Shown: positions 1 through 64,000 of the stretch, piece after piece
Layout: every line of letters starts with the position of its first letter
Numbering within the stretch: the first letter of the stretch is position 1
Source of the DNA: Thermoanaerobaculia bacterium
GTDB lineage: Bacteria > Acidobacteriota > Thermoanaerobaculia > Gp7-AA8
Reading direction: 5' to 3'
Length of the DNA: 64,000 nt
Assembly (NCBI GenBank): GCA_963715895.1
Contig: OY970284.1
Location: 2,441,484-2,505,483 of the forward strand
The notes under the pieces: generated by a model
The model's database searches: none
What the model was told of the DNA's origin: nothing
The model's input: only the letters and a program-made list of their open reading frames with translations
Position numbers and translations under genes: made by a program

Positions 1-224
1 ACCGCGAAAGGGTCGCGCATTTTCTGATCACCAACAACTGTCGTGGCGACTCGGCGCGCAAACATCTCGCGGTGCACGTTGAGTAAGCCTTTGTTCCGAA
101 AGACTTTCGGTTGCTTCGACATCCTGATCCGTGATTATAGCGAACCAGCCCGTGTCCTTCCGAACGCGGCTGTGGATACTCATCAATGAACGACTAGTGA
201 ACAGCGTTTCTCGTCGTCCTGTGG

Positions 225-1157
225 TTACTGAGGAGTGTCCGAGGGAGACACGACTTCCGTCGGTTCGGCGACAGAGGCCGGAGTCTCCGCGGGGAGCACA
301 CGCTCCGTCAGTGCCACGAACGATGCGAGAAACCAGCAGGCGGTGATCGGAGTGGCGATGTTCTGCACCCAGGAGCCCGCCCCGTCAATCCCCGCCACCT
401 TTTCGGCGATGGTGAGGATGATCCCTATGCCGAGGAAGATGAGAGTGGGGATCAGCGCGGTGACGAAGTGAATGCCGAAGTTGTTCATCAGTTGCGACCA
501 GCCAATGTACAGGGAATCACGCACCGAGGCCTCGGGAATCGCAATGCAGACGACTTCGGACTTCATCGACATGAGCCATCCGAGCAGGATCGTAATCATG
601 AGGATGACCGCGGACAAACAACTGATCGCGATCGACCCGGCGGACTTGGATCCGAGCAGGAAAGGACCGAGGAACAGGACCGCTGGAGACAACGAGATCG
701 CACCGACGACCAGATCAACCTGAAGAACGCGCCACCATCCTGTGCGGCCCCCGGCGATCCACTCCCGCAGGCGGAAGACGCGAAAGGCTGCCACAGGGGG
801 GCGAGGCATCGCCGGCAGGGCGGCACGATAGCCGTCGAGATAGACGCGTATGTTCGCCGCGGAGACGAATGCGCTGACGGTCATTGCAACCGCGATGATG
901 AGCAACGCCGCCGCGACGATGACCAGGATGCTGAGAGCGGTGTAACGTTTCAACAGGTCTTCAATGCGGCTGCTGAATTTGGATAGATCGATGCTTGAGA
1001 ATCCGACCGCCGCGACCAGCCCGAGGCCCGCGGCAGCCGCCAGCAACGTCCCCGCTCCGCGCAGCAGGAGCGCCGGCCAGTTGGCGACCATGTTGTTGAA
1101 ACCAAGCCGCACCATGTCGGTCGCGGTGCCGCGCGGTGGTCGGAATGGGACGAACAT
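225..1157 (-). CDS. polytopic integral membrane protein, family not recognised (about 310 aa)
   Basis: C-terminal about 310 aa of the 225..1907 ORF are hydrophobic with multiple predicted TM helices. The N-terminal part of that ORF overlaps cheR antisense and looks like a GC-artefact. Start chosen at ATG 1157 (MFVPF...); alternative ATG at 1117. Confidence 0.45.
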   Translation of the reverse strand: MFVPFRPPRGTATDMVRLGFNNMVANWPALLLRGAGTLLAAAAGLGLVAAVGFSSIDLSKFSSRIEDLLKRYTALSILVIVAAALLIIAVAMTVSAFVSAANIRVYLDGYRAALPAMPRPPVAAFRVFRLREWIAGGRTGWWRVLQVDLVVGAISLSPAVLFLGPFLLGSKSAGSIAISCLSAVILMITILLGWLMSMKSEVVCIAIPEASVRDSLYIGWSQLMNNFGIHFVTALIPTLIFLGIGIILTIAEKVAGIDGAGSWVQNIATPITACWFLASFVALTERVLPAETPASVAEPTEVVSPSDTPQ

Positions 1158-1280
1158 CGCTCCTCCGTTCTCGGACGCGATTCTGGTCTGGATTGCTGGG
1201 GGATGGACCTGAATGGCAAGTGTATACCGGTCGATCCGACCACCTCGGGTTTGAGCACGCCGTTTGCTCTGTAGCGGCCA

Positions 1281-2138
1281 GTGGTTACGCGCGCTCTTCC
1301 GGAAGCCGAGCAGCAGGAGAAAGTCGATCTCGAGGCGATCGAGGTGGATCTGCTCACCCAAGGCATTTACCAGCACTACGGTTTCGACTTCCGCGACTAC
1401 TCGCTCCCGTCGCTCCGGCGCCGGCTTTGGAAGCGGGTCTATGCCGAGGGGTTGTCCACCATCTCCGCGCTGCAAGACAAGGTCCTGCACGACCCGGCCT
1501 GCATGGAGCGGCTGCTGCTCGATTTGTCGATCAATACGACGGCCATGTTCCGCGACCCGTCGTTCTACCTCTCCTTCCGGCAGAAGATCGTCCCGCTGCT
1601 GCGCACCTATCCCTTCGTCCGCATCTGGCACGCCGGCTGTTCCACCGGGGAGGAGGTCTATTCGATGGCCATCCTTCTGCAGGAGGAAGGGCTGTACGAG
1701 CGCAGCCGGATCTACGCGACGGACATCAACGAGGCCGTTCTGCAGCGCGCCAAGGACGGCATTTTTCCGTTGAGCTCGATGCAGGAGAACACGGCCAACT
1801 ACATCGCCGCGGGCGGGAAGGGGACGTTCTCCGAGTACTACACGGCGCGCTACGACTACGCGCTGTTCCGGCCGGCGCTGCGCGAGAACGTCGTCTTCGC
1901 CCAGCACAACCTGGTCACCGACGCCTCATTCAATCACTTCAACGTCATCTTCTGCCGCAACGTCCTGATCTACTTCAACAATCAACTCCAGGACCGCGTG
2001 CAGGAGCTCTTTCTCAACAGCATGGAGCTTTTCGGCATCCTCGGACTGGGCAAGAAGGAGACCATCCGTTACACAGCGGTGACGGATCACTACGAGGAGC
2101 TGGATGCCGCGGAGAGGCTGTATCGGAGGATTCGGTGA
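1281..2138 (+). CDS. cheR: CheR-type protein-glutamate O-methyltransferase
   Basis: Translation contains the diagnostic SAM-MTase motif IWHAGCSTGEEVYSMAILL and CheR-like N-terminal helical domain. GTG start at 1281 immediately after an in-frame stop. Confidence 0.85.
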   Translation: MVTRALPEAEQQEKVDLEAIEVDLLTQGIYQHYGFDFRDYSLPSLRRRLWKRVYAEGLSTISALQDKVLHDPACMERLLLDLSINTTAMFRDPSFYLSFRQKIVPLLRTYPFVRIWHAGCSTGEEVYSMAILLQEEGLYERSRIYATDINEAVLQRAKDGIFPLSSMQENTANYIAAGGKGTFSEYYTARYDYALFRPALRENVVFAQHNLVTDASFNHFNVIFCRNVLIYFNNQLQDRVQELFLNSMELFGILGLGKKETIRYTAVTDHYEELDAAERLYRRIR

Positions 2139-2145
2139 AAAGCGG

Positions 2146-2248
2146 CGCTACGCGCGTTGTCGGTTATCGGTTATCGGTTGATTGTGCTTGCGCGCGTTGT
2201 CAGGGAGAAACCAACCGACAACCGATAACCGACAACGCGCGCAGCGCA
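2146..2248. repeat. long imperfect hairpin (about 36-bp arms, about 31-nt loop) whose arms are tandem CGGTTRT heptamers; sits between cheR stop and cheB start
   Basis: Left arm gcgctacgcgcgttgtcggttatcggttatcggttg. Right arm caaccgacaaccgataaccgacaacgcgcgcagcgc, the reverse complement with 2 mismatches. Same heptamer as the 43137-43335 element. Confidence 0.75.
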
Positions 2249-2258
2249 GAGGGTCGCC

Positions 2259-2921
2259 ATGCTTGAGCGTCGCCACACCTGGTCTCCGGTGATCGAACGG
2301 CGGGACCGCGCAACCACGAAACCGCGCAACCGCGTTCCCGAGCTCATCGCCATCGGCTGTTCCCTCGGCGGGATGAACGCGCTGCAGGCAATCCTCAGCC
2401 GTCTCACGCACGACTTCTGTATACCGATCGTGGTCGCACAACACCGGCACCGGAGGTCGAGCGACGCGCTGGCGGCGTACTTCCGCAGGCAGACGGACCT
2501 GGAAGTCGTCGACGCCGAGGACAAACAATGGATCGAGCCCGGGCACGTCTATCTGGCGCCGGCCGACTATCACCTGTTCGTCGAGCGCAATGGCGCGCGG
2601 GGAGAGCTGAGCCTTTCGGTCGACGACGCCGTGCGCCACTCCCGGCCGTCGATCGACGTCCTCTTCGAATCAGCCGCGGAGGCCTACGGCAACCGGCTGC
2701 TCGGCATCGTCCTCACCGGCGCCAATGACGACGGCGCGCGCGGGGCGGCCAGGATCAAAGCGCTCGGCGGCATCGTCATCGCGCAGGATCCCGCGACGGC
2801 GGAAGCCCCGGCGATGCCCTGCGCCACGATCGACGCCGTGCAAGTGGATCGAATCTTGCGTCTTGAAGAGATTGCCCCATTCCTGATCGAGGTCTGCCAA
2901 GCCTCCTTGAGCCATTCATGA
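2259..2921 (+). CDS. cheB: CheB-type protein-glutamate methylesterase, catalytic domain only (no receiver domain)
   Basis: GCSLGGMNAL (active-site Ser region), QHRHR, conserved Asp/His context typical of CheB_methylest. 220 aa, no REC domain. Stop overlaps the start of the downstream kinase (ATGA). Confidence 0.8.
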   Translation: MLERRHTWSPVIERRDRATTKPRNRVPELIAIGCSLGGMNALQAILSRLTHDFCIPIVVAQHRHRRSSDALAAYFRRQTDLEVVDAEDKQWIEPGHVYLAPADYHLFVERNGARGELSLSVDDAVRHSRPSIDVLFESAAEAYGNRLLGIVLTGANDDGARGAARIKALGGIVIAQDPATAEAPAMPCATIDAVQVDRILRLEEIAPFLIEVCQASLSHS

Positions 2922-4501
2922 CGCCCGCTCCCGACGAAAATGTGAACATCCTGCTGGTCGACGACCAGGAGAGCAATCTGCTCGCGCTGGAGTCGATCCT
3001 CGACGGCATGAATCTCAATCTTGTCCGGGCGGAATCGGGCCGTGCCGCCCTTCGGGCTCTTCTGGACCGCGAATTCGCGGTGATCCTGCTCGACGTGCAG
3101 ATGCCCAACCTCGACGGCTTCGAGACGGCAAGCCTCATCCGCGAGCGCGACAAATCGCGCGGAACTCCGATCATCTTTCTCACGGCCCTGAGCCGCAGCG
3201 AGACGCATGTCTTCCGCGGCTACGAGTTGGGGGCCGTCGACTACATCTTCAAGCCGTACCAGGCGGAGATCCTTCGCTACAAGGTCAACGTCTTCGTCGA
3301 GCTGTTCCGGAAGACGCAGGCCCTCACGCGGCAGGCGCACGAGCTGAAACGCCTCAGCCGTCAGAACGAATTGATCCTGAACGCGGCCGCGGAAGGAGTG
3401 TTCGGCGTCACCCCCGACGGCAGGGCCACGTTCGTCAACCCGGCAGCGGCCAGGATGATCGGCCACAGCGCCTCCGACGTGATCGGACACGAAGTCCACC
3501 CGCTGATTCATCCATCGTTCCCGGGCGTCTCGACGTGCGACGTCGCGCGCTGCCCGCTCGACGCCGCGCTGCACGGCAATCGGGTGCGCGACGAGATCGT
3601 CGACACGTTCTTCCGCGACGACGGGACCAGTTTTCCGGTCGAGTTCTGCGCCTCGCCGATGCTCGATGACGAGGGGAACACCGTCGGCTCCGTCATCACG
3701 TTCCGCGACGTGACGGAGAAGCGCGCCGCGGCTGCCGCGGCCGAAAACGAACGGCGCTACCGGGAGGCCGAGGCGCAGAACCGCGCCAAAGACAACTTCC
3801 TGGCCACGCTCTCGCACGAACTGCGCACCCCGATGACCTCGATCCTCGGCTGGGTGCAGTTTCTCCGCTCCGGCGACTACTCCCCCGACGAGCTTCGCGA
3901 GGCGCTGCACATGATCGAGAACAGCGCCCAGCTGCAGAAGCGGCTGATCGACGACATGCTCGACGTCTCACGCATCATCCTCGGCAAGTTCCAGGTCGAC
4001 CTGCGGCCGACGCATCTGTCGGAGATCGTCGAAGCGGCTGTCACGAACGCGCGACCCGACGCCGCCGAACGCGGCGTCCGCCTGACCTCGGAAGTCGTCC
4101 GTCCGCCCGAGGACGTCGTCGAAGCCGACGCCGGGCGAATCCAGCAGGTCATCGGCAACATTCTCTCGAACGCCATCAAGTTCACGCCGCCGGGCAAGCA
4201 GGTCGACCTGCGCCTGGAGCGCGTCGATCACATGCTGCAGATCAGCGTGCTCGACGAAGGGGAGGGCATCGAGCCGTCCTTCCTCCCGCACGTCTTCGAG
4301 CGGCTGCGCCAGGCCGACGCTTCCTCCAAGCGCAGCGGCCTCGGCCTCGGCCTAGCCATCGCACGCCACATCATCGACCTCCATCACGGCGATATCCGCG
4401 CCGAGTCGGAGGGCTTGGGCAAAGGGGCGCGGTTCACCGTGACCCTGCCGGTGATCGAGCATGCGCAGGCCATGAGGGAGTCCGCGACATCGATCGCGTA
4501 A
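2918..4501 (+). CDS. hybrid response-regulator / PAS / histidine kinase (REC-PAS-HisKA-HATPase_c)
   Basis: N-terminal receiver (LLVDDQESN...ILLDVQMPNLDGFE). PAS (LNAAAEGVFGVTPDGRATFVNPAAARMIG). H-box (FLATLSHELRTPMTSILGW). G-boxes (GLGLGLAIARHIIDLHHGDIRAES). Translationally coupled to cheB. Confidence 0.85.
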   Translation: MTPAPDENVNILLVDDQESNLLALESILDGMNLNLVRAESGRAALRALLDREFAVILLDVQMPNLDGFETASLIRERDKSRGTPIIFLTALSRSETHVFRGYELGAVDYIFKPYQAEILRYKVNVFVELFRKTQALTRQAHELKRLSRQNELILNAAAEGVFGVTPDGRATFVNPAAARMIGHSASDVIGHEVHPLIHPSFPGVSTCDVARCPLDAALHGNRVRDEIVDTFFRDDGTSFPVEFCASPMLDDEGNTVGSVITFRDVTEKRAAAAAAENERRYREAEAQNRAKDNFLATLSHELRTPMTSILGWVQFLRSGDYSPDELREALHMIENSAQLQKRLIDDMLDVSRIILGKFQVDLRPTHLSEIVEAAVTNARPDAAERGVRLTSEVVRPPEDVVEADAGRIQQVIGNILSNAIKFTPPGKQVDLRLERVDHMLQISVLDEGEGIEPSFLPHVFERLRQADASSKRSGLGLGLAIARHIIDLHHGDIRAESEGLGKGARFTVTLPVIEHAQAMRESATSIA

Positions 4502-4507
4502 CCCAGT

Positions 4508-5143
4508 TCACAACAACGTACACGCCTCCCCAAACGCGAGCCGGGGGTGGCGCGGCTGGAGCTTCGCGGGGTCGCCGTAGCCGAGGTTGATGAGGAAGTT
4601 CGACTTCACATGTCCCTCGGGGAAGAACTCCTGATCACAACTCTCGCACTCGCGGCCGGCATCGAAGAACTCCCGGTCGAGCAAGGCGTTGTCGAAACCC
4701 GACATCGGGCCGCAGTCGAGCCCGAGGGCGCGTGCGGCGATGATCAGATACGCGCCCTGGAGCGATGAATTGCGCCGCGCCGTCATCTCGACGAGCTGGG
4801 GATTCGACGCGAACATCTCGCGCATCGACGGACTGTGCGGAAAGAGCCGCGGCAGCTTCTCGTAGAACTTCAGGTCGTAGGCGACGACCACCGTCACCGG
4901 CGCCGCCATCGTCTTGGCGACGTTGCCCGGCGCCAGAGTAGGACGAAGGCGCTCCTTCCCCGCTTTCGTGCAGATGAACACGAAGCGCGCAGGACTCGAG
5001 TTCGCGCTCGTCGGCCCCCACTTCATCGTGTCGTAGATCTCCCGTAGCAGTTCATCGCCGACCGGCTTGTCGAGCCATGCGGAATGAGTCCGGGCGTTGC
5101 GGAAAATGAGATCGAGACACGGTTCGTGGGCGGTTGTCGTCAT
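4508..5143 (-). CDS. nitroreductase-family flavoprotein (RutE/YdjA-like)
   Basis: [28 protein letters not shown]...; nitroreductase fold signatures. Start placed at ATG 5143. The upstream MPHW extension of the ORF-track ORF runs into the IS flank. Confidence 0.7.
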
Positions 5144-5258
5144 GGATTCGCCTCGGTGCACGTATCGCACCGATCCAGCCATTAGTCTCTGAGCTTCGCG
5201 GCAGGCCAATGCTACTGCGTGGTAAGTGAGCCAATAGGGAGACCAATGTGGCACAGAC

Positions 5259-6613
5259 CACAGTTGTCCAAATTAGGTTAGGAGAATTTGGCCCTCGACG
5301 GAAACGCCGGGCTCTGTAGGATTAGGCAGTTCGACCAAGAACGACCGATCAACAGGAGGCCCAGCGTTGAGTGCATTTTCTAGCGTATTCGGACAGATTC
5401 TCAAGTTGTTTCCCCGGGCAGAGTTCGAGCAGTTGGTTCGAGAGGCCAAGGCCGAGAGGCACGCTCGAGGGTTCACCTGTTGGCAGCAGTTCGTGGCGAT
5501 GCTGTTTTGCCAGTTGGGCAAGGCCCAATCGCTTCGTGAGATATGCCAGGGACTGGCCTCGGTGGAAGGGAAGCTCAATCACCTCGGTATCGAGGAGGCG
5601 CCGAACAAGTCCACCCTTTCCTACGCAAACGCCCACCGGCCGTGGGAGTTGTACCAGCTCGTTTTCGAGCAGATGTATCAGCGCTGCCGTCAGATTGCAC
5701 CGAAGCATAAGCTGCGGTTCAAGAACCCGTTGCTGTCGATCGACGCAACCGTGATCGAGCTTTGCGCGAGCCTGTTTGACTGGGCTCACTACAAGCAGAC
5801 CAAGGGAGCGGTGAAGCTTCACATGATTCTCGATCACAACGGGCTGCTACCGAGCTTCTGCCTCATCACCGAAGCCCGAAAGTACGACGTGACAGTGGCT
5901 CGGGACTGGGATTTCCCAGCCGGTACGATCATCGCTTTCGATCGTGGATACATCGACTTCCGCTGGTTTCGCTCACTCGACCAACGCGGCATCTTCTTCG
6001 TCACGCGACTCAAACGACGGACGACCTATTCTGTGGTCAAAGAGAACCCCATTCCTCAGAAGGGCGGCGTTCTTCGCGATGCCACCATCCAGCTGACCAG
6101 CCGGCAACTCAGAGGCGGTTCCTCTCCACTTCTTCGCTTGGTCGAGTATCGCGCTCAGGACGGCCGGACCTATGAGTTTCTCACCAACCATCTGAGCTTC
6201 GGACCAACCACCATCGCTGCCATCTATGAACAGCGATGGCAGATCGAGTCGTTTTTTAAAGCCATCAAGCAGAACCTGCGCATCAAGACCTTCGTGGGGA
6301 CCTCCGCGAATGCTCTTCACATCCAGGTCTGGACGGCTCTGATCGCCATCCTCACGCTTCGGTACCTCAAGCTACGCTCCACGTTCGGATGGGCTCTGTC
6401 GAATCTGCTCGCCATCTTGCGGTTCAACCTGTTCGCTTACCGCGATCTGTGGTCCTGGCTCAACGACCCGTTCACTCCACCGCCTCTCCCTCCACCCGCT
6501 CAACTCTCCCTCAATTTGGACAGCATCTGAGGGGGTCGATCTCACTTCCCGTCAAAAATGACTCGTACGCTCAGCAGAACCGGCCGTTTCTCAACCTAAT
6601 TTGGACAGCTGTG
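5259..6613 (+). mobile_element. IS4-family insertion sequence, copy 1 (1355 bp)
   Basis: 22-bp imperfect terminal IRs cacagTtgtccaaattaggtt / cacagCtgtccaaattaggtt. Flanked by perfect 9-bp direct repeat ggcacagac (5250-5258 and 6614-6622). Identical to copy 2 over its full length. Confidence 0.85.
5367..6530 (+). CDS. IS4-family DDE transposase
   Basis: 387 aa; C-terminal YEQRWQIESFFKAIKQNL (YREK-type) motif and DDE_Tnp_1-like architecture. TTG start as given in the ORF track. Confidence 0.85.
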   Translation: MSAFSSVFGQILKLFPRAEFEQLVREAKAERHARGFTCWQQFVAMLFCQLGKAQSLREICQGLASVEGKLNHLGIEEAPNKSTLSYANAHRPWELYQLVFEQMYQRCRQIAPKHKLRFKNPLLSIDATVIELCASLFDWAHYKQTKGAVKLHMILDHNGLLPSFCLITEARKYDVTVARDWDFPAGTIIAFDRGYIDFRWFRSLDQRGIFFVTRLKRRTTYSVVKENPIPQKGGVLRDATIQLTSRQLRGGSSPLLRLVEYRAQDGRTYEFLTNHLSFGPTTIAAIYEQRWQIESFFKAIKQNLRIKTFVGTSANALHIQVWTALIAILTLRYLKLRSTFGWALSNLLAILRFNLFAYRDLWSWLNDPFTPPPLPPPAQLSLNLDSI

Positions 6614-6715
6614 GGCACAGACACTCTTGTCTGTGCCGGATCTCGCCACGACCCAAGACGCAAGCCCTCAGCGGCGGGCGGCTCCGGCCGGGGCACAGAC
6701 AAGAGTGTCTGTGCC
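6614..6715. repeat. 102-bp inter-IS spacer made of two inverted copies of the 24-bp hairpin ggcacagaca-ctct/agag-tgtctgtgcc flanking 54 bp
   Basis: 6614-6637 ggcacagacactcttgtctgtgcc; 6692-6715 ggcacagacaagagtgtctgtgcc. Outer halves continue as caatgtggcacagac (5244-5258) and gtctgtgccacattgg (8071-8086). Confidence 0.8.
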
Positions 6716-8070
6716 CACAGTTGTCCAAATTAGGTTAGGAGAATTTGGCCCTCGACGGAAACGCCGGGCTCTGTAGGATTAGGCAGTTCGACCAAGAACG
6801 ACCGATCAACAGGAGGCCCAGCGTTGAGTGCATTTTCTAGCGTATTCGGACAGATTCTCAAGTTGTTTCCCCGGGCAGAGTTCGAGCAGTTGGTTCGAGA
6901 GGCCAAGGCCGAGAGGCACGCTCGAGGGTTCACCTGTTGGCAGCAGTTCGTGGCGATGCTGTTTTGCCAGTTGGGCAAGGCCCAATCGCTTCGTGAGATA
7001 TGCCAGGGACTGGCCTCGGTGGAAGGGAAGCTCAATCACCTCGGTATCGAGGAGGCGCCGAACAAGTCCACCCTTTCCTACGCAAACGCCCACCGGCCGT
7101 GGGAGTTGTACCAGCTCGTTTTCGAGCAGATGTATCAGCGCTGCCGTCAGATTGCACCGAAGCATAAGCTGCGGTTCAAGAACCCGTTGCTGTCGATCGA
7201 CGCAACCGTGATCGAGCTTTGCGCGAGCCTGTTTGACTGGGCTCACTACAAGCAGACCAAGGGAGCGGTGAAGCTTCACATGATTCTCGATCACAACGGG
7301 CTGCTACCGAGCTTCTGCCTCATCACCGAAGCCCGAAAGTACGACGTGACAGTGGCTCGGGACTGGGATTTCCCAGCCGGTACGATCATCGCTTTCGATC
7401 GTGGATACATCGACTTCCGCTGGTTTCGCTCACTCGACCAACGCGGCATCTTCTTCGTCACGCGACTCAAACGACGGACGACCTATTCTGTGGTCAAAGA
7501 GAACCCCATTCCTCAGAAGGGCGGCGTTCTTCGCGATGCCACCATCCAGCTGACCAGCCGGCAACTCAGAGGCGGTTCCTCTCCACTTCTTCGCTTGGTC
7601 GAGTATCGCGCTCAGGACGGCCGGACCTATGAGTTTCTCACCAACCATCTGAGCTTCGGACCAACCACCATCGCTGCCATCTATGAACAGCGATGGCAGA
7701 TCGAGTCGTTTTTTAAAGCCATCAAGCAGAACCTGCGCATCAAGACCTTCGTGGGGACCTCCGCGAATGCTCTTCACATCCAGGTCTGGACGGCTCTGAT
7801 CGCCATCCTCACGCTTCGGTACCTCAAGCTACGCTCCACGTTCGGATGGGCTCTGTCGAATCTGCTCGCCATCTTGCGGTTCAACCTGTTCGCTTACCGC
7901 GATCTGTGGTCCTGGCTCAACGACCCGTTCACTCCACCGCCTCTCCCTCCACCCGCTCAACTCTCCCTCAATTTGGACAGCATCTGAGGGGGTCGATCTC
8001 ACTTCCCGTCAAAAATGACTCGTACGCTCAGCAGAACCGGCCGTTTCTCAACCTAATTTGGACAGCTGTG
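6716..8070 (+). mobile_element. IS4-family insertion sequence, copy 2 (1355 bp, 100% identical to copy 1)
   Basis: Same IRs as copy 1. Flanked by perfect 9-bp direct repeat gtctgtgcc (6707-6715 and 8071-8079), which is the reverse complement of the copy-1 TSD. Confidence 0.85.
6824..7987 (+). CDS. IS4-family DDE transposase (second identical copy)
   Basis: Protein identical to 5367..6530. Confidence 0.85.
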   Translation: MSAFSSVFGQILKLFPRAEFEQLVREAKAERHARGFTCWQQFVAMLFCQLGKAQSLREICQGLASVEGKLNHLGIEEAPNKSTLSYANAHRPWELYQLVFEQMYQRCRQIAPKHKLRFKNPLLSIDATVIELCASLFDWAHYKQTKGAVKLHMILDHNGLLPSFCLITEARKYDVTVARDWDFPAGTIIAFDRGYIDFRWFRSLDQRGIFFVTRLKRRTTYSVVKENPIPQKGGVLRDATIQLTSRQLRGGSSPLLRLVEYRAQDGRTYEFLTNHLSFGPTTIAAIYEQRWQIESFFKAIKQNLRIKTFVGTSANALHIQVWTALIAILTLRYLKLRSTFGWALSNLLAILRFNLFAYRDLWSWLNDPFTPPPLPPPAQLSLNLDSI

Positions 8071-8134
8071 GTCTGTGCCACATTGGTCCCTGGTTTCCGG
8101 CACCAACGGACAACGCGGCGCGAAGCGCCGCGCC

Positions 8135-9523
8135 TTACTCCGCTGTTGCGATCTGGTATTGCTCGATCTTCCCGTCCGGCATGATGAAGGTCGTCAGGCG
8201 CAGCGTCTTGTTCGGGAACTTGATCCGGTAGCGGCGAAGGGTCATGCCGCCGCGGAGGGACTGGGCGGCCTGGACGAACTCCTGCGGGACGCCGAGGGGG
8301 GCGAGGCTGGAGGCAAAGTCCTTGATGGCCTGATCGTCGAAATAGGCGTTTGCGTTGGAGGTGAATTGCGTCCGGTCGAGGCGGCCTTTTTGGAGCTCGT
8401 CGAAGATCTCGTGCATCTGCTCGGTCGTCTTCGGCGTGGCCGGGTCGGTTGAGGCGAAGATCGTTTTGGAGATGCCGGCGGCGATCTGTTCCGAGGCGCC
8501 GGTGGCGTCGAGATTCGTCAGGACGGCGATGGCCACGCGATCGTCGGGATAGACCTCGTTACGCGCGGTGAAGCCGGAAACCTCGCCGCCGTGCGAGAGG
8601 ATGCGCCGACCGTCGGCCATGCCGATGCCGACGCCGAGGCCGTAGTGGGAGCCGACGCCGTTGTTCAGCTCCACCTCGGTCTCCAGAACCCGATACGACT
8701 CCGGTTTCAGGATAGTCTGATCGATCACCGAGATATCCCACAGCGCCAGGTCATGCGCGGTCATGGCCAGCTCGCCCGCGGCAAACATCCATCCGCGTCC
8801 TTCTTTCGGAGCGGGACGGAGCGGTCCGAGCGCGTAGCGGAGATAGCGCATCGGATCCTCGGGGCCGAGGGGAGCGGCATCGGTGTTGGAGACGGTGGTC
8901 ATCTTGAGAGGGACGAAGACCCGTTTCTGCAGGTAGTCCAGCAGCGGCATGCCGGCCACCTTCTCGGCGATCATTCCGGCGATCACGTAGTTGGTATTGC
9001 TGTATTGCCACTTCGCGCCCGGCTCGAAGTCGAGGGCCTTCTTCGCCCAGCCTGCCGCGATCTCCGGCGCCGTCACCGGCTGCATCATCATCGGCATGAC
9101 GTAATCCTGCGGCCAGAAATCCTGATAGCCGGAGGTCATCGAGAGGATCTGGCGGATGGTGACGTCGCCTGCGCGCGTGAGGTCGGGCAGCCAGCGGATG
9201 ACCTTGTCATCGAGCGAGAGTTTGCCCTCCTCGGCGAGCATGAGGATCGCGGTGGCCGTGAATTGCTTGCTGATCGAGCCGATCGAGTAGCGCATCTGCG
9301 GCGACGCAGGCAGCTTCGTCTCCAGGTTCGCGATTCCGTACGCGTGTGTGTAAACGATCTTTCCATCGCGGACGACGGCGATCGACGCGCTCGGCGCGCC
9401 GGTCTTTGCAAGGATGTCGGCAGCAGACTTGTCGATGCTGGCCCGCATCTCGGCGGGCAACTCCTGCGCGTGCAGGGCGGCGGTGAGGGCGAAGGCGAGG
9501 AGTGCGGTAACGATTCTGCGCAT
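8135..9523 (-). CDS. secreted serine hydrolase of the beta-lactamase / penicillin-binding-protein-like (class C) family
   Basis: Signal peptide MRRIVTALLAFALTAALHAQ. SxxK (SISKQF), YxN (YSNTNY) and HGG motifs. Start at ATG 9523. Confidence 0.8.
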   Translation of the reverse strand: MRRIVTALLAFALTAALHAQELPAEMRASIDKSAADILAKTGAPSASIAVVRDGKIVYTHAYGIANLETKLPASPQMRYSIGSISKQFTATAILMLAEEGKLSLDDKVIRWLPDLTRAGDVTIRQILSMTSGYQDFWPQDYVMPMMMQPVTAPEIAAGWAKKALDFEPGAKWQYSNTNYVIAGMIAEKVAGMPLLDYLQKRVFVPLKMTTVSNTDAAPLGPEDPMRYLRYALGPLRPAPKEGRGWMFAAGELAMTAHDLALWDISVIDQTILKPESYRVLETEVELNNGVGSHYGLGVGIGMADGRRILSHGGEVSGFTARNEVYPDDRVAIAVLTNLDATGASEQIAAGISKTIFASTDPATPKTTEQMHEIFDELQKGRLDRTQFTSNANAYFDDQAIKDFASSLAPLGVPQEFVQAAQSLRGGMTLRRYRIKFPNKTLRLTTFIMPDGKIEQYQIATAE

Positions 9524-9640
9524 GGCGCGGGATTCTAATGGACGTTGCATCCTGAGGCGGCGGCAGCCCCGGCAGAGCGCGCCGAAGGACCCCAACCTGA
9601 AACCCGGACGGGCGGCGGAATGTCGACTAACCCTCGACTA

Positions 9641-9952
9641 ACCCGCATTTCTCACAGCATTGCTTCGCTTCTTGTCACGCCCTTTCGTCGAGAGCCTTCT
9701 CCTCCCGCGGTTTTTTGCGGGAGGAGAAGGTGCCGACAGGCGGATGAGGAGGGCGTATACGCGTCAGAAACGATTCTCGCGTCGTTGGCCGAACGGCGCT
9801 TGAAAGCACGAATCGCGCGCGAATAACGCACGCGTGAATGCCCCCTCATCCGCCTGTCGGCACCTTCTCCCCCGCAAGAAACCGCGGGGGAGAAGGCCCT
9901 CGACGGTAACAGAGTGCCGACGATTTACGTGAGAGTGTGAGAAATGCGGGCT
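9641..9952. repeat. modular MITE-like element copy A (57-nt hairpin module in inverted pair around a variable core; outer IR cccgcatttctcaca / tgtgagaaatgcggg)
   Basis: Module ccttctccYcccgcggttttttgcgggRggagaaggtgccgacaggcggatgaggRgggcg. Its reverse complement (cccctcatccgcctgtcggcaccttctcccccgc...gcgggggagaagg) follows 90 bp later. Related copies are at 32054, 46737, 55003 and 62619. Confidence 0.65.
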
Positions 9953-10067
9953 AATCCGCCACCCAACCGGGATACAACTTGGGGGTCCTTCGACCGTCCT
10001 GCGCCGCGCAATCGCTTTCGCGATTACGCGGCTCCGGCGGCTCAGGATGACAGTGTTCGGATCGTGT

Positions 10068-12209
10068 TTACTTCGTTGCCGGCTCTGCCTTCAGTCCCCG
10101 TTCGATCAGCAGCGGCTCGACGATCGGGTCGCGGCCGCGGAAGGCGCGGTACATCGCCGCCTCATCCTGCGTGCCGCCGCGCGAGAGGATCATGTCGCGG
10201 AAGCGCTGGCCGTTGGCGCGGGTCATTCCGCCGTGCTCCTTGAACCAGTAGTACGCATCGTCGTCGATCAATTCGGACCAGAGATACGCGTAGTAGCCGG
10301 CCGAGTAGCCGCCGCCCCAGATGTGCGAGAAGTACGTCGTGTGATAGCGCGGGGGCACTTCGGTCATGTCGATCTTGAAGCGCTTGAGCGCGGCCGGCTC
10401 GAAGGCGTTCGCGTCAACCTGTTCCGCGCCGGGCGCCTGCGTGTGCCAGGCCATGTCCAGCAGCGCGGCGGCGAGGTACTCGACGGTGGCATAGCCCTGG
10501 TTGAACGTGCGCGACTTCTTGATGCGGTCGACCAGCGCCTGCGGCATCGGCTTGCCGGTCTGGTAGTGCTTGGCGTAATTGGCGAAGACTTTCGGCTCGA
10601 GCGCCCAATGCTCGTTGAACTGCGACGGGAACTCGACGAAGTCGCGGGGCACGTTGGTGCCGGCCAGCGTCGGGTACTTCACGTTCGAGAGCATGCCGTG
10701 TAGGGCGTGTCCGAACTCGTGGAAGATCGCCGTGACGTTGTCGAAGGTCAGCAGCGCCGGCTGGCCGGCGGCCGGCTTGGTGAAGTTGAGAACGTTGAAG
10801 ACAGCCGGCTTGGTGCCGAGCAGGCCTGACTGATCGACGAAGCTGTCCATCCAGGCGCCGCCGCTCTTGTTCGGGCGCGAGAAGTAGTCTCCGTAGAAGA
10901 GCGCCATCGACTTGCCGTCGGCGTCGAAGACTTCGAAGACGCGCACGTCCGGCTGGTAGACCGGGATGTCGTGGCGCTCTTTGAAGGTCAGGCCGTAGAG
11001 CTGGTTGGCGGCGTAGAAGACACCGTTCTGCAGGACGTTGTTCAGCTCGAAGTACGGACGGACCTGCGATTCATCGAGGTCATACTCCGCTTTGCGCACC
11101 TTCTCCGCATAGAGCTCCCAATCCTGCGGGCCGAGCGGGAAGCCGCCCTTCTCGGCGTCGATCACCTTCTGCATCTTCGCCGCCTCGGCGCGCGCCTTGG
11201 CTGTCGACGCGGGGACGAGATCGCTCATCAGTTTGATGGCGATCTCCGGCGTCTTGGCCATCTGATCGTCGAGCGAGTAGGCGGCATAGGTCGGATATCC
11301 GAGGAGCTTGGCCTTGGTGGCGCGAAGCTGGGCCAGGCGGGTGACGATGGCCTTGGTGTCATTCGGGCCGCCGTGATTGCCGCGCTGGATGGAGGCGTTG
11401 AACAGTCGCTCGCGCACGGCGCGGTTTTGCAGGTAGGTGAGGGCCGGCTGCTGCGTGGTGTTCTGCAGCGTCAGGACGTACTTCCCTTCGAGCTTGCGCT
11501 CCTTGGCCCGGTCGGCCGCGGCGGCGATATCGGAGTCGGGCAGTCCTGCCAGCTCGGCCTTCGTGTCGACCACGATCGCGGAGGCGTCGGTGTCGGCCAG
11601 AACATGCTCGCGAAACTTCGTGGTCAGCGTCGACTCTTCCTGATTCAGCGCGCGCAGGGTGGCCTGATCGGCGTCATTGAGCTGCGCGCCGGCGCGGATG
11701 AAGTTCCTGTAGTAGCGCTCGATCAGGTATTGCGATTCGGCGTCGAGCCCGCTGCCGGTGCGCTTGTCATAGAGAGCTTTGACCCGCGCGAACAGCTTCG
11801 GATTCATGTAGATCGAGTCCTGGTGCGCCGACAACTTCGGCGATTCCTCGGCCTCTATCTTCTGGAAGGCGTCGTTCGTATTCGACTGCGTCAGGTTGAA
11901 GAAAATCTTCGCGGCGCGCGTCAGCAGCTCCCCGGAGCGCTCCATCGCTTCGATCGTGTTGGCGAAGGTTGGCGGGGCGGGATCGTTGGCGATGGCATCG
12001 ATCTCGACGAGCTGACGCTTCATCCCTTCTTCGATGGCGGGCTGGTAGTCGGTGTCTTTGATGATGTTGAACGGCGGCGCCTGGAACGGGAGCGGGCTGG
12101 CCGTGAACAACGGGTTCTGGCGTTCCGGCGTGGCAGCCGGTTGCGCCTGCAGGGCGAAGGCGGCCAGCACGATGACTGCCGCAAAGATCGACGGGTTGCT
12201 CGTTTTCAT
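10068..12209 (-). CDS. dcp: M3-family peptidyl-dipeptidase Dcp / oligopeptidase A-like, secreted
   Basis: HEXXH zinc motif FHEFGHALHGM, M3 family-wide conservation. Signal peptide MKTSNPSIFAAVIVLAAFALQAQ (start ATG 12209). Confidence 0.85.
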   Translation of the reverse strand: MKTSNPSIFAAVIVLAAFALQAQPAATPERQNPLFTASPLPFQAPPFNIIKDTDYQPAIEEGMKRQLVEIDAIANDPAPPTFANTIEAMERSGELLTRAAKIFFNLTQSNTNDAFQKIEAEESPKLSAHQDSIYMNPKLFARVKALYDKRTGSGLDAESQYLIERYYRNFIRAGAQLNDADQATLRALNQEESTLTTKFREHVLADTDASAIVVDTKAELAGLPDSDIAAAADRAKERKLEGKYVLTLQNTTQQPALTYLQNRAVRERLFNASIQRGNHGGPNDTKAIVTRLAQLRATKAKLLGYPTYAAYSLDDQMAKTPEIAIKLMSDLVPASTAKARAEAAKMQKVIDAEKGGFPLGPQDWELYAEKVRKAEYDLDESQVRPYFELNNVLQNGVFYAANQLYGLTFKERHDIPVYQPDVRVFEVFDADGKSMALFYGDYFSRPNKSGGAWMDSFVDQSGLLGTKPAVFNVLNFTKPAAGQPALLTFDNVTAIFHEFGHALHGMLSNVKYPTLAGTNVPRDFVEFPSQFNEHWALEPKVFANYAKHYQTGKPMPQALVDRIKKSRTFNQGYATVEYLAAALLDMAWHTQAPGAEQVDANAFEPAALKRFKIDMTEVPPRYHTTYFSHIWGGGYSAGYYAYLWSELIDDDAYYWFKEHGGMTRANGQRFRDMILSRGGTQDEAAMYRAFRGRDPIVEPLLIERGLKAEPATK

Positions 12210-12274
12210 GGGCAGAGGAACAAGGGAGGGGGGCGGTGTCATCCCTTGTTTTGGGGAGTTGGGCGTCGGGAGTC

Positions 12275-12373
12275 GGTACGTAGGTCGGACTCTCTAGTCC
12301 GACCGGAGCTTGGGAAATGTATCTCGTCAACACCGCGCAAGTACCGGTCGGACTGAAGAGTCCGACCTACGTA
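12275..12373. repeat. two inverted copies of a small hairpin (acgtaGGTCGGACTctctAGTCCGACC)
   Basis: 12275-12306 and 12346-12373; a third copy lies at 36136-36164. The second copy overlaps the last codons of the FMN reductase gene. Confidence 0.6.
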
Positions 12374-12876
12374 GCGGAGTTGGCGAGGGCCGTCAGCGCT
12401 TCGCGGATCACGGCTGCCACCTCGCCTCCGATGTTCTCGTCGCGCACCTTCGTCGGAGCCTTCCACGTCCCCAGCACCCGCCAGTTCATCGTCGTCAGGA
12501 TCTCGACGAGCGAGGCCTGCGCGAACTGTCCACCGATGGGCGACGCGCTGAGGATTGCCACCGGTTTGTCGATCAGCGCGCCGTCGGAGACGAGCCAATC
12601 GAGCGCGTTCTTCAGCGAGCCGGGGAGGCCGTGCGCGTACTCCGGCGTCGAGATGAGGATGCCATCTGTCGCCGTGAGCAGCGCACGTAACGCAGCGACT
12701 GCGGGCGGCGGGTTCGCGCCTTCTTCGTCATCGTCGGGATTGAAGTGGGGAAGGGACGCGAGGCCGTCGTAGATGACGACCTCGATCCCCTCGGGCGCGA
12801 GCCTCACCGCGGCCTGCAGCATGGCGCGGTTCGAGGATCGCCCGCGCAAGCTGCCGGAGATCGCGATGATTTTCAC
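12367..12876 (-). CDS. NAD(P)H-dependent FMN reductase family protein
   Basis: MKIIAISGSLRGRSSNRAML...ILISTPEYAHGLPGSLKNALDW; classic FMN_red/ArsH-like flavodoxin fold signatures. Confidence 0.8.
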   Translation of the reverse strand: MKIIAISGSLRGRSSNRAMLQAAVRLAPEGIEVVIYDGLASLPHFNPDDDEEGANPPPAVAALRALLTATDGILISTPEYAHGLPGSLKNALDWLVSDGALIDKPVAILSASPIGGQFAQASLVEILTTMNWRVLGTWKAPTKVRDENIGGEVAAVIREALTALANSAT

Positions 12877-14987
12877 TTCCCCGTCAGCCCTCTCTCCTCC
12901 AGCAACGGCTCCACCTTCGGATCGCGTCCGCGGAAGGCGCGATACATCGCCGCCGGATCCTCGGTGCCACCGCGCGACAGAATCATCTTGCGGAACTTGT
13001 CGCCGTTCGCGCGGGTCATGCCGCCGTTTTCCTTGAACCAGTAGTAGGCGTCGTCGTCGAGCACTTCGCTCCAGAGGTAGGCGTAATAGCCGGCCGCGTA
13101 GCCGCCGCCCCAGATGTGGGAAAAGTAGGTCGAGTGGTAGCGCGGGGGGACCTGCTCCATGTAGACGTTGAACTGTTTCAGCGACTCCGGCTCGAAGGCA
13201 TTCACATCGAGAAGCGGTGCATCGGCAGGGATCGAATGCCAGGCCATATCGAGGAGGGCCGCGCCGAGGTACTCCGTCGTGGCGAAGCCCTGGTTAAAGG
13301 TCCGTCCCTTGGTCAGCTTCTCGACAAGCTCCTTCGGCATTGGCGCGCCGGTCTTGTAGTGCTTCGCGTAGTTCGCGAAGACCGACGGCTCCATCGCCCA
13401 GTGCTCGTTGAACTGCGACGGGAACTCGACGAAGTCGCGCGGAACGGCGGAGCCTCCGAACGACGGGTATTTCACGTTCGAGAACATGCCGTGCAGCGCA
13501 TGGCCGAACTCGTGGAACATCGTCGTCACTTCGGTGAAGGTCAGCAGCGCGGGCTGGCCGGCCGCCGGCTTCGTGAAGTTCTCATTGTTCGTGACCACCG
13601 GCTTCGTACCGAGAAGCTTGCTCTGGCCGACGAAGCTGCTCGTCCACGCGCCGCCGGCCTTGTTCGGCCGTGAGTAATAGTCGATGTAGAAGAGCGCCAG
13701 CGGTTTGCCATCCACGTCGAACACATCGAAGACGCGGACGTCCGGCTGGTAGACGGGGATGTCGTGACGTTCCTTGAAGGTGATGCCGTAGAGTTTCGTC
13801 GCGGCGAAGAAGACGCCGTTCTGGAGGACGTTGTTGATCTCGAAGTACGGCCGGACCTGTCCCTCGTCGAGGTCGAATTCGTTCTTGCGCACCTGCTCGG
13901 CGTAGAACTGCCAGTCGTACGGCTCGAGGGTGAAGCCGCCTTTCTGTGCGTCGATCAGTTTCTGCATCCGCGCCGCCTCGGCGCGCGCCTTCGCGGTCGC
14001 CGCCGGGACCATGTCGGTCATGAGCTTGATGGCGTTCTCCGGGTTCTTGGACATCTCATCGGCCAGGTTGTAGGAGGCGTAACTGGAAAACCCGAGGAGC
14101 TTCGCGCGCTGGGCGCGGAGCTGGGCGAGGCGGGTGATGATGGCCTTGGTGTCGTCATCGCCGCCGTGATTGCCGCGCGCGATCGAGGCCTCGTAGAGGC
14201 GCTTGCGCAGATCGCGATTCTTCAGGTAGGTCTGCGCGGGCTGCTGGGTGGTGTTCTGGAGCGTGAGGAGCCACTTTCCCTCGAGTCCGCGGCCCTTGGC
14301 GCGCTCGGCGGCCGCGGCGACGTCGGAGTCAGGCAGGCCGTCGAGCAGCGACTTGTCGTCGATCACGATGGCCGAGGCGTTCGTATCGGCCAGAACTCGG
14401 TCGCGGAACTGATTGGTCAGCTTCGACTGCTCCTGATTCAACGCCCGCAGCGCGGTCTTGTCGGCTTCATTGAGCTGCGCGCCGGAGCGGATGAAATTTC
14501 TGTAATAGCGCTCCACCAGGAACTTCGACTCGGCGTCCAGACCGAGCTTGTCGCGGCGGTCGTAGAGCGACTTGATGCGCGCGAAGAGTTTCGGATCGAG
14601 GTTGATGGCGTCGCGATGCGCGGCCTGCTTCGGCGCCAGCGCTGCCTGCGCTTTCTGCAGCGTCGGGTTCGTGTTCGACTGCGTCAGCCCGCCGAAGACG
14701 CGCTGCACCCGGCGCAGCAGCTCGCCCGAGCGCTCCATCGCTTCGATCGTGTTCGCGAAGGTCGGCGCCTCGGGGTTGTTGGCGATGGCCTGTACCTCGG
14801 CCAGCTCCTGTTTCATCCCTTCTTCGATGGCCGGCTGGAAATCGCCGTCCTTGATCCGGTCGAACGGCGGCGCCTGGAAGGGCAGCGAGCTCTTTTCGAA
14901 AAATGGATTTGCCTTGGGTGGATCGTCGGCGAGGGCGGTAAACGGGAGGAGGATGAGGAGGACGGCAGCGGCGTAGCGCAATTTCAT
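12873..14987 (-). CDS. dcp: second M3-family peptidyl-dipeptidase Dcp paralog, secreted
   Basis: FHEFGHALHGM; collinear with the 10068..12209 product (roughly 70% identity by eye). Signal peptide MKLRYAAAVLLILLPFTALA; alternative upstream ATG at 15002. Confidence 0.85.
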   Translation of the reverse strand: MKLRYAAAVLLILLPFTALADDPPKANPFFEKSSLPFQAPPFDRIKDGDFQPAIEEGMKQELAEVQAIANNPEAPTFANTIEAMERSGELLRRVQRVFGGLTQSNTNPTLQKAQAALAPKQAAHRDAINLDPKLFARIKSLYDRRDKLGLDAESKFLVERYYRNFIRSGAQLNEADKTALRALNQEQSKLTNQFRDRVLADTNASAIVIDDKSLLDGLPDSDVAAAAERAKGRGLEGKWLLTLQNTTQQPAQTYLKNRDLRKRLYEASIARGNHGGDDDTKAIITRLAQLRAQRAKLLGFSSYASYNLADEMSKNPENAIKLMTDMVPAATAKARAEAARMQKLIDAQKGGFTLEPYDWQFYAEQVRKNEFDLDEGQVRPYFEINNVLQNGVFFAATKLYGITFKERHDIPVYQPDVRVFDVFDVDGKPLALFYIDYYSRPNKAGGAWTSSFVGQSKLLGTKPVVTNNENFTKPAAGQPALLTFTEVTTMFHEFGHALHGMFSNVKYPSFGGSAVPRDFVEFPSQFNEHWAMEPSVFANYAKHYKTGAPMPKELVEKLTKGRTFNQGFATTEYLGAALLDMAWHSIPADAPLLDVNAFEPESLKQFNVYMEQVPPRYHSTYFSHIWGGGYAAGYYAYLWSEVLDDDAYYWFKENGGMTRANGDKFRKMILSRGGTEDPAAMYRAFRGRDPKVEPLLEERGLTGK

Positions 14988-15006
14988 GCCGACCTTATAC
15001 ACGGGG

Positions 15007-15161
15007 TTGCGGGGTCTCGCGGTTGCGAGGTCGCGGGGTGGGGGGGCTGGGTTGGTTGGTTTGTGGGTTGCTGCGTGGAGTCACTGCCGAATTGTTACAA
15101 CTCTGCAACCGAGCAACTCAGCAACCACGAGACCGCGAGACCGCGCAACCGCGAGACCGCC
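15007..15161. repeat. inverted repeat with arms of tandem GCGGTCTCGCG-type units (about 30-bp arms, about 88-bp spacer that itself contains GGTTG/CAACC inverted repeats) in the divergent region between dcp2 and the BNR gene
   Basis: Left ttgcggggtctcgcggttgcgaggtcgcgg; right ccacgagaccgcgagaccgcgcaaccgcgagaccgcc. Confidence 0.6.
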
Positions 15162-15182
15162 TCACGGATATTATGCGCGCCC

Positions 15183-18100
15183 ATGCGATTGCTCTTGCGC
15201 TGCTTTGTTCTCTCGCTCGTCGCCGTGACTTCCTTCGCCGCGGTCGATCCGACTCTCTTCCAGGATCTTCACTGGCGACTCCTCGGTCCGTTCCGCGCGG
15301 GGCGCGTGCTGGCGGTTACCGGCGTGCCGGGCGAGCCGGAGCATTTCTATTTCGGCAGCGTCAACGGCGGTGTGTGGGAAACGAAGGACGCCGGACGGAC
15401 GTGGCTGCCGATCTTCGACGGTCAGCCGGTCGGTTCGATCGGTGCCATCGCCGTGGCGCCGTCGAATCCGCGCGTGCTGTACGTCGGTAGCGGCGAGGCA
15501 GACATGCGCTCGGACATCGCCCAGGGCAACGGGATGTACAAGTCGGGCGACGGCGGCAGGACGTGGTCGCGCATCGGCCTGACCGACTCGCAGCAGATCG
15601 GGCGCATCATCGTGCATCCGGCGAACGCGGACGTCGTCTACGTCGCCGCGCTTGGACATCCGTACGGTCCGAACGCCGAGCGCGGCGTGTTCCGCTCGCG
15701 CGATGGGGGAGCGACGTGGCAGCGCGTGCTCTCGCGCAACAACGACAGCGACACCGGCGCGATCGACCTGGTCTTTGAGCCGGGCAATCCGAACGTTCTC
15801 TATGCCTCACTGTGGCAGACGCGCCGCACGCCATGGAGCGTCTACCCGCCGTCGAATGGTCCCGGCAGCGGTCTCTTCAAATCGACGGACGGCGGCGATC
15901 ACTGGACCGAAATCACCGGACACGGCTTTCCGGCCAAGCCGGGCCACATCGGCATCGCCGTCGCGCCGTCGAGCCCGCAGCGCGTCTACGCCGTCGTCGA
16001 TGCTCCCGAGGGGGGCATGTACCGGAGTGATGACGGGGGAGCGAACTGGATTCGCGCCAGCAGCGACGCGCGTGTCTGGTCACGCGGCTGGTATTTCGGC
16101 GGCGTGACCGTCGAGCCGAAAGATGCAGATACGGTCTACTCGATCAACGTCAACGTCTACCGCTCGACCGACGGCGGAAAGAACTTCGCGCCGGTCAAAG
16201 GCGCGCCGGGCGGCGACGACTATCATCAGCTCTGGATCGATCCCGATCATCCCGAGCGCCGCATTCTCGGCGTCGATCAGGGGACCGTGGTCTCGGTCAA
16301 CGGCGGCCGCACCTGGAGCAGTTGGTTCAACCAGCCGACCGGCCAGTTCTACCACGTCGTCACCGACAACCGGTTTCCCTACTGGGTCTACGGCGCGCAG
16401 CAGGACTCAGGCGCGGCCCGGATCCCGAGCCGCACCAGCACGATCGACGGCATCACGCTGATGGACTTCCGCGAGACGACCGCCGGCGGCGAGAGCGACA
16501 ACATCGCCCCCGATCCCAAGGATCCGGACATTCTGTACGGCGGCCGCGTGGAGCGTCTCGACACCCGCACGCACCAGACGCGGTCGATCGATCCGACGCT
16601 CGCCTATCCCGGCAACGACCGCCGCACCTGGACGCTGCCGCTCATCTTCTCGCCGCGCGATCCGAGGGTCCTCTACTTCGCGAACCAGCGCCTCTTCCGC
16701 ACGGAAGACGGCGGCGAGCACTGGACGGTGATCAGCCCCGACCTGACCCGCGAGAATCCGCCTGTCCCGCCGAATCTCGATCCGGTCACCGCGGCAGACA
16801 AAGCGCAGCCCGGGCCGCGCCACGGGGTCATCTACGCCATCGCGCCGTCGCGCATGATCGATCACGACCTCTGGGTGGGCACCGATGACGGCCAGATCTG
16901 GCGGACCCACGACGAAGGGGGACATTGGGAGAACGTGACGCCGGCGGCGCTCACGCCCTGGTCGAAGGTCGGCATCATCGACGCCTCGCATTTCGACGGC
17001 GAGACGGCCTACGCGGCCGTCGACCGCCATCGTCTCGACGATTTCAAGGCCTACATCTACCGCACGCACGACGGCGGCAAGTCGTGGCAGCTGGCCGTGT
17101 CGGGGATCGGCGAGACTCGTCAACGTCGTGCGCGAGGATCCGGTGCGGCGCGGGATGCTTTACGCCGGCACCGAGCGCGGCGTGTACGTCTCCTTCGACG
17201 ACGGCGATCACTGGCAGACTCTCCAGCTCAACCTCCCCACGACCTCGGTGCGCGACATCGACGTCCACGACGACGACGTCGTCATCGCCACGCACGGGCG
17301 CGCCTTCTGGGCCATCGACGACGTGACGCCGCTGCGGCAGGACGTGCCGGCGGGCGACTTCCTCTTCAAGCCGGCGGTCACCGTGCGCGAACGGCCGGCC
17401 GGCTTCACCGGCTCGCCGATGCCGAAGGATGAGCCGATGGCGCCGAATCCTCCGTTCGGCGCATATATCGACTACGTGATTCGCACCGCCGCGGCGCAGC
17501 CAGTCACCGTGGAGATTCTCGATGCGAACGACGCCCTCGTGCGCCGCTACAGCAGTGCCGACGTTCCGCCGGCGATGGATCCGAAGAGGCTGGGGACGGC
17601 ACCGGAATGGTTTACCACGCCGTCGACCGTGTCCGCTTCCCCGGGGATGCACCGCTTCATCTGGCCGCTGCACTACCCGGCGCCGTCGGGACTTGCAGGA
17701 CGCCGCTCGGGCGGAGGCGCGTTTTCCGACGGCATCTGGGCGCCGCCGGGCAACTACAAGGTGGTGTTGACCGTGAACGGCCAGAAGTTCACGCAGCCGC
17801 TGACGGTGGTTCCCGATCCAAGGATCCATCTGCCGGCGAACGCGTACAGCGAACAATTCACCCTCGCCCGCGAGGTCGAACAAACGCGCGCGGCCGTCGC
17901 TGCCGCGCTCGCCGACGCGGCGGCATTGGTGAAACGAACGGACATTCCCGATCCCCTGCGCCGCAAGGCAACCGAGGTCTCCGGCACGATTGCCGGCGAC
18001 GAATTCACAGCGCCGCCGCCGTCGGAGTCATCACTTCGTTTCATCGGTCAGGCGCTTTCCAAACTGGCCGGCGCCATCGACAGCGCCGACGGGGCGCCGA

Positions 18101-18201
18101 CGCCGGATGCGCGCGCGAGCTGGGCAACGCTGAAACCGGCTGCCGATGCTGCGCTGGCGGCGTGGACGGCGGTGAAGGGAGAGGCGCCGCCAGCGAAATA
18201 G
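15183..18201 (+). pseudogene. sortilin/Vps10-like BNR (Asp-box) repeat glycosyl-hydrolase-family protein, interrupted by a single-base frameshift near 17116-17118 (true pseudogene or sequence error)
   Basis: Signal peptide MRLLLRCFVLSLVAVTSFAA. Many SxDxGxTW Asp-box repeats. Reading frame switches between ...AVSGIGET (ends 17117) and VNVVREDPVRRGMLYAGTERG (from 17119). Skipping one nucleotide restores a continuous protein of about 1005 aa. Confidence 0.6.
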
Positions 18202-18207
18202 ACCAAG

Positions 18208-18633
18208 TCAGATCGGCCCGGGCGAGGCTTTGCGGTGCGTAGGACCGCGGTCGCGAAGGACCGGCCGTTCCGCGTGCCCGCCGGACCGGCCGATGATCTC
18301 GAGCAGATCGGACGTCGTCACGATTCCGGCCAGCTTCCGGTTCTCCGTGACGATGATCGAATGGATGCGGTGGCCGCGCATGAGGTTCGCCGCGCGGCTG
18401 ATCAATTCATGCGATTCGATCGTGACCGGTTTGGTGCTCATGACATCGCGTACCCGAATGTCAGGATTGACCCCGGCACAGTCAATAGCCGCCAACAGGC
18501 CGGCCACTGCTCCGCCGTCGAGAACGACGAGGTGCTCGATCCGGTATTGACTCATGAGCTCCGCCGCCTCTCCCACCGGCGAATCCGGCGTGACCGTGCG
18601 AACGGGATGCTTCATCACTTCTGTGACGCGCAT
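18208..18633 (-). CDS. CBS-domain pair protein
   Basis: Two CBS motifs (VRTVTPDSPVGEAAELMSQYRIEHLVVLD ... VMSTKPVTIESHELISRAANLMRGHRIHSIIVTE). Start at ATG 18633. Confidence 0.7.
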   Translation of the reverse strand: MRVTEVMKHPVRTVTPDSPVGEAAELMSQYRIEHLVVLDGGAVAGLLAAIDCAGVNPDIRVRDVMSTKPVTIESHELISRAANLMRGHRIHSIIVTENRKLAGIVTTSDLLEIIGRSGGHAERPVLRDRGPTHRKASPGPI

Positions 18634-18762
18634 GGCTTGGCTCCTTCCGGTACGAAAAGGATGCAAGCGGGTGGCCGGAAAGTGTGGATGGGCACGGTCG
18701 GGGATTGGCAAGCGGGTCAGTCACCTCACCGAGTTTGCCGCGAAAGCGCGGCTTCGCCGCCG

Positions 18763-18861
18763 GGCACAGACAAGAGTGTCTGTGCCACATTGCCCCTCGG
18801 TATTGCTGCAATGTGGAGTCTTCGCCGGATCTAATGTGGCACAGACACTCTTGTCTGTGCC
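18763..18861. repeat. inverted pair of the 24/30-nt hairpin element (ggcacagacaAGAGtgtctgtgccacattg ... aatgtggcacagacaCTCTtgtctgtgcc), nested inside an outer IR cgcggcttcgccgcc / ggcggcgaagccgc
   Basis: 18763-18786 and 18838-18861. Same element as at the IS locus and inside the PFOR gene. Confidence 0.8.
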
Positions 18862-18888
18862 GTGCGGCGAAGCCGCACGTTTGCCCGC

Positions 18889-20064
18889 CTACGCCTCCCT
18901 GGCCATAGCCGACGCCGGCAGCGGCAGGGGAGCGCCGGGCTCGTAGCTGCAAAGGGGATCGTCGGCGAAGACGTTCCACTCCGTGGCCCAGGCACGGGCT
19001 CGTGAGCCGCCGCAGATCTGGCGGAACTCGCAGTGCCCGCATTTGCCTTGCAGATTTTTTGGATCGCGAAGAGCGACGAAGAGATCGCTGCCGCGGTAGA
19101 TCGATCCGAGGGGACGATAGCGGAGATTGCCGGCGCTGAAAGGAAGGAACTCGCTGGCGCGCACATCACCGGCGTGAGAGATGAAAACGAAGCCGCTGGC
19201 GCCGTTGCGCGCGGAATCCATCACGCTCTGCAGACCATCAGCATCGTTCGATTCGTATCCGCTGAAATCCGACCAGTTGGCGTTCGCGGCATTGTCGAGC
19301 CGGGCATCGAGAGAGCGTTGCAGACGAAAGCGCCGGTACTGTGGCGCTTCGACCACTCTGACCAGGAACTTTTCGCGTCCCCTGATTTCGTCGATCGTCG
19401 CGAATAGGTCTTCGGCTTCCTTCGCGCTGATTGCCGCGGCGTGCGAGCTCTTGAGAGGCACGAGAAAATAGAGATTCCAGCGAACGATCTCCATCGATCG
19501 GAGGAGATCCGCCATGGCCTCGAGATCGCCGGCGTTCTGCTTCGTGATCAGCGTGTTGACCTCGATGGCCAGCCCCGCTTCTTTGGCGAAGCCGGCGGTC
19601 CGCATCGTCAGGTCGAATGTGGCCGCGACGCCATGGCCGGCTTCATGAATCTCCGGCACGGAGCCGTCGATGCCGATGACGATACGGGTCAGGCCGTTGC
19701 GCTCGAGGTTGGCGATGGCCTCCGTGGTGAGCTGCAAAGTCGGGCTCACCACCAGCGCGGGATCGAGACCACGCCGCCGCGCGTAGTTGACGATCTGGTC
19801 GACGTCGCCGCGTTCCAGAGGATCGCCGCCGGTCATGATCAACTCCCGCGGACTCAGGCTGGCGATCTGATCGATCGTCTTGTACGCCTCATACGTGGTC
19901 AGCTCGTTCGTTCCGCGGCTCTCCGTTGCGCCGATAGTGCAGTTGCGGCAATGGAGATCGCAAGCTCGGGTGAGCTCCCACATGACCACCGGATGTGCTT
20001 CGAATGACGGCATGGTGACACGACGATAGGCGCGACGAGCGGCCCCGGCGATGACTGGGATCAT
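18889..20064 (-). CDS. radical SAM enzyme with C-terminal SPASM/twitch Cys cluster
   Basis: CxxxCxxC = CDLHCRNC in the ELTRACDLHCRNC context; C-terminal CGHCEFRQICGG...C. No adjacent precursor-peptide-like small ORF seen. Confidence 0.8.
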   Translation of the reverse strand: MIPVIAGAARRAYRRVTMPSFEAHPVVMWELTRACDLHCRNCTIGATESRGTNELTTYEAYKTIDQIASLSPRELIMTGGDPLERGDVDQIVNYARRRGLDPALVVSPTLQLTTEAIANLERNGLTRIVIGIDGSVPEIHEAGHGVAATFDLTMRTAGFAKEAGLAIEVNTLITKQNAGDLEAMADLLRSMEIVRWNLYFLVPLKSSHAAAISAKEAEDLFATIDEIRGREKFLVRVVEAPQYRRFRLQRSLDARLDNAANANWSDFSGYESNDADGLQSVMDSARNGASGFVFISHAGDVRASEFLPFSAGNLRYRPLGSIYRGSDLFVALRDPKNLQGKCGHCEFRQICGGSRARAWATEWNVFADDPLCSYEPGAPLPLPASAMAREA

Positions 20065-20108
20065 TTGGACCAGTGATGGGCATCACCAGGAGACGTGTAG
20101 AAAGCCGG

Positions 20109-20182
20109 CTCACGCGGAGGCGCGGAGGCGCGGAGAGAAAGACATGATGAGTTCTCCTCTCCGCGTCTCCGCATCTCCGCGT
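20109..20182. repeat. hairpin with GCGGAGRC-type heptad arms (30-bp stem, 12-nt loop) in the divergent rSAM / Pat-like intergenic
   Basis: tcacgcggaggcgcggaggcgcggagagaa / ttctcctctccgcgtctccgcatctccgcgtga. Confidence 0.7.
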
Positions 20183-20277
20183 GAAAAATGCGTCCGGTGA
20201 CACCCGTCACATGCCATCGTGACTACCCTCGCCTCCCCGAAAGAGCGTACAAACATACTGTCCACTCGGAGGCAGTC

Positions 20278-22959
20278 ATGACCGCAGTCGCGTATCCCAT
20301 GCAGTTCGAAGCCGATGTCGTTCTCCGGACGGGGCATACCTTGCACCTTCGTCCCGTCCGTCCCGATGACCGGGAGCGGCTGCTGGCGTTTTACGGCCAC
20401 CTCTCGCCGGAAAGCCTGCACGCGCGGTTCTTCGACCTTTGCACGCCCGAGCGGGCCCTGACCTATTCACCTGCCGACGTCGACTACGACCGCGAATTCG
20501 GCGTGATCGGCGAGAACCTCGACGGCATCGTGGCCGTGGCGCATTACTTCGCATCACGGCGCCGGCCGGATGTGGCGGAAGTCGCCTTCGCCATCGCCGA
20601 CTCCGGGCAGGGCCGCGGCATAGGAACGAAACTGCTCGAGGTGCTCATCGCCGCGGCGCGGACGCACGGCATCCATCGCTTCGAGGCGGACGTGCTCTCG
20701 GACAACGAGCGCATGCTGGCCGTCTTCCTGGACATGGGCTTCGTCACCGATACCGAGCTCGATGAGGGAACCATTCATCTGTCGTTTCCGATCGCGGCGA
20801 CAGCGCTGGCGGACGAGCGCGCCGCGGAGCGCTCGCAGACCGCGGCCGCCGCTTCGATGCGCGCCATCTTCGCGCCGCGCTCGATCGCCGTCATCGGCGC
20901 CAGCCGCCGGCATGGCCAGCTCGGGAACGAGATCGTCCGGAACCTTGTCGCCACCGGCTATCAGGGATCGCTGTTCGCGGTGAATCCGAACGCCGCCGAC
21001 GTCGAGTCGGTGCCGGCCTTTCCGAGCATGGCCGCCATCAAAGACGAGGTCGAGTTGGCCATCATCGCGGTGCCGGCCGCGTTCGTGGAATCGGTGCTCG
21101 ACGATTGCATCGCCAAGCATGTCAGCGCGGTGGTGGTCATCAGCGCCGGCTTCGGCGAGATCGGCCAGGAGGGGCGCGCCATCGAGCGGCGCCTGCTGGA
21201 AAAAGTCCGCGCCGCCGGCATGCGCATGGTCGGACCCAACTGCATGGGTGTCCTCAACACCGATCCCGAGGTGCGCATGCATGCCACGTTCGCCGCGGCC
21301 TTTCCGCCGACCGGCAACGTGGCCATGTCGAGCCAGAGCGGGGCCCTCGGCCTGGCGGTTCTCGACTACGCGCGTTCGCTGCACATCGGCTTCTCGACCT
21401 TCGTCTCCGTCGGCAACAAGGCCGACGTCTCCGGCAACGATCTCATTCAGTACTGGGCCGACGATCCGCGCACAGATGTAATCCTTCTCTACCTGGAGAG
21501 CTTCGGTAACCCGCGCAAGTTCGTGGAGATCGCGCGGCGGGTGGGCAGGCAGAAACCGATCGTGGCCGTGAAGGCGGGGCGGTCGGCGGGAGGCGCGCGC
21601 GCCGCGTCGTCCCACACCGGGGCGCTCGCCTCCAGCGACGCCATCGTCGACGATCTCTTCCGGCAGTCGGGCGTGATCCGCACCGATACCCTCGAAGAGA
21701 TGTTCGACGTGGCCTCGCTCCTGGCCAAGCAGCCGCTTCCGAAAGGGAACCGCGTGGCCATCGTGACGAATGCCGGCGGACCGGGGATCCTGGCTGCCGA
21801 TGCCTGCGACGCCAACGGCCTGGCACTGGCGCAATTGAGTGTGACTACGACAGACCAGCTCCGCGCGCTTCTCCCCTCCGCCGCGAGCGTCGGCAATCCG
21901 ATCGACATGATTGCCTCGGCCACCGCCGATCAATATCGAGCTGCGCTGCGGCTGCTCCTGGCGGACCCCGAGGTCGATTCGGTCATCGCCATCTACATCC
22001 CGGTGCTGGCAACGGAAGCAGCCGCGGTGGCGGCGGCGATCCAGGGCTGCGCGAAAGAGACGGAGGGGAAGACGCTGCTGGCTACGTTCATGGGAACAGC
22101 CGGCACGCCGATGCCGCTCGATCCTGTCCCGGCGTTTCCTTTTCCGGAGCGCGCCGTGCAGGCGTTGGCCGCGGCGACGCACTATGCCGAGTGGCGGAGG
22201 ACGCCGGTCGGGACCGCGGTCCGGTTCAACGACATCGACCCCATCCGCCTTCGCGCGATCGTCGATGCCGCGCTCGAGCGCGGCGGCGGCTGGCTCGATC
22301 CGATGGACGTCGCCGCCGTGTTGAACGCAACCGGTATCGATGCGCCGGCCATCGCTCTCGCTCGCAGCGCGGACGAAGCGATGGAAGCGGCGATCTGTAT
22401 CGGCTTCCCTGTGGCGCTGAAGGCATACGGTCCCGAGCTGCTGCACAAGAGCGAAGTCGGCGGCGTGAAGCTGTCGCTCCGCGACGAATCGGCCGTCTGC
22501 TCCGCGTACGAGGAGCTGGCCTCCTCCCTCGGCGGCCTGATGACCGGCGCGGTCATTCAGGCGATGGCGCCGGACGGGGTGGAAATGATGATCGGCGTGA
22601 CGCTCGACCCGGCCTTCGGCCCCGTCATCGCCGCCGGCGCCGGCGGAACCCTGGTCGAGCTCATGGACGACGTCGCCTTCCGGCTTCTCCCGCTGACCGA
22701 TGCCGATCCGGAGGCCATGCTCACCGGCCTGCGCTGCATGAAATTGCTCCGCGGCTTCCGCGGTGCAAAGCCGTCGGACATCCCGGCTCTGCACAACGCC
22801 ATCCTCCGCGTGTCGTCGTTGGTGGAGATCTGTCCCGAGATCCGGGAGCTCGACCTGAACCCGATCAAAGTCCGCGACTCGGGCACGTTGACGGTCGACG
22901 CGCGGATCCGCGTGGAAACGCCGGTCCGAACGCAGCCGTCACTGCGGATTGCGTATTGA
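20278..22959 (+). CDS. GNAT acetyltransferase fused to NDP-forming acyl-CoA synthetase (CoA-binding + ATP-grasp) domains; Pat-like protein acetyltransferase candidate with GNAT at the N-terminus
   Basis: N-terminus GNAT (VAHYFASRRRPDVAEVAFAIADSGQGRGIGTKLLEVLI). Then succinyl-CoA-synthetase-like CoA-binding (IAVIGASRRHGQLGNEIVRNL...MVGPNCMGV) and ATP-grasp beta domain. Good SD (ggagg) before ATG 20278. Confidence 0.8.
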   Translation: MTAVAYPMQFEADVVLRTGHTLHLRPVRPDDRERLLAFYGHLSPESLHARFFDLCTPERALTYSPADVDYDREFGVIGENLDGIVAVAHYFASRRRPDVAEVAFAIADSGQGRGIGTKLLEVLIAAARTHGIHRFEADVLSDNERMLAVFLDMGFVTDTELDEGTIHLSFPIAATALADERAAERSQTAAAASMRAIFAPRSIAVIGASRRHGQLGNEIVRNLVATGYQGSLFAVNPNAADVESVPAFPSMAAIKDEVELAIIAVPAAFVESVLDDCIAKHVSAVVVISAGFGEIGQEGRAIERRLLEKVRAAGMRMVGPNCMGVLNTDPEVRMHATFAAAFPPTGNVAMSSQSGALGLAVLDYARSLHIGFSTFVSVGNKADVSGNDLIQYWADDPRTDVILLYLESFGNPRKFVEIARRVGRQKPIVAVKAGRSAGGARAASSHTGALASSDAIVDDLFRQSGVIRTDTLEEMFDVASLLAKQPLPKGNRVAIVTNAGGPGILAADACDANGLALAQLSVTTTDQLRALLPSAASVGNPIDMIASATADQYRAALRLLLADPEVDSVIAIYIPVLATEAAAVAAAIQGCAKETEGKTLLATFMGTAGTPMPLDPVPAFPFPERAVQALAAATHYAEWRRTPVGTAVRFNDIDPIRLRAIVDAALERGGGWLDPMDVAAVLNATGIDAPAIALARSADEAMEAAICIGFPVALKAYGPELLHKSEVGGVKLSLRDESAVCSAYEELASSLGGLMTGAVIQAMAPDGVEMMIGVTLDPAFGPVIAAGAGGTLVELMDDVAFRLLPLTDADPEAMLTGLRCMKLLRGFRGAKPSDIPALHNAILRVSSLVEICPEIRELDLNPIKVRDSGTLTVDARIRVETPVRTQPSLRIAY

Positions 22960-23056
22960 TCGTCAACGCACTTCACCTTACGCGCTCTCCTCGGCGGCCT
23001 CTCGCCGGCTAGTGATGCCTGTGAAGCGACGCCCGGGGGCGTTCAGGTCATTCGCG

Positions 23057-23380
23057 CTTGGGATCACGCCACTCCCGAAGGCCTTCAAGATCACACGCGC
23101 GTGAGATTTGCGACTCGCGACGGTATTCAAGATCACACGCGCATGAGATTTGGGACTCGCGACGGTATTCAAGATCACACGTGCATGAGACTTGGGACCC
23201 GCGACGGCCTTCAAGATCACCCGCGCATGAGATTTGGGATCAGGGATCGCCTCGAGGTCATGCGTGTCTGATATTTGTCCCCATGCGATCTGGCCTCGAG
23301 GTCATGCGTGTTTGATATTTGCCCCCATGCGATGTGGACTGAGGTCTTACGCATCTGATATTGACCCCCGCGTGGTAGCC
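23057..23380. repeat. array of 42-44-bp tandem repeats: 4 direct units (ttcaagatcacACGCGCatgagatttgggactcgcgacggta) followed by 3 units in inverted orientation
   Basis: Units at 23083, 23126, 23168, 23210 (direct) and 23252, 23296, 23340 (about reverse complement). Not CRISPR-like: no unique spacers. Confidence 0.7.
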
Positions 23381-23475
23381 GTCACCTGTTCAGAATTCGT
23401 ATGGATGCGGCGTTGCCGTTTCCTAAAGGCAGCCAACTGCCTCTGGAAGGCAGGCAACTCTGGAGATTGGACGTT

Positions 23476-23705
23476 TGCGACGCCGCATTAGCGGCTCAAG
23501 AGGGTAGCCAGGGGTGCGAGCGTTTTTTGCGAGCACCCCTGGAACCCGATGCGATCTGAAATCGTGACGCGTCAGCGGCACCGGATGGAGTCCCCGGTTA
23601 CTCCAGTGCCGCTAACGCGGCACCAAACCATGCATCTCTTCACCAGGGGTGCTCGCAAAAAACGCTCGCACCCCTGGCTACCGTCTTGTTGCCGCTAACG
23701 CGGCG
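23476..23705. repeat. long inverted repeat (about 63-bp arms, about 100-nt spacer); each arm itself contains the hairpin ccaggggtg...cacccctgg with a T6/A6 loop
   Basis: Left cgccgcattagcggctcaagagggtagccaggggtgcgagcgttttttgcgagcacccctgg. Right is its reverse complement with 3-4 mismatches. Lies just 3' of the giant adhesin gene. Confidence 0.7.
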
Positions 23706-23747
23706 AATAGAGCGGCGGCTCGCACCGCCGCTCTTCCTTCGATTCCA

Positions 23748-26700
23748 TCAACCTCTTGGCCGGATGGCGATGGCGGCGGCGATGGCGAGGGTGAGCGCCA
23801 GAAGCATCAATGCGTAGCCGCTCATCGCCGGCACCTCTTCGAGCAGGACGACCGGGGCGGTCGACGAGTTGTTGGCGGGCACCGGATCTGTTTCGTTGCC
23901 CGAGACGGTGGCGGTATTGGTCATCGTTCCGGCCACGTGGCCGGTTCCGTGGATGACGATGGTGGCGGTGGCGCCGTTGGGGATCGTGCCGAGGTTGCAG
24001 GTGACGGTTGTCGTCCCGCTGCAGGAGCCCTGCGTCGGGGTGGCGGTCGCCAGCGTGAAGTTGGCCGGGAGGGGATCGGTGACTACGACGCCGGTGGCAG
24101 TGCTGGGGCCGTGGTTGGTGACGACGAGCGTGTAGTCGAACTGCGACTGCTCGAGCAGCGGAGTCGGTGCCGTCTTGACGATTCCGAGGTCGGCCGATGG
24201 TGTGCCGGTCGTGCCGCCGTTGCCGGTGTTGTCGGTGTTGTTCGCCGGGTTTGGATCGGGCTCGGTCGCTGAGGCGGTGGCGCTGTTGTCGAATGCACCG
24301 GCGGCGGTGATCGTGGCTGTAACGGTGATGGTGACGTTGGCACCCGAGGCAAGGCTGGCGATGGTGCAGGGAAGGGCCGCGCAGCCGCCGCCGGTGACGT
24401 TGGTAATGGTCAGGTTCGTCGGCGTGTCGGTGACCTGGACGTTCGTGGCCGTGGACGGTCCGGCGTTGGCAACGACGATCGTGTAGCTGATGGTCTGGCC
24501 ACTGGTAAAGGGACCCGTCGTCGTCAGCGTCTTGACCAGGGAGACGTCGGCCGATGCCGCGGCGGTACCGCCGTTGCCAGTATTGTCGGTGTTGTTGCCG
24601 CTGTTGGGATCGGGCTCGGTGGCGGAGACGGTGGCGGTGTTGTCGAACGAGCCGGCTGCGTTGATCGTTGCGGTGACGTTGATGGTGACGTTGGCGCCCG
24701 AGGCGAGGCTGGCGATGGTGCAGGGCAGAGCGGCGCAGCCGCCGCCGCTGACGTTGGTGATGGTCATGTGCGTCGGGGTGTCGGTGACCTGGACGTTCGT
24801 GGCGGTGGACGGTCCGGCGTTGGCGACAACGATCGTGTAGCTGATGGTCTGGCCGACGGTGAAGGGACCGGCGGTCGTCAGCGTCTTCACCACGGAAACG
24901 TCGGCGGAGGCGCCGGTGACACCGCCGTTGCCGGTGTTGTCGGTGTTATTGCCCGGATTCGGATCAGGCTCCGTCGCCGACACCGTGGCGCTGTTGTCGA
25001 ACGCGCCGACGGTAGTGATCGTGGCGGTGACGTTGATGGTTACGTTGGCGCCCGAGGCCAGGCTGGCGATCGTGCAGGGGAGAGCGGCGCAGCCGCCACC
25101 GCTGACGGTGTTGATGGTCATGTTCGTCGGCGTATCGGTGACCTGTATGTTCGTGGCGGTGGACGGTCCGGCGTTGGCGACGACGATGGTGTAGCTGATG
25201 GTTTGGCCGGCGGTGAAGGGGCCGGAAGTCGTCAGCGTCTTGACGACGGAGACGTCGGCGGACAAGGTCGCCGTGCCGCCGTTGCCTGTGCTGTCGGTGT
25301 TGTTGTTCGTGTTCGGATCGAACTCCGTTGCCGAGACCGTCGATGTGTTGTCGAACGAGCCGGCGGCGGTGATCGTGGCCGTGACGTTGATGGTGACGTT
25401 CGCTCCGGAGGCCAGGCTGGCGATGGTGCACGGCAGCGCGGCACAACCGCCGCCGCTGACGTTGGTGATGGTCATGTTCGACGGTGTGTCGGTGACCTGA
25501 ACGTTGGTCGCGGTCGACGGACCGGCGTTGGCGACCACGATCGTGTAGCTGATCGACTGGCCTGCGTTGAAGGGGCCGGCGGTGGTCAGCGTCTTGACGA
25601 CCGAGACGTCGGCCGAGGCGACGGCGGTGCCGCCGTTGCCGGTGCTGTCGGTGTTGTTGGCGAGGTTCGGATCGGGCTCGGTCGCCGACACGGTAGAGCT
25701 GTTGTCGAAGGCACCGACGGCGGTGATCGTGGCGGTGACGTTGATCGTCGTATTGGCGCCCGAGGCCAGGCTGGCGATGGTGCAGGGGAGTGCGGCGCAA
25801 CCGCTGCCGCTGACGCTGGTGATGTTCAGGTTCGTTGGCGTGTCGGTGACCTGCACGTTGGTCGCCGTCGACGGTCCGGCGTTGGCCACGACGAGCGTGT
25901 AGCTGATCGACTGGCCGAGCGCGTATGGCCCGGAGGTCACCAGGGTCTTGACGACCGACACGTCGGCGGAGGCCAGGGCGGTGCCGCCGTTGCCGGTGTT
26001 GTCGGTGTTGTTGCCGATGTTCGGATCGGGCTCCGTCGCGGAGACGGTGGCGCTGTTGTTGAACGCCCCGGAGGCGTTGATCGTTGCCGTGACGGTGATG
26101 GTGACGTTGGCCCCCGAGGCCAGGCTGGCGATGGTGCAAGGGAGTGCCGCGCATCCGCCGCCGTTGACGTTTGTGATGGTCAGGTTCGTCGGTGTGTCGG
26201 TGACCTGCACGTTGGTGGCCGTCGACGGACCGGCGTTGGCCACGACGAGCGAGAAGGTGATCGACTCGGTTTCCGTGAACGGCCCGCTGGTGGTCAGCGT
26301 CTTGACCACGGAGACGTCGGCCGAGGCGGCGGCGGTGCCGCCGTTGCCGGTGCTGTCGGTATTGTTCGACGGATCGGGATCGGGCTCCGTGGCCGACACG
26401 GTAGCGGTGTTGTCGAACGAGCCGACGGCTGTGATGGTGGCGGTGACGTTGATGGTCGTGTTGGCGCCCGAGGCCAGGCTGGCGATGGTGCAAGGGAGTG
26501 CGGCGCAACCGCTGCCGCTGACGCTGGTGATGGAGAGGTTCGACGGTGTGTCGGTAACCTGCACGTTGGTGGCCGTCGAGGGGCCGGCATTGGCGACGAC
26601 GATCGTGTAGCTGATCGTTTCGCCGACGGTGAACGGTCCCGCGGTGTCGAGGGTCTTGTCGACCGATACGTCGGCCGAGGCGCCGGTGATGCCGCCGTTG

Positions 26701-29700
26701 CCCGTGTTGTCGGTGTTGTTGCCGGGATTCGGATCGGGCTGCGTTGCCGACACCGTGGCGCTGTTGTCGAAGGCGCCGGGGGAATTGATCGTGGCGGTGA
26801 CGGTGATGGTGGCGTTCCCACCCGCGGCCAGGCTGGCGATGGTGCAGGGGAGGGCCGCGCAGCCGCCGCCGGTAACGTTGGTGATGGTTTCGTTCGTCGG
26901 CGTGTCGGTGACCTGGACGTTGGTCGCGGTGGCCGGACCGGCGTTCGCTACGAAGATGGTGTAGGTGATCGACTGGCCGGAGGTGAAGGGGCCGCTGGTG
27001 GTCAGCGTCTTGACCACGGAGACGTCGGCCGCGGTGGCCAGGATGACCGTCGTGCTGTCGCTGTTCGAATTGACACCCTGCACGGTGGCAGTGGCGGTGT
27101 TCGTCACGGAAGCGTTGGCGATGTCGGTGCCGGTGATGATGTAGGCCGCCGTGCAGGTGATCGACTCGCCGGGATCGAGGAAGTTGTCGAGATCGCCGAC
27201 CGTCGAGACGGCCGGGCAGGTCACGGTGGCCTTGTTGTCGGCGACGGTGACCGGACCCTGGAGCGGTGCGGAGCCGCTGTTCGTCACCAGGTAGTTGTAG
27301 TGAATGGTATCGCCGGGGTTGAGGTAGGTCGTCTCGACGGAGGTCTTGTCGAGCGTCAGGCCGGTGGTGGCGTAGGTGGCGGAGGAGTTGGCGGAGTCGT
27401 GCGGCGTTCCGCTGAACGTTCCGGTGGCGTGGGCCGTGTTCGTGTGCGATCCGGGTGTGATCGCCACCGGGCCGGCCACGCAGGTGATGATGTGGTTGTC
27501 GTTGGCCGCCACGGCCACGGGAAGGGTGACCGAGGCGAATCCGGCGTTGCACCCCGAGACGTCGATGGTGTCGTCGGTGATGCTGATCGGGCTTAGCGGA
27601 ACGTCGCCGGTGTTCTCCACGGTGAAGCGGTAGAAGACCGGGCCGGAGCTGAGCGGGAGGAAGATCGACCAGGGGCCGCTGGCGCTCGCGCTGATCTGTT
27701 TGAGCAGTGAAATGGAAGGATGGGGCGTGCCGGCGTCGAGCGATCCGCTGGCGGTGTTCCCATTCACGGTGGCGGCGTTGATGATGTACGAGACGTTGCC
27801 GCTGGTGTTGTTATAGGTCCCGACCGCGGGGACGGTGACCTGAAGGCTGACGGTGCAGATGCCCCCGCCGGCGATCGTTCCGCCGGAGAACGAGATCGAG
27901 CCGGCGCCGGTGACCGGCGAGAAGCTGGGAGCGCCGCATCCGGACGTCGCCGGCGACGGCGACGGTCCCACCGTCATCGCTCCGGGAGATGTGGGGAAGG
28001 TGTCGGCGAAGGCGACGCCGCTGATGGCGTCGTTCTGATTGGGATTGGTGATGGTGAAGGTCAGGATCGACGTCCCGCCGGCCAGGATCGGCGTCGGATT
28101 GAATCCCTTGGCGATGACCGGCGGGACGAGCGCGGTCAGGGTTGCGCTGCCGACGCTGCTGATGTTCGTCCCGCTCTCGGTCGTCGAGAGGGTGCCGCTG
28201 ACGTTGCCGTGCGGTCCGGCGCTCGTAGCGGTGACGTGGACGCTGACGGTGCACGAGCCGCTGGCGGGGATGGTGCCGCCGCTGAACGTCAGCGACGTTG
28301 CCGCGGCTGCCGGTGCCCAAGTACCGCCGCAAGTCGTGCTGGCAGTCGGCGTAGCCGCGACCTGCACACCCGAGGGGAGCGAGTCGGTGAACGCGGCGCC
28401 GGTGAGCGCGGCCGTGTTCGTATTGGTGAGCGTGAACGTCAGCGTCGAGACTCCGCCGGCCGCCACCGGATTCGGCGAGAAGGCCTTGGCGATGGTCGGT
28501 TGAACCGCGGCCTTGCAGCCGGTGAAGGTGACGTTGTCGATGTTGCTGTCGGAGCCTGCGTTGGTGTTGCCGGAGTTGTACGGATAGATGCGGAAGAAGG
28601 TGAGACCCGACGAATTGAGGCCGCTGTTGACGGTGATCGGGCCGAAGGATTGCCAGGTGTTCGTCGACGTGATGGCGGTGGCGCTGTTGAAGATCGACGC
28701 CGCTGGCTCGCTCGTGCCGGCGCCCTTCGTCGTCGTGCCGAAGAAGACGGCCAGTCCCTTCGGGCCGTTCGGTGTCTTTTCCAGCGCGTCGAAGTTGAGC
28801 GTGACGCTCGATACGCCCGTCGTGTTGATGGCGAACTCGTAGTAGTCGTCGTTCGCCGTGACCAGCGTGGTGCCGGTGGTGATGGCCCCGTTCGATCCCC
28901 ACGACGAGGTGCCGTCAGCAGTCGTCGAGCTGTTCGTCGCCTGGATGGTCGGGTTCGACAGACCGGGGCCGGGCTCGGCCTGCGCGGTGCCGACGTTGTT
29001 CGTCGACGGTGCCGGCGAGGTGAGCGTGAAGCCGGTCGGGAACGTCCACTTGGCCAGCGTCAGACCGCAGAGCCCCGTTCCCGGAGGCGGCGCGGTGTTG
29101 ACCGTCAGCGTCGCCGTGGCGTTGTGGCCGGTGTCGGTGGTGTCGATGAAAAGGTGATTGGTGGTATTGACCAGCGATCCGGTCGCGCTCGGGGTGACGT
29201 TGACCTTGATCACGCAGTTGCTGTTGGCCGCGAGCGTGCCGTTGGAGAACGAGATCGAGCTCGATCCGGCGGTGGCGGTGAGCGTCGGCGCGCCGCATCC
29301 GCTGGTCGTCGCTCCAGCCGGATTGGCAACGAGGAGGTTCGCCGGAAGGTTGTCGACGAAGTTGTAGCCGCCCACCGTGCCGCCGTTCGGATTCGTGAGC
29401 GTGATCGTGAGCGCGGAGACGCCGTTCAGCGACGTGGGGTTGGGGCTGAAGCTCTTGGCGATCGTGGCCGAGGTCGGATCGATGACGTTCGCGATCCGGG
29501 CGCCGGTGGTGAAGTCGCCGTTGTAGTGGTAGCTGCTGCCGGAGAAGTCGTAGAGCAGCGTATTGAGGGGCTGGCTGGTGCCGCCGCCGCTCACGACCTT
29601 GATCGTGTACGTGGTGACGACGTTGTTGCCGCCGGCCTTGAAGTCGCCGCCGACACAGGAGCGGTAGTTGGGGCTGTTGGGATCGTTCTCCCAGAGGCAG

Positions 29701-30419
29701 GAATCGGCGTAGAGCTTGTCGCTCGCGGTGGGGAAGGGGCCCGGAACGAACGGTGAGTCATCGGCGGAGTAGGTCGTCGAAACGGAGAGGACCTGGAAGA
29801 TGGTGTTCGGGAAGTTGATGAAGGCCTCGAACTGGTTGTATCCCTGCGTGGCCGTTCCCCCGAGAAGCTGAATGACGTAGGTGTTGCCGACCACCATGTC
29901 CATCGACCCGCCGGCGGGGACGGAAACGAGGGTGGGGATGGTCGCCCCGAACTTGACGTCGGAGACGGAGTTGCGGTTCTGCGAGATGAGGTGCTCGACG
30001 TAGATCTCGCGCGGTGTCGACGTGGAGATCGTGCCCGAGAGGTCGGTGGCGGTGATGTGGTACCGGCGGGTGGTATCGAATGCCGCCGCGGTCTTGACGA
30101 TAGCCACCTCGAAGAATGCGTCTTTGCACTGGCCGGCAGGGATGGACGGAATGGTGATCGTGGTGAGCGAGCCGGCGCGCAGATCGACGAACGCGTTGGC
30201 CGTGTCCCAGACGTAATTGACGGCGACGTTCGTGGTGGCCACGCTGCTGCAGACGCGCGCGCCGACCGGGAAGTTGCCGGGGCCGGTGGCGGGTGAGTTG
30301 CTGTCGAGTCCGACGACGTTCCAGGATACCGGGGCGATGGTCAGCGTCACCGCGGCGTTCGCGGCAACCGGGGCCAGCAGTGTGAAGAGACACATAGCGA
30401 TCAAAGAGATACGGCGCAT
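23748..30419 (-). CDS. giant (2223 aa) secreted cell-surface protein with about 12 tandem DUF11 ('conserved repeat domain') repeats and an IPTL-CTERM-like C-terminal sorting signal
   Basis: Signal peptide MRRISLIAMCLFTLLAPVAANA. About 118-aa units (VSVVKTLTTSGPFT.GQ.ISYTIVVANAGPSTATNVQVTDTP...GGGCAALPCTIASLASGAN.TI.VTATI...) repeated with near-identical 354-bp DNA period between about 24100 and 26950. C-terminus VPAMSGYALMLLALTLAIAAAIAIRPRG. Confidence 0.85.
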   Translation of the reverse strand: MRRISLIAMCLFTLLAPVAANAAVTLTIAPVSWNVVGLDSNSPATGPGNFPVGARVCSSVATTNVAVNYVWDTANAFVDLRAGSLTTITIPSIPAGQCKDAFFEVAIVKTAAAFDTTRRYHITATDLSGTISTSTPREIYVEHLISQNRNSVSDVKFGATIPTLVSVPAGGSMDMVVGNTYVIQLLGGTATQGYNQFEAFINFPNTIFQVLSVSTTYSADDSPFVPGPFPTASDKLYADSCLWENDPNSPNYRSCVGGDFKAGGNNVVTTYTIKVVSGGGTSQPLNTLLYDFSGSSYHYNGDFTTGARIANVIDPTSATIAKSFSPNPTSLNGVSALTITLTNPNGGTVGGYNFVDNLPANLLVANPAGATTSGCGAPTLTATAGSSSISFSNGTLAANSNCVIKVNVTPSATGSLVNTTNHLFIDTTDTGHNATATLTVNTAPPPGTGLCGLTLAKWTFPTGFTLTSPAPSTNNVGTAQAEPGPGLSNPTIQATNSSTTADGTSSWGSNGAITTGTTLVTANDDYYEFAINTTGVSSVTLNFDALEKTPNGPKGLAVFFGTTTKGAGTSEPAASIFNSATAITSTNTWQSFGPITVNSGLNSSGLTFFRIYPYNSGNTNAGSDSNIDNVTFTGCKAAVQPTIAKAFSPNPVAAGGVSTLTFTLTNTNTAALTGAAFTDSLPSGVQVAATPTASTTCGGTWAPAAAATSLTFSGGTIPASGSCTVSVHVTATSAGPHGNVSGTLSTTESGTNISSVGSATLTALVPPVIAKGFNPTPILAGGTSILTFTITNPNQNDAISGVAFADTFPTSPGAMTVGPSPSPATSGCGAPSFSPVTGAGSISFSGGTIAGGGICTVSLQVTVPAVGTYNNTSGNVSYIINAATVNGNTASGSLDAGTPHPSISLLKQISASASGPWSIFLPLSSGPVFYRFTVENTGDVPLSPISITDDTIDVSGCNAGFASVTLPVAVAANDNHIITCVAGPVAITPGSHTNTAHATGTFSGTPHDSANSSATYATTGLTLDKTSVETTYLNPGDTIHYNYLVTNSGSAPLQGPVTVADNKATVTCPAVSTVGDLDNFLDPGESITCTAAYIITGTDIANASVTNTATATVQGVNSNSDSTTVILATAADVSVVKTLTTSGPFTSGQSITYTIFVANAGPATATNVQVTDTPTNETITNVTGGGCAALPCTIASLAAGGNATITVTATINSPGAFDNSATVSATQPDPNPGNNTDNTGNGGITGASADVSVDKTLDTAGPFTVGETISYTIVVANAGPSTATNVQVTDTPSNLSITSVSGSGCAALPCTIASLASGANTTINVTATITAVGSFDNTATVSATEPDPDPSNNTDSTGNGGTAAASADVSVVKTLTTSGPFTETESITFSLVVANAGPSTATNVQVTDTPTNLTITNVNGGGCAALPCTIASLASGANVTITVTATINASGAFNNSATVSATEPDPNIGNNTDNTGNGGTALASADVSVVKTLVTSGPYALGQSISYTLVVANAGPSTATNVQVTDTPTNLNITSVSGSGCAALPCTIASLASGANTTINVTATITAVGAFDNSSTVSATEPDPNLANNTDSTGNGGTAVASADVSVVKTLTTAGPFNAGQSISYTIVVANAGPSTATNVQVTDTPSNMTITNVSGGGCAALPCTIASLASGANVTINVTATITAAGSFDNTSTVSATEFDPNTNNNTDSTGNGGTATLSADVSVVKTLTTSGPFTAGQTISYTIVVANAGPSTATNIQVTDTPTNMTINTVSGGGCAALPCTIASLASGANVTINVTATITTVGAFDNSATVSATEPDPNPGNNTDNTGNGGVTGASADVSVVKTLTTAGPFTVGQTISYTIVVANAGPSTATNVQVTDTPTHMTITNVSGGGCAALPCTIASLASGANVTINVTATINAAGSFDNTATVSATEPDPNSGNNTDNTGNGGTAAASADVSLVKTLTTTGPFTSGQTISYTIVVANAGPSTATNVQVTDTPTNLTITNVTGGGCAALPCTIASLASGANVTITVTATITAAGAFDNSATASATEPDPNPANNTDNTGNGGTTGTPSADLGIVKTAPTPLLEQSQFDYTLVVTNHGPSTATGVVVTDPLPANFTLATATPTQGSCSGTTTVTCNLGTIPNGATATIVIHGTGHVAGTMTNTATVSGNETDPVPANNSSTAPVVLLEEVPAMSGYALMLLALTLAIAAAIAIRPRG

Positions 30420-30711
30420 AGATGGACCTCGCAAATGCCAATACCGGGTGCTGGAAGCTGGACAAATAGCCAGCGCACTCCCCCGGCTGGTTATGGGAAA
30501 ACGATTTTGGACCCGCGTCACTGTAACCGGTTCCAATCACAGTGCCGTCAATCCTGAATGATGAGACCGTGAAAATCGGTGCGGCCAGGGTTCTGCGTGG
30601 CAGAACGATCGAGCGAAGAGGTTGGCCGAGCCTTTGGCAACCAGCGAAGCCGGCCGTGCCGGCCCTACCCGCCCTTGATACCCTCCCTACCCCGTGGGGT
30701 GGCGTGCGGCA

Positions 30712-30727
30712 TCACATCGACATGTGA
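30712..30727. promoter_or_regulatory. palindrome TCACAT-cgac-ATGTGA about 30 bp upstream of the Fnr/Crp-family gene; candidate Crp/Fnr-type operator
   Basis: Sequence only; inverted TGTGA/TCACA half-sites with N6 spacing but in outward orientation. Confidence 0.3.
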
Positions 30728-30756
30728 CGATGGTCGCACGAAAGATGAGGTGCGAT

Positions 30757-31476
30757 ATGCCGACTCCCTACAACCTTGCCATTCACAACTCCTGCGCCGA
30801 CTGCACGGTGCGCACGGATCACCTGTTCTGCAACATGAGCACGTCGACGCTTGCGGCGATGGACGCGATGAAGTTCACCAGCGTCTACCCGAAAGGATCG
30901 ACCCTGTTCGTGGAAGGGGAAAAACCGCGCGGCGTATTCGTCGTCTGCAGCGGACGGGTGAAGCTGACCACCTCCTCGAGCGAGGGGCGCACGCTCATCG
31001 TGCGCATCGCCGGTCCCGGCGAGGTCCTCGGCGCGAGCGGCGCCATTCTCGGCCGTCCATACGAGCTCTCCGCGGAGACCCTCGAGCCGGCGCAACTGAA
31101 CTTCATCGGACGCGACGACTTCATGCGCCTGCTGAACGGCCATCCGGAAGCGTGCATGCACGCCGCCCAGCAGCTCAGCGAGAAGTATCACTCCGCGCAG
31201 CGCGAGATCCGTTCCCTCGGCCTGTCCCAGACGACCAGCGAGAAGCTGGCCCGGCTCATCCTCGACTGGTGTGAGAAAGAAGGCGACGAAACGCCGCGCG
31301 GCACGCGCCTCCAGGTGCTGCTCACGCACGAGGAGATCGCGCAGATGATCGGCACCACGCGCGAAACCGTGACCCGTATCTTCAGCGACTGGCGCAGGAA
31401 GAACATGATCGAGATCAAGGGCTCGAATTTCTTCATCCGCGAGCATCAGCAGTTGAGCGATATGGTCACGGTGTGA
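30757..31476 (+). CDS. Crp/Fnr-family transcriptional regulator with N-terminal Cys cluster (possible Fe-S / redox sensing, Fnr-like)
   Basis: N-terminal C-x2-C-x8-C (NSCADCTVRTDHLFC). cNMP-binding beta-roll. C-terminal HTH (EEIAQMIGTTRETVTRIFSDWRR). SD gaggtg 5 nt before ATG 30757. Confidence 0.8.
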   Translation: MPTPYNLAIHNSCADCTVRTDHLFCNMSTSTLAAMDAMKFTSVYPKGSTLFVEGEKPRGVFVVCSGRVKLTTSSSEGRTLIVRIAGPGEVLGASGAILGRPYELSAETLEPAQLNFIGRDDFMRLLNGHPEACMHAAQQLSEKYHSAQREIRSLGLSQTTSEKLARLILDWCEKEGDETPRGTRLQVLLTHEEIAQMIGTTRETVTRIFSDWRRKNMIEIKGSNFFIREHQQLSDMVTV

Positions 31477-31557
31477 GACAAAACGCACCGTCTCGTGTGC
31501 CAGCTGTCACAGCGGCGTTACAGGCTCCCCTCTATCTTCGCCACTGAGGTGAAGCCT

Positions 31558-31977
31558 GTGACGACCGAACTTGCTGTAGAACCCCATCTGCTCGAATCGA
31601 CGCTGCTCCACCATCAGGCCATCGAGGTCTGGCCCGCGGGAAGAACCCTTTTCTACGAAGGGGAGGACGCACGCGGCGTCTACTTGATTCACTCCGGCTC
31701 CGTCGATCTGATCTTCTCGGCGAAGGACGGCCGCGCCAAGACACTGCGCGTCGCCCACACCGGCCAGATTCTCGGATTGAGCTCCGTTTTCTCGCACCGC
31801 CCGCACGACTACACCGCCACCGTCCTCTCCACCAGCGACCTCGGCTACGTCGACCAGGTCACGTTTCACAGGCTCCTGGAGACCTCGCCCGCCCTGCTGT
31901 TCGGCGTACTGCGCCTGCTGAGCGAAGACGTGAACTCGTGCTACGAGTGCATGCGAGAGATCGCGCTAGCGCGGTAG
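31558..31977 (+). CDS. cyclic-nucleotide-binding-domain protein (Crp-like effector domain without recognisable HTH)
   Basis: ELAVEPHLLESTLLHHQAIEVWPAGRTLFYEGEDARGVYLIHSGSVDLIF...; GTG start at 31558 preceded by gaggtg. Upstream ATG at 31495 also possible. Confidence 0.55.
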   Translation: MTTELAVEPHLLESTLLHHQAIEVWPAGRTLFYEGEDARGVYLIHSGSVDLIFSAKDGRAKTLRVAHTGQILGLSSVFSHRPHDYTATVLSTSDLGYVDQVTFHRLLETSPALLFGVLRLLSEDVNSCYECMREIALAR

Positions 31978-31982
31978 GGCTG

Positions 31983-32051
31983 TTTCACGCGGAGACGCGG
32001 AGTCGCGGAGGGGAAGCGATGTACCTCTCGTCTCCGCTTCTTCGCGTGAAA
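31983..32051. repeat. hairpin of the GCGGAGRC heptad family (tttcacgcggagacgcggagtcgcggag / tctcgtctccgcttcttcgcgtgaaa)
   Basis: Same family as 20109-20182 and 40476-40510. Immediately followed by MITE-like copy B. Confidence 0.6.
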
Positions 32052-32053
32052 AA

Positions 32054-32370
32054 GCCCGGCACTTCTCACACTCTGACGTAAATCGCCGCCACCCTGTACC
32101 CCGTCGAGGGCCTTCTCCCCCGCGGTTTCTAGCGGGGGAGAAGGTGCCGACAGGCGGATGAGGGGGCGCTCGCGCGTGTGTTATTCGCGCGCGAGTCGTG
32201 CTTTCAAGCGGCGATTGCGCCAACGGCGCAAGATCGTTTCTGACGCGTATGCGCCCTCCTCATCCGCCTGTCGGCACCTTCTCCCCCCGCAAAAAACCGC
32301 GGGGGGAGAAGGCCCTCGACGGGGTAAAGAGTGCCGATGATTTACGTGAGAGTGTGAGAAATGCGGGCTC
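32054..32370. repeat. modular MITE-like element copy B
   Basis: Two inverted 57-nt hairpin modules (ccttctcccccgcggtttctagcgggggagaaggtgccgacaggcggatgagggggcg and its complement). Outer IR ttctcacactctgacgtaaatcg / cgatgatttacgtgagagtgtgagaa. Confidence 0.65.
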
Positions 32371-32460
32371 GTGTGATCCCCATCACCCGCCCCCTTGACG
32401 CGCGTCATCCGTCGCTGTTCGTGCGCGACGTACCTTGCAGTTCGAAGGAGACGCGCCGCC

Positions 32461-35400
32461 ATGTCGCTCGCCGAAGTCCTCAATCCGCATCAGAAAGCAC
32501 CGCAGAAGAACGTCGTCGAATACGCGATGGTCGACGGCAACGAAGCCGTGGCCCGCATCGCCTACGCGATGAACGAAGTGATCGCCATCTATCCGATCAC
32601 GCCATCCTCCTCGATGGGTGAATGGGCGGATGCCTGGTCGGCGGCAAAGCAGAAGAATCTCTGGGGGACGATTCCGGCGGTCGTGGAGATGCAGAGCGAG
32701 GGGGGCGCGGCGGGAGCGGTGCATGGCGCGTTGCAGACCGGATCGCTTGCCACGACCTTCACCTCGTCGCAGGGCCTGCTGCTGATGATCCCGAATATGT
32801 ACAAGATCGCCGGCGAGCTCACCCCGGCGGTGTTCCATGTCGCGGCGCGCTCCCTGGCCACGCACGCGTTGTCGATCTTCGGCGATCACTCCGACGTGAT
32901 GTCGGTCCGCTCGACCGGCTGGGTGATGCTCTGCTCGGCCAGCGTTCAGGAAGCACAGGATTTCGCCATGATCGCGCACGCCGCCACGCTAGAGGCGCGC
33001 ATCCCCTTCCTGCATTTCTTCGACGGCTTCCGCACGTCGCACGAGATCGCCCGGATCGAAGTGCTTTCCGAGGATCAGATGAGGGCGATGATCGACCTCG
33101 AGCTGGTCTTCGATCACCGCTCCCGCGCCCTGTCGCCCGATCATCCGGTCATCCGCGGTACGGCGCAGAACCCGGATGTCTTCTTCCAGTCGCGGGAACG
33201 GTCCAATCCGTTCTATCGCGACTGCGCATCGATCGTCGTCGAGACGATGGAGCGCTTCGCGCGCGTCACCGGCCGCGCCTACGCGCCGTTCGAATATCAC
33301 GGTGATCCTGTAGCTGAGCGCGTAGTGATCGTCCTCGGCTCGGCCGCCGAGACGCTGCATGAGACCGTCGACGTGTTGCGGGATCAGGGAGAACGCGTCG
33401 GCGTGCTGAAGGTGCGGCTCTATCGCCCCTTCGACAACCAACGCTTCCTCGATGCACTGCCGGAGTCGGCCCGCGCCATCGCCGTGCTCGACCGCACCAA
33501 GGAGCCCGGCGCCGCTGGTGAGCCGCTCTATCTCGACGTCGTCAACGCTCTCTTCGACTCCGACCGCCGCCCGCGCGTGATCGGCGGACGCTACGGCCTC
33601 TCCTCGAAGGAGTTCACTCCGGCCATGGCCAAAGGCGTTTTCGATCATCTCCTCGACCCCAAGCCGCGGAAACAGTTCACCGTGGGGATCGTCGACGACG
33701 TGACGCACCTGAGCATCGACTACGACCGGGCGTTTTCTACTGAGACCACTGACGTCTACCGCGCCATGTTCTACGGACTGGGGTCGGACGGCACGGTCGG
33801 CGCGAACAAGAACACCATCAAGATCATCGGCGAGGAGGGTGGCCGCTTCGCGCAGGGCTACTTCGTCTACGACTCGAAAAAAGCGGGGGCGATCACGGTG
33901 TCGCACCTTCGTTTCGGACCTCGGCCGATCCGCTCGACGTATCTGGTCACCAGCGCGAACTTCATCGCCTGCCACCAGCCACAGTTCGTCGAACGCGTCG
34001 ACATGCTGAAGGACCTGGCGCCGGGCGGGACGTTCCTGCTCAACGCGCCGGCGGGTTTCATTCTGCCGCGCACGTTCGCGGCGCAGTTGGCCGCGAAGAA
34101 GGCACGCGTCTTTGCCATCGACGCCACGCGCGTGGCCGCCGAGTGCGGCCTCGGCAACCGCATCAATACTCTGATGCAGGTCTGCTTCTTTGCCACCGCC
34201 GAGGTGCTGCCGATCGAGGAGGCGCTGGAAGCCGTCCGCGAGACCATCCGCAAGACCTACGCGAAGAAGGGCGAGAAGGTCGTGGCCATGAATCTCCGCG
34301 CGGTCGACGCCGCGCTGCAGAGTCTGCGTCCGATCGCGATCGACACGGAAGCACAGACAAGAGTGTCTGTGCCACAAGAGACAGGAGTGTCTGTGTCACA
34401 AAAGGAGAGCCAATGTGGCACAGACACTCTTGTCTGTGCCGGGCCGCTCCGCGACGTCATCCTGCCGATCATCGAAGGCCGCGGTGAGGATCTCCCGGTC
34501 AGCGCCATGCCGTGCGACGGCACGTTCCCTTCCTCCACCGCGCGCTACGAGAAGCGCAACCTCGCCACCGAGATCCCGGTGTGGGATCCGGTCTCCTGCA
34601 TCCAGTGCGGCAAGTGTGCGATGGTCTGTCCGCACGCGGCCATCCGGATCAAGGCCTATGACCAGTCGCTGCTGGAAGGCGCGCCGGCCACGCTCAAGTC
34701 GCTGACGCCGATGCACAAGGATTGGGCAGGGCTGGCGTACACCATCCAGGTCGCACCGGAGGACTGCACCGGTTGCACGATCTGCGTCGACGTCTGCCCG
34801 GCCAAGAGCAAGAGCGTTCCAGACCGCAAGTCGCTTTACATGCAGCCGCAGCCGCCGCTGCGCGATGCGGAGCGCGAGAACTGGAACTGGTTCCTCGATC
34901 TGCCGGAGCTCGACCGATCGAAACTCAATCCGACGCTGATCCGGCATCAGCAGCTCCAACAGCCGATGTTCGAGTTCTCCGGCGCCTGCTCCGGCTGCGG
35001 CGAGACGCCGTATGTAAAGCTGCTCACACAGCTCTTCGGCGACCGCCTGGTCGTGGCCAATGCCACCGGCTGCTCGTCGATCTACGGCGGCAATCTGCCG
35101 ACGACGCCCTGGTCGACGAACCGTGACGGCCGCGGCCCCGCCTGGGCGAACTCCCTCTTCGAGGACAACGCCGAGTTCGGCCTCGGCTTCCGCGTTTCGA
35201 TCGACAAACAGCGTGACTTTGCCATCGAGCTGCTGAAGTCTCTCGCCCCCGCCGTCGGCGAGAACCTGGCGGCCTCGATCATCGATGCCACCCAGCGCGA
35301 CGATGCCGAGATCTTCGAGCAGCGCAAGCGCGTCGAGCTGCTCAAAGTCGCTCTGCGCCGCCTGGAGCTGAAGACCCGGATGCACAAGCTCGATCCGACC

Positions 35401-36087
35401 GACGAGCAACAGCTCCTGGCGCTGGCCGACTTGCTCGTTAAAAAGTCCGTGTGGATCCTCGGCGGCGATGGCTGGGCCTACGACATCGGCTTTGGCGGAC
35501 TCGATCACGTCCTGGCCAGCGGCCGGAACGTGAAGGTGCTCGTCCTCGACACCGAGGTCTATTCGAACACTGGCGGACAGATGTCGAAGGCGACCCCCCG
35601 CGCGGCCGTGGCCAAGTTCGCCGCCGGCGGCAAGGCCGCCAGGAAGAAGGACCTCGGCCTGATCGCGATGACGTACGGGCACGTCTATGTCGCCAGCGTG
35701 GCCATGGGCGCGCGTGACGAGCACACGCTCAAATCGTTCATCGAAGCCGAGGCGTATGACGGCCCGTCGCTGATCATCGCCTACAGCGCCTGTGTCGCCC
35801 ACGGCTACGATCTGGGGACATCGCTGCAGCACCAGAAGACGCTGGTCGAATCCGGCCAGTGGCTGCTCTACCGCTACAACCCCGAGCGCACCGCTGAAGG
35901 CAAGAACCCGCTCCAGCTCGACTCGCGCGCCCTCAAGCTCCCCGTCGAGAAGTTCCTTCGGATGGAGAACCGCTTCAACCAACTGCTGAAGAACGACACC
36001 GAGGAATCCCGCAACGTGATCGCCGCCGCGCAGCACGACGTCGACGCACGGTGGAAGATGTACAGCTATTTGGCGGCGGAGAAGTGA
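32461..36087 (+). CDS. por: pyruvate:ferredoxin (flavodoxin) oxidoreductase, single-chain NifJ/Por type (1208 aa)
   Basis: Domains I-III, two ferredoxin-type 4Fe-4S motifs (CIQCGKCAMVCP, CTGCTICVDVCP), TPP-binding GDGWAYDIGFGGLDHVLASGRNVKVLVLDTEVYSNTGGQ. Start at ATG 32461 (MSLAEVLNPHQKAPQKNVVEYAMVDGNE). Confidence 0.9.
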   Translation: MSLAEVLNPHQKAPQKNVVEYAMVDGNEAVARIAYAMNEVIAIYPITPSSSMGEWADAWSAAKQKNLWGTIPAVVEMQSEGGAAGAVHGALQTGSLATTFTSSQGLLLMIPNMYKIAGELTPAVFHVAARSLATHALSIFGDHSDVMSVRSTGWVMLCSASVQEAQDFAMIAHAATLEARIPFLHFFDGFRTSHEIARIEVLSEDQMRAMIDLELVFDHRSRALSPDHPVIRGTAQNPDVFFQSRERSNPFYRDCASIVVETMERFARVTGRAYAPFEYHGDPVAERVVIVLGSAAETLHETVDVLRDQGERVGVLKVRLYRPFDNQRFLDALPESARAIAVLDRTKEPGAAGEPLYLDVVNALFDSDRRPRVIGGRYGLSSKEFTPAMAKGVFDHLLDPKPRKQFTVGIVDDVTHLSIDYDRAFSTETTDVYRAMFYGLGSDGTVGANKNTIKIIGEEGGRFAQGYFVYDSKKAGAITVSHLRFGPRPIRSTYLVTSANFIACHQPQFVERVDMLKDLAPGGTFLLNAPAGFILPRTFAAQLAAKKARVFAIDATRVAAECGLGNRINTLMQVCFFATAEVLPIEEALEAVRETIRKTYAKKGEKVVAMNLRAVDAALQSLRPIAIDTEAQTRVSVPQETGVSVSQKESQCGTDTLVCAGPLRDVILPIIEGRGEDLPVSAMPCDGTFPSSTARYEKRNLATEIPVWDPVSCIQCGKCAMVCPHAAIRIKAYDQSLLEGAPATLKSLTPMHKDWAGLAYTIQVAPEDCTGCTICVDVCPAKSKSVPDRKSLYMQPQPPLRDAERENWNWFLDLPELDRSKLNPTLIRHQQLQQPMFEFSGACSGCGETPYVKLLTQLFGDRLVVANATGCSSIYGGNLPTTPWSTNRDGRGPAWANSLFEDNAEFGLGFRVSIDKQRDFAIELLKSLAPAVGENLAASIIDATQRDDAEIFEQRKRVELLKVALRRLELKTRMHKLDPTDEQQLLALADLLVKKSVWILGGDGWAYDIGFGGLDHVLASGRNVKVLVLDTEVYSNTGGQMSKATPRAAVAKFAAGGKAARKKDLGLIAMTYGHVYVASVAMGARDEHTLKSFIEAEAYDGPSLIIAYSACVAHGYDLGTSLQHQKTLVESGQWLLYRYNPERTAEGKNPLQLDSRALKLPVEKFLRMENRFNQLLKNDTEESRNVIAAAQHDVDARWKMYSYLAAEK
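34351..34440. repeat. inverted pair of the 24/30-nt hairpin element inserted in-frame inside the por coding sequence
   Basis: 34351-34373 gcacagacaagagtgtctgtgcc; 34411-34440 caatgtggcacagacactcttgtctgtgcc; degenerate third copy 34381-34399. Translated as ...EAQTRVSVPQETGVSVSQKESQCGTDTLVCAG... without stop or frameshift. Confidence 0.8.
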
Positions 36088-36194
36088 GGGGGGCGGTGGA
36101 TTAGTGGATCAGGTTCCGGCCCCGTATTCGAGAAAACGTAGGTCGGACTCTCTAGGCCGACCGGTGCTCGCGCGGGCCGATCGCTCCAACCGCA

Positions 36195-36575
36195 TTCTTC
36201 ACGAGCGGTCGTGTAGCCTCCAGAGCCTCATGGGTGTGGCTTGAAGCCTCTCAGGGTGGACTCTGAGCCTCCTCCATGACGCTTTAGGCCTACCCCATGA
36301 GGCGTCGAGCCTCCTCAGTAGATCCATGGATCTACCCAAGTGGGCTCTAAGCCTACCCCATGAGGCTGTAGGTCTCTTCAGTAGATCCATGGATCTACTC
36401 AAATAGGCTTTAAGCCTACCCCATGAGGCTTTAAGCTTTAAGCCTATTCGGTAGATCCATGGATCTACACCATGAGGCTTAAAGCCTACCCTATGAGGCT
36501 TGAAGCCTATTCAGTAGATCCTGGGATCTACTCGAGACGAAAAAAAGCCTATTCAGTAGATTCAGAATCTACTCG
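36195..36575. repeat. array of about 6 units (about 63 bp) each carrying an 18-bp palindrome GTAGATCCATGGATCTAC and a second IR AAGCCTaccccatgAGGCTT
   Basis: Perfect palindromes at 36318-36335, 36381-36398, 36451-36468; variants at 36514-36531 and 36555-36571. In the convergent por / 36562 gene intergenic, bordering the low-GC islet. Confidence 0.75.
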
Positions 36576-37080
36576 ACTGCCGATTCGAGCCTCTCGCACG
36601 CGGGAACACCAACCCCGTCACGAGGTCGCCGGCCACTGCATCGCCATCGACAGTCCAGGCACTTCCGCCAGCTCCTCGGGCGTGCGCCGACGCCACGCCT
36701 TCCAGCTCCCGCGTCAGCACCGCATCGACCGACGTCCCCTCCCGCCGCGCCAGAGCCCGCAGCACGTCCCGCTGATACCGCGGAACTCGCGCCCGCAGCT
36801 CCACCAGCCGGATCGCCTCCGGCAGCACCGACGGCGCATCCTTCCCGAGCGCAGCTTCGATGACGGACTGCTCGTACTTCTGCATCGCCACCGCCACCAG
36901 CTCCTCCCTCGTCATCCGCTCGCCGAGCGCGGTCCAAACCGCTACAATCGCTCCATCCTCGATCTCCCGTTTCAGATCCCTGAGGGTGAGCCCAAGCAGA
37001 TCCGCCGCCGTCATGAGCGCGAAGTTGGGACGGGGAGCGAGGAAGATGTGATGGATGCGGGAGCGGGTGGATTCGTCCAT
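36562..37080 (-). CDS. hypothetical protein (possible small HTH / antitoxin-like helical protein)
   Basis: 172-aa ORF with genome-typical codon bias; segment AADLLGLTLRDLKREIEDG resembles an HTH. 3' end overlaps the palindrome array. No firm family assignment. Confidence 0.4.
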   Translation of the reverse strand: MDESTRSRIHHIFLAPRPNFALMTAADLLGLTLRDLKREIEDGAIVAVWTALGERMTREELVAVAMQKYEQSVIEAALGKDAPSVLPEAIRLVELRARVPRYQRDVLRALARREGTSVDAVLTRELEGVASAHARGAGGSAWTVDGDAVAGDLVTGLVFPRARGSNRQSSRF

Positions 37081-37114
37081 GAAGTTCTCCTCATCGAGCC
37101 CTTAGACACAACAT

Positions 37115-38224
37115 TTAGTCCGCCGCCGAGTTGTTATCTGCAGTAGGCCAGCGAGTGCTCGAGTAGCCCACGTGCGATCGTTGCGGAACGCGACGCTTTC
37201 CCGGGTCGAAGGGATACCACTCGACTTTCTTCGCGACCATGAGTGAAACGAGAGGCAAGCATAGAGGCTCACCTAAGTTGCGCCGAATGTGGGCGAGCAG
37301 GAAAGCGACCGACGCCGACGCGTTCAGCCATTCGGCAACATCTTCAATCGTAAACGCCAACGCAGGTGGATCAAAATGTGCGAAATGATTTCGAACGTCT
37401 TTGAGGCGAATGAACTGATTGATTTCGCCTGGACATTTCTCGAGAGGCTTTCCCGTGATCTTGCCGACCCATCTCAACTTGTCGCGTATGCTTTGCCCAT
37501 GAGTCGGGCCGAGTGACTCTGGGTCGAACGTCCATCCATGGCTCGCGGCCTCGTACTTCGCCCGGTAATAGAGTTGATGCAGCGTGTTATCTACGGCCGC
37601 GACCACTGTGCTGAAATAGGCGAACAGTTCGCGAAGCCACTCGTCCTCGAACATCAAGTCTGACCGCTCGACAAGGTTCCTGTATATCTCCATCCAGGCT
37701 TGCAGCAATACCAGTTGAAGAGAGGAGAACGCCCGTCCTTCACGATCGAGCTGTGGTACAACAGGAAACGAGTCGGAAACTGCGGTCGGAAACATGAACG
37801 TAAGCGCTTCATCAAGCTTTTCGTTGCACGGCGCGTGAAATTTTGGCGCGGCAGCAACGGACGCGTCAAGCCAACCTGAGATGAGCGGTGGAAAGTTGAA
37901 ACGGCCGGGATCGAATGTCTGATGATCTGCTAGCTGATCGCAAATCGACTGCCAGCGAAACGGACGCGTGATCTGTTGCGTTTTCTCACGTTTCCATCTG
38001 AACACCAGCCAATCAGCCTCTCTCCATTTCGTGAAGGACATTGTCTGTTTGTAGTACGACTCAAGAATCATCGAAGTCGTGGCGCGAACGCGCGCCTTGT
38101 CCGGAGGTCCTATCTGAAAACGAAGAGGATAGTACGTGCCCCGCGTGGCTAAAGGACTCGTAGTCATGTCGTACGTGAGTTCGTCATCCATCGAGACGAA
38201 TTGTATGAGATTGCGGGCTTCCAT
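37115..38224 (-). CDS. hypothetical 369-aa protein in low-GC islet; carries an R-N-x-x-A-H motif (DVRNHFAHF) like HEPN / AbiD-AbiF (Abi_2) abortive-infection proteins
   Basis: GC about 50-55% versus about 68% for neighbours. Motif RNHFAH about 100 aa from the C-terminus. No other recognisable domain. Family assignment is inference only. Confidence 0.5.
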   Translation of the reverse strand: MEARNLIQFVSMDDELTYDMTTSPLATRGTYYPLRFQIGPPDKARVRATTSMILESYYKQTMSFTKWREADWLVFRWKREKTQQITRPFRWQSICDQLADHQTFDPGRFNFPPLISGWLDASVAAAPKFHAPCNEKLDEALTFMFPTAVSDSFPVVPQLDREGRAFSSLQLVLLQAWMEIYRNLVERSDLMFEDEWLRELFAYFSTVVAAVDNTLHQLYYRAKYEAASHGWTFDPESLGPTHGQSIRDKLRWVGKITGKPLEKCPGEINQFIRLKDVRNHFAHFDPPALAFTIEDVAEWLNASASVAFLLAHIRRNLGEPLCLPLVSLMVAKKVEWYPFDPGKRRVPQRSHVGYSSTRWPTADNNSAAD

Positions 38225-38481
38225 GCCGAGGCAGCCACATGCAGATTGGTGTGACCCCGGTAGCTCTAGCCACGATTGGGGTCAGGTCTAAAGTCGAAAG
38301 TTCCGAAAGACCAAAGATGAAAGCGACCCGTCTGAATCGGTACCTTCGGATTTAGACCTGATAGGCTCCCTTATCGTTCGTGGTAGAGGCGCGAATGAGA
38401 AGAGAAGGCCTACCACTCCGCCACCTATGCCTGGTATGGTACCCTCTTACTTCCACAGAGATTGCACGCGAAAGGAAGGTA

Positions 38482-39156
38482 ATGGTCGAAGCCAATCCGA
38501 GTCAAGTCAAGAGTGCCTGGATCGCGGCTCTTGCCACGATCCTCGCAGCGGTCATCGGTGCTGGTGCCCTGATACTTGTGAACAGCCACAGGAATCAAGA
38601 AAGTCAGCATCAGGAGATCGCAGCTCTACAGCATGAAGCAACCACACTTCGTGGCGAACTGGAACAGAAAACCAAGGAAGTCAACACGCTCTCCGCTTCT
38701 CTCGCAACGAAGCGGAACCAACCTGCCCCGGGCCAGTTGACTGCGGGACCTGGAGCAACGGATTCCGCCAGCTTAGCGACGACAACAGGCGACGACAATG
38801 GCTTTGTGCTCGTGCTTGATCGATGCGTGCGCGCTGGACCAGCGGTGACGTGCAGCATGACCTTTCGGAATACTGGAGTTGAACGTCGTCTCATGATCGA
38901 ACTGGGTGATGGAAACACTCACGCTCTTGACGACCAGGGGATCCAGCGTGTCGCGCCAGAGGGGGAAGTCGCCGGAGTACATGGAGACTGGCCGTCCGTC
39001 GTTGTGCCTTCCGGTCTCACCGTTCCCGTAAAGATCCGTTTTCGAGACATCCCCGGTTCGGTGAAACAATTCGCTTTCATGAACGTGCAGTTTTCGCACA
39101 GCGATGGAAATGGGGGGCATCATATAGAACTACGCTCGATCCCAATCGTGAATTGA
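38482..39156 (+). CDS. membrane-anchored hypothetical protein (N-terminal TM, coiled coil, C-terminal beta-rich domain) in low-GC islet
   Basis: MVEANPSQVKSAWIAALATILAAVIGAGALILV then EIAALQHEATTLRGELEQKTKEVNTLSASL. SD aggaagg before ATG 38482. Divergent from the 37115..38224 gene. Confidence 0.5.
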   Translation: MVEANPSQVKSAWIAALATILAAVIGAGALILVNSHRNQESQHQEIAALQHEATTLRGELEQKTKEVNTLSASLATKRNQPAPGQLTAGPGATDSASLATTTGDDNGFVLVLDRCVRAGPAVTCSMTFRNTGVERRLMIELGDGNTHALDDQGIQRVAPEGEVAGVHGDWPSVVVPSGLTVPVKIRFRDIPGSVKQFAFMNVQFSHSDGNGGHHIELRSIPIVN

Positions 39157-39230
39157 GGCAACAGGGCGAGTTGTTTGGAGTTTGGGCCGTATCTGGAAAA
39201 TCAATTTAGCTGGCGGCCCCCAATCCAAGT

Positions 39231-39515
39231 TTACATTGAATTCCAGGCATCCACACCAGATCCATCAGCGACGCACCTATCCAGTGCCTCGAGCGCTTCA
39301 GCAGTCGAAATGGGATTGCGGCGCTCGGCTCTACGGAGCAATCTCGAAACCGCCCTCCTCCGACCGGCTGGGTCGTTGATAGGGCGGTGCTCACGGTGTG
39401 CCTCCGCAAGAGCGGCTCGGCGAACAAAGGAGCTACGCGTCTCGCCGGCCTTGCGTGCCGCAGCGTCAATGACCCGGAGATCGGTCTCGGGCAGTGAAAC
39501 GAGAACCTTGCGCAT
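39231..39515 (-). CDS. ribbon-helix-helix (CopG/antitoxin-like) DNA-binding protein
   Basis: MRKVLVSLPETDLRVIDAAARKAGETRSSFVRRAALAEA = RHH signature. Start at ATG 39515. Confidence 0.55.
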   Translation of the reverse strand: MRKVLVSLPETDLRVIDAAARKAGETRSSFVRRAALAEAHREHRPINDPAGRRRAVSRLLRRAERRNPISTAEALEALDRCVADGSGVDAWNSM

Positions 39516-39531
39516 CCAAATAGTATATCTA

Positions 39532-39543
39532 ACGGATATCCGT
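39532..39543. promoter_or_regulatory. perfect palindrome ACGGATATCCGT in an AT-rich stretch 17-28 bp upstream of the RHH gene; candidate autoregulatory operator
   Basis: Sequence aaatagtatatctaACGGATATCCGTagagg; RHH repressors typically bind such inverted repeats. Confidence 0.3.
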
Positions 39544-39622
39544 AGAGGTTGGTTCTTCCGCTTCGCGCCTTCGCGGCTTCGCGTGAGATCGATGTTCACG
39601 CGAAGCGCAGATATCCACTGCC

Positions 39623-39889
39623 TCACACCATCGCGCAACGCGCTTCCGTCGCGATCGGATCCTCACCTGCTTCCGTGAGGATGATCTCGTACAGTGCGAG
39701 CGTGTCGGCGATGAGGGCGTCGTCGATGCGGCGTACGGCGTGGCCTTCATGTTCGAGGATGTAGTCGCCGACGGCGAGCTCCCCGTGGAGCAGGTCGAGC
39801 TGCACTTCGCGGGTCATGCCCCAGAAATCACATTCGACGACTGTTTCATCGATGAACCGGACAATCTGGCCAGGAGCTCCGAGACACAT
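39623..39889 (-). CDS. hypC: HypC/HybG/HupF-family [NiFe]-hydrogenase maturation chaperone (orphan)
   Basis: Begins MCLGAPGQIVRF... (conserved N-terminal Cys2 of HypC); 88 aa; ...GDYILEHEGHAVRRIDDALIADTLALYEIIL. No other hyp/hydrogenase genes in the window. Confidence 0.75.
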   Translation of the reverse strand: MCLGAPGQIVRFIDETVVECDFWGMTREVQLDLLHGELAVGDYILEHEGHAVRRIDDALIADTLALYEIILTEAGEDPIATEARCAMV

Positions 39890-39968
39890 GACGCACCTCC
39901 GAGCCGTGACGATCGCATGCGGCCGGGTTGGCGTCGAGATCGGACCGCACACGTCCACGTGATTCGCG

Positions 39969-40510
39969 TCACGCGGAGGCGCGAAGCACTTATGGAGGGC
40001 GGTTGTGCGCGGAGGCGCGGACCACAATTCAGCCCCGCGCTCGGCGCAGCGCGAGCGCGGGGAATCGGTGGTGATGTGGAAGTGCGGCCGCGGAGGCGGC
40101 CGCTACAAGCTGTGCGGATCCGCTTCTGTTGCGAATTGGGCGGCGTTGTCCCGGCCGCCTCCGCGGCCGGCAAATGGGCGACCCCTCGTACCCCGCGCTC
40201 GCGCTACGCAGAGCGCGGGGCTGGATTGTGGAGCGCGCCTTCGCGCGAACCGGGAGCGCTGGCGCCAATCGCGTTTGGTTGTGGGCGATAGCCCGCGGAG
40301 TCAGGGGCGGCGCGGGCCGGGGGCGAGACCTCAGCGCTCCGCAAACCACCGCCCCGCCCGGCAAGATGCCAAACGTCTGCGGTAACCCGGCGGCGGGACG
40401 CACGCCGGGCCAGCCGGCGAGACGCCAGCGCTCCGGAAAACCCCCGCCGCCCGACCCGGTGAGACGCCACGGCTCTTTTTCTCCGCGTCTCCGCGTCTTC
40501 GCGTGAAACC
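39969..40510. repeat. 540-bp non-coding region: GCGGAGRC-family arm (39969-40023), GC-rich hairpins ccccgcgctcg...cgagcgcgggg (40033-40059, 40184-40211), about 100-nt direct repeat (ggcgagacNNcagcgctccgNaaaccNccgccNcgcccgg, at about 40322 and 40419), and matching right arm tttttctccgcgtctccgcgtcttcgcgtgaaacc (40476-40510)
   Basis: Seen directly in sequence; same arm family as 20109 and 31983. Confidence 0.55.
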
Positions 40511-40512
40511 GT

Positions 40513-41301
40513 CTACCCCTTCCCCATCACCCGCTCCAGCTCTTCCCGCCGATTGCGGCTCAGCGGAAGCTCCGTTCCATCCTTCAGCCGCACCGCGTAG
40601 TCGCCGCCGGAGGCGCGGAGGAGGATGTCGATGCGGTCGAGGCGGACGATGGCGGAGCGGTGGAGGCGGAAGAAGAGGGCGGGGTCGAGCTTCTCTTCCA
40701 GCGTCTGCATCCGTTCGCGCACGGCGAAGGTCTTGTCGCCGGCGTGCAGTTCGGCGTAGGGACCGCTGGCGGTGATGTAGTCGATCTTCGACACCGGGAC
40801 GACGCGCATCTGGCCGCGCTGCTCCACCGGGATGCGGTCGAGGTAGTGGCGCTTCGGAGGTTCCGGCGCGGCGCTTTCGTGCAGGAGCGTGGCCAGTTGT
40901 TTCGTCAGGCGTTCCACCTGCCGCAGCTCGATGGTCTTGCGGGCCCGGGCCAGGGCCTGCGCGAAGCGCTCGTCGTCGAACGGTTTGACGAGATAGTCGA
41001 TGGCGGCCACCTCGAAGGCCTTCAGCGCGAACTGATCGAACGCGGTCACGAAGATCGTCACCGGCATCCGGTCGGCGCCGATGGCGGCGACGACTTCGAA
41101 GCCGGTCATGCCGGGCATCTGCACGTCGAGAAAGACGAGATCGGGTGCGAACTTTCGGATGGCCGCCACCGCTTCCGGCCCATTCGAGGCTGTACCGACG
41201 ACGTCCACGGACGGATCGCGGGCCAGGAGGTCCTCGATGCGCTGGCGCGCCAGAAGCTCGTCATCGGCGATGACGACGTGCAATGTCTTCGTCTCAGGCA
41301 T
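40513..41301 (-). CDS. LytTR-family response regulator (REC + LytTR DNA-binding)
   Basis: LHVVIADDELLARQRIEDLL...LDVQMPGMTGFEV; C-terminal LytTR (YLDRIPVEQRGQMRVVPVSKIDYITASGPYAELHAGDKTF). Confidence 0.85.
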   Translation of the reverse strand: MPETKTLHVVIADDELLARQRIEDLLARDPSVDVVGTASNGPEAVAAIRKFAPDLVFLDVQMPGMTGFEVVAAIGADRMPVTIFVTAFDQFALKAFEVAAIDYLVKPFDDERFAQALARARKTIELRQVERLTKQLATLLHESAAPEPPKRHYLDRIPVEQRGQMRVVPVSKIDYITASGPYAELHAGDKTFAVRERMQTLEEKLDPALFFRLHRSAIVRLDRIDILLRASGGDYAVRLKDGTELPLSRNRREELERVMGKG

Positions 41302-42436
41302 GCGTGTCCGTCCGGAAGGGAAGGATCATCTCCGCGATCGCTCCTCCCTCGCTGTGCGAGGTAAGAGTGAACGATGCCGCGTCACCGTACAACTCCGTGA
41401 GGCGTGCGCGGGTGTTGCCGAGACCGACGCCCGTGGCGGCGGCCGGCTCAACGCCGGGGCCGTTGTTGATTACGGTGATGACCAGCTCGTCATCGCGTCT
41501 GCGCGCCGCGATCGCGACGACACCCTCGCCGGTGGCGCGTGCGGCCCCGTGCTCGAGGGCGTTCTCGACGATCGGCTGGAGGATCAGGCGCGGGACGAAT
41601 GCCGCAAGCGTCTCCTGGCCGGCGTCGATGCTCGTTCGCAGATGCCCCTGGAAGCGTACTTCCATGATGTCGATGTAGCGGCGGAGAAACGACAGCTCCT
41701 GGCCGAGGGTCACCTCGTGCTCGGCTTCGCTGTCCATCGTCAGGCGCAGCAGCTCGCTGAGGCGGGCAATCATCCTCCGGACTCCGGCCGGATCGCGCTC
41801 CACCAGCGCGGCGATGGCGTGGAGGGTGTTGAAGAGGAAGTGTGGATTGAGCTGCATCCGCAGCGCGTCGAGGCGCGCGTCGGCAAGCTGGACCTGCAGC
41901 AGCGCGGCGCGCGCGCCGAGGGCGCTCGCTTCCCGGATGCGAAGCTGATCGCGGATGAAGTACTTGCGCGCGTAGCCCGCGATGAGCACGGCCACGAAGA
42001 CCAGGAAGTGATTCACGAAACGGAAGCGGCCGATGTCGCGCAGCGGCTCGAAGAGCGCCGGCGGCGGGCGATGCGCAACGGCTGTCTCGAAGAACTGTTC
42101 ACGCAGCTCGGCCAGGCCGGAGTAGACGATGACGGAGATGACGATCCCGATCGCGAGCAGAGCGGGGATCTGCACGACCCAGCGCGACCGCTCGATGCTG
42201 AAGCGGCTGCTGAGCCAGAAGACGAACGGCGTCAGCGCCGCCCAGATCCACGACTCGAGGAACGCCAGCGCGATCGGGCCGACCGGAGAGATGCCGCGAA
42301 AGCCGAATCCGCGCGGGTCGAGAAGACGGTTGACCGACGCAAGCGTCGCCAGCGACGTCCAGAAGACGAAGATGAAAAACAGCTCGCGGCGCGACAGTCG
42401 TCTCCAGGATGCCGTCATCACGCTCGAAACTAGCAC
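41294..42436 (-). CDS. LytS/AlgZ/YehU-type sensor histidine kinase (TM + His_kinase PF06580-like + HATPase_c)
   Basis: LNPHFLFNTLHAIAALV (H-box of this family), ...QPIVENALEHGAA...VINNGPGV. Several N-terminal TM helices. Overlaps the response-regulator start. Confidence 0.8.
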   Translation of the reverse strand: MLVSSVMTASWRRLSRRELFFIFVFWTSLATLASVNRLLDPRGFGFRGISPVGPIALAFLESWIWAALTPFVFWLSSRFSIERSRWVVQIPALLAIGIVISVIVYSGLAELREQFFETAVAHRPPPALFEPLRDIGRFRFVNHFLVFVAVLIAGYARKYFIRDQLRIREASALGARAALLQVQLADARLDALRMQLNPHFLFNTLHAIAALVERDPAGVRRMIARLSELLRLTMDSEAEHEVTLGQELSFLRRYIDIMEVRFQGHLRTSIDAGQETLAAFVPRLILQPIVENALEHGAARATGEGVVAIAARRRDDELVITVINNGPGVEPAAATGVGLGNTRARLTELYGDAASFTLTSHSEGGAIAEMILPFRTDTHA

Positions 42437-42607
42437 GAACGACGCCGTCCCCCGCCACGCTTCGTTTCACCGGCGTGCAGTTCATGACATGCCCGTGCAG
42501 ATCGATGAAAAGCCGAAAGGAAGGCCGCCGGCGATTTGTCGTGATGCACGACTGGCAACCAGCAGCAATCGATCGACAAACCCAAGCGCCAGCCAAGGAG
42601 AATCAAC

Positions 42608-43075
42608 ATGAAAAGCACCAGTAAATGGATCACCGCAGCAGCCGTCCTCGGGCTGTCAGCCACCCTCGCCTTCGCCGGTACCGGCATGGGCGAAGGGCAC
42701 GGTCATGGCTTCGAAGGCAAGGGGCGACATCACGGGTTCAGCAAGCTCGCCAGCAAGCTGAACCTCACCGATGCGCAGAAGGTGCAGTGGAAAGCGATCC
42801 GCAAGAGCTCGCACGAGCAGAATGCGGCGTTCTTTCAGCAGTCGCGCCAGACGTGGCAGGAACTTCACGCGGCGAAGAAAGCCGGCGACACGGCGAAGGC
42901 CGATTCACTCAAGCCGGCGCTTCAGTCGCAGCGCGCGCAGATGAAGCAGATCCGCGCCGCCGAGGAGCAGCAGTTCGTCAAGATCCTCACGCCGGAGCAG
43001 AGCGCGCAGTACCAGACCCTCAAGGCCGAGCGGGCCGCGCGTCATGCCGCACGTGAGTCGCAAGAGAAGAAGTAA
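42608..43075 (+). CDS. Spy/CpxP-family periplasmic protein (LTxxQ motifs)
   Basis: Signal peptide MKSTSKWITAAAVLGLSATLAFA. LNLTDAQK and LTPEQSAQ LTxxQ repeats; His/Gly-rich N-terminus (GEGHGHGFEGKGRHHG). Confidence 0.7.
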   Translation: MKSTSKWITAAAVLGLSATLAFAGTGMGEGHGHGFEGKGRHHGFSKLASKLNLTDAQKVQWKAIRKSSHEQNAAFFQQSRQTWQELHAAKKAGDTAKADSLKPALQSQRAQMKQIRAAEEQQFVKILTPEQSAQYQTLKAERAARHAARESQEKK

Positions 43076-43099
43076 GCAGCACGCATCGCAGCAGTGAAT

Positions 43100-43127
43100 G
43101 AGGAGGCGGCGACGCCTCCTTTTTTTG
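43100..43127 (+). terminator. Rho-independent terminator after the spy/cpxP-like gene
   Basis: gaggaggcg-gcga-cgcctcct followed by ttttttt. Confidence 0.65.
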
Positions 43128-43136
43128 GCCTTCGGC

Positions 43137-43335
43137 GTTGTCGGTTATCGGGGCGGTTATCGGTTATCGGTTGTCGGTTGTCTGGGGCGCGGTAGGTAGA
43201 AGGGTGGGGAATCGGAGTTTCGGATCACACCAACGTCTGACCTCCGACAACCGACAACCGACAACCGACAACCGACAACCGACAACCGACAACCGACAAC
43301 CGATAACCGACAACCGACAACCGATAACCGATAAC
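43137..43335. repeat. large inverted repeat whose arms are tandem CGGTTRT / YAACCGA heptamers (about 5 on left, 12 consecutive on right) separated by about 63 bp
   Basis: Left gttgtcggttatcggggcggttatcggttatcggttgtcggttgtc. Right gacaaccga(caaccga)x6 taaccgacaaccgacaaccgataaccgataaccgacgac. Same heptamer as the cheR-cheB hairpin. Confidence 0.8.
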
Positions 43336-43457
43336 CGACGACCCAACCCCACCCAAAACACCCCAGTGCAGTCCATGCCATGCCTGTGCAACTCGCGTAA
43401 ATCACGCAAGCGGCGGCATTTGTGCAGTGTTAGAGCGTAACGAAGGGAGTAAGGGTC

Positions 43458-44759
43458 ATGAAACGCAAATTGATCATCGGAGCCATCCTGGTCGCCGTCC
43501 TCGGCACCACCGGTGTTTTCGTCTATCGCGACGCGTTCGCGAAGCCGGCGGCAGCATTCCGGTTCGTCACCGTGGAGCGCGGCAATCTGCAGCAGTCGGT
43601 CTCCGCTACCGGAACGCTCGGCGCGGTGACGACGGTCAGCGTCGGCACGCAGGTCTCGGGACAGGTTGCCCAACTGCTCGTCGACTATAACGATGTGGTG
43701 AAAAAGGGCCAGCTCCTGGCGCGGATCGATCCGACTCTGGCGCAGCAGGGGGTCGTCGATGCGCAGGCCAATCTCGACAAGGTGCGGGCGCAGCTCCTTC
43801 AGGGGCAGCGCGACAACAACCGCAACCGTGAGCTGAACACCGATGGCCTGCTGGCCAAGAGCGCCTTCGAGCAGAGCCAGTCATCGGTCGAGGTGGCGCA
43901 AGCGGATGTGAAGTCGGCTCAGGTGGCGCTTGACCGCGCGCGGCAGAATCTCGCCTACACCAATATCTACGCGCCGATCGACGGCGTCGTCGTCGACCGC
44001 AACGTGCAGCAGGGGCAGACCGTCGCGGCCAGCCTCTCGGCGCCGCAGCTCTTCCTGATCGCCAACGATCTCGCGCACATGCAGATCCTGGCGCAGGTGG
44101 GGGAGAGCGACATCGCCCAGATCAAGGAAGGGGAGCCGGTGTCGTTCAGCGTGCAGGCGCTGCCGAACCAGAAATTCAACGGAACCGTGCAGCAGGTCCG
44201 TCTGCAGTCGACGGTGGCCGACAACGTCGTCGACTACACCGTCGTCATCGCCGTCGACAACGCTCAGAACAAGCTTCTGCCGGGCATGACGGCACGCGTC
44301 GATCTCCAGACGCAGTCTGCCACGAACGTGCTGAAGGTCTCGAACGCGGCACTGCGCTTCAAGCCGACCGATGAACAGCTCGCGCAGCTCGGCGTACAGA
44401 AGGCGGCCGCTCCCGCGAAGACCACGACAACATCCACAGCGACGTCGACGATGTCGCCTGCCGAGCGCGCGGCGCGGAAAGCGGCGCGGGGCGGGCAAAG
44501 GCCCTCGATCGCCACGCTTTACTACCTCGACCAGAACGGCAAGCTTGCCTCCGCGAACGTCGCCACCGGCGTGAGCGACGGAACGTCGACCGAGATCAAG
44601 ACGCGCGGTGACTCCGTCATCAAGGAAGGGACGAACGTCGTAGCCGGTATCGCAGCGCCGTCGACTGCCACCGCTGCCACCGCCACCACCGGCTCGTCCG
44701 CGAGCCCGTTCACCCCAAGCGGAGGGCAGCAGCGTCCTGGAAGCCGGGGAGGCATCTAA
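43458..44759 (+). CDS. macA: HlyD/MacA-family periplasmic adaptor subunit of a tripartite efflux system
   Basis: N-terminal TM anchor, long coiled-coil (LAQQGVVDAQANLDKVRAQLLQGQRDNNRNRELN...), lipoyl/beta-barrel motifs (IYAPIDGVVVDRNVQQGQTV). Confidence 0.8.
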   Translation: MKRKLIIGAILVAVLGTTGVFVYRDAFAKPAAAFRFVTVERGNLQQSVSATGTLGAVTTVSVGTQVSGQVAQLLVDYNDVVKKGQLLARIDPTLAQQGVVDAQANLDKVRAQLLQGQRDNNRNRELNTDGLLAKSAFEQSQSSVEVAQADVKSAQVALDRARQNLAYTNIYAPIDGVVVDRNVQQGQTVAASLSAPQLFLIANDLAHMQILAQVGESDIAQIKEGEPVSFSVQALPNQKFNGTVQQVRLQSTVADNVVDYTVVIAVDNAQNKLLPGMTARVDLQTQSATNVLKVSNAALRFKPTDEQLAQLGVQKAAAPAKTTTTSTATSTMSPAERAARKAARGGQRPSIATLYYLDQNGKLASANVATGVSDGTSTEIKTRGDSVIKEGTNVVAGIAAPSTATAATATTGSSASPFTPSGGQQRPGSRGGI

Positions 44760-45514
44760 TGAGCGACGTCGTCATCGAAACGCGGCAGATCACGAAGACG
44801 TACGAGAGCGGATCGAAGAGCGGGTCGAATTCCGTGCATGCCTTGCGCGGAATCGACCTGACCGTCAACCGCGGCGAGTTCATCGCCGTGATGGGCACCT
44901 CGGGCTCAGGCAAGTCGACGCTGATGAACGTCCTCGGATGCCTCGATACGCCGACGTCGGGCTCCTATCTGCTCGACGGCGTGCATGTCGAGTCGCTCGG
45001 CAAGAACGAGCTCGCGGCCATCCGCAATCAGAAGATCGGCTTCGTTTTCCAGGGGTTCAACCTGCTGGCGCGCACGAGTGCGGTAGAAAACGTGCAGCTT
45101 CCGTTGCTCTATGACCGCAGCGGCAAGAAGCGCGACACGCATGCTCTTGCCATCGCCGCGCTGGAGAGCGTCGGACTGGGAGAGCGCGTCGATCACGAGC
45201 CGAGCGAGCTCTCGGGCGGGCAGCAGCAGCGCGTAGCCATCGCACGCGCGCTGGTCACCGAGCCGGCCATCATTCTCGCCGACGAGCCGACCGGCAATCT
45301 CGACTCGCACACGTCGGTGGAAGTGATGGCGCTGTTTCAAGCGCTGAATGACAAGGGCATCACCATCGTCCTGGTCACGCACGAGCCCGACATCGCCGTC
45401 TACGCAAAGCGAATCGTTGAATTCCGCGACGGCAGCATTCGCCGCGACGAGCTCGTGAAGGAGCGCCGCAACGCGGCCAGGGATCTCGAAGAGGAAGAAA
45501 GGAGCGCAGCATGA
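44759..45514 (+). CDS. ABC transporter ATP-binding protein (MacB/LolD type)
   Basis: Walker [11 protein letters not shown]-loop, signature [15 protein letters not shown], Walker [13 protein letters not shown]. Start overlaps macA stop (TAATG). Confidence 0.85.
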
Positions 45515-46728
45515 AGATCCAGATTCTCGTGAAGCTCGCCCTCCAGGCAATCCGCAAGAACAAGATGCGGGCGACACTGACGATGCTCGGCATCATCATC
45601 GGCGTGGCCGCGGTCATCGTGATGGTGGCCATCGGCTCCGGCGCCCGCGCCCGCATCCAGTCGCAGATCAACAACCTCGGCACGAACATGATCGTCATCA
45701 CGCCCGGTTCGGCCAATACCGCCGGCGTGAGCCAGGGCGCGCAGGCCTTTCCGACGCTATCGCTCGATGACGTGACCAAGATCCGCACCGAGGCGCAGTA
45801 CGTGACCGGCGTGTCCCCGGTCGTCGTCAGCAGATCGCAGGTGGTGGCGCAATCCGGAAACTGGCGGACGACGATCAACGGTGTCGATACCGACTACCAG
45901 ACCATCCGCGACTGGCAGACGGCCGACGGCGCTTTCTTCGGTGCCGACGACGTGCGCGGCCAGCGTGCCGTGGCCGTGGTCGGCCACACGGTGGCGCAGC
46001 GTCTCTTCGGCGACAACGAGCCGGTGGGTCAGGACATCCAGATCGCCAATTCGCCATTCAAGATCGTCGGCGTGCTGACGGTGAAGGGTCAGACCGCATC
46101 CGGCACCGACTCCGACGACGTGATCTTCGTGCCCTACACCACCGCCGCGGCGCGTCTCAACGGCAAGAGCCGCATCCCGCAGATCGTGGCCTCGGCGGGC
46201 TCCCAGCAGGACATCCCCGCCGCACAGGATGAGATTCGCGGCCTCGTGCGCGAGTCACATCGTCTGGCCAGCGGCGACGAAGACGACTTCACGGTCCGCA
46301 ATCAGACTGATCTTGCCCAGGCGGCAGAGAGCTCGACCACCGTGATGACCATGCTTCTCGCGGCCATCGCCTCGATCTCGCTGCTCGTCGGCGGCATCGG
46401 CATCATGAACATCATGCTGGTGTCGGTCACCGAGCGAACCCGCGAGATCGGCATCCGCCTGGCCATCGGCGCCCGCGGCTCCGACGTCCTCACGCAGTTC
46501 CTCGTGGAGAGCATCGTCATGGGCATCCTCGGCGGCGCCATCGGTCTCGCGGTCGGCGTCACCGGCGCCAAGGTGCTCGGCCATTTCACCGGATGGGAGA
46601 CCGTGATCTCCCCGATCGTGATGCTGATCGCCATCGGCTTCTCCGGCGCGGTCGGGGTGTTCTTCGGCTACTACCCGGCAAGAAAGGCGGCGGCACTGAA
46701 TCCGATTCAGGCGCTGCGGTATGAGTGA
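45511..46728 (+). CDS. ABC transporter permease, MacB/FtsX family
   Basis: N-terminal TM (LTMLGIIIGVAAVIVMVAIGSGA), large periplasmic domain, C-terminal FtsX 3-TM bundle (...IGIRLAIGARGSDVLTQFLVES...). Confidence 0.8.
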   Translation: MKIQILVKLALQAIRKNKMRATLTMLGIIIGVAAVIVMVAIGSGARARIQSQINNLGTNMIVITPGSANTAGVSQGAQAFPTLSLDDVTKIRTEAQYVTGVSPVVVSRSQVVAQSGNWRTTINGVDTDYQTIRDWQTADGAFFGADDVRGQRAVAVVGHTVAQRLFGDNEPVGQDIQIANSPFKIVGVLTVKGQTASGTDSDDVIFVPYTTAAARLNGKSRIPQIVASAGSQQDIPAAQDEIRGLVRESHRLASGDEDDFTVRNQTDLAQAAESSTTVMTMLLAAIASISLLVGGIGIMNIMLVSVTERTREIGIRLAIGARGSDVLTQFLVESIVMGILGGAIGLAVGVTGAKVLGHFTGWETVISPIVMLIAIGFSGAVGVFFGYYPARKAAALNPIQALRYE

Positions 46729-46736
46729 CGGAGGCC

Positions 46737-47028
46737 GCCTCACTCTCATGTAAATCGCCGGCGCCCTCTTTACCCATCGACGGCCTTCTCCCCCGCGGTT
46801 TCTGGCGGGGGAGAAGGTGCCGACAGGCGGATGAGGGGGCGCTTGCGGGTGCGTTATTCGTGCGCGACACGTGTTTTCAAGCGGCCCTTGGGCCAACGAC
46901 GCAAGATCGTTTCTGACGCGTATGCGCCTCCCTCATCCGCCTGTCGGCACCTTCTCCCCCCGCAAAAAAACCGCGGGGGGAGAAGGCTCTCGGCGAAAGG
47001 GCGTGGCAAGAAACGAAGCAATGCTGTG
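46737..47028. repeat. modular MITE-like element copy C (left outer IR truncated; right end runs into the parE-like toxin gene)
   Basis: Contains the 57-nt hairpin module in inverted pair. Right-end homology to copy A ends at cacagcattgcttcg (47014-47028, reverse strand). Confidence 0.6.
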
Positions 47029-47262
47029 TGCGCGGTAGTAGATGACGAATCCTACCCGGCGTAGAAACACCTGACGGACGTTTCGCGTCCTCGTGTTCGT
47101 GGCTCGCCGGCCAATGCCGGGAGTGGTGGCGAGTATTGCCGACATCGACCGGAAGTCTTCGTCGACTGCATTCGGCGCTGCGGTCTGGTTCATTTGCCAC
47201 CACGCGTCGGCGATATCGAGTTGCAGTTGGGCCTGCGGTGTTATGTCGATCGGGAGAGCCGT
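47029..47262 (-). pseudogene. ParE/RelE-type toxin gene remnant: no canonical start codon, and 3' end replaced by MITE-copy-C sequence
   Basis: ParE-like ...IDITPQAQLQLDIADAWWQMNQTAAPNAVDEDFRSMSAILATTPGIGRRATNTRTRNVRQVFLRRVGFVIYYRAH. After this the ORF continues into repeat-encoded ...SIASFLATPFRREPSPPAVF. Frame overlaps the antitoxin stop. Confidence 0.45.
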
Positions 47263-47420
47263 TCCTTCTCCCAGCGTTTCAGAAAGACCTCGAGGGGAAT
47301 CCCCTCGCCGCGGTCTGCCTGAGCGATCGCTTCCTGGAGGGCAGCATCGAGCTCTTCGTCGATTTCCACCATTTCGCCGGTTTCCGGATCCAGATTGAAC
47401 TGCGGTTCGCGTTTGCTCAT
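47241..47420 (-). CDS. small antitoxin-like protein (59 aa) upstream of the parE-like remnant
   Basis: MSKREPQFNLDPETGEMVEIDEELDAALQEAIAQADRGEGIPLEVFLKRWEKERLSRST; position, size and overlap typical of a ParD/Phd-type partner. Below the ORF-track length cut-off. Confidence 0.5.
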   Translation of the reverse strand: MSKREPQFNLDPETGEMVEIDEELDAALQEAIAQADRGEGIPLEVFLKRWEKERLSRST

Positions 47421-47443
47421 GACGGAATTCTACCTCGGTGTTC

Positions 47444-48511
47444 CTATCGGACACGCACATAGCGGCCTCCGGGCAGCGCCTTGAGCCAGCCGCCGAGCTC
47501 GAGTTGCAGAACAGGCTCGGAGAGCACCGCCACCGGGCAGCCGAGCGTCTCGGCGGCGGTGTCGATATGCGTCCCGAGCTCGCGGCGGAAGACCTCGAGC
47601 ACTTCGCGCAGCGGCGATTCAGGTTGCACCGGTGCAGAGGCCGGAACTTTCCAATCGCCTTGAAGCTCGTTGAGGATGTCGTCGGTGGTGTGGACCAGCT
47701 TTGCGCCGGTTTGGATCAGCCGGTGCGTCCCCTCCGATCCTGGCGAGAAGATCGAGCCGGGGACGGCGTAGACCTCGCGGTTCTGCTCCAGGGCCGTGCG
47801 CGCCGTGATCAGCGAGCCGCTACGGCCGTTCGCCTCGATGATCACGGTGCCGAGCGTGATGCCGCTGATGATCCGGTTGCGGATCGGGAAGTTGTAACGG
47901 AACGGTGGAGTGCCCGGCGGAAACTCGGTGAGGATCAGCCCGCGCTTTTCGATGGCGCGGAAGAGTTGCCGGTTCGAGCGCGGATAGACGATATCGATCC
48001 CCGTGCCGAGGACGGCCATCGTTTCGCCGGAGGCATCGAGGGTGGCCTGATGCGCCGCGGCGTCGACGCCGAGGGCCAGGCCGGAGACGACGGCCAAGCC
48101 GGCCGAGACCAGCTCGCGGCCGAGGTGTGCCGCGACGCTGAGCGCGTACGGCGAGGCGCGGCGCGAGCCGACCATCGCCACCGCCGGCTTCCGGGCCAGG
48201 GCGAGATTGCCGTGATAGAAGAGAGCCAGCGGCGGATCGACGAGTTGCCTGAGCAGCGGCGGGTATTCGTCATCGGCCAGCGTGACGGTGGAGCCGCGCA
48301 GGGTGTCGACCTGTTTGCGAAGTTCATCGTTCCGCCATGGCGCGGCGGCATCAGGTCCATCGATACTTAGCACCTGCCGCAATTTGGCGGGGGATGCATT
48401 GCAGATCGTCGCAAGCGGGTCGAAGGCTTTGATGAGGAGACGGATGCGGGCAGGTGAGAGAGGTAACAGGGCATACGCGATCAAACGATCGCGGAGCGGG
48501 ACTTCGGGCAT
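47444..48511 (-). CDS. dprA: DNA-processing protein DprA (Smf)
   Basis: Rossmann-like DprA core (VAMVGSRRASPYALSVAAHLGRELVSAGLAVVSGLALGVDAAAHQATL...YPRSNRQLF...GSLITARTALEQNREVYAVPG). Start ATG 48511; the upstream part of the 564-aa ORF is an artefact. Confidence 0.85.
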   Translation of the reverse strand: MPEVPLRDRLIAYALLPLSPARIRLLIKAFDPLATICNASPAKLRQVLSIDGPDAAAPWRNDELRKQVDTLRGSTVTLADDEYPPLLRQLVDPPLALFYHGNLALARKPAVAMVGSRRASPYALSVAAHLGRELVSAGLAVVSGLALGVDAAAHQATLDASGETMAVLGTGIDIVYPRSNRQLFRAIEKRGLILTEFPPGTPPFRYNFPIRNRIISGITLGTVIIEANGRSGSLITARTALEQNREVYAVPGSIFSPGSEGTHRLIQTGAKLVHTTDDILNELQGDWKVPASAPVQPESPLREVLEVFRRELGTHIDTAAETLGCPVAVLSEPVLQLELGGWLKALPGGRYVRVR

Positions 48512-48634
48512 GAGCGTGCTGGTGCCGCGGGAGGGAGCGATGCGTGTGGGACGCCGCCGCGACAATGGTAATCTCCCCGCCGTGTCCGGTAAAGTCCGAA
48601 CTCCATCGCCCGCAGCCCCGGAAGGAGATCGACG

Positions 48635-49207
48635 ATGAAAGGGATGCTTCGCCTCGGGACTTTGTTGATCGCGCTGTTGCTGGCGATCGGCTGTTCGCAT
48701 CAGTCCGATCTGTCGCGGCCGGCGTCTCAGGACAACTTCGGTGTGCAGATGGCGCGGATGAATCTCTGGCGCGAAGCAATGTTCCGCTTCGAGCGCGCCA
48801 TCCAGATCAATCCCGGTGACGCCCAGGCGCACAACAATCTCGCCGTCGCCTACGAGGCCAACGGGGACTTCGAGAAGGCGCGCAAGGAGTATCTCGAAGC
48901 GCTGAAGCTCGATCGCACCAATCCCTACATTCAGAAGAACTACAGCCGCTTCGTGGAGTCCCTCTCGCGCAACAAGAAACGGCAGCTGCCGGGAGTGAAC
49001 GCGGCTGTCCAGCCCAAAGGGCCGGTGAACAACCCTCAGGGGGGTGGGACGGTTACCACCGCGCAGCCCGCAGGCATCGAGGTACCGCCGCCCTCCGCCG
49101 TGAGCCCGCCGGGCGCTCCGCCGAGCGATCGCCCGCAACCGCAGCCGCCCACGCAGCCATCACCACCGCCCACGCCGCCGCCAACTCTGCCAGGAGGTGC
49201 TGCATGA
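48635..49207 (+). CDS. TPR-repeat lipoprotein with Pro-rich C-terminal tail
   Basis: Lipobox LLAIGC. TPR (AIQINPGDAQAHNNLAVAYEANGDFEKARKEYLEALKLD). C-terminal PPPSAVSPPGAPPSDRPQPQPPTQPSPPPTPPPT. Confidence 0.7.
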   Translation: MKGMLRLGTLLIALLLAIGCSHQSDLSRPASQDNFGVQMARMNLWREAMFRFERAIQINPGDAQAHNNLAVAYEANGDFEKARKEYLEALKLDRTNPYIQKNYSRFVESLSRNKKRQLPGVNAAVQPKGPVNNPQGGGTVTTAQPAGIEVPPPSAVSPPGAPPSDRPQPQPPTQPSPPPTPPPTLPGGAA

Positions 49208-49887
49208 AGCACATTGCCATCGTCGCCTTCGCCTTGCTGTTGCCGCTCACGTCGCTGGCCGGGGTGACGGAGGTCAAACTGAAGCTTCCGCTGAAGGCGA
49301 AGCTCTCGATCGCCGGCGACGAGAAGGTCGCCATCGCTCCCTTCGTCATCGCCAACCGCGAAAAGAAGAACGACCGCGCATCGAAGGTGGACGTGCAAGC
49401 GGAGTTTCAGCGCTACCTGAAGAAGCAGTTGACCAAGAATACGAAGCTGCGCCTCGTCGACGTGCCCCAGACCCGTCTGCCCGGTACCGACATGAAGGCC
49501 CTCGAGGCAAATCGCGATTACTGGAAGAGCCTGGGCGCGAAGACAGGCGCGGATTACATCGTCACCGGCATCGTCGATTTCGACGTCAACGACAAGTCCG
49601 GATACAAAACCGAAGAGTACGTCTCACCGGCGGATGGTAGGACGTATTACCGCCAGGTGCTCATCGAGACCACCGGCTTCGTCTTCGATATCGACATGGC
49701 CGTCTTCAATGCCGACACAGGCGAGAAAGTGCTCGAAGACAATTTCCGCGATTTCAAAGAGTTCGATCAACGCAATTACGACGAGATCCTCGGTCTATTC
49801 GAGAATCTCCGGTCCATGGAGACTCAGCTCGTTGGTATTTTCGTGCCCCAGGAGACCTCGGCTTCGAGATACGTGTTCACGGAGTAG
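49204..49887 (+). CDS. secreted hypothetical protein
   Basis: Signal peptide MKHIAIVAFALLLPLTSLAGV; no recognised domain. Overlaps the TPR gene stop, so probably co-transcribed with the 49898 outer-membrane protein. Confidence 0.55.
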   Translation: MKHIAIVAFALLLPLTSLAGVTEVKLKLPLKAKLSIAGDEKVAIAPFVIANREKKNDRASKVDVQAEFQRYLKKQLTKNTKLRLVDVPQTRLPGTDMKALEANRDYWKSLGAKTGADYIVTGIVDFDVNDKSGYKTEEYVSPADGRTYYRQVLIETTGFVFDIDMAVFNADTGEKVLEDNFRDFKEFDQRNYDEILGLFENLRSMETQLVGIFVPQETSASRYVFTE

Positions 49888-49897
49888 GGAGTAGTTC

Positions 49898-52867
49898 ATG
49901 GAGGCTCAATTGAAGCGAACGATCGCTCTGCTGTTTTTCGTCTCCATTCTGTTCACGCCGAGCGCCTATCCGTTCGGCCAGAACAAGATCGTCTACGACA
50001 AGTTCCATTGGAACATCTACCACGCCACGCATTTCGACATCTATTTCTACGATGAGGAAAAGCCGGCGCTGGAGAAAGTCGTGGACATGGCCGAGAGCGC
50101 CTATGACGACCTCTCGCGGAAGTTCAACTTCCAGATCTCCAAGAAGATCCCGATCATCTATTACGCCACGCATTCGGCATTCGAGCAGACGAACGTCGAC
50201 CTCAATTTCATCCCCGAGGGCGTCGGCGCGTTCGCCGAGCCAACGCGAAACAGGATGGTCATCCCCATCGACACCACGGACGAGAAGCTGCTGCAGCTCA
50301 TCCAGCACGAGCTCACGCACGTCTTCGAGTACGAGATCCTCTTCCAGGGCAAGCTCGGGAAAGAGGTGACCTCGAATCCGCCGACCTGGTTGATGGAAGG
50401 GCTGGCGTCGTTCATGGGGAACGACGAGGATTCGAAAGACCGGATGGTGTTGCGCGATGCCGTGGTCAACGATCAGGTCCCGCCCATCTCGCACGCACAG
50501 GGTGGCGGATACTTCGCGTATCGTTTCGGTCACGCTGTCTTCGCATACATCCAGCAGAAGTACGGGTGGGAAGGTCTGCGCGATTTCATTTACGAATACC
50601 GCAACACCCTCGGCAATTCCATCGACAAAGCCCTCAAGCGGGCCTTCGACCTCAAGCCGGACGAGTTCGACTCGCAGTTCCGTACCTGGCTTCGCAAGCA
50701 GTACCTGCCGGCCCTCATCGCCAAAGGCGAACCGCAGGAGTACGGCGACCCGTTCCGGATCGGGCCTGGTATCGCCAGCGAAGACATCTCGCCGGTGCCG
50801 TCGCCCTCGGGCGATCTTCTGGCGTCGTATGCAACCTATAAGGACTCCGTCGACGTCATTCTCTACAACATCCCCGAGCGGCGCCTGCTCCGCAATCTGA
50901 CCAGCGGCTATACGACGAAATACGAATACGCCATCGCCCAGATGTTCACGGTCGGGCCGGTCATGGGCCGCGATCTGGCCTTCTCGCCGAGCGGCGATCA
51001 GATTGCGCTCTTTGCGAAAAAGGAACGGGGCCGCAACCTTCTGCTGATCAATGCCCTCACCGGCACCATCGAGCGGTCTGTGAAGATGGAGTTTGAACAG
51101 CAGCTATCACCGACGTACTCACCGGACGGGAAGACCATCGCCTTCGCCGGTTTCAAGGGCAACATCCCTGACATTTATTTCTACGACATCGCCAGCGGGG
51201 CGATCAAGAACGTCACGAACGACAAATTCTTCGACGGCGCACCTGTCTTCTCGCCTGATGGCAAATGGCTCGTCTATTCGTCGGTCGTCAATGGGTACGC
51301 CAAGCTGTTCAAGCTGAATCTCGCCAATTACGACGAGCGATACCAGCTCACGACCGGCCAGTGGAACGATATTGACGCCTGGTTCTCTCCTGACGGGAAG
51401 CGGATTTTCTTCGCCTCGGACAAGCAGACCGGCCGCAATATGGAACTGGCCGCGCAGATTCTTCAGAACGCCGAGGCGAAGGCGAAACCGGAAGGCCCGA
51501 CGCCGCCGGCCGACATGACCAAGTACGCCGCCTACAACATCTATTCGCTCAACCTGGCCAGCGGCGACGTCCTCCAGTACACGGACGTCGTAGGCGGATG
51601 TTTTACGCCGGTCGTCTTCACCGGCACCAACAATCGGGAGCGGATGGTCTACGCCTCCTACTACAAACGCCACTGGCGCCTCTACTCGACCACCACCGAC
51701 AAGCCTCTGCATGAAGCGGAAAAGACCACGCTTCCGTCGGCGCCTCTGCTGGCAACGGCCCGTACGCTCTTCCAGCCGCCTGTGGAAGTGACGATCGATC
51801 CGGAGAAGATCGAGAAGCCAAACGACCACAAGCTCTTCATCGACGACGTCGAGGTCAATGCCGGCGTGACGTCGGATAATCTCCTCGTTTCGCGATCCGT
51901 CATCTATATGAGCGACATGCTCGGCGACAAGCGTTTCATCGCCTCGCTCGATTCGGTGTCCTCGTTCTCGAACTTCGACTTCCTTTATCTCGATCTGCAC
52001 AACCGCACCAACTGGGGCTTCCGCGTATTCGACAGCCGGGCCTTCTATTCGACACTGAACACCGATTTCACGATCGACCGCCATCAGCTCTATCGGGAGA
52101 CCGGCGCGATCGCCATCCTCAGTCATCCCTTCGACCGCTATCACCGCGTCGATGCAGGCATCGGCTATGAGGCGCGCGACGTGAACTATCCGTTCCTGGA
52201 TGATTCCGGCAATATCTTCTTCGTCAATCGCCGCGACAATTTCCCGCTTGTCACGGCCAGTTTCAGCGGCGATACCACGGCCTTCAAGGAGTTCGGCCCG
52301 ATCTCCGGACATCGCTATGACGTCGGGGTTCTTTTTGCGCCGAACGTTCACCGCAGCACCCTCAACAGCATCGGCGGCAGCGGTGGGTCCGTGCTGACGA
52401 ACGACTATACGCTCGACGCCCGGCAGTATCTTCCGATCACGTCGCGCGCGCTCCTGGCGACGCGTCTTTTCGTAGGCTACTCGCGTGGCGACTTCCCGAA
52501 CTTCTACTACTTCGGTGGATTGAACACCTTGCGCGGTTTCGATTTCCAGTCGATCATCGGTACGACCGCCGCGTATGCGAACGTCGAACTGCGCTTTCCG
52601 CTGATCGACGTCCTTGCCACGCCGGTCATTGCCTTCACCGGCATTCGCGCGAACGTTTTCTTTGATATCGGCGGGGCGAAGCTGCCGGGTCAGCAATATA
52701 CGTTCTACAAGGATCACCGGCTAGTGGATGGTCTCGCGTCCGTCGGCTACGGCCTTTCCCTGAACATGCTCGGCCTCGAGCTGCACTGGGACTTCGCCAA
52801 GCGGACGGATCTTCGCAACACCTTCGGCAAGTTCCGCACGGAGTTCTGGATCGGCGAGGTGTTCTAA
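49898..52867 (+). CDS. large outer-membrane protein: N-terminal HExxH metallopeptidase-like domain, TolB/PD40-like beta-propeller repeats, C-terminal beta-barrel (Omp85/BamA-like)
   Basis: Signal peptide. LQLIQHELTHVFEYE (HExxH). Repeated SPDG(K/D)xI(A/F)F... PD40-like blades. C-terminus ...FGKFRTEFWIGEVF ends in aromatic residue typical of OM beta-barrels. Confidence 0.65.
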   Translation: MEAQLKRTIALLFFVSILFTPSAYPFGQNKIVYDKFHWNIYHATHFDIYFYDEEKPALEKVVDMAESAYDDLSRKFNFQISKKIPIIYYATHSAFEQTNVDLNFIPEGVGAFAEPTRNRMVIPIDTTDEKLLQLIQHELTHVFEYEILFQGKLGKEVTSNPPTWLMEGLASFMGNDEDSKDRMVLRDAVVNDQVPPISHAQGGGYFAYRFGHAVFAYIQQKYGWEGLRDFIYEYRNTLGNSIDKALKRAFDLKPDEFDSQFRTWLRKQYLPALIAKGEPQEYGDPFRIGPGIASEDISPVPSPSGDLLASYATYKDSVDVILYNIPERRLLRNLTSGYTTKYEYAIAQMFTVGPVMGRDLAFSPSGDQIALFAKKERGRNLLLINALTGTIERSVKMEFEQQLSPTYSPDGKTIAFAGFKGNIPDIYFYDIASGAIKNVTNDKFFDGAPVFSPDGKWLVYSSVVNGYAKLFKLNLANYDERYQLTTGQWNDIDAWFSPDGKRIFFASDKQTGRNMELAAQILQNAEAKAKPEGPTPPADMTKYAAYNIYSLNLASGDVLQYTDVVGGCFTPVVFTGTNNRERMVYASYYKRHWRLYSTTTDKPLHEAEKTTLPSAPLLATARTLFQPPVEVTIDPEKIEKPNDHKLFIDDVEVNAGVTSDNLLVSRSVIYMSDMLGDKRFIASLDSVSSFSNFDFLYLDLHNRTNWGFRVFDSRAFYSTLNTDFTIDRHQLYRETGAIAILSHPFDRYHRVDAGIGYEARDVNYPFLDDSGNIFFVNRRDNFPLVTASFSGDTTAFKEFGPISGHRYDVGVLFAPNVHRSTLNSIGGSGGSVLTNDYTLDARQYLPITSRALLATRLFVGYSRGDFPNFYYFGGLNTLRGFDFQSIIGTTAAYANVELRFPLIDVLATPVIAFTGIRANVFFDIGGAKLPGQQYTFYKDHRLVDGLASVGYGLSLNMLGLELHWDFAKRTDLRNTFGKFRTEFWIGEVF

Positions 52868-52870
52868 GGG

Positions 52871-53545
52871 TTACAGCGCGTTGATGTCTTCCGTCTCCAG
52901 GATGGCTTTCGGTGCGCCGTTACGCGCCGCGGCGATCATTGCCCGGCCGATCTGTTCGGTCGTGGTCATGTACTTTGGCAGGAGACGCTTCAGCAGAGGC
53001 ATCAGCGGCCGCGCGATCACGTAGAACAGGCGATAGAGACGGGTCTTTGACGTCTCGCCGTGCATCGGCTGAATGCCCGCCGGGCGGAACATGTAGGCCG
53101 CCTTGAACGGCAGCCGGAGCAGCGCGTTCTCGGTACTGCCCTTGACGCGCGCCCACATGGTGCGGCCGTGTTCGGTGCTGTCCGTGCCGCTTCCGGACAC
53201 GTAGATGAATGTCATCGCCGGATTGCGTTTCGCCAGGACCGTCGCCGCCGCGAGGGTGATGTCGTAGGTCACGCGACGGTACTCATCCTCGGTCTTGCCG
53301 GCCGCGGAGACGCCGAGGCAGAAGAAACAGGCATCGTAGCCGGAGAGGTCGGAGGCGATGTCTGTGAAGTCGAACAGATTGTCGCGTGCGATCTCGTGCA
53401 GTTTCGGGTACTGCTGTCCGGTTGCCTTGCGTCCGATCGAGAGGACCCGATGCACATCAGGGTCGAGAAGGCACTCGCGGAGCACGCCTTGTCCGACCAT
53501 GCCGGTTGCGCCGAAGAGGACCACATCCATGCTGGCAGGATACAA
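52871..53545 (-). CDS. NAD(P)H-binding (NmrA / atypical SDR-like) protein
   Basis: Rossmann GxxGxxG: VVLFGATGMVGQGVLREC. Confidence 0.7.
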   Translation of the reverse strand: MYPASMDVVLFGATGMVGQGVLRECLLDPDVHRVLSIGRKATGQQYPKLHEIARDNLFDFTDIASDLSGYDACFFCLGVSAAGKTEDEYRRVTYDITLAAATVLAKRNPAMTFIYVSGSGTDSTEHGRTMWARVKGSTENALLRLPFKAAYMFRPAGIQPMHGETSKTRLYRLFYVIARPLMPLLKRLLPKYMTTTEQIGRAMIAAARNGAPKAILETEDINAL

Positions 53546-53583
53546 TCTTCCGCCCAGGTATCGCTGGTCTATAGGAGAAACAG

Positions 53584-54723
53584 ATGCCCGTCATCCATCA
53601 CGTCACCCCCCGTAACGGCGACGTCCTTTTGCTCGTCGGGACGATGAAGGGCGCCTTCATCTTTCGCGCGAACAAGAAGCGCGGGAAGTGGGACATGGGA
53701 GGCCCCTACTTTCCCGGCAGCGCGGTCTATGCCATGGCCTACGACGGCCGCGGCAACCGGCACCGCATCTGGGCCGGTCCGCAGAGCATGCACTGGGGAG
53801 CGCTCCTCCGATCGAGCGATGACTTCGGCGAGAGCTGGACCGATCCGGAAGTGGCGAACGTCAAGTTTCCGGAAGGAACGGAAGCGGCGCTGAAGAACAT
53901 CTGGCAGATCACTCCCGGCCGTGAGACGGAGCGAAACACGCTCTACTGCGGCGTCGAGCCGGCCGCTCTCTTCAAGTCGACCGATTCCGGCAAGTCGTGG
54001 GCGTTGGTCGAAGGGCTCTGGAACCATCCGCAGAGACCGAAATGGCAGCCTGGTGGCGGTGGGATGTGCCTGCACACGGTCCTTCTCGACCCCGCCAACC
54101 CGAAGAAGATCCGCATCGCCGTGTCGACGGCCGGCATGTATGTGACCGAGGACGGCGGCGCGACCTGGCGTCCGTCGAACAAAGGGGTGCGCGCCGACTT
54201 CCTCCCGGAGAAGTATCCGGAGTTCGGCCAGTGCGTTCACAAGGTCGTGCAGTCGAAGCAGAAACCGGAGCGGATGTTTCTGCAGAACCATTGGGGTCTC
54301 TATCGCAGTGACGATGCCGGCGAAAGCTGGGTCGACATCGCCAGCGACGTTCCATCCGACTTCGGTTTCGGCATGGCCATTCATCCCGAGGATCCCGACT
54401 GCGCATGGATCGTCCCGCTCGAATCGGACGGCTTCCGCTGTACACCGGAAGGAAAGCTCAGGGTCTATCGGACACGCAATGCCGGCGGGCACTGGAAAGC
54501 GTTGACGAAGGGATTGCCGCAGAAAGGAGCGTACGAGGCGGTTCTCCGCGACTCCCTGGCGGTCGATTCGCTCGACCCGGTGGGCGTCTATTTCGGGACG
54601 AGGAGTGGAAAGCTCTTCGGCTCGTCCGACGAAGGGAAGAGCTGGGAGGAAATGGCGGACGGTCTTCCGCCGGTGGTTTCTGTGAAAGCGGCGCGCGTCT
54701 CATTCGCCAGGAAGAAGGCGTGA
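53584..54723 (+). CDS. BNR/Asp-box repeat protein (sialidase-like / Ycf48-like beta-propeller)
   Basis: Repeated S.D.G.SW Asp-boxes (SSDDFGESW, STDSGKSW, TEDGGATW, SDDAGESW, SSDEGKSW). Confidence 0.7.
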   Translation: MPVIHHVTPRNGDVLLLVGTMKGAFIFRANKKRGKWDMGGPYFPGSAVYAMAYDGRGNRHRIWAGPQSMHWGALLRSSDDFGESWTDPEVANVKFPEGTEAALKNIWQITPGRETERNTLYCGVEPAALFKSTDSGKSWALVEGLWNHPQRPKWQPGGGGMCLHTVLLDPANPKKIRIAVSTAGMYVTEDGGATWRPSNKGVRADFLPEKYPEFGQCVHKVVQSKQKPERMFLQNHWGLYRSDDAGESWVDIASDVPSDFGFGMAIHPEDPDCAWIVPLESDGFRCTPEGKLRVYRTRNAGGHWKALTKGLPQKGAYEAVLRDSLAVDSLDPVGVYFGTRSGKLFGSSDEGKSWEEMADGLPPVVSVKAARVSFARKKA

Positions 54724-55004
54724 TGCCGTTCGTCTTCGTGATCCCGGGACCGTTGCGTGAGCTGGCCGGTGGCCGCGCGGAGATTCGCGTCGACGGCGCG
54801 GCCGGCTCCGTATCCGAGGCGCTGGCGCTGCTCGGCAGCGACTACCCCAAGGTTCACGACCGCATCGTCACCGAGCTCGGCGAGGTCCGCCCTCACATCA
54901 ACATCTTCATCGACGGCGACAGTTTCCGCGACCTCGGCGGGTTGGGTGCTCCGATCCGAAGCGGCGCGGAGATCATTATTCTGCCCGCGGTTAGTGGGGG
55001 ATAG
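54723..55004 (+). CDS. MoaD/ThiS-family ubiquitin-like small protein ending in Gly-Gly
   Basis: 93 aa, MPFVFVIPGPLRELAGGRAEIRVDGAAGSVSEALALLGSDYPKVHDRIVTELGEVRPHINIFIDGDSFRDLGGLGAPIRSGAEIIILPAVSGG*. ATG overlaps the stop of the BNR gene (TGATG). Confidence 0.65.
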   Translation: MPFVFVIPGPLRELAGGRAEIRVDGAAGSVSEALALLGSDYPKVHDRIVTELGEVRPHINIFIDGDSFRDLGGLGAPIRSGAEIIILPAVSGG

Positions 55005-55262
55005 TCCCAAAGTGGATACCGGCCAGGGCGCGGCAAGTACTGCCCCCTCATCCGCCTGTCGGCACCTTCTCCCCCAGCTGAAAAGCGCTGGGGGAGAAGG
55101 ACTCTCGATGTAAGGGAAGCGCAAGCTCTTGTTCTCTCGGGGCGGTCGCAGGGTTTGGAAGAAATCTTCGTGTTACGTGCTCGCGCTTCCCTAATATCGA
55201 GAGTCCTTCTCCCCCGCGTTTTTCAGCGGGGGAGAAGGTGCCGACAGGCGGATGAGGGGGCG
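55003..55262. repeat. modular MITE-like element copy D (variant core; shares about 40-bp left-flank homology with copy E)
   Basis: ccccctcatccgcctgtcggcaccttctcccccagctgaaaagcgctgggggagaagg ... ccttctcccccgcgtttttcagcgggggagaaggtgccgacaggcggatgagggggcg. Confidence 0.6.
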
Positions 55263-55317
55263 GTGCTTGCAATGCTCTTCTCTGCATCCGAGGTGGTTGC
55301 GGCTCGGATGCGGTGCC

Positions 55318-55986
55318 CTACGTCCCCCCGTCCTCCACATTCTTCAAATAGAACGACAGCGACTCCAGGTTGATGCGGAGGTCGACGGATTTGACCTTCA
55401 CGCCGGGGCGGGCGCGGAGCTGGGTGGGGGCGAAATTGAGGATGGCGTTCAGGCCGACGTCGGCGAAGGCGTCGTAGACGCTCTGGGCGGATTCGGCGTT
55501 GACGGCGACGATACCGATGTCGACCTGCTGATCGCGCACGATGGTCGGGAGATCCTCCCACGCCAGGACTTCGATGCCGATGCGGGAGCGGCGTCCGATT
55601 TTCGCAGGGTCGTTGTCGATGAGCGCGGTGATCTGGAAGCCGTGATCGTTGAAACCGCCGTAATCGGCTAACGCCATGCCGAGGTTGCCGGCGCCGGCGA
55701 TGAGAACGCGGCGGGTGCGGTCGAGGCCGAGCTCGCGCACGAGGTGGTCCTTCAGGCGCGACACGTTGTAGCCGACGCCGCGCGTGCCGAACTCGCCGAA
55801 GCAGGCCAGGTCTTTGCGGATCTGCGCGGAGTTGAGGTGGAAACGCTCGGCCAGTTCCGCCGAGGAGACGGTCTTCTGGCCGCAGGACTCGAGGAAGGTG
55901 AGACAACGAAGGTAGACCGACAACCTGCCGGTCGTCATCTCCGAGATCGTTTCGCGTTCGTTGTGGTTCAGCCGGTCGTTCGACAT
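55318..55986 (-). CDS. rex: redox-sensing transcriptional repressor Rex
   Basis: N-terminal winged-helix, Rossmann GAGNLG (VLIAGAGNLGMALADY); located directly downstream of nuoN. Confidence 0.85.
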   Translation of the reverse strand: MSNDRLNHNERETISEMTTGRLSVYLRCLTFLESCGQKTVSSAELAERFHLNSAQIRKDLACFGEFGTRGVGYNVSRLKDHLVRELGLDRTRRVLIAGAGNLGMALADYGGFNDHGFQITALIDNDPAKIGRRSRIGIEVLAWEDLPTIVRDQQVDIGIVAVNAESAQSVYDAFADVGLNAILNFAPTQLRARPGVKVKSVDLRINLESLSFYLKNVEDGGT

Positions 55987-55995
55987 GAGTCGGGA

Positions 55996-57498
55996 CTACG
56001 GCAGGAGCGCGCGGGCTGCTGCTCCGGCCGCATTGAAAAGAGGCGTTGGAAAGAGGCCGATGGCGAAGATGCCGATGAGTGAGATCAGCAGTGCACCGGT
56101 GCCGAAGATGTCTGCGTCGATGAGAACGGAGATCGGGAGCCGGGAGTCGGAGATTGCGTTAGTCTCACCATGCGAATTCGCGGTCTCGGGCTCCTTCATG
56201 TAGAGAAAGTAGACCACGCGCAGATAGTAATAGACCGAGACGATGCTGGTCAGGATGCCGATGAAGGCGATGGTCATATGACCGGAGTCGACGGCGGTCT
56301 TAAAGATGTAGAACTTGGCGATGAAACCGGCGGTGGGGGGGAGGCCGGAGAGCGAGAACATGCAGATGGTCAGTGCCAGGCCGTAGAACGGGCGGCGGAA
56401 GCCGAGGCCGGCGATGTCGTCGAGCGTCTGCGGATCGTTCTGGTTCTTGGCCAGCATGGAGATGACGCCGAAGGCGCCGATGTTCATCAGGGCGTAGGTG
56501 ATGACGTAGACGCTGATGGCGGCCACCGACTCATCGCGCAACGAGAGGAGAGCGATCAGCATGTAACCGACGTGGGCGATGCCGGAGTAGGCCAGCATCC
56601 GCTTCAGGTCGCGCTGGGCGATGGCCACGGCGTTGCCGATGATCATCGAGAGGATCGACAGCGCCGCCACCATCTTCATCCACGAGGCCTGCTGGATGAC
56701 CGGCGTCATCGACGAGAAGATGCGCACCAGGGCGATGAGCGTCGCTGCTTTGGGCGCGACGGAGAGCCAGCCGGCGATGGGTGACGGGGCGCCCTGATAG
56801 ACGTCCGGCGCCCATCCGTGGAACGGCGCCACGGCGAGCTTGAAGCCGAGGCCGGACATCAGGAGAATGAAGGCGATGGTGAGGAGCGGATTGCCGGGAT
56901 CGGCCGTGGCGAAGTAGCGCGAGAAGGCGGCCAGGTTCGTCGAGCCGGTGGCGCCGTAGAAGAGCGCCGTTCCATAGAGGACGAAGCCGGTGGCGAACGC
57001 CCCCATCAGGAAGTACTTGAGACTGGCCTCGTTGGAGACGGCGATCCGGCGGTGGAAGCCGACCAGGACGAAGATGCAGATCGAGAGTAGCTCCAGCCCG
57101 AGGATGACGATGAGGAGGTCGAGCCCCTTGGCCATCATCATCATCCCGACCGTTCCCCACATCAGCAGGGCGTAGAACTCGCCGCGCTCGAACCCCTCAC
57201 GGGCCAGGTAGGCGCGGGCGAAGAGCGTGGCCAGGACGGCGGCCAGGAGAAAGGTGTAGTCGAAGATCGCGGTGATGCCGCTGATCTGGTAGGTGCCGCC
57301 GAAGAAGTTGCCGCCGACGAGAAGGCGCTCGCTCCAGCCGGCGGCGAGGAAGACGATCACGGCCAGCGGCGACGTGGCACCGCGCAGTTTCGGAGCGAAG
57401 GCGTCGAAAAGGATCAGCAGGATGCCGCCGATCGAGAGGATCAGCTCGGGGAGGATGGCATTCAGCCAGCCGGGTTCGAGCAGCGGGGTCAGGTTCAA
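55996..57498 (-). CDS. nuoN: NADH-quinone oxidoreductase subunit N
   Basis: NuoN/ND2 antiporter-like TM protein; TTG start (SD ggaggtg) overlapping nuoM stop (TTGA). Confidence 0.8.
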   Translation of the reverse strand: MNLTPLLEPGWLNAILPELILSIGGILLILFDAFAPKLRGATSPLAVIVFLAAGWSERLLVGGNFFGGTYQISGITAIFDYTFLLAAVLATLFARAYLAREGFERGEFYALLMWGTVGMMMMAKGLDLLIVILGLELLSICIFVLVGFHRRIAVSNEASLKYFLMGAFATGFVLYGTALFYGATGSTNLAAFSRYFATADPGNPLLTIAFILLMSGLGFKLAVAPFHGWAPDVYQGAPSPIAGWLSVAPKAATLIALVRIFSSMTPVIQQASWMKMVAALSILSMIIGNAVAIAQRDLKRMLAYSGIAHVGYMLIALLSLRDESVAAISVYVITYALMNIGAFGVISMLAKNQNDPQTLDDIAGLGFRRPFYGLALTICMFSLSGLPPTAGFIAKFYIFKTAVDSGHMTIAFIGILTSIVSVYYYLRVVYFLYMKEPETANSHGETNAISDSRLPISVLIDADIFGTGALLISLIGIFAIGLFPTPLFNAAGAAARALLP

Positions 57499-59054
57499 CG
57501 GACACCTCCAACGTCGACGAATGACGGGGTATGGCGAGGGAGGGTGTTCCTGGCGATCATGGCCTTGCTGGCATCGGTCTTGTGGACGATCTGCAGGAGT
57601 TGCTGGACGCTCGGTGTCATCTTGCGCAGGAAGGTATTGGGGCGGATGCCGATCCAGACCATCAGGATGACCAGCGGGACCAGCGCGGCGATCTCGTTCC
57701 AGGCGATCTCGCGAACGTTGCGGTTCTCGTCCTTCGTGATCGGCCCGAAGAAGACGCGCTGGATGAGCCAGAGAAGGTAGATGGCCGCCAGGATGACTCC
57801 CGTCGCCGCGACCACCGTCCATCGCGGGAACGTCTGGAACGATCCAGCCAGGATCAGGAACTCGCCGATGAAGCCGTTCAGGCCCGGCAGACCGACCGAG
57901 GAGAGCATGGAGATGATGAAGAACGTTGCGAAGACCGGCATGGTCTTCGCCAATCCGCCGTAGTCGGCGAGAAGGCGCGTGTGCCGCCGTTCGTAGATCA
58001 CGCCGACGCAGAGGAAGAGGGCGCCGGTGGAGAGGCCATGGTTGACCATCTGCAGGATCGAGCCTTCGATCGAGGTCTGGGTCAGGGCGAAGATGCCCAG
58101 CACGCAGAAGCCGAGGTGGGAGACCGAGGAGTAGGCCACGAGCTTCTTCATGTCCGGCTGCACCCACGCCACCAACGCACCGTAGATGATGCCGATGACC
58201 GCCAGAGCGATGAGCAGGCCGGCGTATTTGGCGGTGGCATCGGGGAAGAACGGCAACACGAAGCGGAGGAAGCCGTAGGTGCCCATCTTCAGCATCACCC
58301 CGGCCAGGATGATCGAGCCGCCGGTAGGCGCTTCAACGTGCGCGTCAGGGAGCCAGGTGTGCAGCGGGAAGAGCGGGACCTTGATGGCGAAGGCGAGCGC
58401 GAATGCGAAAAAGAGCAGCGTCTGCGCGTGCGGCGCCAACGACGTGCCGTACAGCTCGGTGATGGCGAAGGTGATCGTTCCGGTGTCGTGGTAGTGGGCG
58501 AAGCCGAGATAGATGATGCCGAGCAGCATCAGCAGCGAGCCGGAGATGGTGAAGAGGAAGAACTTGATGGCCGCGTAGATCCGGTTCGCGCCGCCCCAGA
58601 CGCCGATCACCAGATACATCGGCAACAGCGTCAGCTCGAAGAAGACGTAGAAGAGAATCAGGTCGCTGGCGACGAAGACGCCGATCATGGCCGCTTCCAT
58701 GATCAGGAAGGCGATGACGTACTCCTTCGGATGCTTGTGGATGGTGTTCCATGAGGAGAGGAACACCACCGGCGTCAGAAGGGTGGTCAGCAGGATGAGC
58801 CAGAGCGAGATGCCGTCGACGCCGAGCGAGTAGCGGATTCCCCACTGCGGGATCCAGGCGAGCGACTCGACGAGCTGCAAGCCGGCCACCCCTTCCTTGA
58901 ATTGACCGACGATGCCGAGCGAGACGATGAAGGTGGCGATGGACGCGAGCAGTCCAAAGGCCTTGATCGCATTCGCCGCCGTCTTCGGAAAGACGAGCAG
59001 CAGCACGGCCGAGGCGATGGGGAGCCAGAGGGTGAGGGAGAGGACGTTAGTCAT
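57495..59054 (-). CDS. nuoM: NADH-quinone oxidoreductase subunit M
   Basis: NuoM/ND4 family (MTNVLSLTLWLPIASAVLL...); start ATG 59054. Confidence 0.85.
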   Translation of the reverse strand: MTNVLSLTLWLPIASAVLLLVFPKTAANAIKAFGLLASIATFIVSLGIVGQFKEGVAGLQLVESLAWIPQWGIRYSLGVDGISLWLILLTTLLTPVVFLSSWNTIHKHPKEYVIAFLIMEAAMIGVFVASDLILFYVFFELTLLPMYLVIGVWGGANRIYAAIKFFLFTISGSLLMLLGIIYLGFAHYHDTGTITFAITELYGTSLAPHAQTLLFFAFALAFAIKVPLFPLHTWLPDAHVEAPTGGSIILAGVMLKMGTYGFLRFVLPFFPDATAKYAGLLIALAVIGIIYGALVAWVQPDMKKLVAYSSVSHLGFCVLGIFALTQTSIEGSILQMVNHGLSTGALFLCVGVIYERRHTRLLADYGGLAKTMPVFATFFIISMLSSVGLPGLNGFIGEFLILAGSFQTFPRWTVVAATGVILAAIYLLWLIQRVFFGPITKDENRNVREIAWNEIAALVPLVILMVWIGIRPNTFLRKMTPSVQQLLQIVHKTDASKAMIARNTLPRHTPSFVDVGGVR

Positions 59055-59066
59055 TGCTTCGCCCTC

Positions 59067-59167
59067 GGGGGTCGGGGGTCGGGGGTAGGAGGTCGGAGAA
59101 GGCAGGCCGAGGGCGCGAAAACCAGAGCGGGTTTTCTCCGACTCCCGACCCCCGACTCCCGACTCCC
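59067..59167. repeat. hairpin with GGGGTCG / GGGAGTC heptad arms (about 33-bp arms, about 33-nt loop) filling the nuoL-nuoM spacer
   Basis: ggggtcgggggtcgggggtaggaggtcggagaa / ttctccgactcccgacccccgactcccgactccc. Confidence 0.75.
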
Positions 59168-59169
59168 GC

Positions 59170-61089
<1,920 letters not shown>

Positions 61090-61095
61090 GTACGG

Positions 61096-61193
61096 GAAGG
61101 ATGAAGGCAGAGGGCAGAAGGCAGAAGTGTGAGTCGAGAGGCCTCAGGCCGCTACGACTTCATCCTTCTGCCTTCTGCTTTCTGCCTTCATCC
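61096..61193. repeat. hairpin with GAAGGCA heptad arms immediately upstream of nuoL
   Basis: gaaggatgaaggcagagggcagaaggcagaag / cttcatccttctgccttctgctttctgccttcatcc. Confidence 0.75.
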
Positions 61194-61237
61194 TTTGTTC
61201 TCTCCTCGCATCTGCCGATGCGGGGAGCGTCTCCGCA

Positions 61238-61648
61238 TCAGCTCTGATCTTTTACACGTTCCTGGTAGTCATCGGAGGAGGCCGGGTCGAGCTCCCAGCG
61301 GTGTTCGTCGCGACTCCGTTCCTTTTCTCCGACTTTCAGCTCCTCGTCGTCGGCGTACGAGATTCCCATCGCCGCCGCCGTCTCCTCGGTGTCATTCTGG
61401 CCGGGGGTTGGCTGGCTCCCGGCCGACGCCTCGTCGCCCTGCGACTCGGCCATCTCCCACTGTGCGTCGATATCGCCTCCGGACAGCGACGGATCGACGC
61501 CGTTGTTCTCGCGCAACCGTCCCGCGAGCTTCTGCGTCCCCGCCTCGACGTCCGGCATGGCCGGCTCGATGCGGTCGTCGATGCCATTGCGATTCCTGTC
61601 CTTCCGCTCGTCCTCTTCCCAGTCAATGAGCTTCTCTGTCTTGTCCAT
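61238..61648 (-). CDS. acidic, low-complexity hypothetical protein (136 aa) inserted between nuoK and nuoL
   Basis: MDKTEKLIDWEEDERKDRNRNGIDDRIEPAMPDVEAGTQKL...; no TM, very acidic; flanked on both sides by heptad-arm hairpins. Confidence 0.5.
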   Translation of the reverse strand: MDKTEKLIDWEEDERKDRNRNGIDDRIEPAMPDVEAGTQKLAGRLRENNGVDPSLSGGDIDAQWEMAESQGDEASAGSQPTPGQNDTEETAAAMGISYADDEELKVGEKERSRDEHRWELDPASSDDYQERVKDQS

Positions 61649-61693
61649 TTTCGGCTCCTGTTGAGCCTGAAAATGCGACGTTCGTGCCGTCTT

Positions 61694-61781
61694 GAGCTGT
61701 TAGCTCTTAGCTGTTGGCTCTTAGGGGACCGAAGTCACAGATTTGGATGTCCCTAAGAGCTGACAGCTAACAGCTAAGAGC
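61694..61781. repeat. hairpin with AGCTNTT heptad arms between nuoK and the acidic ORF
   Basis: gagctgttagctcttagctgttggctcttagggga / tccctaagagctgacagctaacagctaagagc. Confidence 0.75.
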
Positions 61782-61787
61782 TTTCTC

Positions 61788-62090
61788 TTACCACCTCATC
61801 AAATTCGCCTCATCTACGTCGATCGTGTGCCGGTGATGGAACAGGGAGATGAAAATGGCCAGGCCGACGGCGGCTTCGGCGGCGGCGATGGCCATGACGA
61901 AAAAGACGAAGAGCAGTCCGTGGATCTGATGGAACTGGCGGGCGTAGGCGACGAAGGTCAGGTTGACCGCGTTCACCATCAGCTCGATGCACATGAAGAT
62001 GGTGATGCCGTTCTTCCGCGTCAGCACGCCGCAGACGCCGAGGGTGAAGAGGATGGCGCTGAGGATCAGGAACCAGTGGGTCGGAATCAT
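61788..62090 (-). CDS. nuoK: NADH-quinone oxidoreductase subunit K
   Basis: 100 aa, [49 protein letters not shown]...; start overlaps nuoJ stop (ATGA). Confidence 0.85.
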
Positions 62091-62611
62091 AGTTTGTTCT
62101 CCCCCGTCGGAGGTGGGATTGCGCCCGTGCGGCCGCTGAGGATCAACGCGCCGACGATCGCCGCCAGCAGAAGGATCGAGACCATCTCGAACGGGAAGAT
62201 GTAGGCCTCGAACAGGCGGATCCCGACGGTCCGCGCATCCGAAACGAACGGCCCGTCGGGCAGCTTCGTCACGCCGAATTTGGCGAGGTAGTAGATGAGT
62301 GCCAGCCCGAATGCGGCGCTGGTGGTGTAGCCGAGGAACTGTTGCACCGGGCGCGTGCGGGGCTCCTCCTGATGCTGCAGGTTCAGCAGCATGATCACGA
62401 AGAGGAACAGCACCATGATCGCGCCGGCATAGACGATCACCTGCAACGCCGCCAGGAACGGCGCCTCGAGCAGCACGTACATCACCGCCAGCGCGAAGAA
62501 CGACGCCACCAGCGACAGCGCCCCCACCACCGGGTTGCGGTGCAGCACGACCACAGCCGCGAAGATCACGGCGATAGCGGCGAAGAAGAAGAAGATGGCG
62601 AAGGTGATCAT
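62087..62611 (-). CDS. nuoJ: NADH-quinone oxidoreductase subunit J
   Basis: 174 aa NuoJ/ND6-like TM protein. Confidence 0.8.
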
Positions 62612-62618
62612 GGTCTCG

Positions 62619-62930
62619 GGGTCTCAAAACGTGGATACGGCAAGGGCATGGCAAGCACCGCCCCCTCATCCGCCTGTCGGCACCTTCTCCCCCAGCTGAA
62701 AAGCGCTGGGGGAGAAGGGCTCTCGATGTTAGGGAAGCGCAAGCTCTTGTTCTCGGGGCGGCCGCACGGTTCTGGAACTAATCTTCGCGTCACGCGCAGA
62801 GCCCAAGGCTTAGTACTGCAGACTGCTTGAGCCACTGGCCACGCCCTTTCGTCGAGAGTCCTTCTCCCCCCGCGGTTTTTTGCGGGGGGAGAAGGTGCCG
62901 ACAGGCGGATGAGGGGGGCGTATACGCGAC
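62619..62930. repeat. modular MITE-like element copy E occupying the position where nuoI would be expected (between nuoH and nuoJ)
   Basis: Same 57-nt modules as the other copies; right end gcgtatacgcgacataaacgat is homologous to the interior of copy A. Confidence 0.6.
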
Positions 62931-62969
62931 ATAAACGATCTACCGACCCTGGTTCGATTGAAAGCGTCG

Positions 62970-63974
62970 TCATATCCACCTCTTGGCGATGAACCACGCC
63001 ACGAGAACCACGTTCCCCAACGCCATCGGAAGGAACACTTTCCATCCGAGTTTCATCAGCAGGTCGTACTTGAGGCGGGGGATCGTCCAGCGGACCCAGA
63101 CGAAGATGAAGAGGATGATGCTGACTTTGACCAGGAAGGCCAGCACCGACACCGCGAAGCCGAAGGCGTTCGGCGGCTCGTTGTACCAAGGGATGTCCCA
63201 CCCGCCGAGATACAGCGTGGTGATCAGCGCCGACATCGTGGCCATGGCCATGTACTCGGACATGAAGAAGAGCGCGAACTTCATCGACGAGTATTCGGTG
63301 TGGTATCCAGCCACCAGCTCGGCGTCGGCTTCCGCGAAGTCGAATGGCAGCCGGTTCGTCTCGGCGAAGGCGGAGACGAAGAAGACGATGAAGCTCATCC
63401 ACATCGCCGGCGAGCAGATGTTCCAGGCCGGGAGCTTGATGGTGTTGAAGAGGACGAACGAGCCGGTCTGGCGCCAGACCACGTCCGTCAGCGAGAGCGA
63501 TCCGGCCACCATCAGCGCGCTGACCGCGGCCAGCGTGAGCGACAACTCGTACGAGATCATCTGCGCCGAGGCCCGGATGCCGCCAAAGAGCGAATACTTG
63601 TTGGCCGACGCCCAGCCGGCCATGACGATGCCGTAGACGCCCATCGACGCCAGCGCGAAGATCAGCAGGATGCCGATGTTGACGTTGGCGATGATCGGCT
63701 CGAAGAGGCGGCCGCCCGGCAGCAGGAAGGGCCGGCCCCACGGGACGACGGCGATCGTCGTCAGCGCCGGGATCAGGCCGAACATCGGCGCGATCGTGTA
63801 GAGGATCTTGTTCGCCTTGGCCGGCAGCATGTCCTCTTTGAGCACGAACTTCAGCGCGTCGGCGAACGACTGGAAGAGGCCGAAGGGTCCGACGCGGTTG
63901 GGGCCGGGACGGTCCTGAATCAGCGCGCTGCCGCGCCGTTCCACCCAGACCATGATCGGGGTGACGTTCAGCAT
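62970..63974 (-). CDS. nuoH: NADH-quinone oxidoreductase subunit H
   Basis: 334 aa NuoH/ND1 family (MLNVTPIMVWVERRGSALIQDRPGPNRVGPFGLFQSFADALK...). Confidence 0.85.
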   Translation of the reverse strand: MLNVTPIMVWVERRGSALIQDRPGPNRVGPFGLFQSFADALKFVLKEDMLPAKANKILYTIAPMFGLIPALTTIAVVPWGRPFLLPGGRLFEPIIANVNIGILLIFALASMGVYGIVMAGWASANKYSLFGGIRASAQMISYELSLTLAAVSALMVAGSLSLTDVVWRQTGSFVLFNTIKLPAWNICSPAMWMSFIVFFVSAFAETNRLPFDFAEADAELVAGYHTEYSSMKFALFFMSEYMAMATMSALITTLYLGGWDIPWYNEPPNAFGFAVSVLAFLVKVSIILFIFVWVRWTIPRLKYDLLMKLGWKVFLPMALGNVVLVAWFIAKRWI

Positions 63975-64000
63975 CGCTCCCAGGACGACGGCGATTTTCA

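Follow-up and report, generated by a model that had tools for sequence, protein, structure and literature searches.

An IS4-family insertion sequence at one fixed position of a hairpin repeat in Thermoanaerobaculia

Two identical insertion sequences (ISs) separated by 102 bp are found in a Thermoanaerobaculia genome, each of them inside one member of an inverted pair of short hairpins. The question raised by this locus is how the same IS came to occupy the same place of the same repeat twice. The original prediction, made from the window (the whole 64-kb stretch of DNA that was analyzed), was that both copies had been inserted at a single 9-bp position of the hairpin, that this position was selected through its sequence or its structure, and that the IS had been recently active. 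The reading that we favor, with a probability of about 0.85, is that there were two independent insertions, one per hairpin of the inverted pair, of a single active cut-and-paste IS of the IS4 family (IS4Sa-like) with near-absolute target specificity. The features of the locus are the following:

5243-5258, + strand: left remnant of hairpin element 1, composed of the tail CCAATGT (5243-5249) and the first duplication copy GGCACAGAC (5250-5258)
5259-6613, + strand: IS copy 1, 1355 bp, with IRL at 5259-5279 and IRR at 6593-6613; the tail side of the target is at IRL
5367-6530, + strand: transposase gene of copy 1, with a TTG start, AGGAGG 7 nt upstream, 387 amino acids, DUF4372 and DDE_Tnp_1 domains, D126/D192/E294 and Y287-R290-E294-K301
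6614-6637, + strand: intact hairpin of element 1, GGCACAGAC-ACTCTT-GTCTGTGCC; the stretch 6614-6622 doubles as the right-hand target duplication of copy 1
6638-6691, no strand: 54-nt spacer of the tails-outward pair, related to the spacers of other F...R pairs (L016, L043)
6692-6715, + strand: intact hairpin of element 2, inverted, GGCACAGAC-AAGAGT-GTCTGTGCC; the stretch 6707-6715 doubles as the left-hand target duplication of copy 2
6716-8070, + strand: IS copy 2, 1355 bp, with IRL at 6716-6736, IRR at 8050-8070 and the transposase gene at 6824-7987; the tail side of the target is at IRR
8071-8086, + strand: right remnant of hairpin element 2, composed of the second duplication copy GTCTGTGCC (8071-8079) and the tail ACATTGG (8080-8086)

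The nucleotide sequences of the two ISs were compared and they are identical at 1355/1355 positions. Their 21-bp terminal inverted repeats (IRs), CACAGTTGTCCAAATTAGGTT and CACAGCTGTCCAAATTAGGTT, match at 20/21 positions and occur four times in the 64-kb window, always as part of one of the two copies. Copy 1 has GGCACAGAC on both sides (5250-5258 and 6614-6622) and copy 2 has GTCTGTGCC on both sides (6707-6715 and 8071-8079). In silico removal of both ISs and one duplication copy of each left CCAATGT-GGCACAGAC-ACTCTT-GTCTGTGCC followed by 54 nt and GGCACAGAC-AAGAGT-GTCTGTGCC-ACATTGG. The identity, the flanks and this reconstruction confirmed the presence of two identical ISs with reciprocal 9-bp duplications in an inverted hairpin pair. 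The claim that both copies share one orientation held on the chromosome but not relative to the hairpin element. Because the two elements are inverted to each other, the two ISs are in opposite orientations with respect to the target, and the tail of the hairpin adjoins IRL of the first copy but IRR of the second. The window sequence alone allows a duplication of either 9 or 7 bp because the C/G adjoining each end could be assigned either way. The ends were resolved, and the length set at 9 bp, by a relative at 63% identity (L084), which has the same ends and lies in an unrelated AT-rich site outside any hairpin, with the duplication ATGTTGAAT and ends CAC...GTG.

The target element is a 30-nt hairpin with the tail CCAATGT, a 9-bp stem and a 6-nt loop. 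Its motif was found six times in the window, against 0 occurrences expected from shuffled sequence. Its REP-like traits are those of a 30-nt imperfect palindrome present as 6-7 units in the 64-kb window, and found both as inverted doublets of the two kinds and as tandem arrays. A count in 0.48 Mb of related contigs gave 73 non-redundant units, and a hairpin repeat of about 30 nt is common in genomes of Thermoanaerobaculia (Acidobacteriota). The unoccupied units of the window are:

18763-18861, no strand: unoccupied hairpin pair, tails inward, with an R unit at 18763-18792 and an F unit at 18833-18861; two empty target sites TGTGGCACAGACAC
34350-34440, no strand: one R unit, one degenerate R unit and one F unit, all unoccupied and lying in frame inside the PFOR ORF at 32395-36087; further empty target sites

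The first of these pairs sits within an outer inverted repeat, GCGGCTTCGCCGCC / GGCGGCGAAGCCGC, and the second group is inside the ORF of a 1230-aa pyruvate:ferredoxin oxidoreductase (PFOR). Uninterrupted pairs had been noticed at 18.8 kb and at 34.4 kb, inside por. Both are indeed present, the latter within the PFOR ORF; however, their arrangement is tails-inward (R...F), opposite to that of the occupied pair, which is tails-outward (F-54-R). An uninterrupted F...R pair with the arrangement of the occupied one and a similar spacer was found at L043 (4658-4758). Two of the three hairpin pairs in the window lie between long ORFs read as genes, and the third is the one in frame inside the PFOR gene. 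While a GTAG or CGTC tetranucleotide is conserved at one of the ends of REP and REPIN elements (PMC3733652), the conserved tag of this hairpin is (A/G)ATGT. A tblastn search of the window and 0.41 Mb of loci with an approximate E. coli RAYT query gave no match, and a single-copy gene could lie elsewhere. The Rfam scan of the window matched no family. No terminator-like site was found in a promoter/terminator scan of the locus, and therefore the hairpins are not canonical intrinsic terminators.

The census of IS flanks that the original prediction called for was carried out in an equivalent form in relatives. The set included one genome per species (Thermoanaerobaculia MAGs), JGI soil metagenomes, and contigs encoding 93% and about 75% identical transposases, with the source genome represented by the 64-kb window. 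The scan query was the IS-end pattern without any flank sequence. All 56 non-redundant junction flanks of the IS lineage (32 tail-side and 24 loop-side) were found at one position, the stem arm adjoining the ATGT tail, and no unrelated flank was found in the lineage. The flanks had the form ...(A/G)TGT-GGCACAGAC/ or GGCACAGAC-loop-GTCTGTGCC/, the slash being the junction, and the arm was the tail-proximal one in every case, including relatives with only 75% transposase identity. Conservation in the junctions was 90-100% for TGT and the nine duplicated bases and did not extend further out; the tail TGT and the first two loop bases (AC) were invariant in occupied sites. The orientation of the IS relative to the element was close to 1:1 across the census. 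A perfect 9-bp duplication was present in seven independent two-ended copies. These seven are the only clean ones, and many other two-ended metagenomic copies (L014, L016, L017, L019, L071-L075) have mismatched flanks; the mismatches are read as assembly paths through the repeated IS or as recombination between copies. L024, an IS whose 50-nt flanks are perfectly inverted and which lacks a duplication, is probably a fold-back assembly or a nested palindrome and was left out. The hairpin element could be reconstructed across the IS in the window and at five other loci. Insertion at the same position of the same, reconstructable palindrome is what defines the "type 1 association" of REP-targeting ISs (Tobes and Pareja 2006, PMC1525189), and the census in relatives places this IS in that class. 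The predicted targeting of a REP-like hairpin, by sequence or structure, is thus strongly supported by the junction sequences. An exact look-up of the window transposase returned no gene on record.

Such a distribution could in principle result from essentially random insertion followed by survival only in harmless repeats, and the hairpins are mostly intergenic, where insertions are tolerable. However, survivorship would scatter the copies over intergenic DNA and over the positions of the repeat, whereas 56/56 junctions fall on a single nucleotide position, always in the same one of two arms of identical sequence, and only about 0.01% of the window positions belong to the target motif, which makes this explanation hardly credible. 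We consider it just as implausible that the hairpin sequences belong to the mobile element, as extended ends or as a co-mobilised cassette. Although a hairpin sequence was found beside every IS end examined, the sides are not inverted repeats beyond the 21-bp IR; they consist of a 9-bp direct repeat and, in addition, of one half each of a single element, and these halves swap sides between copies with the orientation of the IS. Moreover, dozens of intact hairpins have no IS nearby, and the 63%-identical L084 combines the same ends and a 9-bp duplication with an unrelated AT-rich site. Mimicry of the IS ends by the target (CACAG in both) was rejected since relatives ending in CACTG or CACTA use the same target and the IS has no 7-mer in common with it.

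The transposase is encoded by a single 387-aa ORF without frameshift. Pfam models DUF4372 and DDE_Tnp_1 (residues 120-328) were matched, as was NCBIfam NF033592 (transpos_IS4_1), with 270.7 bits against a cut-off of 115. The DDE triad, D126-(65)-D192-(101)-E294, was assigned by motif and is within the DDE_Tnp_1 match, and the Y(2)R(3)E(6)K signature is YEQRWQIESFFKAIK from residue 287. In 38 homologues, R290, E294 and K301 are invariant and Y287 is nearly so. De Palmenaer et al. (2008, PMC2266710) characterize the IS4 family by the Y(2)R(3)E(6)K signature and a D(60-110)D(100-150)E spacing, and also by a single ORF, terminal IRs and a duplication of roughly one turn of the helix. The single ORF, the 21-bp IRs (20/21) and the 9-bp duplication, observed in the seven hairpin copies and L084, agree with these traits. 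Members of the IS4Sa subgroup have 1150-1750 bp, ends CA------T and direct repeats of 8-10 bp (Table 1, PMC2266710), a range that includes the 1355 bp, the ends CACAGTTGT / CACAGCTGT and the 9-bp duplication of this IS. A sequence search of the PDB with the transposase gave nothing meaningful. Tn5 transposase (1muh, E = 2e-8) was found by fold search only, as the best PDB match to an AF2 model (pLDDT 75.5). By its sequence and modeled structure, the transposase is a canonical IS4-family, IS4Sa-like enzyme with DDE and YREK motifs and a predicted Tn5-like fold. Among plasmid-borne relatives, the best named ones are ISAbe18, ISPosp4 and ISRm16, which are only 34-43% identical to it.

In the examined data the target sequence was seen only inside hairpins, and for this reason recognition of a sequence and recognition of a structure are inseparable by occurrence. 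The signal could be a DNA structure or a bound host factor, such as an extruded cruciform, a hairpin formed in single-stranded DNA at the replication fork or a REP-binding host protein that tethers the transposase, and the loop or the tail would then set a constant distance for the cut. The predicted stem of the single hairpin is stable, with 10 bp (-11.8 kcal/mol, z = -5.5), and the whole pair is predicted to form a 31-bp long hairpin (-49 kcal/mol). Three different loops (AAGAGT, AGAAGT and AGGAGT) are tolerated in occupied targets, and another hairpin family, GACAGGC-N6-GCCTGTC, appears to receive insertions at its axis from a sister clade that is about 58% identical and shares the 20-nt ends. 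Furthermore, IS4-family enzymes such as those of Tn5 and Tn10 process DNA hairpins at transposon ends. Nonetheless, for one arm to be directly duplicated over 9 bp by a simple insertion, it must be paired at strand transfer with the complementary strand and not with the distal arm. The invariant AC of the loop and TGT of the tail are what a sequence readout predicts, and one of the occupied hairpins (L022) has an internal stem mismatch (GGCCCAGAC / GTCTGTGCC). A structural signal is, in our view, unlikely.

In the pathway that we propose for the two independent insertions, the transposase itself would read the duplex spanning the tail, the arm and the start of the loop, and the extruded hairpin would not be the signal. 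This duplex contains a partial dyad, GTG.C...G.CAC, which is centred on the duplication and absent from the distal arm. Staggered 9-bp cuts always bracket the stem arm that adjoins the tail, 5'-TGT/GGCACAGAC/AC-3', and because they bracket it exactly the entire arm is duplicated. Insertion, in either orientation, leaves the IS with a complete hairpin at one end and, at the other, an orphan arm with its tail. The N-terminal DUF4372 domain is a possible seat of the specificity module.

A tandem duplication of the tail-proximal arm was present in six of 47 IS-free hairpins, and none of the 47 had a duplication of the distal arm. The joints were exact (9+9) in two cases (L001, L039) and trimmed by 4-5 nt in four (L012/L068, L008, L057, L003); intact IS-free hairpins in the same data numbered 37-38. 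Assuming end-joining repair, we read the duplicated arms as excision footprints, and the description of such hairpins as excision scars is new in this analysis. On excision, the duplication copies would be joined to each other, in some cases with a loss of 4 nt, and these footprint-like joints are indirect evidence that the IS moves by cut-and-paste transposition. The predicted recent activity is plausible because the copies are identical and footprints of the excision type are present.

One of these footprints (L012/L068) is located in the partner hairpin of an occupied pair, which suggests that double occupancy of hairpin pairs occurs. This finding also bears on whether the tandem arrangement was created by the assembly, as would happen if a population of cells carrying the IS in either one or the other hairpin had been merged, in which case the targeting would still be real. 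Metagenome assemblies of relatives do mis-join flanks across the IS, and no more than 102 bp separates the two identical copies. On the other hand, the window comes from a single 6,643,497-bp contig, each copy has its own consistent 9-bp duplication, and the 102-bp spacer holds both intact hairpins, as two true insertions predict. An artefact is very improbable, and two genuine insertions are preferred. Comparison with an IS-free allele was another proposal of the original prediction, and the search in relatives turned up no such allele for this exact locus. Homologues of the flanking nitroreductase gene (87-94% identity) were used to find orthologous spacers, and these were without the hairpin pair or synteny was lost. 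The pair itself is therefore a lineage-specific insertion.

REP-targeting ISs are known in five IS families, IS4 included (PMC1525189). The closest precedent is ISRm22 of Sinorhizobium meliloti, with nine genomic copies, all at one REP position (PMC1525189), and noted for its conserved target arms (PMC2266710). Compared by features, it resembles the IS described here in its family, IS4, and in its subgroup, IS4Sa, to which the size, the CA------T ends and the length of the duplication point. However, ISRm22 is found in Alphaproteobacteria, at the palindrome axis and with a reported 6-bp direct repeat, whereas the IS in Acidobacteriota is off-axis, duplicates the entire 9-bp arm and keeps the hairpin. 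The comparison with IS1397 and ISKpn1 made in the original prediction is functional only, those ISs being of the IS3 family. They are specific for REP/PU of enterobacterial BIMEs, a specificity attributed to the transposase (PMC1525189). They share with this IS the specific insertion into a repeated extragenic hairpin found in inverted pairs, and differ in having two ORFs with a frameshift and a copy-out/paste-in chemistry. Their insertions are in the loop, with a 3-4-bp duplication.

IS621, ISPpu9, ISPpu10 and ISPa11, of the IS110 family, also have all their copies at one REP position (PMC1525189, PMC12288879), and the DEDD recombinases of this family are guided by bridge or seek RNA (PMC11208160, PMC11187229). 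Their repeats are of 0-2 bp, as opposed to the 9 bp of the IS described here, which has a DDE, Tn5-like enzyme and no complementarity to its target and does not belong with the RNA-guided IS110/IS1111 elements. An IS110-type guide RNA was ruled out by the DDE/YREK enzyme family and by the number of 7-mers common to the window IS and the target, 0 against 3.8 expected by chance.

The likeness to Tn5 (IS50) and Tn10 (IS10) includes the predicted fold (1muh), the DDE and YREK motifs, the 9-bp duplication and cut-and-paste transposition. The duplication found here begins with G and ends with C (positions 1 and 9), as preferred by Tn5, and it has the C (position 3) and the G (position 7) of the Tn10 hotspot consensus. 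The target preferences of Tn5 and Tn10 are weak and degenerate, whereas this IS is essentially exclusive to one site of at least 14 bp. IS231A, also of the IS4 family, inserts into the terminal repeats of Tn4430 (cited in PMC2266710). Both ISs have a marked preference for a site within another repeated sequence, that of a mobile element in the case of IS231A. The latter belongs to another subgroup, duplicates 10-12 bp of its target and favors bent sites of the GGG-N5-CCC type, not a hairpin arm.

The phenomenon is already known, the IS4 family included, and has been described since 1999-2006, so nothing is overturned. What is unusual is the off-axis insertion, which leaves one hairpin intact because the duplication equals the entire stem arm. 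The targeting of REP-type repeats by ISs is extended to Acidobacteriota and to a Tn5-like enzyme with a strict site of at least 14 bp. More tentatively, the differences in target among lineages at 75%, about 58% and 63% identity raise the possibility that the IS4Sa-type, Tn5-like branch has a protein-encoded, evolvable and near-absolute specificity for host hairpin repeats. Hard-wired specificity in a Tn5 fold, together with sister clades that have other targets, would be a useful system for the study of DDE target selection; if the specificity module could be mapped, it would provide a natural, retargetable, guide-free, site-specific cut-and-paste transposase. An abundant and mostly intergenic repeat would be a safe haven for the IS. 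Repeated insertion and excision leave recognizable scars, and therefore the repeats record the history of the IS; if the reading of the joined duplications is true, an occupied repeat would be able to lose its IS again. For annotation, the insertions explain contig breaks at hairpin repeats in these soil MAGs.

The two IS4-family insertion sequences of the window do not differ at any position over 1355 bp:

IS copy 1, 5259-6613, 1355 bp
IS copy 2, 6716-8070, 1355 bp

They are bounded by 21-bp terminal inverted repeats, CACAGTTGTCCAAATTAGGTT and CACAGCTGTCCAAATTAGGTT, of which no further examples were found in the window outside the two copies, and each carries one open reading frame of 387 amino acids with a TTG start and AGGAGG upstream. 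Copy 1 is flanked on both sides by GGCACAGAC and copy 2 by GTCTGTGCC. Deletion of each copy together with one flanking repeat reconstructs CCAATGT-GGCACAGAC-ACTCTT-GTCTGTGCC, 54 nt, and GGCACAGAC-AAGAGT-GTCTGTGCC-ACATTGG, an inverted pair of hairpin units, each of them a 9-bp stem closed by a 6-nt loop, with a short tail attached. The reciprocal flanks and the pair restored by removal of the ISs confirmed the original prediction of two identical copies inserted at the same 9-bp position of an inverted hairpin pair. Both copies had also been described as having the same orientation, which is true on the chromosome only: because the hairpin units are inverted while the ISs point the same way, the two copies face opposite ways with respect to the target, and the tail adjoins the left terminal repeat in copy 1 and the right one in copy 2. 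The window alone leaves the target duplication at 9 bp or 7 bp because C/G adjoins each IS end. A 63%-identical relative at an AT-rich unrelated site (contig L084, 1103-2459) has CAC...GTG termini between copies of a 9-bp repeat, ATGTTGAAT; the duplication length is therefore 9 bp. The uninterrupted hairpin units that had been reported are present (18763-18861, 34350-34440), but as pairs whose tails point inward, while those of the occupied pair point outward. In a relative (L043, 4658-4758), a tails-outward pair was found without an insertion and with a spacer resembling that of the occupied pair.

The transposase matches the Pfam families DUF4372, at the N-terminus, and DDE_Tnp_1, and scores 270.7 bits against NCBIfam transpos_IS4_1 (cut-off 115). 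The IS4 family is defined by D(60-110)D(100-150)E plus YREK (PMC2266710), and the motifs D126-(65)-D192-(101)-E294 and Y287-x2-R290-x3-E294-x6-K301 place the enzyme, at the sequence level, within that definition. When an AlphaFold model built with 38 homologues (mean pLDDT 75.5) was compared with the PDB, Tn5 transposase gave the best matches (1muh, E = 2e-8). The length of 1355 bp, the ends CA------T and the 9-bp duplication agree with the IS4Sa subgroup (Table 1 of PMC2266710). The named plasmid relatives, ISAbe18, ISPosp4 and ISRm16, are distant (34-43% identity).

The window belongs to a contig of 6,643,497 bp whose proteins group, at 90% identity or above, with those of Thermoanaerobaculia (Acidobacteriota) MAGs. 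Insertion sites were surveyed in related genomes and metagenomes and, within the source genome, in the 64-kb window. The query was an IS-terminal pattern of 20-21 nt, free of flank sequence, which detected 12 loci in three Thermoanaerobaculia MAGs of a one-genome-per-species collection and 47 loci in JGI metagenomes; contigs coding for transposases at 93% and about 75% identity were also taken in. The 32 tail-side and 24 loop-side non-redundant junctions all fell at an identical position (56/56), reading ...(A/G)TGT-GGCACAGAC| on one side of the IS and |GGCACAGAC-loop-GTCTGTGCC on the opposite side. Since the duplication is the entire arm, one complete hairpin is regenerated beside the IS. Conservation is 90-100% over the TGT of the tail and the nine duplicated bases, but not further out. 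The loops of occupied units differ by lineage (AAGAGT, AGAAGT, AGGAGT), and when read tail-first they start with AC in every case. Both IS orientations relative to the unit were about equally frequent, and the distal arm, whose opposite strand carries the identical 9 bp, was never used among the junctions examined. Perfect 9-bp repeats flank seven independent two-ended copies: the two in the window, those at the L013 and L080 sites, and L032, L033 and L065. In many other two-ended metagenomic copies the flanks are mismatched (for example L014, L016, L017, L019 and L071-L075). One left flank joins differing right flanks across samples, so these copies were read as assembler paths through the repeated IS, or as inter-copy recombination, and were left out of the two-ended count. 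At L008 5215-5500 an IS left end occupies the usual hairpin position, and beyond it lie unrelated DNA and a series of ~21-nt tandem repeats (GATGTCCTCATCGAATGGTCC...); either an IS copy has been truncated or rearranged here, or another element shares the terminus.

The flanks of the other copies thus support the proposal that the hairpin is targeted in a sequence- or structure-specific manner, with the orientation corrected. Random insertion followed by survivorship could not yield a single nucleotide position in 56/56 junctions. The hairpin does not belong to the IS: what flanks a copy is one unit split into halves, plus a direct repeat, rather than inverted repeats; the halves change sides with IS orientation; and intact units without an IS number in the dozens. 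The target does not mimic the IS ends either; CACAG occurs in both, and relatives ending in CACTG or CACTA have the same target.

The tail-proximal arm, and exactly that arm, is tandemly duplicated in 6/47 non-redundant IS-free units, and a comparable distal-side duplication was found in 0/47. Two of these scars are exact, with differing flanks, and in the remaining four the same joint has lost 4-5 nt:

L001, ~230, minus strand (same site as L027), exact 9+9 scar, ...AATGT GGCACAGAC GGCACAGAC ACTCTT...
L039, 12002, exact 9+9 scar of the same sequence
L012, 2306 (same site as L068, 179), trimmed scar, GGCACAGA-ACAGAC
L008, trimmed scar, independent occurrence of GGCACAGA-ACAGAC
L057, trimmed scar, GGCAC-GGCATAGAC
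L003, 6664, trimmed scar, GGCAT-GGCACAGGC

We infer that these duplications are probably excision footprints, left when the transposase excised the IS and the donor flanks were re-joined, which would fit the cut-and-paste chemistry of the IS4 family. At L012/L068 the scarred unit partners an occupied unit within one pair, which suggests that double occupancy, as in the window, is not unique.

The data show a Tn5-fold DDE/YREK transposase, a 9-bp staggered insertion at one fixed site in either orientation, and the scars. We propose that the transposase itself would read duplex DNA spanning the tail, the arm and the start of the loop. The sequence TGT|GGCACAGAC|AC has a partial dyad about the centre of the duplication (positions 1/9 = G/C and 3/7 = C/G, flanking pairs T/A and G/C); of these, only the internal pairs occur in the distal arm. 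Reading of this dyad by a two-fold-symmetric transpososome would explain both the arm choice and the indifference to orientation. For one arm to be duplicated directly, it must be base-paired with its complement during strand transfer, which speaks against insertion into an extruded stem. That structure is recognized, or that a host protein tethers the transposase, is less probable and keeps some weight because the target sequence was seen only within hairpins in these data.

The target, a palindrome of 30 nt that bears a conserved tag on one side, is present in many copies as inverted doublets of two kinds and in tandem arrays (54 nt). Its motif occurs 6 times in the window versus 0 expected by chance. 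A unit folds as single-stranded DNA with -11.8 kcal/mol (z = -5.5), and the whole reconstructed pair could form a 31-bp long hairpin (-49 kcal/mol). The unit behaves like a REP. Its tag is ATGT, whereas described REP super-families carry GTAG or CGTC (PMC3733652), and a RAYT search of the 0.48 Mb examined (tblastn, approximate E. coli RAYT query) found none; the unit is therefore termed REP-like and not assigned to a REP/RAYT system. Relatives lack the pair in the spacer orthologous to the IS locus; the pair is therefore itself mobile or a recent acquisition. In L085 (2067-2500) that spacer is occupied by a palindrome of ~330 bp with GTCATCCTGAGG...CCTCAGGATGAC, another repeat family in these genomes. 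Arrays with a 54-nt period have three units in a MAG contig (L001 1188-1320) and four in the matching metagenome contig (L027 1612-1800); array copy number therefore varies. Within 18740-18885 the tails-inward pair sits inside an outer inverted repeat (GCGGCTTCGCCGCC ... GGCGGCGAAGCCGC) that recurs beside hairpins in L001, L035 and L036, so the repeat family is modular. In L024 an IS lies between perfectly inverted 50-nt flanks (1124-1173, 2547-2596) that hold a motif related to that of the L085 palindrome, and the target is not duplicated, which may reflect fold-back assembly or a nested palindrome.

ISs found only in REPs have been known since IS1397 and were catalogued in five families including IS4, where all nine copies of ISRm22 lie at the palindrome axis (PMC1525189). 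ISRm22 was assigned to the IS4Sa subgroup and its conserved target arms were remarked upon (PMC2266710). In contrast, the site described here is off-axis and a whole stem arm is duplicated. The present IS also departs from the known cases in its host phylum, in how strictly it keeps to the site and in how long the site has persisted in evolution, since relatives with only 75% transposase identity still use it. The IS is a new member of a known REP-targeting kind, and its novelty is modest since such targeting, including one IS4-family case, was already described. The REP cases of the IS110 family are now put down to bridge RNAs (PMC11208160); the enzyme family speaks against such a guide here, and IS and target have 0 7-mers in common versus 3.8 expected by chance.

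A second IS clade, read from metagenome contigs L025, L028, L038, L042, L047, L060, L062, L063 and L064, has the same 20-nt terminal repeat and a transposase only about 58% identical. GACAGGC-N6-GC| is found at both of its ends in inverted orientation, which implies that its insertion point would be the axis of another hairpin family, GACAGGC-N6-GCCTGTC. L064 has an apparent 10-bp repeat, GCCTCCGGGC / GCCTCCTGGC, and L060, a possible chimera, is at odds with the rest. Nearby there are intact hairpins of the same or a related type (L042 873; L028 1230 and 3578; L063 2823). The L084 relative has the same end type and lies within an AT-rich GAATGTT tandem repeat, a non-hairpin site; thus not every member of this transposase branch targets hairpins.

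Hairpin units also occur in a coding sequence. Three of them (R, degenerate R and F, where R and F denote the two orientations) lie in frame at 34350-34440 within the pyruvate:ferredoxin oxidoreductase (PFOR) ORF (32395-36087). By comparison with the solved PFOR 6cin, they contribute ~30 extra residues (...AQTRVSVPQETGVSVSQKESQCGTDTLVCAG...) to a variable linker. One 36-nt unit is missing from the closest relative, P0335 (92% identity), and more distant orthologues are without any unit, an arrangement reminiscent of the Rickettsia palindromic elements found within genes.

What the first reader, a model, noticed from the sequence alone, without database searches (positions are those of the whole stretch)
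9641..9952. Family of modular 260-320-bp MITE-like elements built from a 57-nt hairpin module (5 copies in 64 kb)
Copies at 9641-9952, 32054-32370, 46737-47028, 55003-55262 and 62619-62930 each contain the module ccttctcccccgcggtttctagcgggggagaaggtgccgacaggcggatgagggggcg and its reverse complement around a variable core. Subsets share different outer terminal inverted repeats (cccgcatttctcaca..., ttctcacactctgacgtaaatcg...) or internal segments (gcgtatacgcg...aaacgat), i.e. mosaic structure. None encodes a protein; the ORF-track peptides such as FRREPSPPAVF / RRCRQADE recur only because of the repeat. The density and the insertion into parE and the nuoH-nuoJ spacer indicate a recently active non-autonomous element or a structured-RNA gene family.
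Basis: seen in the sequence. Interest (0 to 1): 0.6.

Follow-up and report, generated by a model that had tools for sequence, protein, structure and literature searches.

The report
Hairpin-triplex repeats linked to nuclease cassettes
Five roughly 300-bp non-coding palindromic repeats in this window are built from a hairpin-plus-mirror-tail DNA motif of the long-known but unexplained BoxC / "intrastrand triplex" kind, and in related and distant genomes the same motif pairs bracket a small Vsr-like (DUF559) nuclease gene, a candidate for the partner gene these repeats were thought to lack.

Summary
Five composite elements each carry two inverted copies of a ~60-nt module, and its 21-nt core GGTGCCGACAGGCGGATGAGG is exact in all ten.

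The module is more than a hairpin. Its 3' tail is the mirror image of the G-rich stem arm, and the tail changes together with three stem variants inside this window. That is the signature of BoxC/PIT/TM "intrastrand triplex" motifs (Holder 2015), here with an enlarged second loop.

Copies 1-3 have shared outer terminal inverted repeats. Copy 1 has a perfect CTAA duplication, and related copies elsewhere show NTAN-like flanks.

In a related Thermoanaerobaculia genome the same two modules and the same right outer arm enclose an intact DUF559 gene. The same holds in Legionella. Among 80 metagenomic DUF559 loci, modules are about 30-fold denser next to the gene than further away. E. coli ycjD also sits next to a BoxC.

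I read the window copies as gene-less, non-autonomous relatives of DUF559 cassettes. That DUF559 is the enzyme that moves them is inference only.

No Rfam family matches, so an RNA-gene reading is not supported. No ParE was found near copy 3.

The DUF559 link did not turn up in the literature I could search. Interest is moderate to high.

The parts
9642..9950 (.). Copy 1, composite element with tails pointing inward: outer inverted repeat, beta-type left arm, module, 85-nt core, module, alpha-type right arm
   Evidence: Sequence read. Arms and modules located. The core is the reverse complement of the copy 2 core (I1 and I4).
9638..9641 (.). CTAA, left copy of the putative 4-bp target-site duplication of copy 1; the right copy is at 9951-9954
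   Evidence: CTAA directly abuts both ends of the terminal inverted repeat.
9695..9755 (+). Module 1L: hairpin 9695-9730 (stem variant GCGGGAGGAGAAGG), 11-nt loop 2 with mini-hairpin GCCGACAGGC, mirror tail 9742-9755 (GGATGAGGAGGGCG)
   Evidence: The tail mirrors the stem variant at 9/9 in every register.
9838..9896 (-). Module 1R: hairpin 9863-9896 and mirror tail 9838-9851
32055..32368 (.). Copy 2, the most symmetrical element: alpha-type arms on both sides, tails inward
   Evidence: (I10, I25). Single-stranded DNA fold -151 kcal/mol, z = -22.7. No duplication at its ends.
32111..32168 (+). Module 2L: hairpin 32111-32144, tail 32156-32168
   Evidence: (0 mismatches)
32252..32312 (-). Module 2R: hairpin 32277-32312 (stem with six Gs), tail 32252-32265 with one departure from the mirror
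46733..47027 (.). Copy 3: truncated alpha-type left arm starting 5 nt after the permease stop codon, tails inward, beta-type right arm with a small deletion in the terminal repeat, followed by TAG
   Evidence: (D19, I2, I8, I9)
46784..46841 (+). Module 3L: hairpin 46784-46817, tail 46829-46841
46925..46986 (-). Module 3R: hairpin 46950-46986, tail 46925-46938
55012..55279 (.). Copy 4, second architecture: tails point outward, the inner arms (CTCTCGATGTAAGGGAAGCGC...) are inverted repeats, outer segment is GTGGATAC...GGCAAG. Lies between a ThiS-like gene and rex.
   Evidence: (I13, I15)
55041..55100 (-). Module 4L: hairpin 55065-55100 (stem variant CCAGC/GCTGG), tail 55041-55053
55205..55262 (+). 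Module 4R: hairpin 55205-55238, tail 55250-55262
62631..62940 (.). Copy 5, a hybrid: left half like copy 4, right half like the left half of copy 1. Fills the 358-nt nuoH-nuoJ spacer inside the operon.
   Evidence: (I7, I5, I6). The same element sits at the same site in L022 and is absent from L001. Spacer RNA fold -187 kcal/mol, z = -9.4.
62659..62718 (-). Module 5L: hairpin 62683-62718, tail 62659-62671
62860..62920 (+). Module 5R: hairpin 62860-62895 (stem with six Gs), tail 62907-62920 (GGATGAGGGGGGCG, also six Gs)

Best explanation
The five elements are non-coding, non-autonomous relatives of a family of small cassettes. In the complete form of that family, a ~115-aa DUF559 (Vsr-like PD-(D/E)XK) nuclease gene sits between two inverted copies of the same module.

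The module is a variant of the BoxC/PIT/TM potential intrastrand-triplex motif. It has four parts:
- a C-rich arm (CCTTCTCCCCCGC);
- a complementary G-rich arm (GCGGGGGAGAAGG);
- a second loop enlarged to 11 nt that holds a mini-hairpin (GCCGACAGGC);
- a third block (GGATGAGGGGGCG) that is the mirror image of the G-rich arm. As single-stranded DNA this block can fold back on the hairpin as a purine-motif third strand.

In this lineage (class Thermoanaerobaculia, inferred) the module pairs also carry ~55-nt outer arms ending in a short terminal inverted repeat. They behave like miniature transposable elements with a 4-bp NTAN duplication.

Shown: the anatomy, the mirror covariation, the cross-phylum identity of the module, the strong enrichment of modules next to DUF559 genes, the multi-copy state with decayed copies in single genomes, and purifying selection on the protein.

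Inferred: that the window copies descend from gene-bearing cassettes by loss of the gene and recombination between modules, which would give the mosaics and the outward-facing copies 4-5.

More tentatively inferred: that DUF559 recognises the module as duplex, hairpin or triplex, and nicks there. Repair copied from another member would then spread or homogenise the family, in a way resembling homing or the REP/RAYT system.

In their present places the copies most likely act only as strong secondary structures in DNA and in transcripts, for example inside the nuo operon.
For: Anatomy in the window:
- Ten exact 21-nt cores with compensatory stem variants.
- All ten modules have tails matching the mirror of the stem at >=8/9, and five are perfect over 13-14 nt. 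Three stem variants (five Gs, six Gs, GGAGG) each have the matching tail.

The module family elsewhere:
- In 127 modules from many taxa, 96 have a stem of >=8 bp against 3 in shuffled controls, with 27 distinct stems and 48 distinct loops.
- Arm and tail vary together across DUF559 loci: GGGAGAGGG with GGGTGAGGG 23 times, GGGAGAAGG with GGATGAGGG 16 times, GGGGGAGGG with GGGTGGGGG 4 times. A mirror match is found downstream in 166 of 268 arm windows against 38 of 268 in the upstream control.
- The motif fits the published TM pattern and the E. coli BoxC sequences.

The gene link:
- L009 (Thermoanaerobaculia) has module, DUF559 ORF, module, then a right outer arm 46/51 identical to the window's (Pfam E = 3e-33).
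- There is a second copy in the same genome (L075).
- Legionella has intact cassettes (L017, L048, L110) and internally deleted ones (L003, L077, L006, L072).
- In 80 metagenomic DUF559 loci of 31-70% GC, strictly defined modules face the gene upstream in 41/74, downstream in 37/71 and on both sides in 23/65. Density is 3.87 per kb within 250 nt against 0.13 per kb further away.
- E. coli K-12 ycjD has a decayed module at its stop codon and an intact BoxC 170 nt downstream.

Selection:
- dN/dS is 0.30 and 0.16 for two DUF559 pairs.
- The Legionella gene is 34% GC, yet its module is identical to that of 63%-GC hosts whose protein is only 42% identical.

Termini.

Activity of relatives: a DUF559 protein causes an SOS response in Caulobacter (PMC12907096). 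DUF559-containing repeats are intragenomic recombination hotspots in L. pneumophila (PMC12308824).
Against: - No DUF559 gene lies in the 64-kb window. The 85-nt cores hold no convincing coding remnant beyond what the module itself encodes.
- Copies 4 and 5, with tails outward, cannot arise from a cassette by simple internal deletion.
- A 4-bp duplication is the mark of a DDE transposase, not of a PD-(D/E)XK nuclease. No such nuclease is known to carry out transposition alone (my knowledge).
- Most metagenomic cassettes show no duplication and no outer arms, so the outer ends may belong to a different mobility system.
- The left arm of L009 is barely recognisable.
- In E. coli, BoxC number is not tied to ycjD. 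O157:H7 genomes lack ycjD, and other O157:H7 strains listed carry 12 copies.
- The association could mean that DUF559 genes settle into pre-existing repeats rather than spreading them.
- Only 35% of loci pass the strict two-sided test.
Confidence: 0.6

Rival explanations
1. These are ordinary miniature transposable elements moved in trans by a DDE transposase, for example of the IS5 kind with a 4-bp YTAR target. They merely carry BoxC-like motifs inside. DUF559 is a passenger or an unrelated neighbour.
For: - Outer terminal inverted repeats are present.
- There are perfect 4-bp duplications (copy 1 CTAA, L059 TTAA) and three further 3/4 matches.
- 20 of 33 ends are followed by NTA.
- From my knowledge, IS5-group elements duplicate YTAR.
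- An IS4-like transposase pair is present in the window, so DDE elements are active in this genome.
Against: - The ends of the IS4-like elements are unrelated to these ends.
- No transposase lies next to any of the 33 outer ends in about 280 kb of related loci.
- This reading does not explain why DUF559 genes in many phyla are bracketed by the module without any outer arms.
- It does not explain the cross-phylum identity of the module either.
- Copies 4-5 lack these termini.
Confidence: 0.2
2. These are host-retained structural elements rather than currently mobile DNA. The hairpin/triplex modules would be kept because they affect replication, recombination or transcript processing. Examples would be an RNase III-type cleavage site or stabiliser between nuoH and nuoJ, or fork pausing.
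For: - Copy 5 is conserved at the same operon-internal site in a genome of about 95% identity, with higher identity than some adjacent coding sequence.
- The spacer RNA folds into a ~300-nt near-perfect stem.
- The mirror covariation shows selection on structure.
- TM sites are linked to local genome instability in E. coli (PMC4666352, abstract; discussion passages).
Against: - A 97%-identical relative has replaced the whole element by an unrelated heptamer palindrome with no change to nuoH or nuoJ.
- The flanking genes of the five copies are functionally unrelated.
- Earlier experiments found no promoter or terminator activity for PIT elements (as reported in PMC4666352).
- The copies are mosaic and truncated, as decaying selfish DNA would be.
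Confidence: 0.13
3. This is a family of structured small-RNA genes.
For: Strong predicted folds and compensatory changes in the hairpin stem.
Against: - No Rfam family reaches its gathering score in the window or in Rhizobium copies.
- Hits below threshold are generic long hairpins, and Rhizobiales-2 scores 23 bits against a cut-off of 40.
- The elements are symmetrical on both strands and occur in both orientations relative to neighbouring genes.
- The tail-to-arm mirror constraint is a triplex feature of DNA. Holder et al. (PMC4666352) state that purine-motif triplexes cannot form in RNA.
Confidence: 0.03

Closest known systems
BoxC / PIT (potential intrastrand triplex) elements / TM_ECO motif of E. 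coli and other Proteobacteria (Bachellier 1990s; Hoyne/Maher 2000; Holder et al. 2015, PMC4666352). The same motif was described as a G-quadruplex-hairpin-duplex switch (Kaplan 2016, PMC5100583).
   Same: - C-rich arm, complementary G-rich arm, then a second G-rich block that mirrors the first.
- Intergenic, in either orientation, and often in close inverted pairs of two subtypes.
- Sequence highly conserved across species, with no known function.
- Associated with local rearrangement.
   Different: - The arm is CCTTCTCCC/GGGAGAAGG and the tail GGATGAGGG, instead of CCCTCNCCC/GGGNGAGGG/GGGNGAGGG.
- The triad run is 13-14 nt rather than 9.
- Loop 1 is 8 nt. Loop 2 is an 11-nt mini-hairpin instead of 3 nt, so the published pattern does not match.
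- The host is an acidobacterium. The exact core also occurs in Legionella, Rhizobiales and Xanthomonadales-type genomes.
- The motif is packaged with outer arms, terminal repeats and a duplication.
- The published work states that no mobility gene was ever found nearby. Here a DUF559 gene is.
REP / REPIN sequences with their RAYT transposase (Nunvar 2010; Bertels and Rainey 2011, PMC3116915; Ton-Hoang 2012)
   Same: - Short GC-rich hairpins with a conserved asymmetric flank.
- Commonly found as inverted doublets that fold into long hairpins.
- A single small gene is characteristically bracketed by inverted copies of the repeat, while most copies are gene-less.
   Different: - The bracketed gene is a PD-(D/E)XK Vsr-like nuclease (PF04480), not an HUH Y1 transposase.
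- There is no GTAG or CGTC tag.
- The module has a mirror-repeat third block.
- The module sequence is shared across phyla, whereas REPs are lineage-specific.
- The gene is multi-copy and often decayed, as in Legionella bononiensis.
Bacterial miniature inverted-repeat transposable elements (for example Correia/NEMIS, ERIC, IS5- or IS630-derived elements)
   Same: - 260-320 bp, non-coding, with terminal inverted repeats.
- A 4-bp duplication in some copies.
- Intergenic or intercistronic location, long hairpin fold, mosaic subfamilies.
   Different: - No cognate transposase was identified.
- The related gene-bearing form encodes only a DUF559 nuclease.
- Copies 4-5 lack the terminal repeats.
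RIMEs, Sm-repeats and A/B/C palindromes of Sinorhizobium and Rhizobium (Osteras 1995; cited in PMC2573895)
   Same: - Intergenic mosaic palindromes of unknown function in rhizobia.
- The window's module, with one loop change, occurs about 10 times on S. meliloti 1021 pSymB and in 183 rhizobial plasmid records.
   Different: I could not obtain the published RIME or Sm sequences, so identity with a named rhizobial family is untested. The rhizobial copies are ~140-nt gene-less doublets without the outer arms.
Vsr-like (EDxHD) homing endonucleases such as I-Bth0305I, and Vsr itself (same PD-(D/E)XK clade as DUF559 in PMC3424549)
   Same: Same fold family. A small free-standing nuclease gene is embedded in a repeated sequence context, which would suit a homing-like spread.
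   Different: There is no intron or intein, the target is unknown, and no activity has been shown for this DUF559 branch. The closest solved structure is the uncharacterised 3HRL (E = 3e-19).

Membership tests
BoxC / PIT / TM intrastrand-triplex motif | C-rich arm and complementary G-rich arm forming a hairpin | tested here: met
   13-14 bp stems in all ten window modules. 96 of 127 related modules have a stem of >=8 bp against 3 of 127 shuffled.
BoxC / PIT / TM intrastrand-triplex motif | A second G-rich block downstream that is the mirror repeat of the first (third strand; G*G:C, A*A:T and T*A:T triads) | tested here: met
   The tail matches the mirror of the arm at >=8/9 in all ten modules and perfectly over 13-14 nt in five. 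Three stem variants have matching tails.
BoxC / PIT / TM intrastrand-triplex motif | Published pattern CCCTCNCCC N3-6 GGGNGAGGG N3 GGGNGAGGG (Holder 2015) | tested here: not met
   The window module has CCTTCTCCC/GGGAGAAGG/GGATGAGGG, loop 1 of 8 nt and loop 2 of 11 nt. It is a variant, not a match to the pattern.
BoxC / PIT / TM intrastrand-triplex motif | Actual triplex formation by the single strand (CD, NMR, footprinting) | not testable with these tools
   Shown in vitro only for the E. coli motif (PMC4666352, abstract).
Miniature inverted-repeat transposable element | Terminal inverted repeats at defined ends | tested here: met
   Copies 1 and 2 have CCCGCATTTCTCACA / TGTGAGAAATGCGGG. 33 homologous ends were found in related genomes. 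Copies 3-5 are truncated or of another architecture.
Miniature inverted-repeat transposable element | Target-site duplication | tested here: inconclusive
   Perfect in copy 1 (CTAA) and L059 (TTAA). 3/4 in three elements, <=2/4 in three including copy 2. Overall 21 of 32 positions fit.
Miniature inverted-repeat transposable element | A cognate autonomous element encoding a transposase with the same ends | tested here: not met
   No transposase lies next to any end in the loci held. The window's IS4-like elements have other ends. The only gene-bearing relative encodes DUF559.
REP / REPIN-RAYT system | Associated gene is a RAYT (Y1 HUH transposase, PF01797) flanked by inverted repeats | tested here: not met
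   The flanked gene is PF04480 DUF559. Clustering ORFs of >=100 aa across the 112 module-containing loci gave DUF559 as the only module-adjacent protein family; Pfam was run only on its five members, so no RAYT was sought by domain.
REP / REPIN-RAYT system | Conserved GTAG or CGTC tetranucleotide at the foot of the hairpin | tested here: not met
   The hairpin foot is preceded by CGTCGAGRG in this clade only and by unrelated sequence elsewhere. No GTAG is present.
Rfam structured RNA family | A match at or above the gathering score of any curated covariance model | tested here: not met
   None in the window and none in 10 rhizobial loci with the module. The best related hit is Rhizobiales-2 at 23 bits against a cut-off of 40, E = 1.2.
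DUF559 (PF04480) Vsr-like nuclease cassette: membership of the window copies as gene-less derivatives | The same flanking modules and arms as a gene-bearing member | tested here: met
   L009 has both modules with the exact 21-nt core, and a right arm 46/51 identical to the window's alpha arm.
DUF559 (PF04480) Vsr-like nuclease cassette: membership of the window copies as gene-less derivatives | A recognisable remnant of the DUF559 coding sequence in the core | tested here: inconclusive
   tblastn matches (50% over 45-56 aa, E about 1e-9) are carried mostly by the module-encoded peptide. About 20 residues beyond it are only weakly similar.
RIME / Sm-repeat families of rhizobia | Sequence identity to the published RIME1, RIME2 or Sm consensus | not tested
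   The defining paper was not available. Only the presence of the module in S. meliloti and Rhizobium was shown.

The most novel reading that the evidence does not exclude
DUF559 (Vsr-like) nuclease genes, together with their inverted triplex-forming hairpin modules, form a previously unrecognised cross-phylum class of selfish cassettes. It would be a counterpart of the REP/RAYT system that uses a PD-(D/E)XK nuclease and DNA ends able to fold into an intrastrand triplex.

BoxC/PIT elements of enterobacteria, many rhizobial intergenic palindromes and the elements in this window would then all be its gene-less offspring. The nuclease would recognise the folded or duplex module and start copying by break repair.
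Probability: 0.35. Interest if true: 0.85.

Novelty: new variant of a known kind. Interest (0 to 1): 0.66.

Why it matters
BoxC/PIT/triplex motifs have been known in E. coli since the 1990s and were later counted in hundreds of genomes. Their origin, means of spread and function are still open. The most detailed study states that no mobility gene was ever found beside them.

Three things here bear on that question:
- The motif family extends to Acidobacteriota and Legionella with a 21-nt core that is identical across phyla.
- Its third block changes together with the stem. This is comparative evidence that the three-stranded fold, or at least the mirror symmetry, is under selection in living cells.
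- A specific small nuclease gene is strongly enriched between inverted motif pairs.

This makes the old question testable with one protein and one oligonucleotide. For genome annotation, it also explains a very common source of spurious ORFs (peptides such as [10 protein letters not shown] and GEKVPTGG) and of assembly breaks.

For this window in particular, a ~300-nt perfect hairpin sits inside a complex I-type operon and may affect its expression.

Tried and rejected
- **Rfam.** The whole window at gathering score, copy 2 at E <= 10, and ten rhizobial loci gave no family.
- **Literature by sequence string.** The window core is not found. The E. coli-type string led to Holder 2015 and Kaplan 2016.
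- **Literature on DUF559 and related terms.** Searches for DUF559, COG2852, PF04480, YcjD, BoxC and intrastrand triplex gave no paper linking DUF559 to these repeats. One search on RIME names was swamped by unrelated words, and the 1995 RIME paper is not held.
- **Shared neighbouring proteins.** Clustering across 112 module loci first gave only artefactual ORFs translated from the repeat. The small DUF559 cluster was the real signal.
- **Empty sites through exact-protein look-ups.** NuoJ gave a useful contig. Rex and the cNMP-binding protein gave only short contigs without DNA that end at the repeat.
- **An E. coli empty site for ycjD.** Genomes without ycjD carry the eefRABCD operon at that place, so there is no clean empty site.
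- **ycjD presence versus BoxC copy number in E. coli.** There is no simple relation: copies range from 1 to 27, and O157:H7 genomes, which lack ycjD, carry 12.
- **ParE near copy 3.** No domain was found.
- **The window's IS4-like elements as the mobiliser.** Their ends are unrelated.
- **Multiple alignment of full cassettes with the short copies.** The left halves misaligned, so pairwise arm alignments were used instead.
- **Ideas dropped on inspection.** A hammerhead-like reading of CGGAUGAGG, Tn3- or IS5-type end similarity, and a link between the loop sequence TGCCGRCA and the Caulobacter YGCCGGCR methylation site. The loop varies freely as a mini-hairpin.
Full report
**1. Observation**

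The five copies are present as described.
- The 21-nt core GGTGCCGACAGGCGGATGAGG is exact ten times, two inverted copies per element.
- Repeat detection links the copies through inverted and direct arms of 53-121 nt at 80-96%.

Reading the five regions gives two architectures.
- Copies 1-3: outer arm, then hairpin, then tail, then an 85-nt core, then the same in reverse. The tails point inward, 115 nt apart.
- Copies 4-5: the tails point outward, and the arms next to the hairpins form the centre.
- Copy 5 is a hybrid of the two. Copy 1 carries the core in the opposite orientation to copy 2.

So "mosaic" is accurate.

Flanking genes:
- copy 1: a beta-lactamase-fold protein and an M3 peptidase;
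- copy 2: a cNMP-binding protein and a pyruvate:ferredoxin oxidoreductase;
- copy 3: a MacB/FtsX permease and DprA;
- copy 4: a ThiS-like protein and Rex;
- copy 5: NuoH and NuoJ.

No ParE was found.

**2. What the module is**

The stem differs between copies by paired changes. The 3' "tail" is not an arbitrary conserved flank. It is the mirror image of the G-rich stem arm.
- Arm GCGGGGGAGAAGG read backwards is GGAAGAGGGGGCG. The tail is GGATGAGGGGGCG.
- In the window, the variant arm GCGGGAGGAGAAGG goes with the tail GGATGAGGAGGGCG.
- The arm with six Gs goes with a tail with six Gs.
- All ten modules match at >=8/9 in every register. Five are perfect over 13-14 nt.

A mirror repeat cannot come from Watson-Crick palindromy or from gene conversion between copies. 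It is the requirement for a purine-motif third strand.

A sequence-string search led to Holder et al. 2015 (PMC4666352). They describe the pattern CCCTCNCCC-N3-6-GGGNGAGGG-N3-GGGNGAGGG, earlier known as BoxC and PIT.
- It has 23 copies in E. coli K-12 and 3610 in 262 proteobacterial genomes.
- It often occurs as inverted pairs of two subtypes.
- It forms a triplex in vitro.
- It is linked to local instability.

Kaplan et al. 2016 describe the same motif as a quadruplex-hairpin switch.

The window module is a variant. It has different arm letters, a longer triad run, and a second loop of 11 nt that is itself a mini-hairpin. In rhizobial partner modules that mini-hairpin is replaced by other small hairpins, for example GGCCCGAAGGGTC.

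**3. Distribution**

They come from Thermoanaerobaculia MAGs, Legionella, Rhizobium/Mesorhizobium/Sinorhizobium relatives, Aestuariivirga, Hellea, Dokdonella/Frateuria/Rhodanobacter and others. In all of them the core follows a CCTTCTCCC...GGGAGAAGG hairpin with varying inner stem and loop.

The window is 91-96% identical to a Thermoanaerobaculia MAG contig (L022) and 97% identical to a metagenome contig (L001) over the nuo genes. I therefore infer that the window comes from that class.

The outer arms and the CGTCGAGAG foot are specific to that clade. 183 rhizobial plasmid or chromid records hold the module, including about 10 places on S. meliloti 1021 pSymB. Rhizobial intergenic palindromes (RIMEs, Sm-repeats, A/B/C motifs) are known and unexplained (PMC2573895). 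I could not check which named family this is.

**4. The gene link**

In Legionella moravica the two inward-facing modules enclose a 118-aa ORF. In L. bononiensis there is one intact copy plus several internally deleted or decayed ones at different loci.

In the Thermoanaerobaculia MAG SMAG_U12756 two loci (L009, L075) have the same arrangement. L009 also has a right outer arm 46/51 identical to the window's.

All five ORFs are DUF559 (PF04480; E from 3e-33 to 7.5e-43), with a weaker match to a related restriction-endonuclease-like family. The closest solved structure is the uncharacterised endonuclease-like protein 3HRL. DUF559 is classed with Vsr and a Vsr-like homing endonuclease (PMC3424549).

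To test generality I scanned metagenome contigs with an alignment of the five proteins, trimmed before the module.
- 589 of 600 candidate stretches encode relatives, and the best 80 were kept (38-81% identity, GC 31-70%).
- Using a strict definition (perfect 9-bp purine-rich stem plus a tail matching the mirror at >=8/9), a module faces the gene upstream in 41/74 loci, downstream in 37/71 and on both sides in 23/65.
- Density is 3.87 per kb within 250 nt against 0.13 per kb further out in the same loci. Looser tests agree.
- In 37 of 53 loci with enough flank, the best inverted repeat between the two flanks scores >=40. In the large majority of these it starts at or a few nucleotides before the C-rich arm, so most cassettes have no outer arms.

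Arm and tail change together across these loci.

Independently of my seeds, E. coli K-12 ycjD (DUF559) ends inside a decayed module and has an intact BoxC 170 nt downstream.

The protein is under purifying selection, with dN/dS of 0.30 and 0.16. The Legionella gene is 34% GC, while its module is identical to that of 63%-GC hosts whose protein is only 42% identical. So the module is held more tightly than the protein.

**5. Ends and mobility in this clade**

33 outer ends in the window and related MAGs finish in TGTGAGAAATGCGGG and are followed mostly by CTA, TTA, GTA or CTG. 20 of the 33 are followed by NTA.

For eight elements with both ends:
- the 4-bp flanks are identical in two (copy 1 CTAA, L059 TTAA);
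- they match 3/4 in three;
- they match less in three, including copy 2;
- 21 of 32 positions fit a direct duplication, against 14 of 32 for a mere extension of the inverted repeat.

This supports transposon-like insertion for the arm-bearing form. It is also the main argument for the rival reading of an unseen DDE transposase. None was found, and the window's two IS4-like elements have different ends and sit in another palindrome.

There is turnover at one site. L022 keeps copy 5 between nuoH and nuoJ with a 54-nt internal deletion. The closer relative L001 has an unrelated 142-nt heptamer palindrome there, with the coding flanks intact.

**6. How it most likely works**

Shown: the anatomy, the mirror constraint, the enrichment of modules next to DUF559 genes, multiple and decaying copies within genomes, and selection on the protein.

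Inferred: the window copies are gene-less descendants or recombinants of cassettes. Recombination between the many modules would give the mosaics and the outward-facing forms.

Tentative: DUF559 recognises the module and nicks it. Repair from another copy would then spread or homogenise the family.

Supporting context from papers:
- A DUF559 protein triggers an SOS response in Caulobacter lacking a cytosine methylase (PMC12907096).
- DUF559-containing repeats are recombination hotspots in L. pneumophila (PMC12308824).
- ycjD occupies the place of a lost efflux operon in E. coli phylogroups A, B1 and C (PMC12817139).
- TM sites are more rearranged than control sites (PMC4666352).

Against a simple dependence: BoxC number in E. 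coli ranges from 1 to 27 and is not tied to ycjD.

In the present window the copies probably matter only as very stable structures. Copy 2 folds as single-stranded DNA at -151 kcal/mol (z = -22.7). The nuoH-nuoJ spacer RNA folds at -187 kcal/mol (z = -9.4).

**7. Comparison and novelty**

The module belongs with BoxC/PIT/TM motifs by its defining symmetry but fails their published pattern. The composite elements behave like miniature transposable elements but lack a known transposase. The gene-plus-flanking-repeat layout works like REP/RAYT but with a different enzyme class. No Rfam family applies.

Holder et al. state that they never found mobility functions near the motif. Kaplan et al. mention neither ycjD nor an endonuclease. 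None of the papers returned by the DUF559/YcjD and triplex searches links the two. The library lacks most subscription journals, so prior description elsewhere cannot be excluded.

**8. Verdict**

The elements are a new variant of a known kind of repeat. Their association with a nuclease gene appears unreported and makes an old question testable.

Confidence:
- about 0.85 that the module is a triplex-type BoxC relative;
- about 0.6 that the copies are gene-less relatives of DUF559 cassettes;
- about 0.35 that DUF559 is the enzyme that spreads them.

Noticed in passing
window 5240-8080: Two tandem copies (1457-nt period, 97% identical) of an IS4-like element. Its transposase carries DUF4372 and DDE_Tnp_1 (ORFs 5367-6530 and 6824-7987). 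The pair is inserted into another palindromic repeat, AATGTGGCACAGAC...GTCTGTGCCACATT. An intact copy of that palindrome is at 18740-18884.
   Followed up: partly
window 9548-9597 and 9979-10055: Copy 1 lies inside a larger imperfect palindrome (CATCCTGAG...GAAGGACCCCAA and its complement). The same motif (GTCATCCTGAGC...CGAAGG) is inserted between the hairpin and the tail of modules in L016 and L089, so repeats are nested within repeats.
   Followed up: no
window 43215-43354; L001 2859-3000; window 9624-9641: Heptamer tandem arrays: CCGACAA repeated in the window, and GTTGCTG repeated facing CAGCAAC repeated as an inverted pair in the nuoH-nuoJ spacer of L001. Similar arrays (CTAGTCC, GCAACYY, CGACTAA) adjoin several element ends. 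They contain CTAG or CTAA and may be preferred insertion sites.
   Followed up: partly
window 55996-63974 (minus strand); L001: A complex I-like cluster in which nuoH is followed directly by nuoJ, with no nuoI between them. A DUF6335 gene (61238-61648) lies between nuoK and nuoL. A Rex repressor gene follows downstream. In L001 a NuoG-like gene precedes nuoH.
   Followed up: no
window 23748-30536 (minus strand): A 2262-aa ORF with nine DUF11 repeats and DUF7507/DUF7933 domains. It contains eight 354-nt tandem repeats (24200-27030) at 81-88% identity.
   Followed up: no
window 23497-23688, 40007-40246, 36245-36533, 23029-23238: Further repeat families. Two other palindromic doublets have 46-nt arms at 98% and 56-nt arms at 89% complementarity. 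There are 63-nt repeats containing GTAGATCCATGGATCTAC, and 42-nt tandem repeats. The genome seems unusually rich in intergenic palindromes.
   Followed up: no
E. coli K-12 NC_000913.3 1351000-1351840 (L195): ycjD ends in a decayed BoxC-like module. It is followed by a duplicated fragment of its own 3' end and then an intact BoxC (TM_ECO no. 9). Upstream is a perfect 16-bp hairpin, CACCTCATTCTGACAA...TTGTCAGAATGAGGTG. ycjD is present in 3378 of 5426 complete E. coli genomes, and the others carry the eefRABCD operon at that place.
   Followed up: partly
L009 7590-7688; L075: In the Thermoanaerobaculia cassettes the DUF559 reading frame runs on through the right-hand module (...[20 protein letters not shown]...). 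In Legionella the stop codon directly abuts the tail. Module-encoded peptide tails on annotated DUF559 proteins are therefore likely annotation artefacts or neutral extensions.
   Followed up: no
L046 (MAG labelled Devosia nanyangense) about 6386-7107: A module with the exact 21-nt core also lies between nuoH and nuoJ in an unrelated alphaproteobacterial MAG, probably after nuoI. This may be coincidence or a shared preference for operon-internal spacers.
   Followed up: no
L113 (S. meliloti 1021 pSymB 610420-611653), position about 590-640: The S. meliloti version of the tail reads GGTGCCGGCAGGCGG. It contains TGCCGGCA, which fits the YGCCGGCR site methylated by Caulobacter ScmA, whose loss makes a DUF559 protein genotoxic. 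Because the loop varies freely elsewhere, I treat this as probably coincidental.
   Followed up: partly

What the first reader, a model, noticed from the sequence alone, without database searches (positions are those of the whole stretch)
34351..34440. REP-like hairpin pair inserted in-frame within the pyruvate:ferredoxin oxidoreductase gene, adding about 30 residues
The conserved single-chain PFOR ORF (32461-36087) reads straight through two copies of the hairpin element plus a degenerate third. It yields ...RPIAIDTE-AQTRVSVPQETGVSVSQKESQCGTDTLVCAG-PLRDVILPIIEGRGEDLPVS..., i.e. an insert in the linker before the ferredoxin domain with no stop or frameshift. The same DNA element is non-coding elsewhere (18763-18861, IS locus). 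This resembles Rickettsia palindromic elements that insert in-frame into essential genes. It has not been described, to my knowledge, for this kind of element in a central-metabolism enzyme.
Basis: partly seen in the sequence, partly recalled or inferred. Interest (0 to 1): 0.75.

Follow-up and report, generated by a model that had tools for sequence, protein, structure and literature searches.

The report
REP hairpin repeat translated inside PFOR
A small palindromic repeat that is scattered through these soil acidobacterial genomes sits in frame in a variable linker of the pyruvate:ferredoxin oxidoreductase gene; this is a real but ordinary case of an already described phenomenon, repeats tolerated inside genes.

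Summary
The por ORF (32461-36087) reads through 34350-34440. That stretch holds two inverted 28-nt hairpin units and a 24-bp tandem duplicate of the left unit.

The unit (GGCACAGAC-AAGAGT-GTCTGTGCC-ACAT) is a dispersed, REP/REPIN-like repeat of Thermoanaerobaculia MAGs. A truncated scan found more than 106 stretches. Units are mostly in inverted pairs, have no target-site duplication, and are open in all six frames.

Relatives with 93-97% identical por DNA lack the element and keep an ancestral 13-14-codon linker. The element therefore replaced that linker: the net gain is +17 aa, not +30.

Seven structurally different filled alleles exist in independent assemblies, and all are in frame. The site is the domain III/IV junction, which varies from 19 to 83 aa among 121 sequences. 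In other lineages it holds two other repeat families.

The same element is in frame in QueA, citrate synthase, PurH, RmlD, Lhr, HrpB, an acyltransferase and a GT2 glycosyltransferase.

Intragenic REPs are already published, including in pyruvate dehydrogenase E1/E2 (Di Nocera 2013). This is a new member of a known kind. The most likely reading is a tolerated selfish insertion. The mobilising enzyme was not found.

The parts
32461..36087 (+). por gene, single-chain pyruvate:ferredoxin oxidoreductase (1208 aa), host of the insert
   Evidence: The ORF is intact. Pfam finds POR_N, PFOR_II, POR, EKR, Fer4 and TPP_enzyme_C. PDB matches 6cin and 1b0p have E=0. GC3 is 0.89 on both sides of the insert.
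34350..34377 (+). Left REP unit: hairpin 34350-34373 plus ACAA tag; encodes (E)AQTRVSVPQ
   Evidence: It has 1 mismatch to the 24-nt consensus. It forms arm I1 of a perfect 26-nt inverted repeat.
34379..34402 (+). 24-bp tandem duplicate of the left unit (degenerate); encodes ETGVSVSQ; present in this allele only
   Evidence: Direct repeat family D1, 88% identity. It is absent from alleles L002, L118 and L007.
34403..34412 (+). Spacer between the units (AAGGAGAGCC); encodes part of KESQ
   Evidence: Sequence read directly. The spacer is conserved in L002, L006 and L118.
34413..34440 (-). Right REP unit in inverted orientation (ATGT tag plus hairpin); encodes CGTDTLVCA
   Evidence: Exact match to the consensus on the minus strand. 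It is the best conserved part in all seven filled alleles, with 0-2 mismatches.
18763..18861 (.). Intergenic doublet of the same element (units + then -), nested in an outer inverted repeat GCTTCGCCGC/GCGGCGAAGC
   Evidence: The neighbours are a radical-SAM gene (18889-20064, minus strand) and a CBS-domain gene (18208-18711, minus strand).
6614..6715 (.). Doublet in the opposite arrangement (- then +); each hairpin was hit by an IS copy. The severed hairpin halves lie at 5246-5258 and 8071-8083
   Evidence: The 9-bp target duplications are GGCACAGAC and GTCTGTGCC.
5259..6613 (+). IS4-like insertion sequence, copy 1 (387-aa transposase at 5367-6530), inserted in a REP stem
   Evidence: Pfam finds DUF4372 and DDE_Tnp_1. 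The ends and flanks were read.
6716..8070 (+). IS4-like insertion sequence, copy 2 (transposase at 6824-7987), inserted in the partner REP stem

Best explanation
The segment is a copy of a REP/REPIN-like palindromic repeat family of Thermoanaerobaculia (Acidobacteriota). The copy is two inverted 28-nt hairpin units. It became lodged in the por gene at the junction of domains III and IV.

It survives there for three reasons. The junction is a length-tolerant linker. The unit has no stop codon in any of its six frames. Selection removes every variant that breaks the reading frame. The ribosome simply translates it, giving AQTRVSVPQ...CGTDTLVCAG.

The insert replaced 13-14 ancestral linker codons. 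It has since changed by hairpin-associated slippage, through tandem duplication or partial deletion, always in multiples of three. It segregates as a presence/absence polymorphism that recombination has shuffled among related lineages.

It most likely has no function for the enzyme. Shown: repeat identity, in-frame status, absence from close relatives, polymorphism, and recurrence in other genes. Inferred: mobilisation by a RAYT-type HUH tyrosine transposase acting on single-stranded hairpins, translation of the insert, and neutrality.
For: 1. Repeat family. The 24-mer occurs 6 times in the window against 0 expected. A truncated genome scan found more than 106 stretches, nearly all in Thermoanaerobaculia or other Acidobacteriota MAGs. 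There are 200 units in 115 sources; 70 of 74 neighbouring pairs are inverted and 55 units are single. The hairpin is invariant and carries an asymmetric ACAT tag. Flanking direct repeats do not exceed chance.

2. Insertion, not ancestry. Alleles P0004, P0005/6, P0007 and P0008 lack the element. They carry a linker ending in P-[EK]-F-V-x-D-V, like distant PFORs.

3. Polymorphism. P0003 (filled) and P0005 (empty) are 99.0% identical in protein and 96.8% in DNA outside the linker.

4. Frame constraint. Seven structural variants come from independent assemblies: Q, L002, L005/L006, L007, L118 and L119. All are in frame. By chance this is about (1/3)^6.

5. Permissive site. Linker length runs from 19 to 83 aa with a mode of 26 across the 121 sequences (this protein and its 120 homologues). 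Two other dispersed repeats sit in the same linker in other lineages (L115 and L116). The solved PFORs align there with gaps, at D. africanus residues ~620-637, across the III/IV boundary at 627/628.

6. Generality. The same element lies in frame inside QueA (two genomes), citrate synthase, PurH, RmlD, Lhr (two genomes), HrpB, an acyltransferase and a GT2 glycosyltransferase. In QueA, citrate synthase, the acyltransferase and the GT2 enzyme a single Pfam match spans the insert; in the others Pfam domains lie on both sides or confirm the gene only.

7. All six frames of the unit are open.

8. Precedent: intragenic REPs are described in PMC3733652.
Against: - No cognate transposase was found. 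No RAYT-like gene lies next to this repeat in about 0.94 Mb of fetched loci. The tag is ACAT/ATGT, not the GTAG or CGTC of the described REP superfamilies.
- It is a replacement, not a clean insertion. The same boundaries recur in four lineages whose flanks differ by 12-17%. Simple transposition does not explain this; it needs recombination, ancient polymorphism or site preference.
- The units are far better conserved than the flanks: 0-2 mismatches in 55 nt, P about 0.007 for L007. This could mean gene conversion or recent transfer, but also selection.
- The right unit, which encodes two cysteines, is intact in all seven alleles, while the left unit decays in two.
- Translation and enzyme activity were not tested.
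- The AlphaFold model was too poor (pLDDT 57.5) to show surface exposure.
Confidence: 0.85

Rival explanations
1. The insert has been exapted. The REP-derived peptide, in particular the conserved C-x6-C pair of CGTDTLVCAG just ahead of domain IV and the ferredoxin domain, modulates PFOR. It could act as a redox or oxygen-protection switch, a metal site or a partner contact. Selection would then have spread the filled allele across lineages.
For: - The filled allele has identical boundaries in four lineages with 12-17% flank divergence.
- The units are much less diverged than the flanks.
- The Cys-containing right unit is intact in all seven alleles, while the left unit decays.
- D. africanus PFOR uses a Cys1195-Cys1212 disulfide in domain VII (mentioned in PMC8945911), so redox switches exist in this enzyme family.
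Against: - Close relatives at 96-99% identity do without the insert.
- The length and content of the insert vary freely, from 19 to 57 element-derived residues.
- The same peptide frames occur in unrelated enzymes.
- Other lineages carry unrelated repeats at the same place.
- Conservation of the units is equally explained by gene conversion from the many genomic copies.
Confidence: 0.06
2. The element acts at the RNA or DNA level in por. The 26-bp perfect stem would serve as an mRNA processing, stability or pausing signal (for example an RNase III site), or as a recombination or gyrase site. It would be kept for that reason.
For: - The fold is very stable: -61.8 kcal/mol, z = -9.75.
- Filled linkers fold at about -0.5 kcal/nt, against -0.24 to -0.38 for empty ones.
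- REPs elsewhere are known to act on mRNA stability and as gyrase sites (background in PMC3733652).
Against: - Alleles L005 and L006 have lost the left arm and hence the long stem (-36 kcal/mol), yet keep the gene intact.
- Empty alleles are common.
- No Rfam family reaches its threshold; only sub-threshold miRNA-precursor hits typical of any long hairpin appear.
Confidence: 0.06
3. It is an artefact or a dead gene. The repeat was placed in por by metagenome mis-assembly, or por is a pseudogene in which the insert is irrelevant.
For: Repeats can cause chimeric joins in MAG assemblies, and the window probably comes from a MAG.
Against: - The insert is at the same site in seven independent assemblies from different samples and sequencing centres.
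- The ORF is complete, with all catalytic domains and the columns that are invariant among homologues.
- GC3 is strong on both sides.
- Every length variant keeps the frame.
Confidence: 0.02
4. It is an intervening sequence, such as a mini-intron or an intein-like element, that is removed after transcription or translation.
For: None beyond the fact that it interrupts a conserved protein.
Against: - At 57-171 nt it is far too small for a group I/II intron or an intein.
- There is no Rfam match above threshold.
- All variants are multiples of three, a constraint an excised RNA would not need.
- The same unit is intergenic at most sites.
Confidence: 0.01

Closest known systems
REP / BIME / REPIN elements (Enterobacteria, Pseudomonas; mobilised by RAYT transposases)
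   Same: It is a 28-nt GC-rich imperfect palindrome with an asymmetric 4-nt tag. It has many copies per genome and is mostly intergenic, for example 3' of a gene at 18763-18861. Units are predominantly in inverted pairs with short variable spacers. There are no target-site duplications. It is used as a target by an IS.
   Different: The tag is ACAT/ATGT, not GTAG or CGTC. No associated RAYT gene was found. The host phylum is Acidobacteriota (class Thermoanaerobaculia). There is no sequence relationship to described REPs.
Intragenic REPs of Di Nocera et al. 2013 (PMC3733652): Opitutus terrae GTAG-17/18/19, Sphingopyxis alaskensis CGTC-1, Thauera, R. conorii
   Same: REP monomers or dimers are translated in frame inside known housekeeping proteins, and dimers encode 20-30 aa. 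Hosts include helicases (HrpA, UvrD) and central-metabolism enzymes: PDH E1/E2, OGDH E2 and dihydrolipoamide acetyltransferase. Here the hosts are PFOR, citrate synthase, QueA, PurH, Lhr and HrpB.
   Different: This is a different repeat family and phylum. In addition, this case has population data: empty and filled alleles at 97-99% protein identity, seven length variants, and three repeat families in one linker.
Rickettsia palindromic elements (RPE; Ogata et al. 2000)
   Same: They are palindromic repeats found in frame inside genes that stay functional, typically in surface-exposed or permissive segments.
   Different: RPEs are 100-150 bp and restricted to Rickettsia, an obligate intracellular bacterium with a reduced genome. 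There is no sequence similarity. The element here is a short REP doublet in free-living soil bacteria. This is an analogy, not membership.
Bacterial MITEs fused in frame to genes (for example Nezha and other cyanobacterial MITEs, BOX, ERIC; reviewed in PMC3184786)
   Same: They are short, non-autonomous, have terminal inverted repeats, fold into a long hairpin, and are sometimes fused to ORFs.
   Different: There are no target-site duplications, and no parent IS shares the ends. The IS4-like IS in the window has unrelated terminal inverted repeats and uses the repeat as a target.
REP-targeting insertion sequences (IS1397, ISKpn1, ISPpu9/ISPpu10; Tobes and Pareja 2006, cited in PMC3184786; ISPpu9 in PMC8450116)
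   Same: The IS4-like IS of the window sits at the same position of the REP stem at 10 of 10 ends seen.
   Different: Those IS belong to the IS3 or IS110 families. This one is DDE_Tnp_1/DUF4372 (IS4-like) with 9-bp duplications. It concerns a side observation, not the por insert.

Membership tests
REP (repetitive extragenic palindrome) | Short (20-40 bp) imperfect palindrome able to form a stem-loop | tested here: met
   The unit is 28 nt, with a 9-bp stem GGCACAGAC/GTCTGTGCC and a 6-nt loop. The stem is invariant in 199 units.
REP (repetitive extragenic palindrome) | High copy number dispersed over the genome, mostly intergenic | tested here: met
At least 20-25 stretches come from each of the MAGs JADGNY and DATMNC. 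Three loci lie in this 64-kb window. About 10 of ~119 unbiased element sites are intragenic and in frame; the rest show no coding signal through the element.
REP (repetitive extragenic palindrome) | Conserved GTAG or CGTC tetranucleotide at one end (the two described superfamilies) | tested here: not met
   The conserved tag is ACAT (ATGT on the other strand), present in 148-186 of 199 units. It therefore belongs to neither the GTAG nor the CGTC superfamily.
REPIN | Two REPs in inverted orientation separated by a short spacer, able to form one long hairpin | tested here: met
   70 of 74 neighbouring pairs are inverted, with spacers of 0-111 nt. The por copy forms a 26-bp perfect stem.
REPIN | Cognate single-copy RAYT (Y1/HUH transposase) gene flanked by the same REPs | tested here: inconclusive
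   None was found in the window or in 0.94 Mb of fetched loci, but whole genomes could not be scanned. A RAYT-like gene flanked by a different repeat exists in a relative (L008).
MITE | Target-site duplications flanking the terminal inverted repeats | tested here: not met
   Flanking direct repeats of 5 nt or more occur in 1 of 43 and 3 of 27 doublets, against 1.3 and 0.7 in shuffled pairings.
MITE | Terminal inverted repeats shared with a parent IS | tested here: not met
   The only IS associated with the repeat has terminal repeats CACAG[T/C]TGTCCAAATTAGGTT, which are unrelated. It inserts into the repeat.
Rickettsia palindromic elements (RPE) | Sequence membership in one of the RPE families (100-150 bp, Rickettsia) | not tested
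   No RPE sequences were available to compare. Size (28-nt units, 66-90-nt doublets) and host differ, so it is treated as an analogue only.
Rickettsia palindromic elements (RPE) | In-frame residence inside conserved protein genes that remain intact | tested here: met
   It holds for por and for eight further protein families.
Pyruvate:ferredoxin oxidoreductase (homodimeric single-chain type) | Domains I-VI, with the TPP and three [4Fe-4S] motifs, in one chain | tested here: met
   Pfam architecture. The alignment to 6cin and 1b0p is full-length with E=0. The Cys motifs of domain V and the GDGW motif are invariant.

The most novel reading that the evidence does not exclude
The filled por linker is not merely tolerated. 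It is a REP-derived cassette that has spread across lineages diverged by 12-17% because it is advantageous or favoured by biased gene conversion. One possible advantage is that its conserved Cys pair next to the Fe-S domain gives a redox or oxygen-protective switch.

More broadly, the domain III/IV junction of PFOR would then be a recurrent entry point through which at least three unrelated repeat families feed new peptide material into a core anaerobic enzyme in soil Acidobacteriota.
Probability: 0.07. Interest if true: 0.65.

Novelty: new member of a known kind. Interest (0 to 1): 0.33.

Why it matters
It adds Acidobacteriota (Thermoanaerobaculia) and PFOR to the list of hosts in which short palindromic repeats are translated inside essential-type enzymes.

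It also offers an unusually clean natural series. Empty and filled alleles exist at 97-99% protein identity, the insert has seven in-frame length variants, and three different repeat families share the same linker. That series could be used to measure how much insertion a domain junction tolerates, and how hairpin repeats evolve under a reading-frame constraint.

There are practical consequences. These inserts inflate apparent divergence in por alignments. Because the 24-mer is exact and multi-copy, it can also break MAG assemblies or cause mis-joins.

It does not change the understanding of PFOR or of REP biology.

Tried and rejected
- Structure prediction of the 1200-aa protein from a 35-sequence alignment gave mean pLDDT 57.5 and pTM 0.49. 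Many well-known folded regions scored below 50. It cannot show whether the insert is surface-exposed, so no fold search was run.
- The Rfam search found only sub-threshold miRNA-precursor hits, as expected for any long hairpin.
- The search for a RAYT had three parts. A tblastn with the Y1_Tnp-like protein of L008 against the window and all loci hit only itself. No transposase-like ORF lies between REP units 150-2600 bp apart.
- The MITE hypothesis was rejected: no target-site duplications beyond chance and no IS with matching ends.
- The idea that the repeat originated from the por linker was rejected, because empty alleles match the linker pattern of distant PFORs.
- Independent insertion in each lineage was judged less likely than a single origin followed by recombination. 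All filled alleles share both boundaries and the loss of the same 13-14 codons. It is not excluded.
- The metagenome scan for more por alleles returned mostly distant PFORs, with only two new filled alleles (L118, L119).
- The insert of P0020 (SEARGKDP...) had no second copy in the fetched DNA, so its repeat nature is unproven.
Full report
**1. The observation**

The window has one long ORF from 32461 (ATG preceded by AGGAG; an upstream TTG at 32395 is also open) to 36087. It has the full architecture of a single-chain pyruvate:ferredoxin oxidoreductase: POR_N, PFOR_II, POR, EKR, two 4Fe-4S motifs and TPP_enzyme_C. It aligns end to end with the solved Moorella thermoacetica (6cin) and Desulfovibrio africanus (1b0p, 7plm) enzymes.

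Inside it, 34350-34440 has three parts.
- A forward hairpin unit, AGCACAGAC-AAGAGT-GTCTGTGCC followed by ACAA, lies at 34350-34377.
- A 24-bp tandem duplicate of that unit lies at 34379-34402 (88% identity).
- An inverted unit, ATGT-GGCACAGAC-ACTCTT-GTCTGTGCC, lies at 34413-34440, after a 10-nt spacer.

The outer arms are 26 nt and 100% complementary. The 24-mer occurs six times in the window, against none in 100 shuffles. As RNA the stretch folds at -61.8 kcal/mol, z = -9.75. There is no stop or frameshift.

**2. What the element is**

The other copies in the window are two doublets.
- One is at 18763-18861, between a radical-SAM gene and a CBS-domain gene. It is intergenic.
- One is at 6614-6715, in the opposite arrangement. 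Each of its hairpins has been hit by a copy of a 1355-bp IS4-like insertion sequence, with 9-bp target duplications equal to one stem arm.

Nearly all are in Thermoanaerobaculia MAGs, and a few are in other Acidobacteriota. In those loci plus the window I counted 200 units.
- 43 pairs are in + - order and 27 in - + order. Only 4 pairs are in the same orientation, and 55 units are single. Spacers run from 0 to 111 nt.
- The stem and loop are practically invariant, and the unit carries an asymmetric ACAT tag.
- Flanking direct repeats do not exceed chance.
- No IS shares the ends.

This is the anatomy of REP/REPIN-type repeats rather than of DDE-type MITEs. The tag, however, is neither of the described GTAG or CGTC tags. 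I found no RAYT gene next to this repeat in the 0.94 Mb held. A relative does carry a RAYT-like gene flanked by arrays of a different repeat (L008), so such systems exist in the lineage. Mobilisation by a cognate HUH/Y1 transposase is therefore an inference, not a result.

**3. Insertion or ancestral?**

Among the best 120 homologues the closest fall into two classes.
- Filled alleles:
  - P0002: AQTGVSVPQKESECGTDTLVCAG
  - P0001 and P0003: left unit half deleted
  - P0012: full doublet
- Empty alleles:
  - P0004: VAEEPASKRPQLPK-FVADVV
  - P0005/6, P0007 and P0008

The empty linkers end in P-[EK]-F-V-x-D-V, like those of distant PFORs, so they are the ancestral state.

At the DNA level the element does not simply interrupt this linker. 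It replaces 13-14 codons of it. These codons are positions ~3-16 of the Pfam EKR (domain IV) model. That model matches from position 3-5 in empty alleles but only from position 17 in filled ones.

The net gain is +17 aa in this window (1208 versus 1191 aa), +9 in the basic doublet allele and +5 in the truncated alleles.

**4. Population picture**

Outside the linker, filled and empty alleles are intermixed. P0003 (filled) is 99.0% identical in protein and 96.8% in DNA to P0005 (empty), and the difference is concentrated in the linker windows.

A metagenome scan added two more filled alleles. L118 is a basic doublet. In L119 a 51-bp unit is triplicated and the ancestral E-F-V is intact right after the element.

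In all there are seven structural variants from independent assemblies. Every one keeps the frame. This is the best available indirect evidence that the region is translated and that por is under selection. It also excludes mis-assembly.

Filled alleles with the same two boundaries occur in four lineages whose flanks differ by 12-17%. Their units differ from the family consensus at only 0-2 of 55 positions (P about 0.007 for L007 at flank-level divergence). Shared boundaries and the shared loss of the same ancestral codons argue for a single origin followed by short-patch recombination between lineages, or for an old polymorphism. Homogenisation by gene conversion from the many genomic copies would explain the conserved units. 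Recurrent site-specific insertion, or selection for the filled allele, cannot be excluded.

**5. Why here**

The insert aligns to gapped, unconserved segments of both solved enzymes. In D. africanus numbering this is about 620-637, which straddles the domain III/IV boundary at 627/628 (domain limits from PMC8945911). Domain IV is described as a short linking domain of unknown function (PMC8091585).

Across the 121 sequences (this protein and its 120 homologues) the segment between the conserved flanks ranges from 19 to 83 aa, with a mode of 26. At least two of the long versions are other dispersed repeats.
- The 60-aa insert of P0009 contains a repeat (CTCCCCCTCATCCGCCTTCGGCACCTTCTCCCC). It occurs ten times in this very window, including just upstream of por.
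- The insert of P0038 contains another repeat, with further copies in its own contig and in other loci.

The junction is thus a generally permissive site that has absorbed three unrelated repeat families.

My attempt to show surface exposure with a predicted structure failed. The model had pLDDT 57.5 and was poor throughout.

**6. Generality**

The unit has no stop codon in any of its six frames. For a GC-rich 28-mer this is not improbable, so it is a property rather than evidence of design.

Among about 119 element sites fetched without reference to por, about ten lie in frame inside recognisable genes. These are QueA (two genomes, same site, different spacer), citrate synthase, PurH, RmlD (unit plus nine target codons triplicated), Lhr helicase (two genomes), HrpB, a PlsC-type acyltransferase and a GT2 glycosyltransferase. 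In QueA, citrate synthase, the acyltransferase and the GT2 enzyme a single Pfam match runs across the insert. In PurH, Lhr and HrpB Pfam domains lie on both sides of it, and in RmlD the match stops at the insert, so there the call rests on the intact ORF and the coding GC3 signal on both sides.

**7. Mechanism proposed**

A REP doublet entered the por linker. Inferred: HUH-transposase-mediated insertion of a single-stranded hairpin, or copy-in by recombination. The redundant ancestral linker codons were lost. Hairpin-promoted slippage then produced duplications and deletions. Selection on the downstream Fe-S and TPP domains kept only the variants that are multiples of three. The ribosome reads through.

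Nothing indicates a benefit. Close relatives lack the insert, its length is free, and the long stem is destroyed in two alleles.

The rivals (exaptation of the Cys pair, an RNA-level role of the stem, artefact or pseudogene, excised intervening sequence) are listed with their evidence. Together I give them about 15%.

**8. Comparison with what is known**

Di Nocera et al. 2013 (PMC3733652) describe REPs inside genes in several phyla. They note that more than half are dimers or groups encoding 20-30 aa. Their Additional file 3 lists hosts that include HrpA, pyruvate dehydrogenase E1 and E2, 2-oxoglutarate dehydrogenase E2 and dihydrolipoamide acetyltransferase.

Ogata et al. 2000 described the RPEs of Rickettsia, and Delihas 2011 (PMC3184786) reviews repeat-ORF fusions and REP-targeting IS elements.

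The present case works like these and fits the REP/REPIN definition, except for the tag and the unverified transposase. It is not an RPE by membership.

**9. Verdict**

The finding is real, correctly recognised, and ordinary in kind: a new member of a known class. It has two mildly interesting extras. One is a well-resolved allelic series at a single domain junction that three repeat families have used. The other is an IS4-like element that targets the repeat's stem. Interest 0.33.

Noticed in passing
window 5259-6613 and 6716-8070 (flanks 5246-5258, 6614-6715, 8071-8083); also L002:10731, L034:4136, L061:120, L062:94, L105:143, L114:97: Two tandem copies of a 1355-bp IS4-like IS (DUF4372 plus DDE_Tnp_1 transposase, terminal repeats CACAG[T/C]TGTCCAAATTAGGTT) each sit in one arm of a REP hairpin. 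The 9-bp target duplications are GGCACAGAC and GTCTGTGCC. At all 10 IS ends seen in 7 loci the IS abuts the same position of the REP stem, so it appears to be a REP-targeting IS of a family not usually cited for this behaviour.
   Followed up: partly
window 9721-9872, 32135-32286, 46808-46959, 55046-55257, 62664-62914: A second dispersed repeat (CCTCATCCGCCTGTCGGCACCTTCTCCCC) is present as five inverted pairs, against 0 expected by chance. One pair lies in the por upstream region, inside a larger ~290-bp palindromic structure (32062-32350). The same repeat is translated in frame in the por linker of another lineage (L115:11970-12002).
   Followed up: partly
L116:11843-11874, 13558-13589, 5898-5921; L047:893-927; L107:3204-3228: A third repeat family (GTCATCCCGAGCCGCGAAGACGGCGAGGGATC, translated VIPSREDGEG) sits in the same por linker in the P0038/P0039/P0118 lineages and recurs elsewhere in the contig.
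   Followed up: partly
L008:8973-9162, 9476-10267, 10448-10615: A 263-aa Y1_Tnp-like (RAYT-like) gene, two genes downstream of por in a relative, is flanked on both sides by arrays of a further repeat (GGGGCCAGACCTTCGATTCTCG) in inverted orientation. The layout is REPtron-like. It shows that RAYT/REP systems exist in this lineage, but this one is not cognate to the por element.
   Followed up: partly
window 36281-36531: A tandem array of a 63-bp unit (3.9 copies, 79% matches) lies just downstream of por. The unit contains the palindrome GTAGATCCATGGATCTAC and is more AT-rich than its surroundings. The overlapping ORF 36472-37146 has no Pfam match.
   Followed up: no
L034:1188-1323 (RmlD-like gene, L034:715-1740): The REP unit together with nine codons of target sequence (SLLGEVVTE) is tandemly triplicated in frame inside a dTDP-4-dehydrorhamnose reductase-like gene. 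This is the same kind of slippage as the 24-bp duplication in por, and as the 51-bp triplication in L119.
   Followed up: partly
window 18747-18878 and many + - doublets in L013, L024, L033 and others: Many doublets are nested inside an outer inverted repeat, GCT[GT]CGCCGC ... GCGGCG[AT]AGC. This suggests either a longer composite element or preferential insertion into another palindrome or terminator.
   Followed up: no
L058:2806-3969 and L110:6921-8000 (QueA); L066:2-2881 and L011:1-3957 (Lhr): Orthologous in-frame REP inserts are at the same site in two genomes each, but with different spacer lengths. Intragenic copies therefore persist through speciation and keep changing in length.
   Followed up: partly
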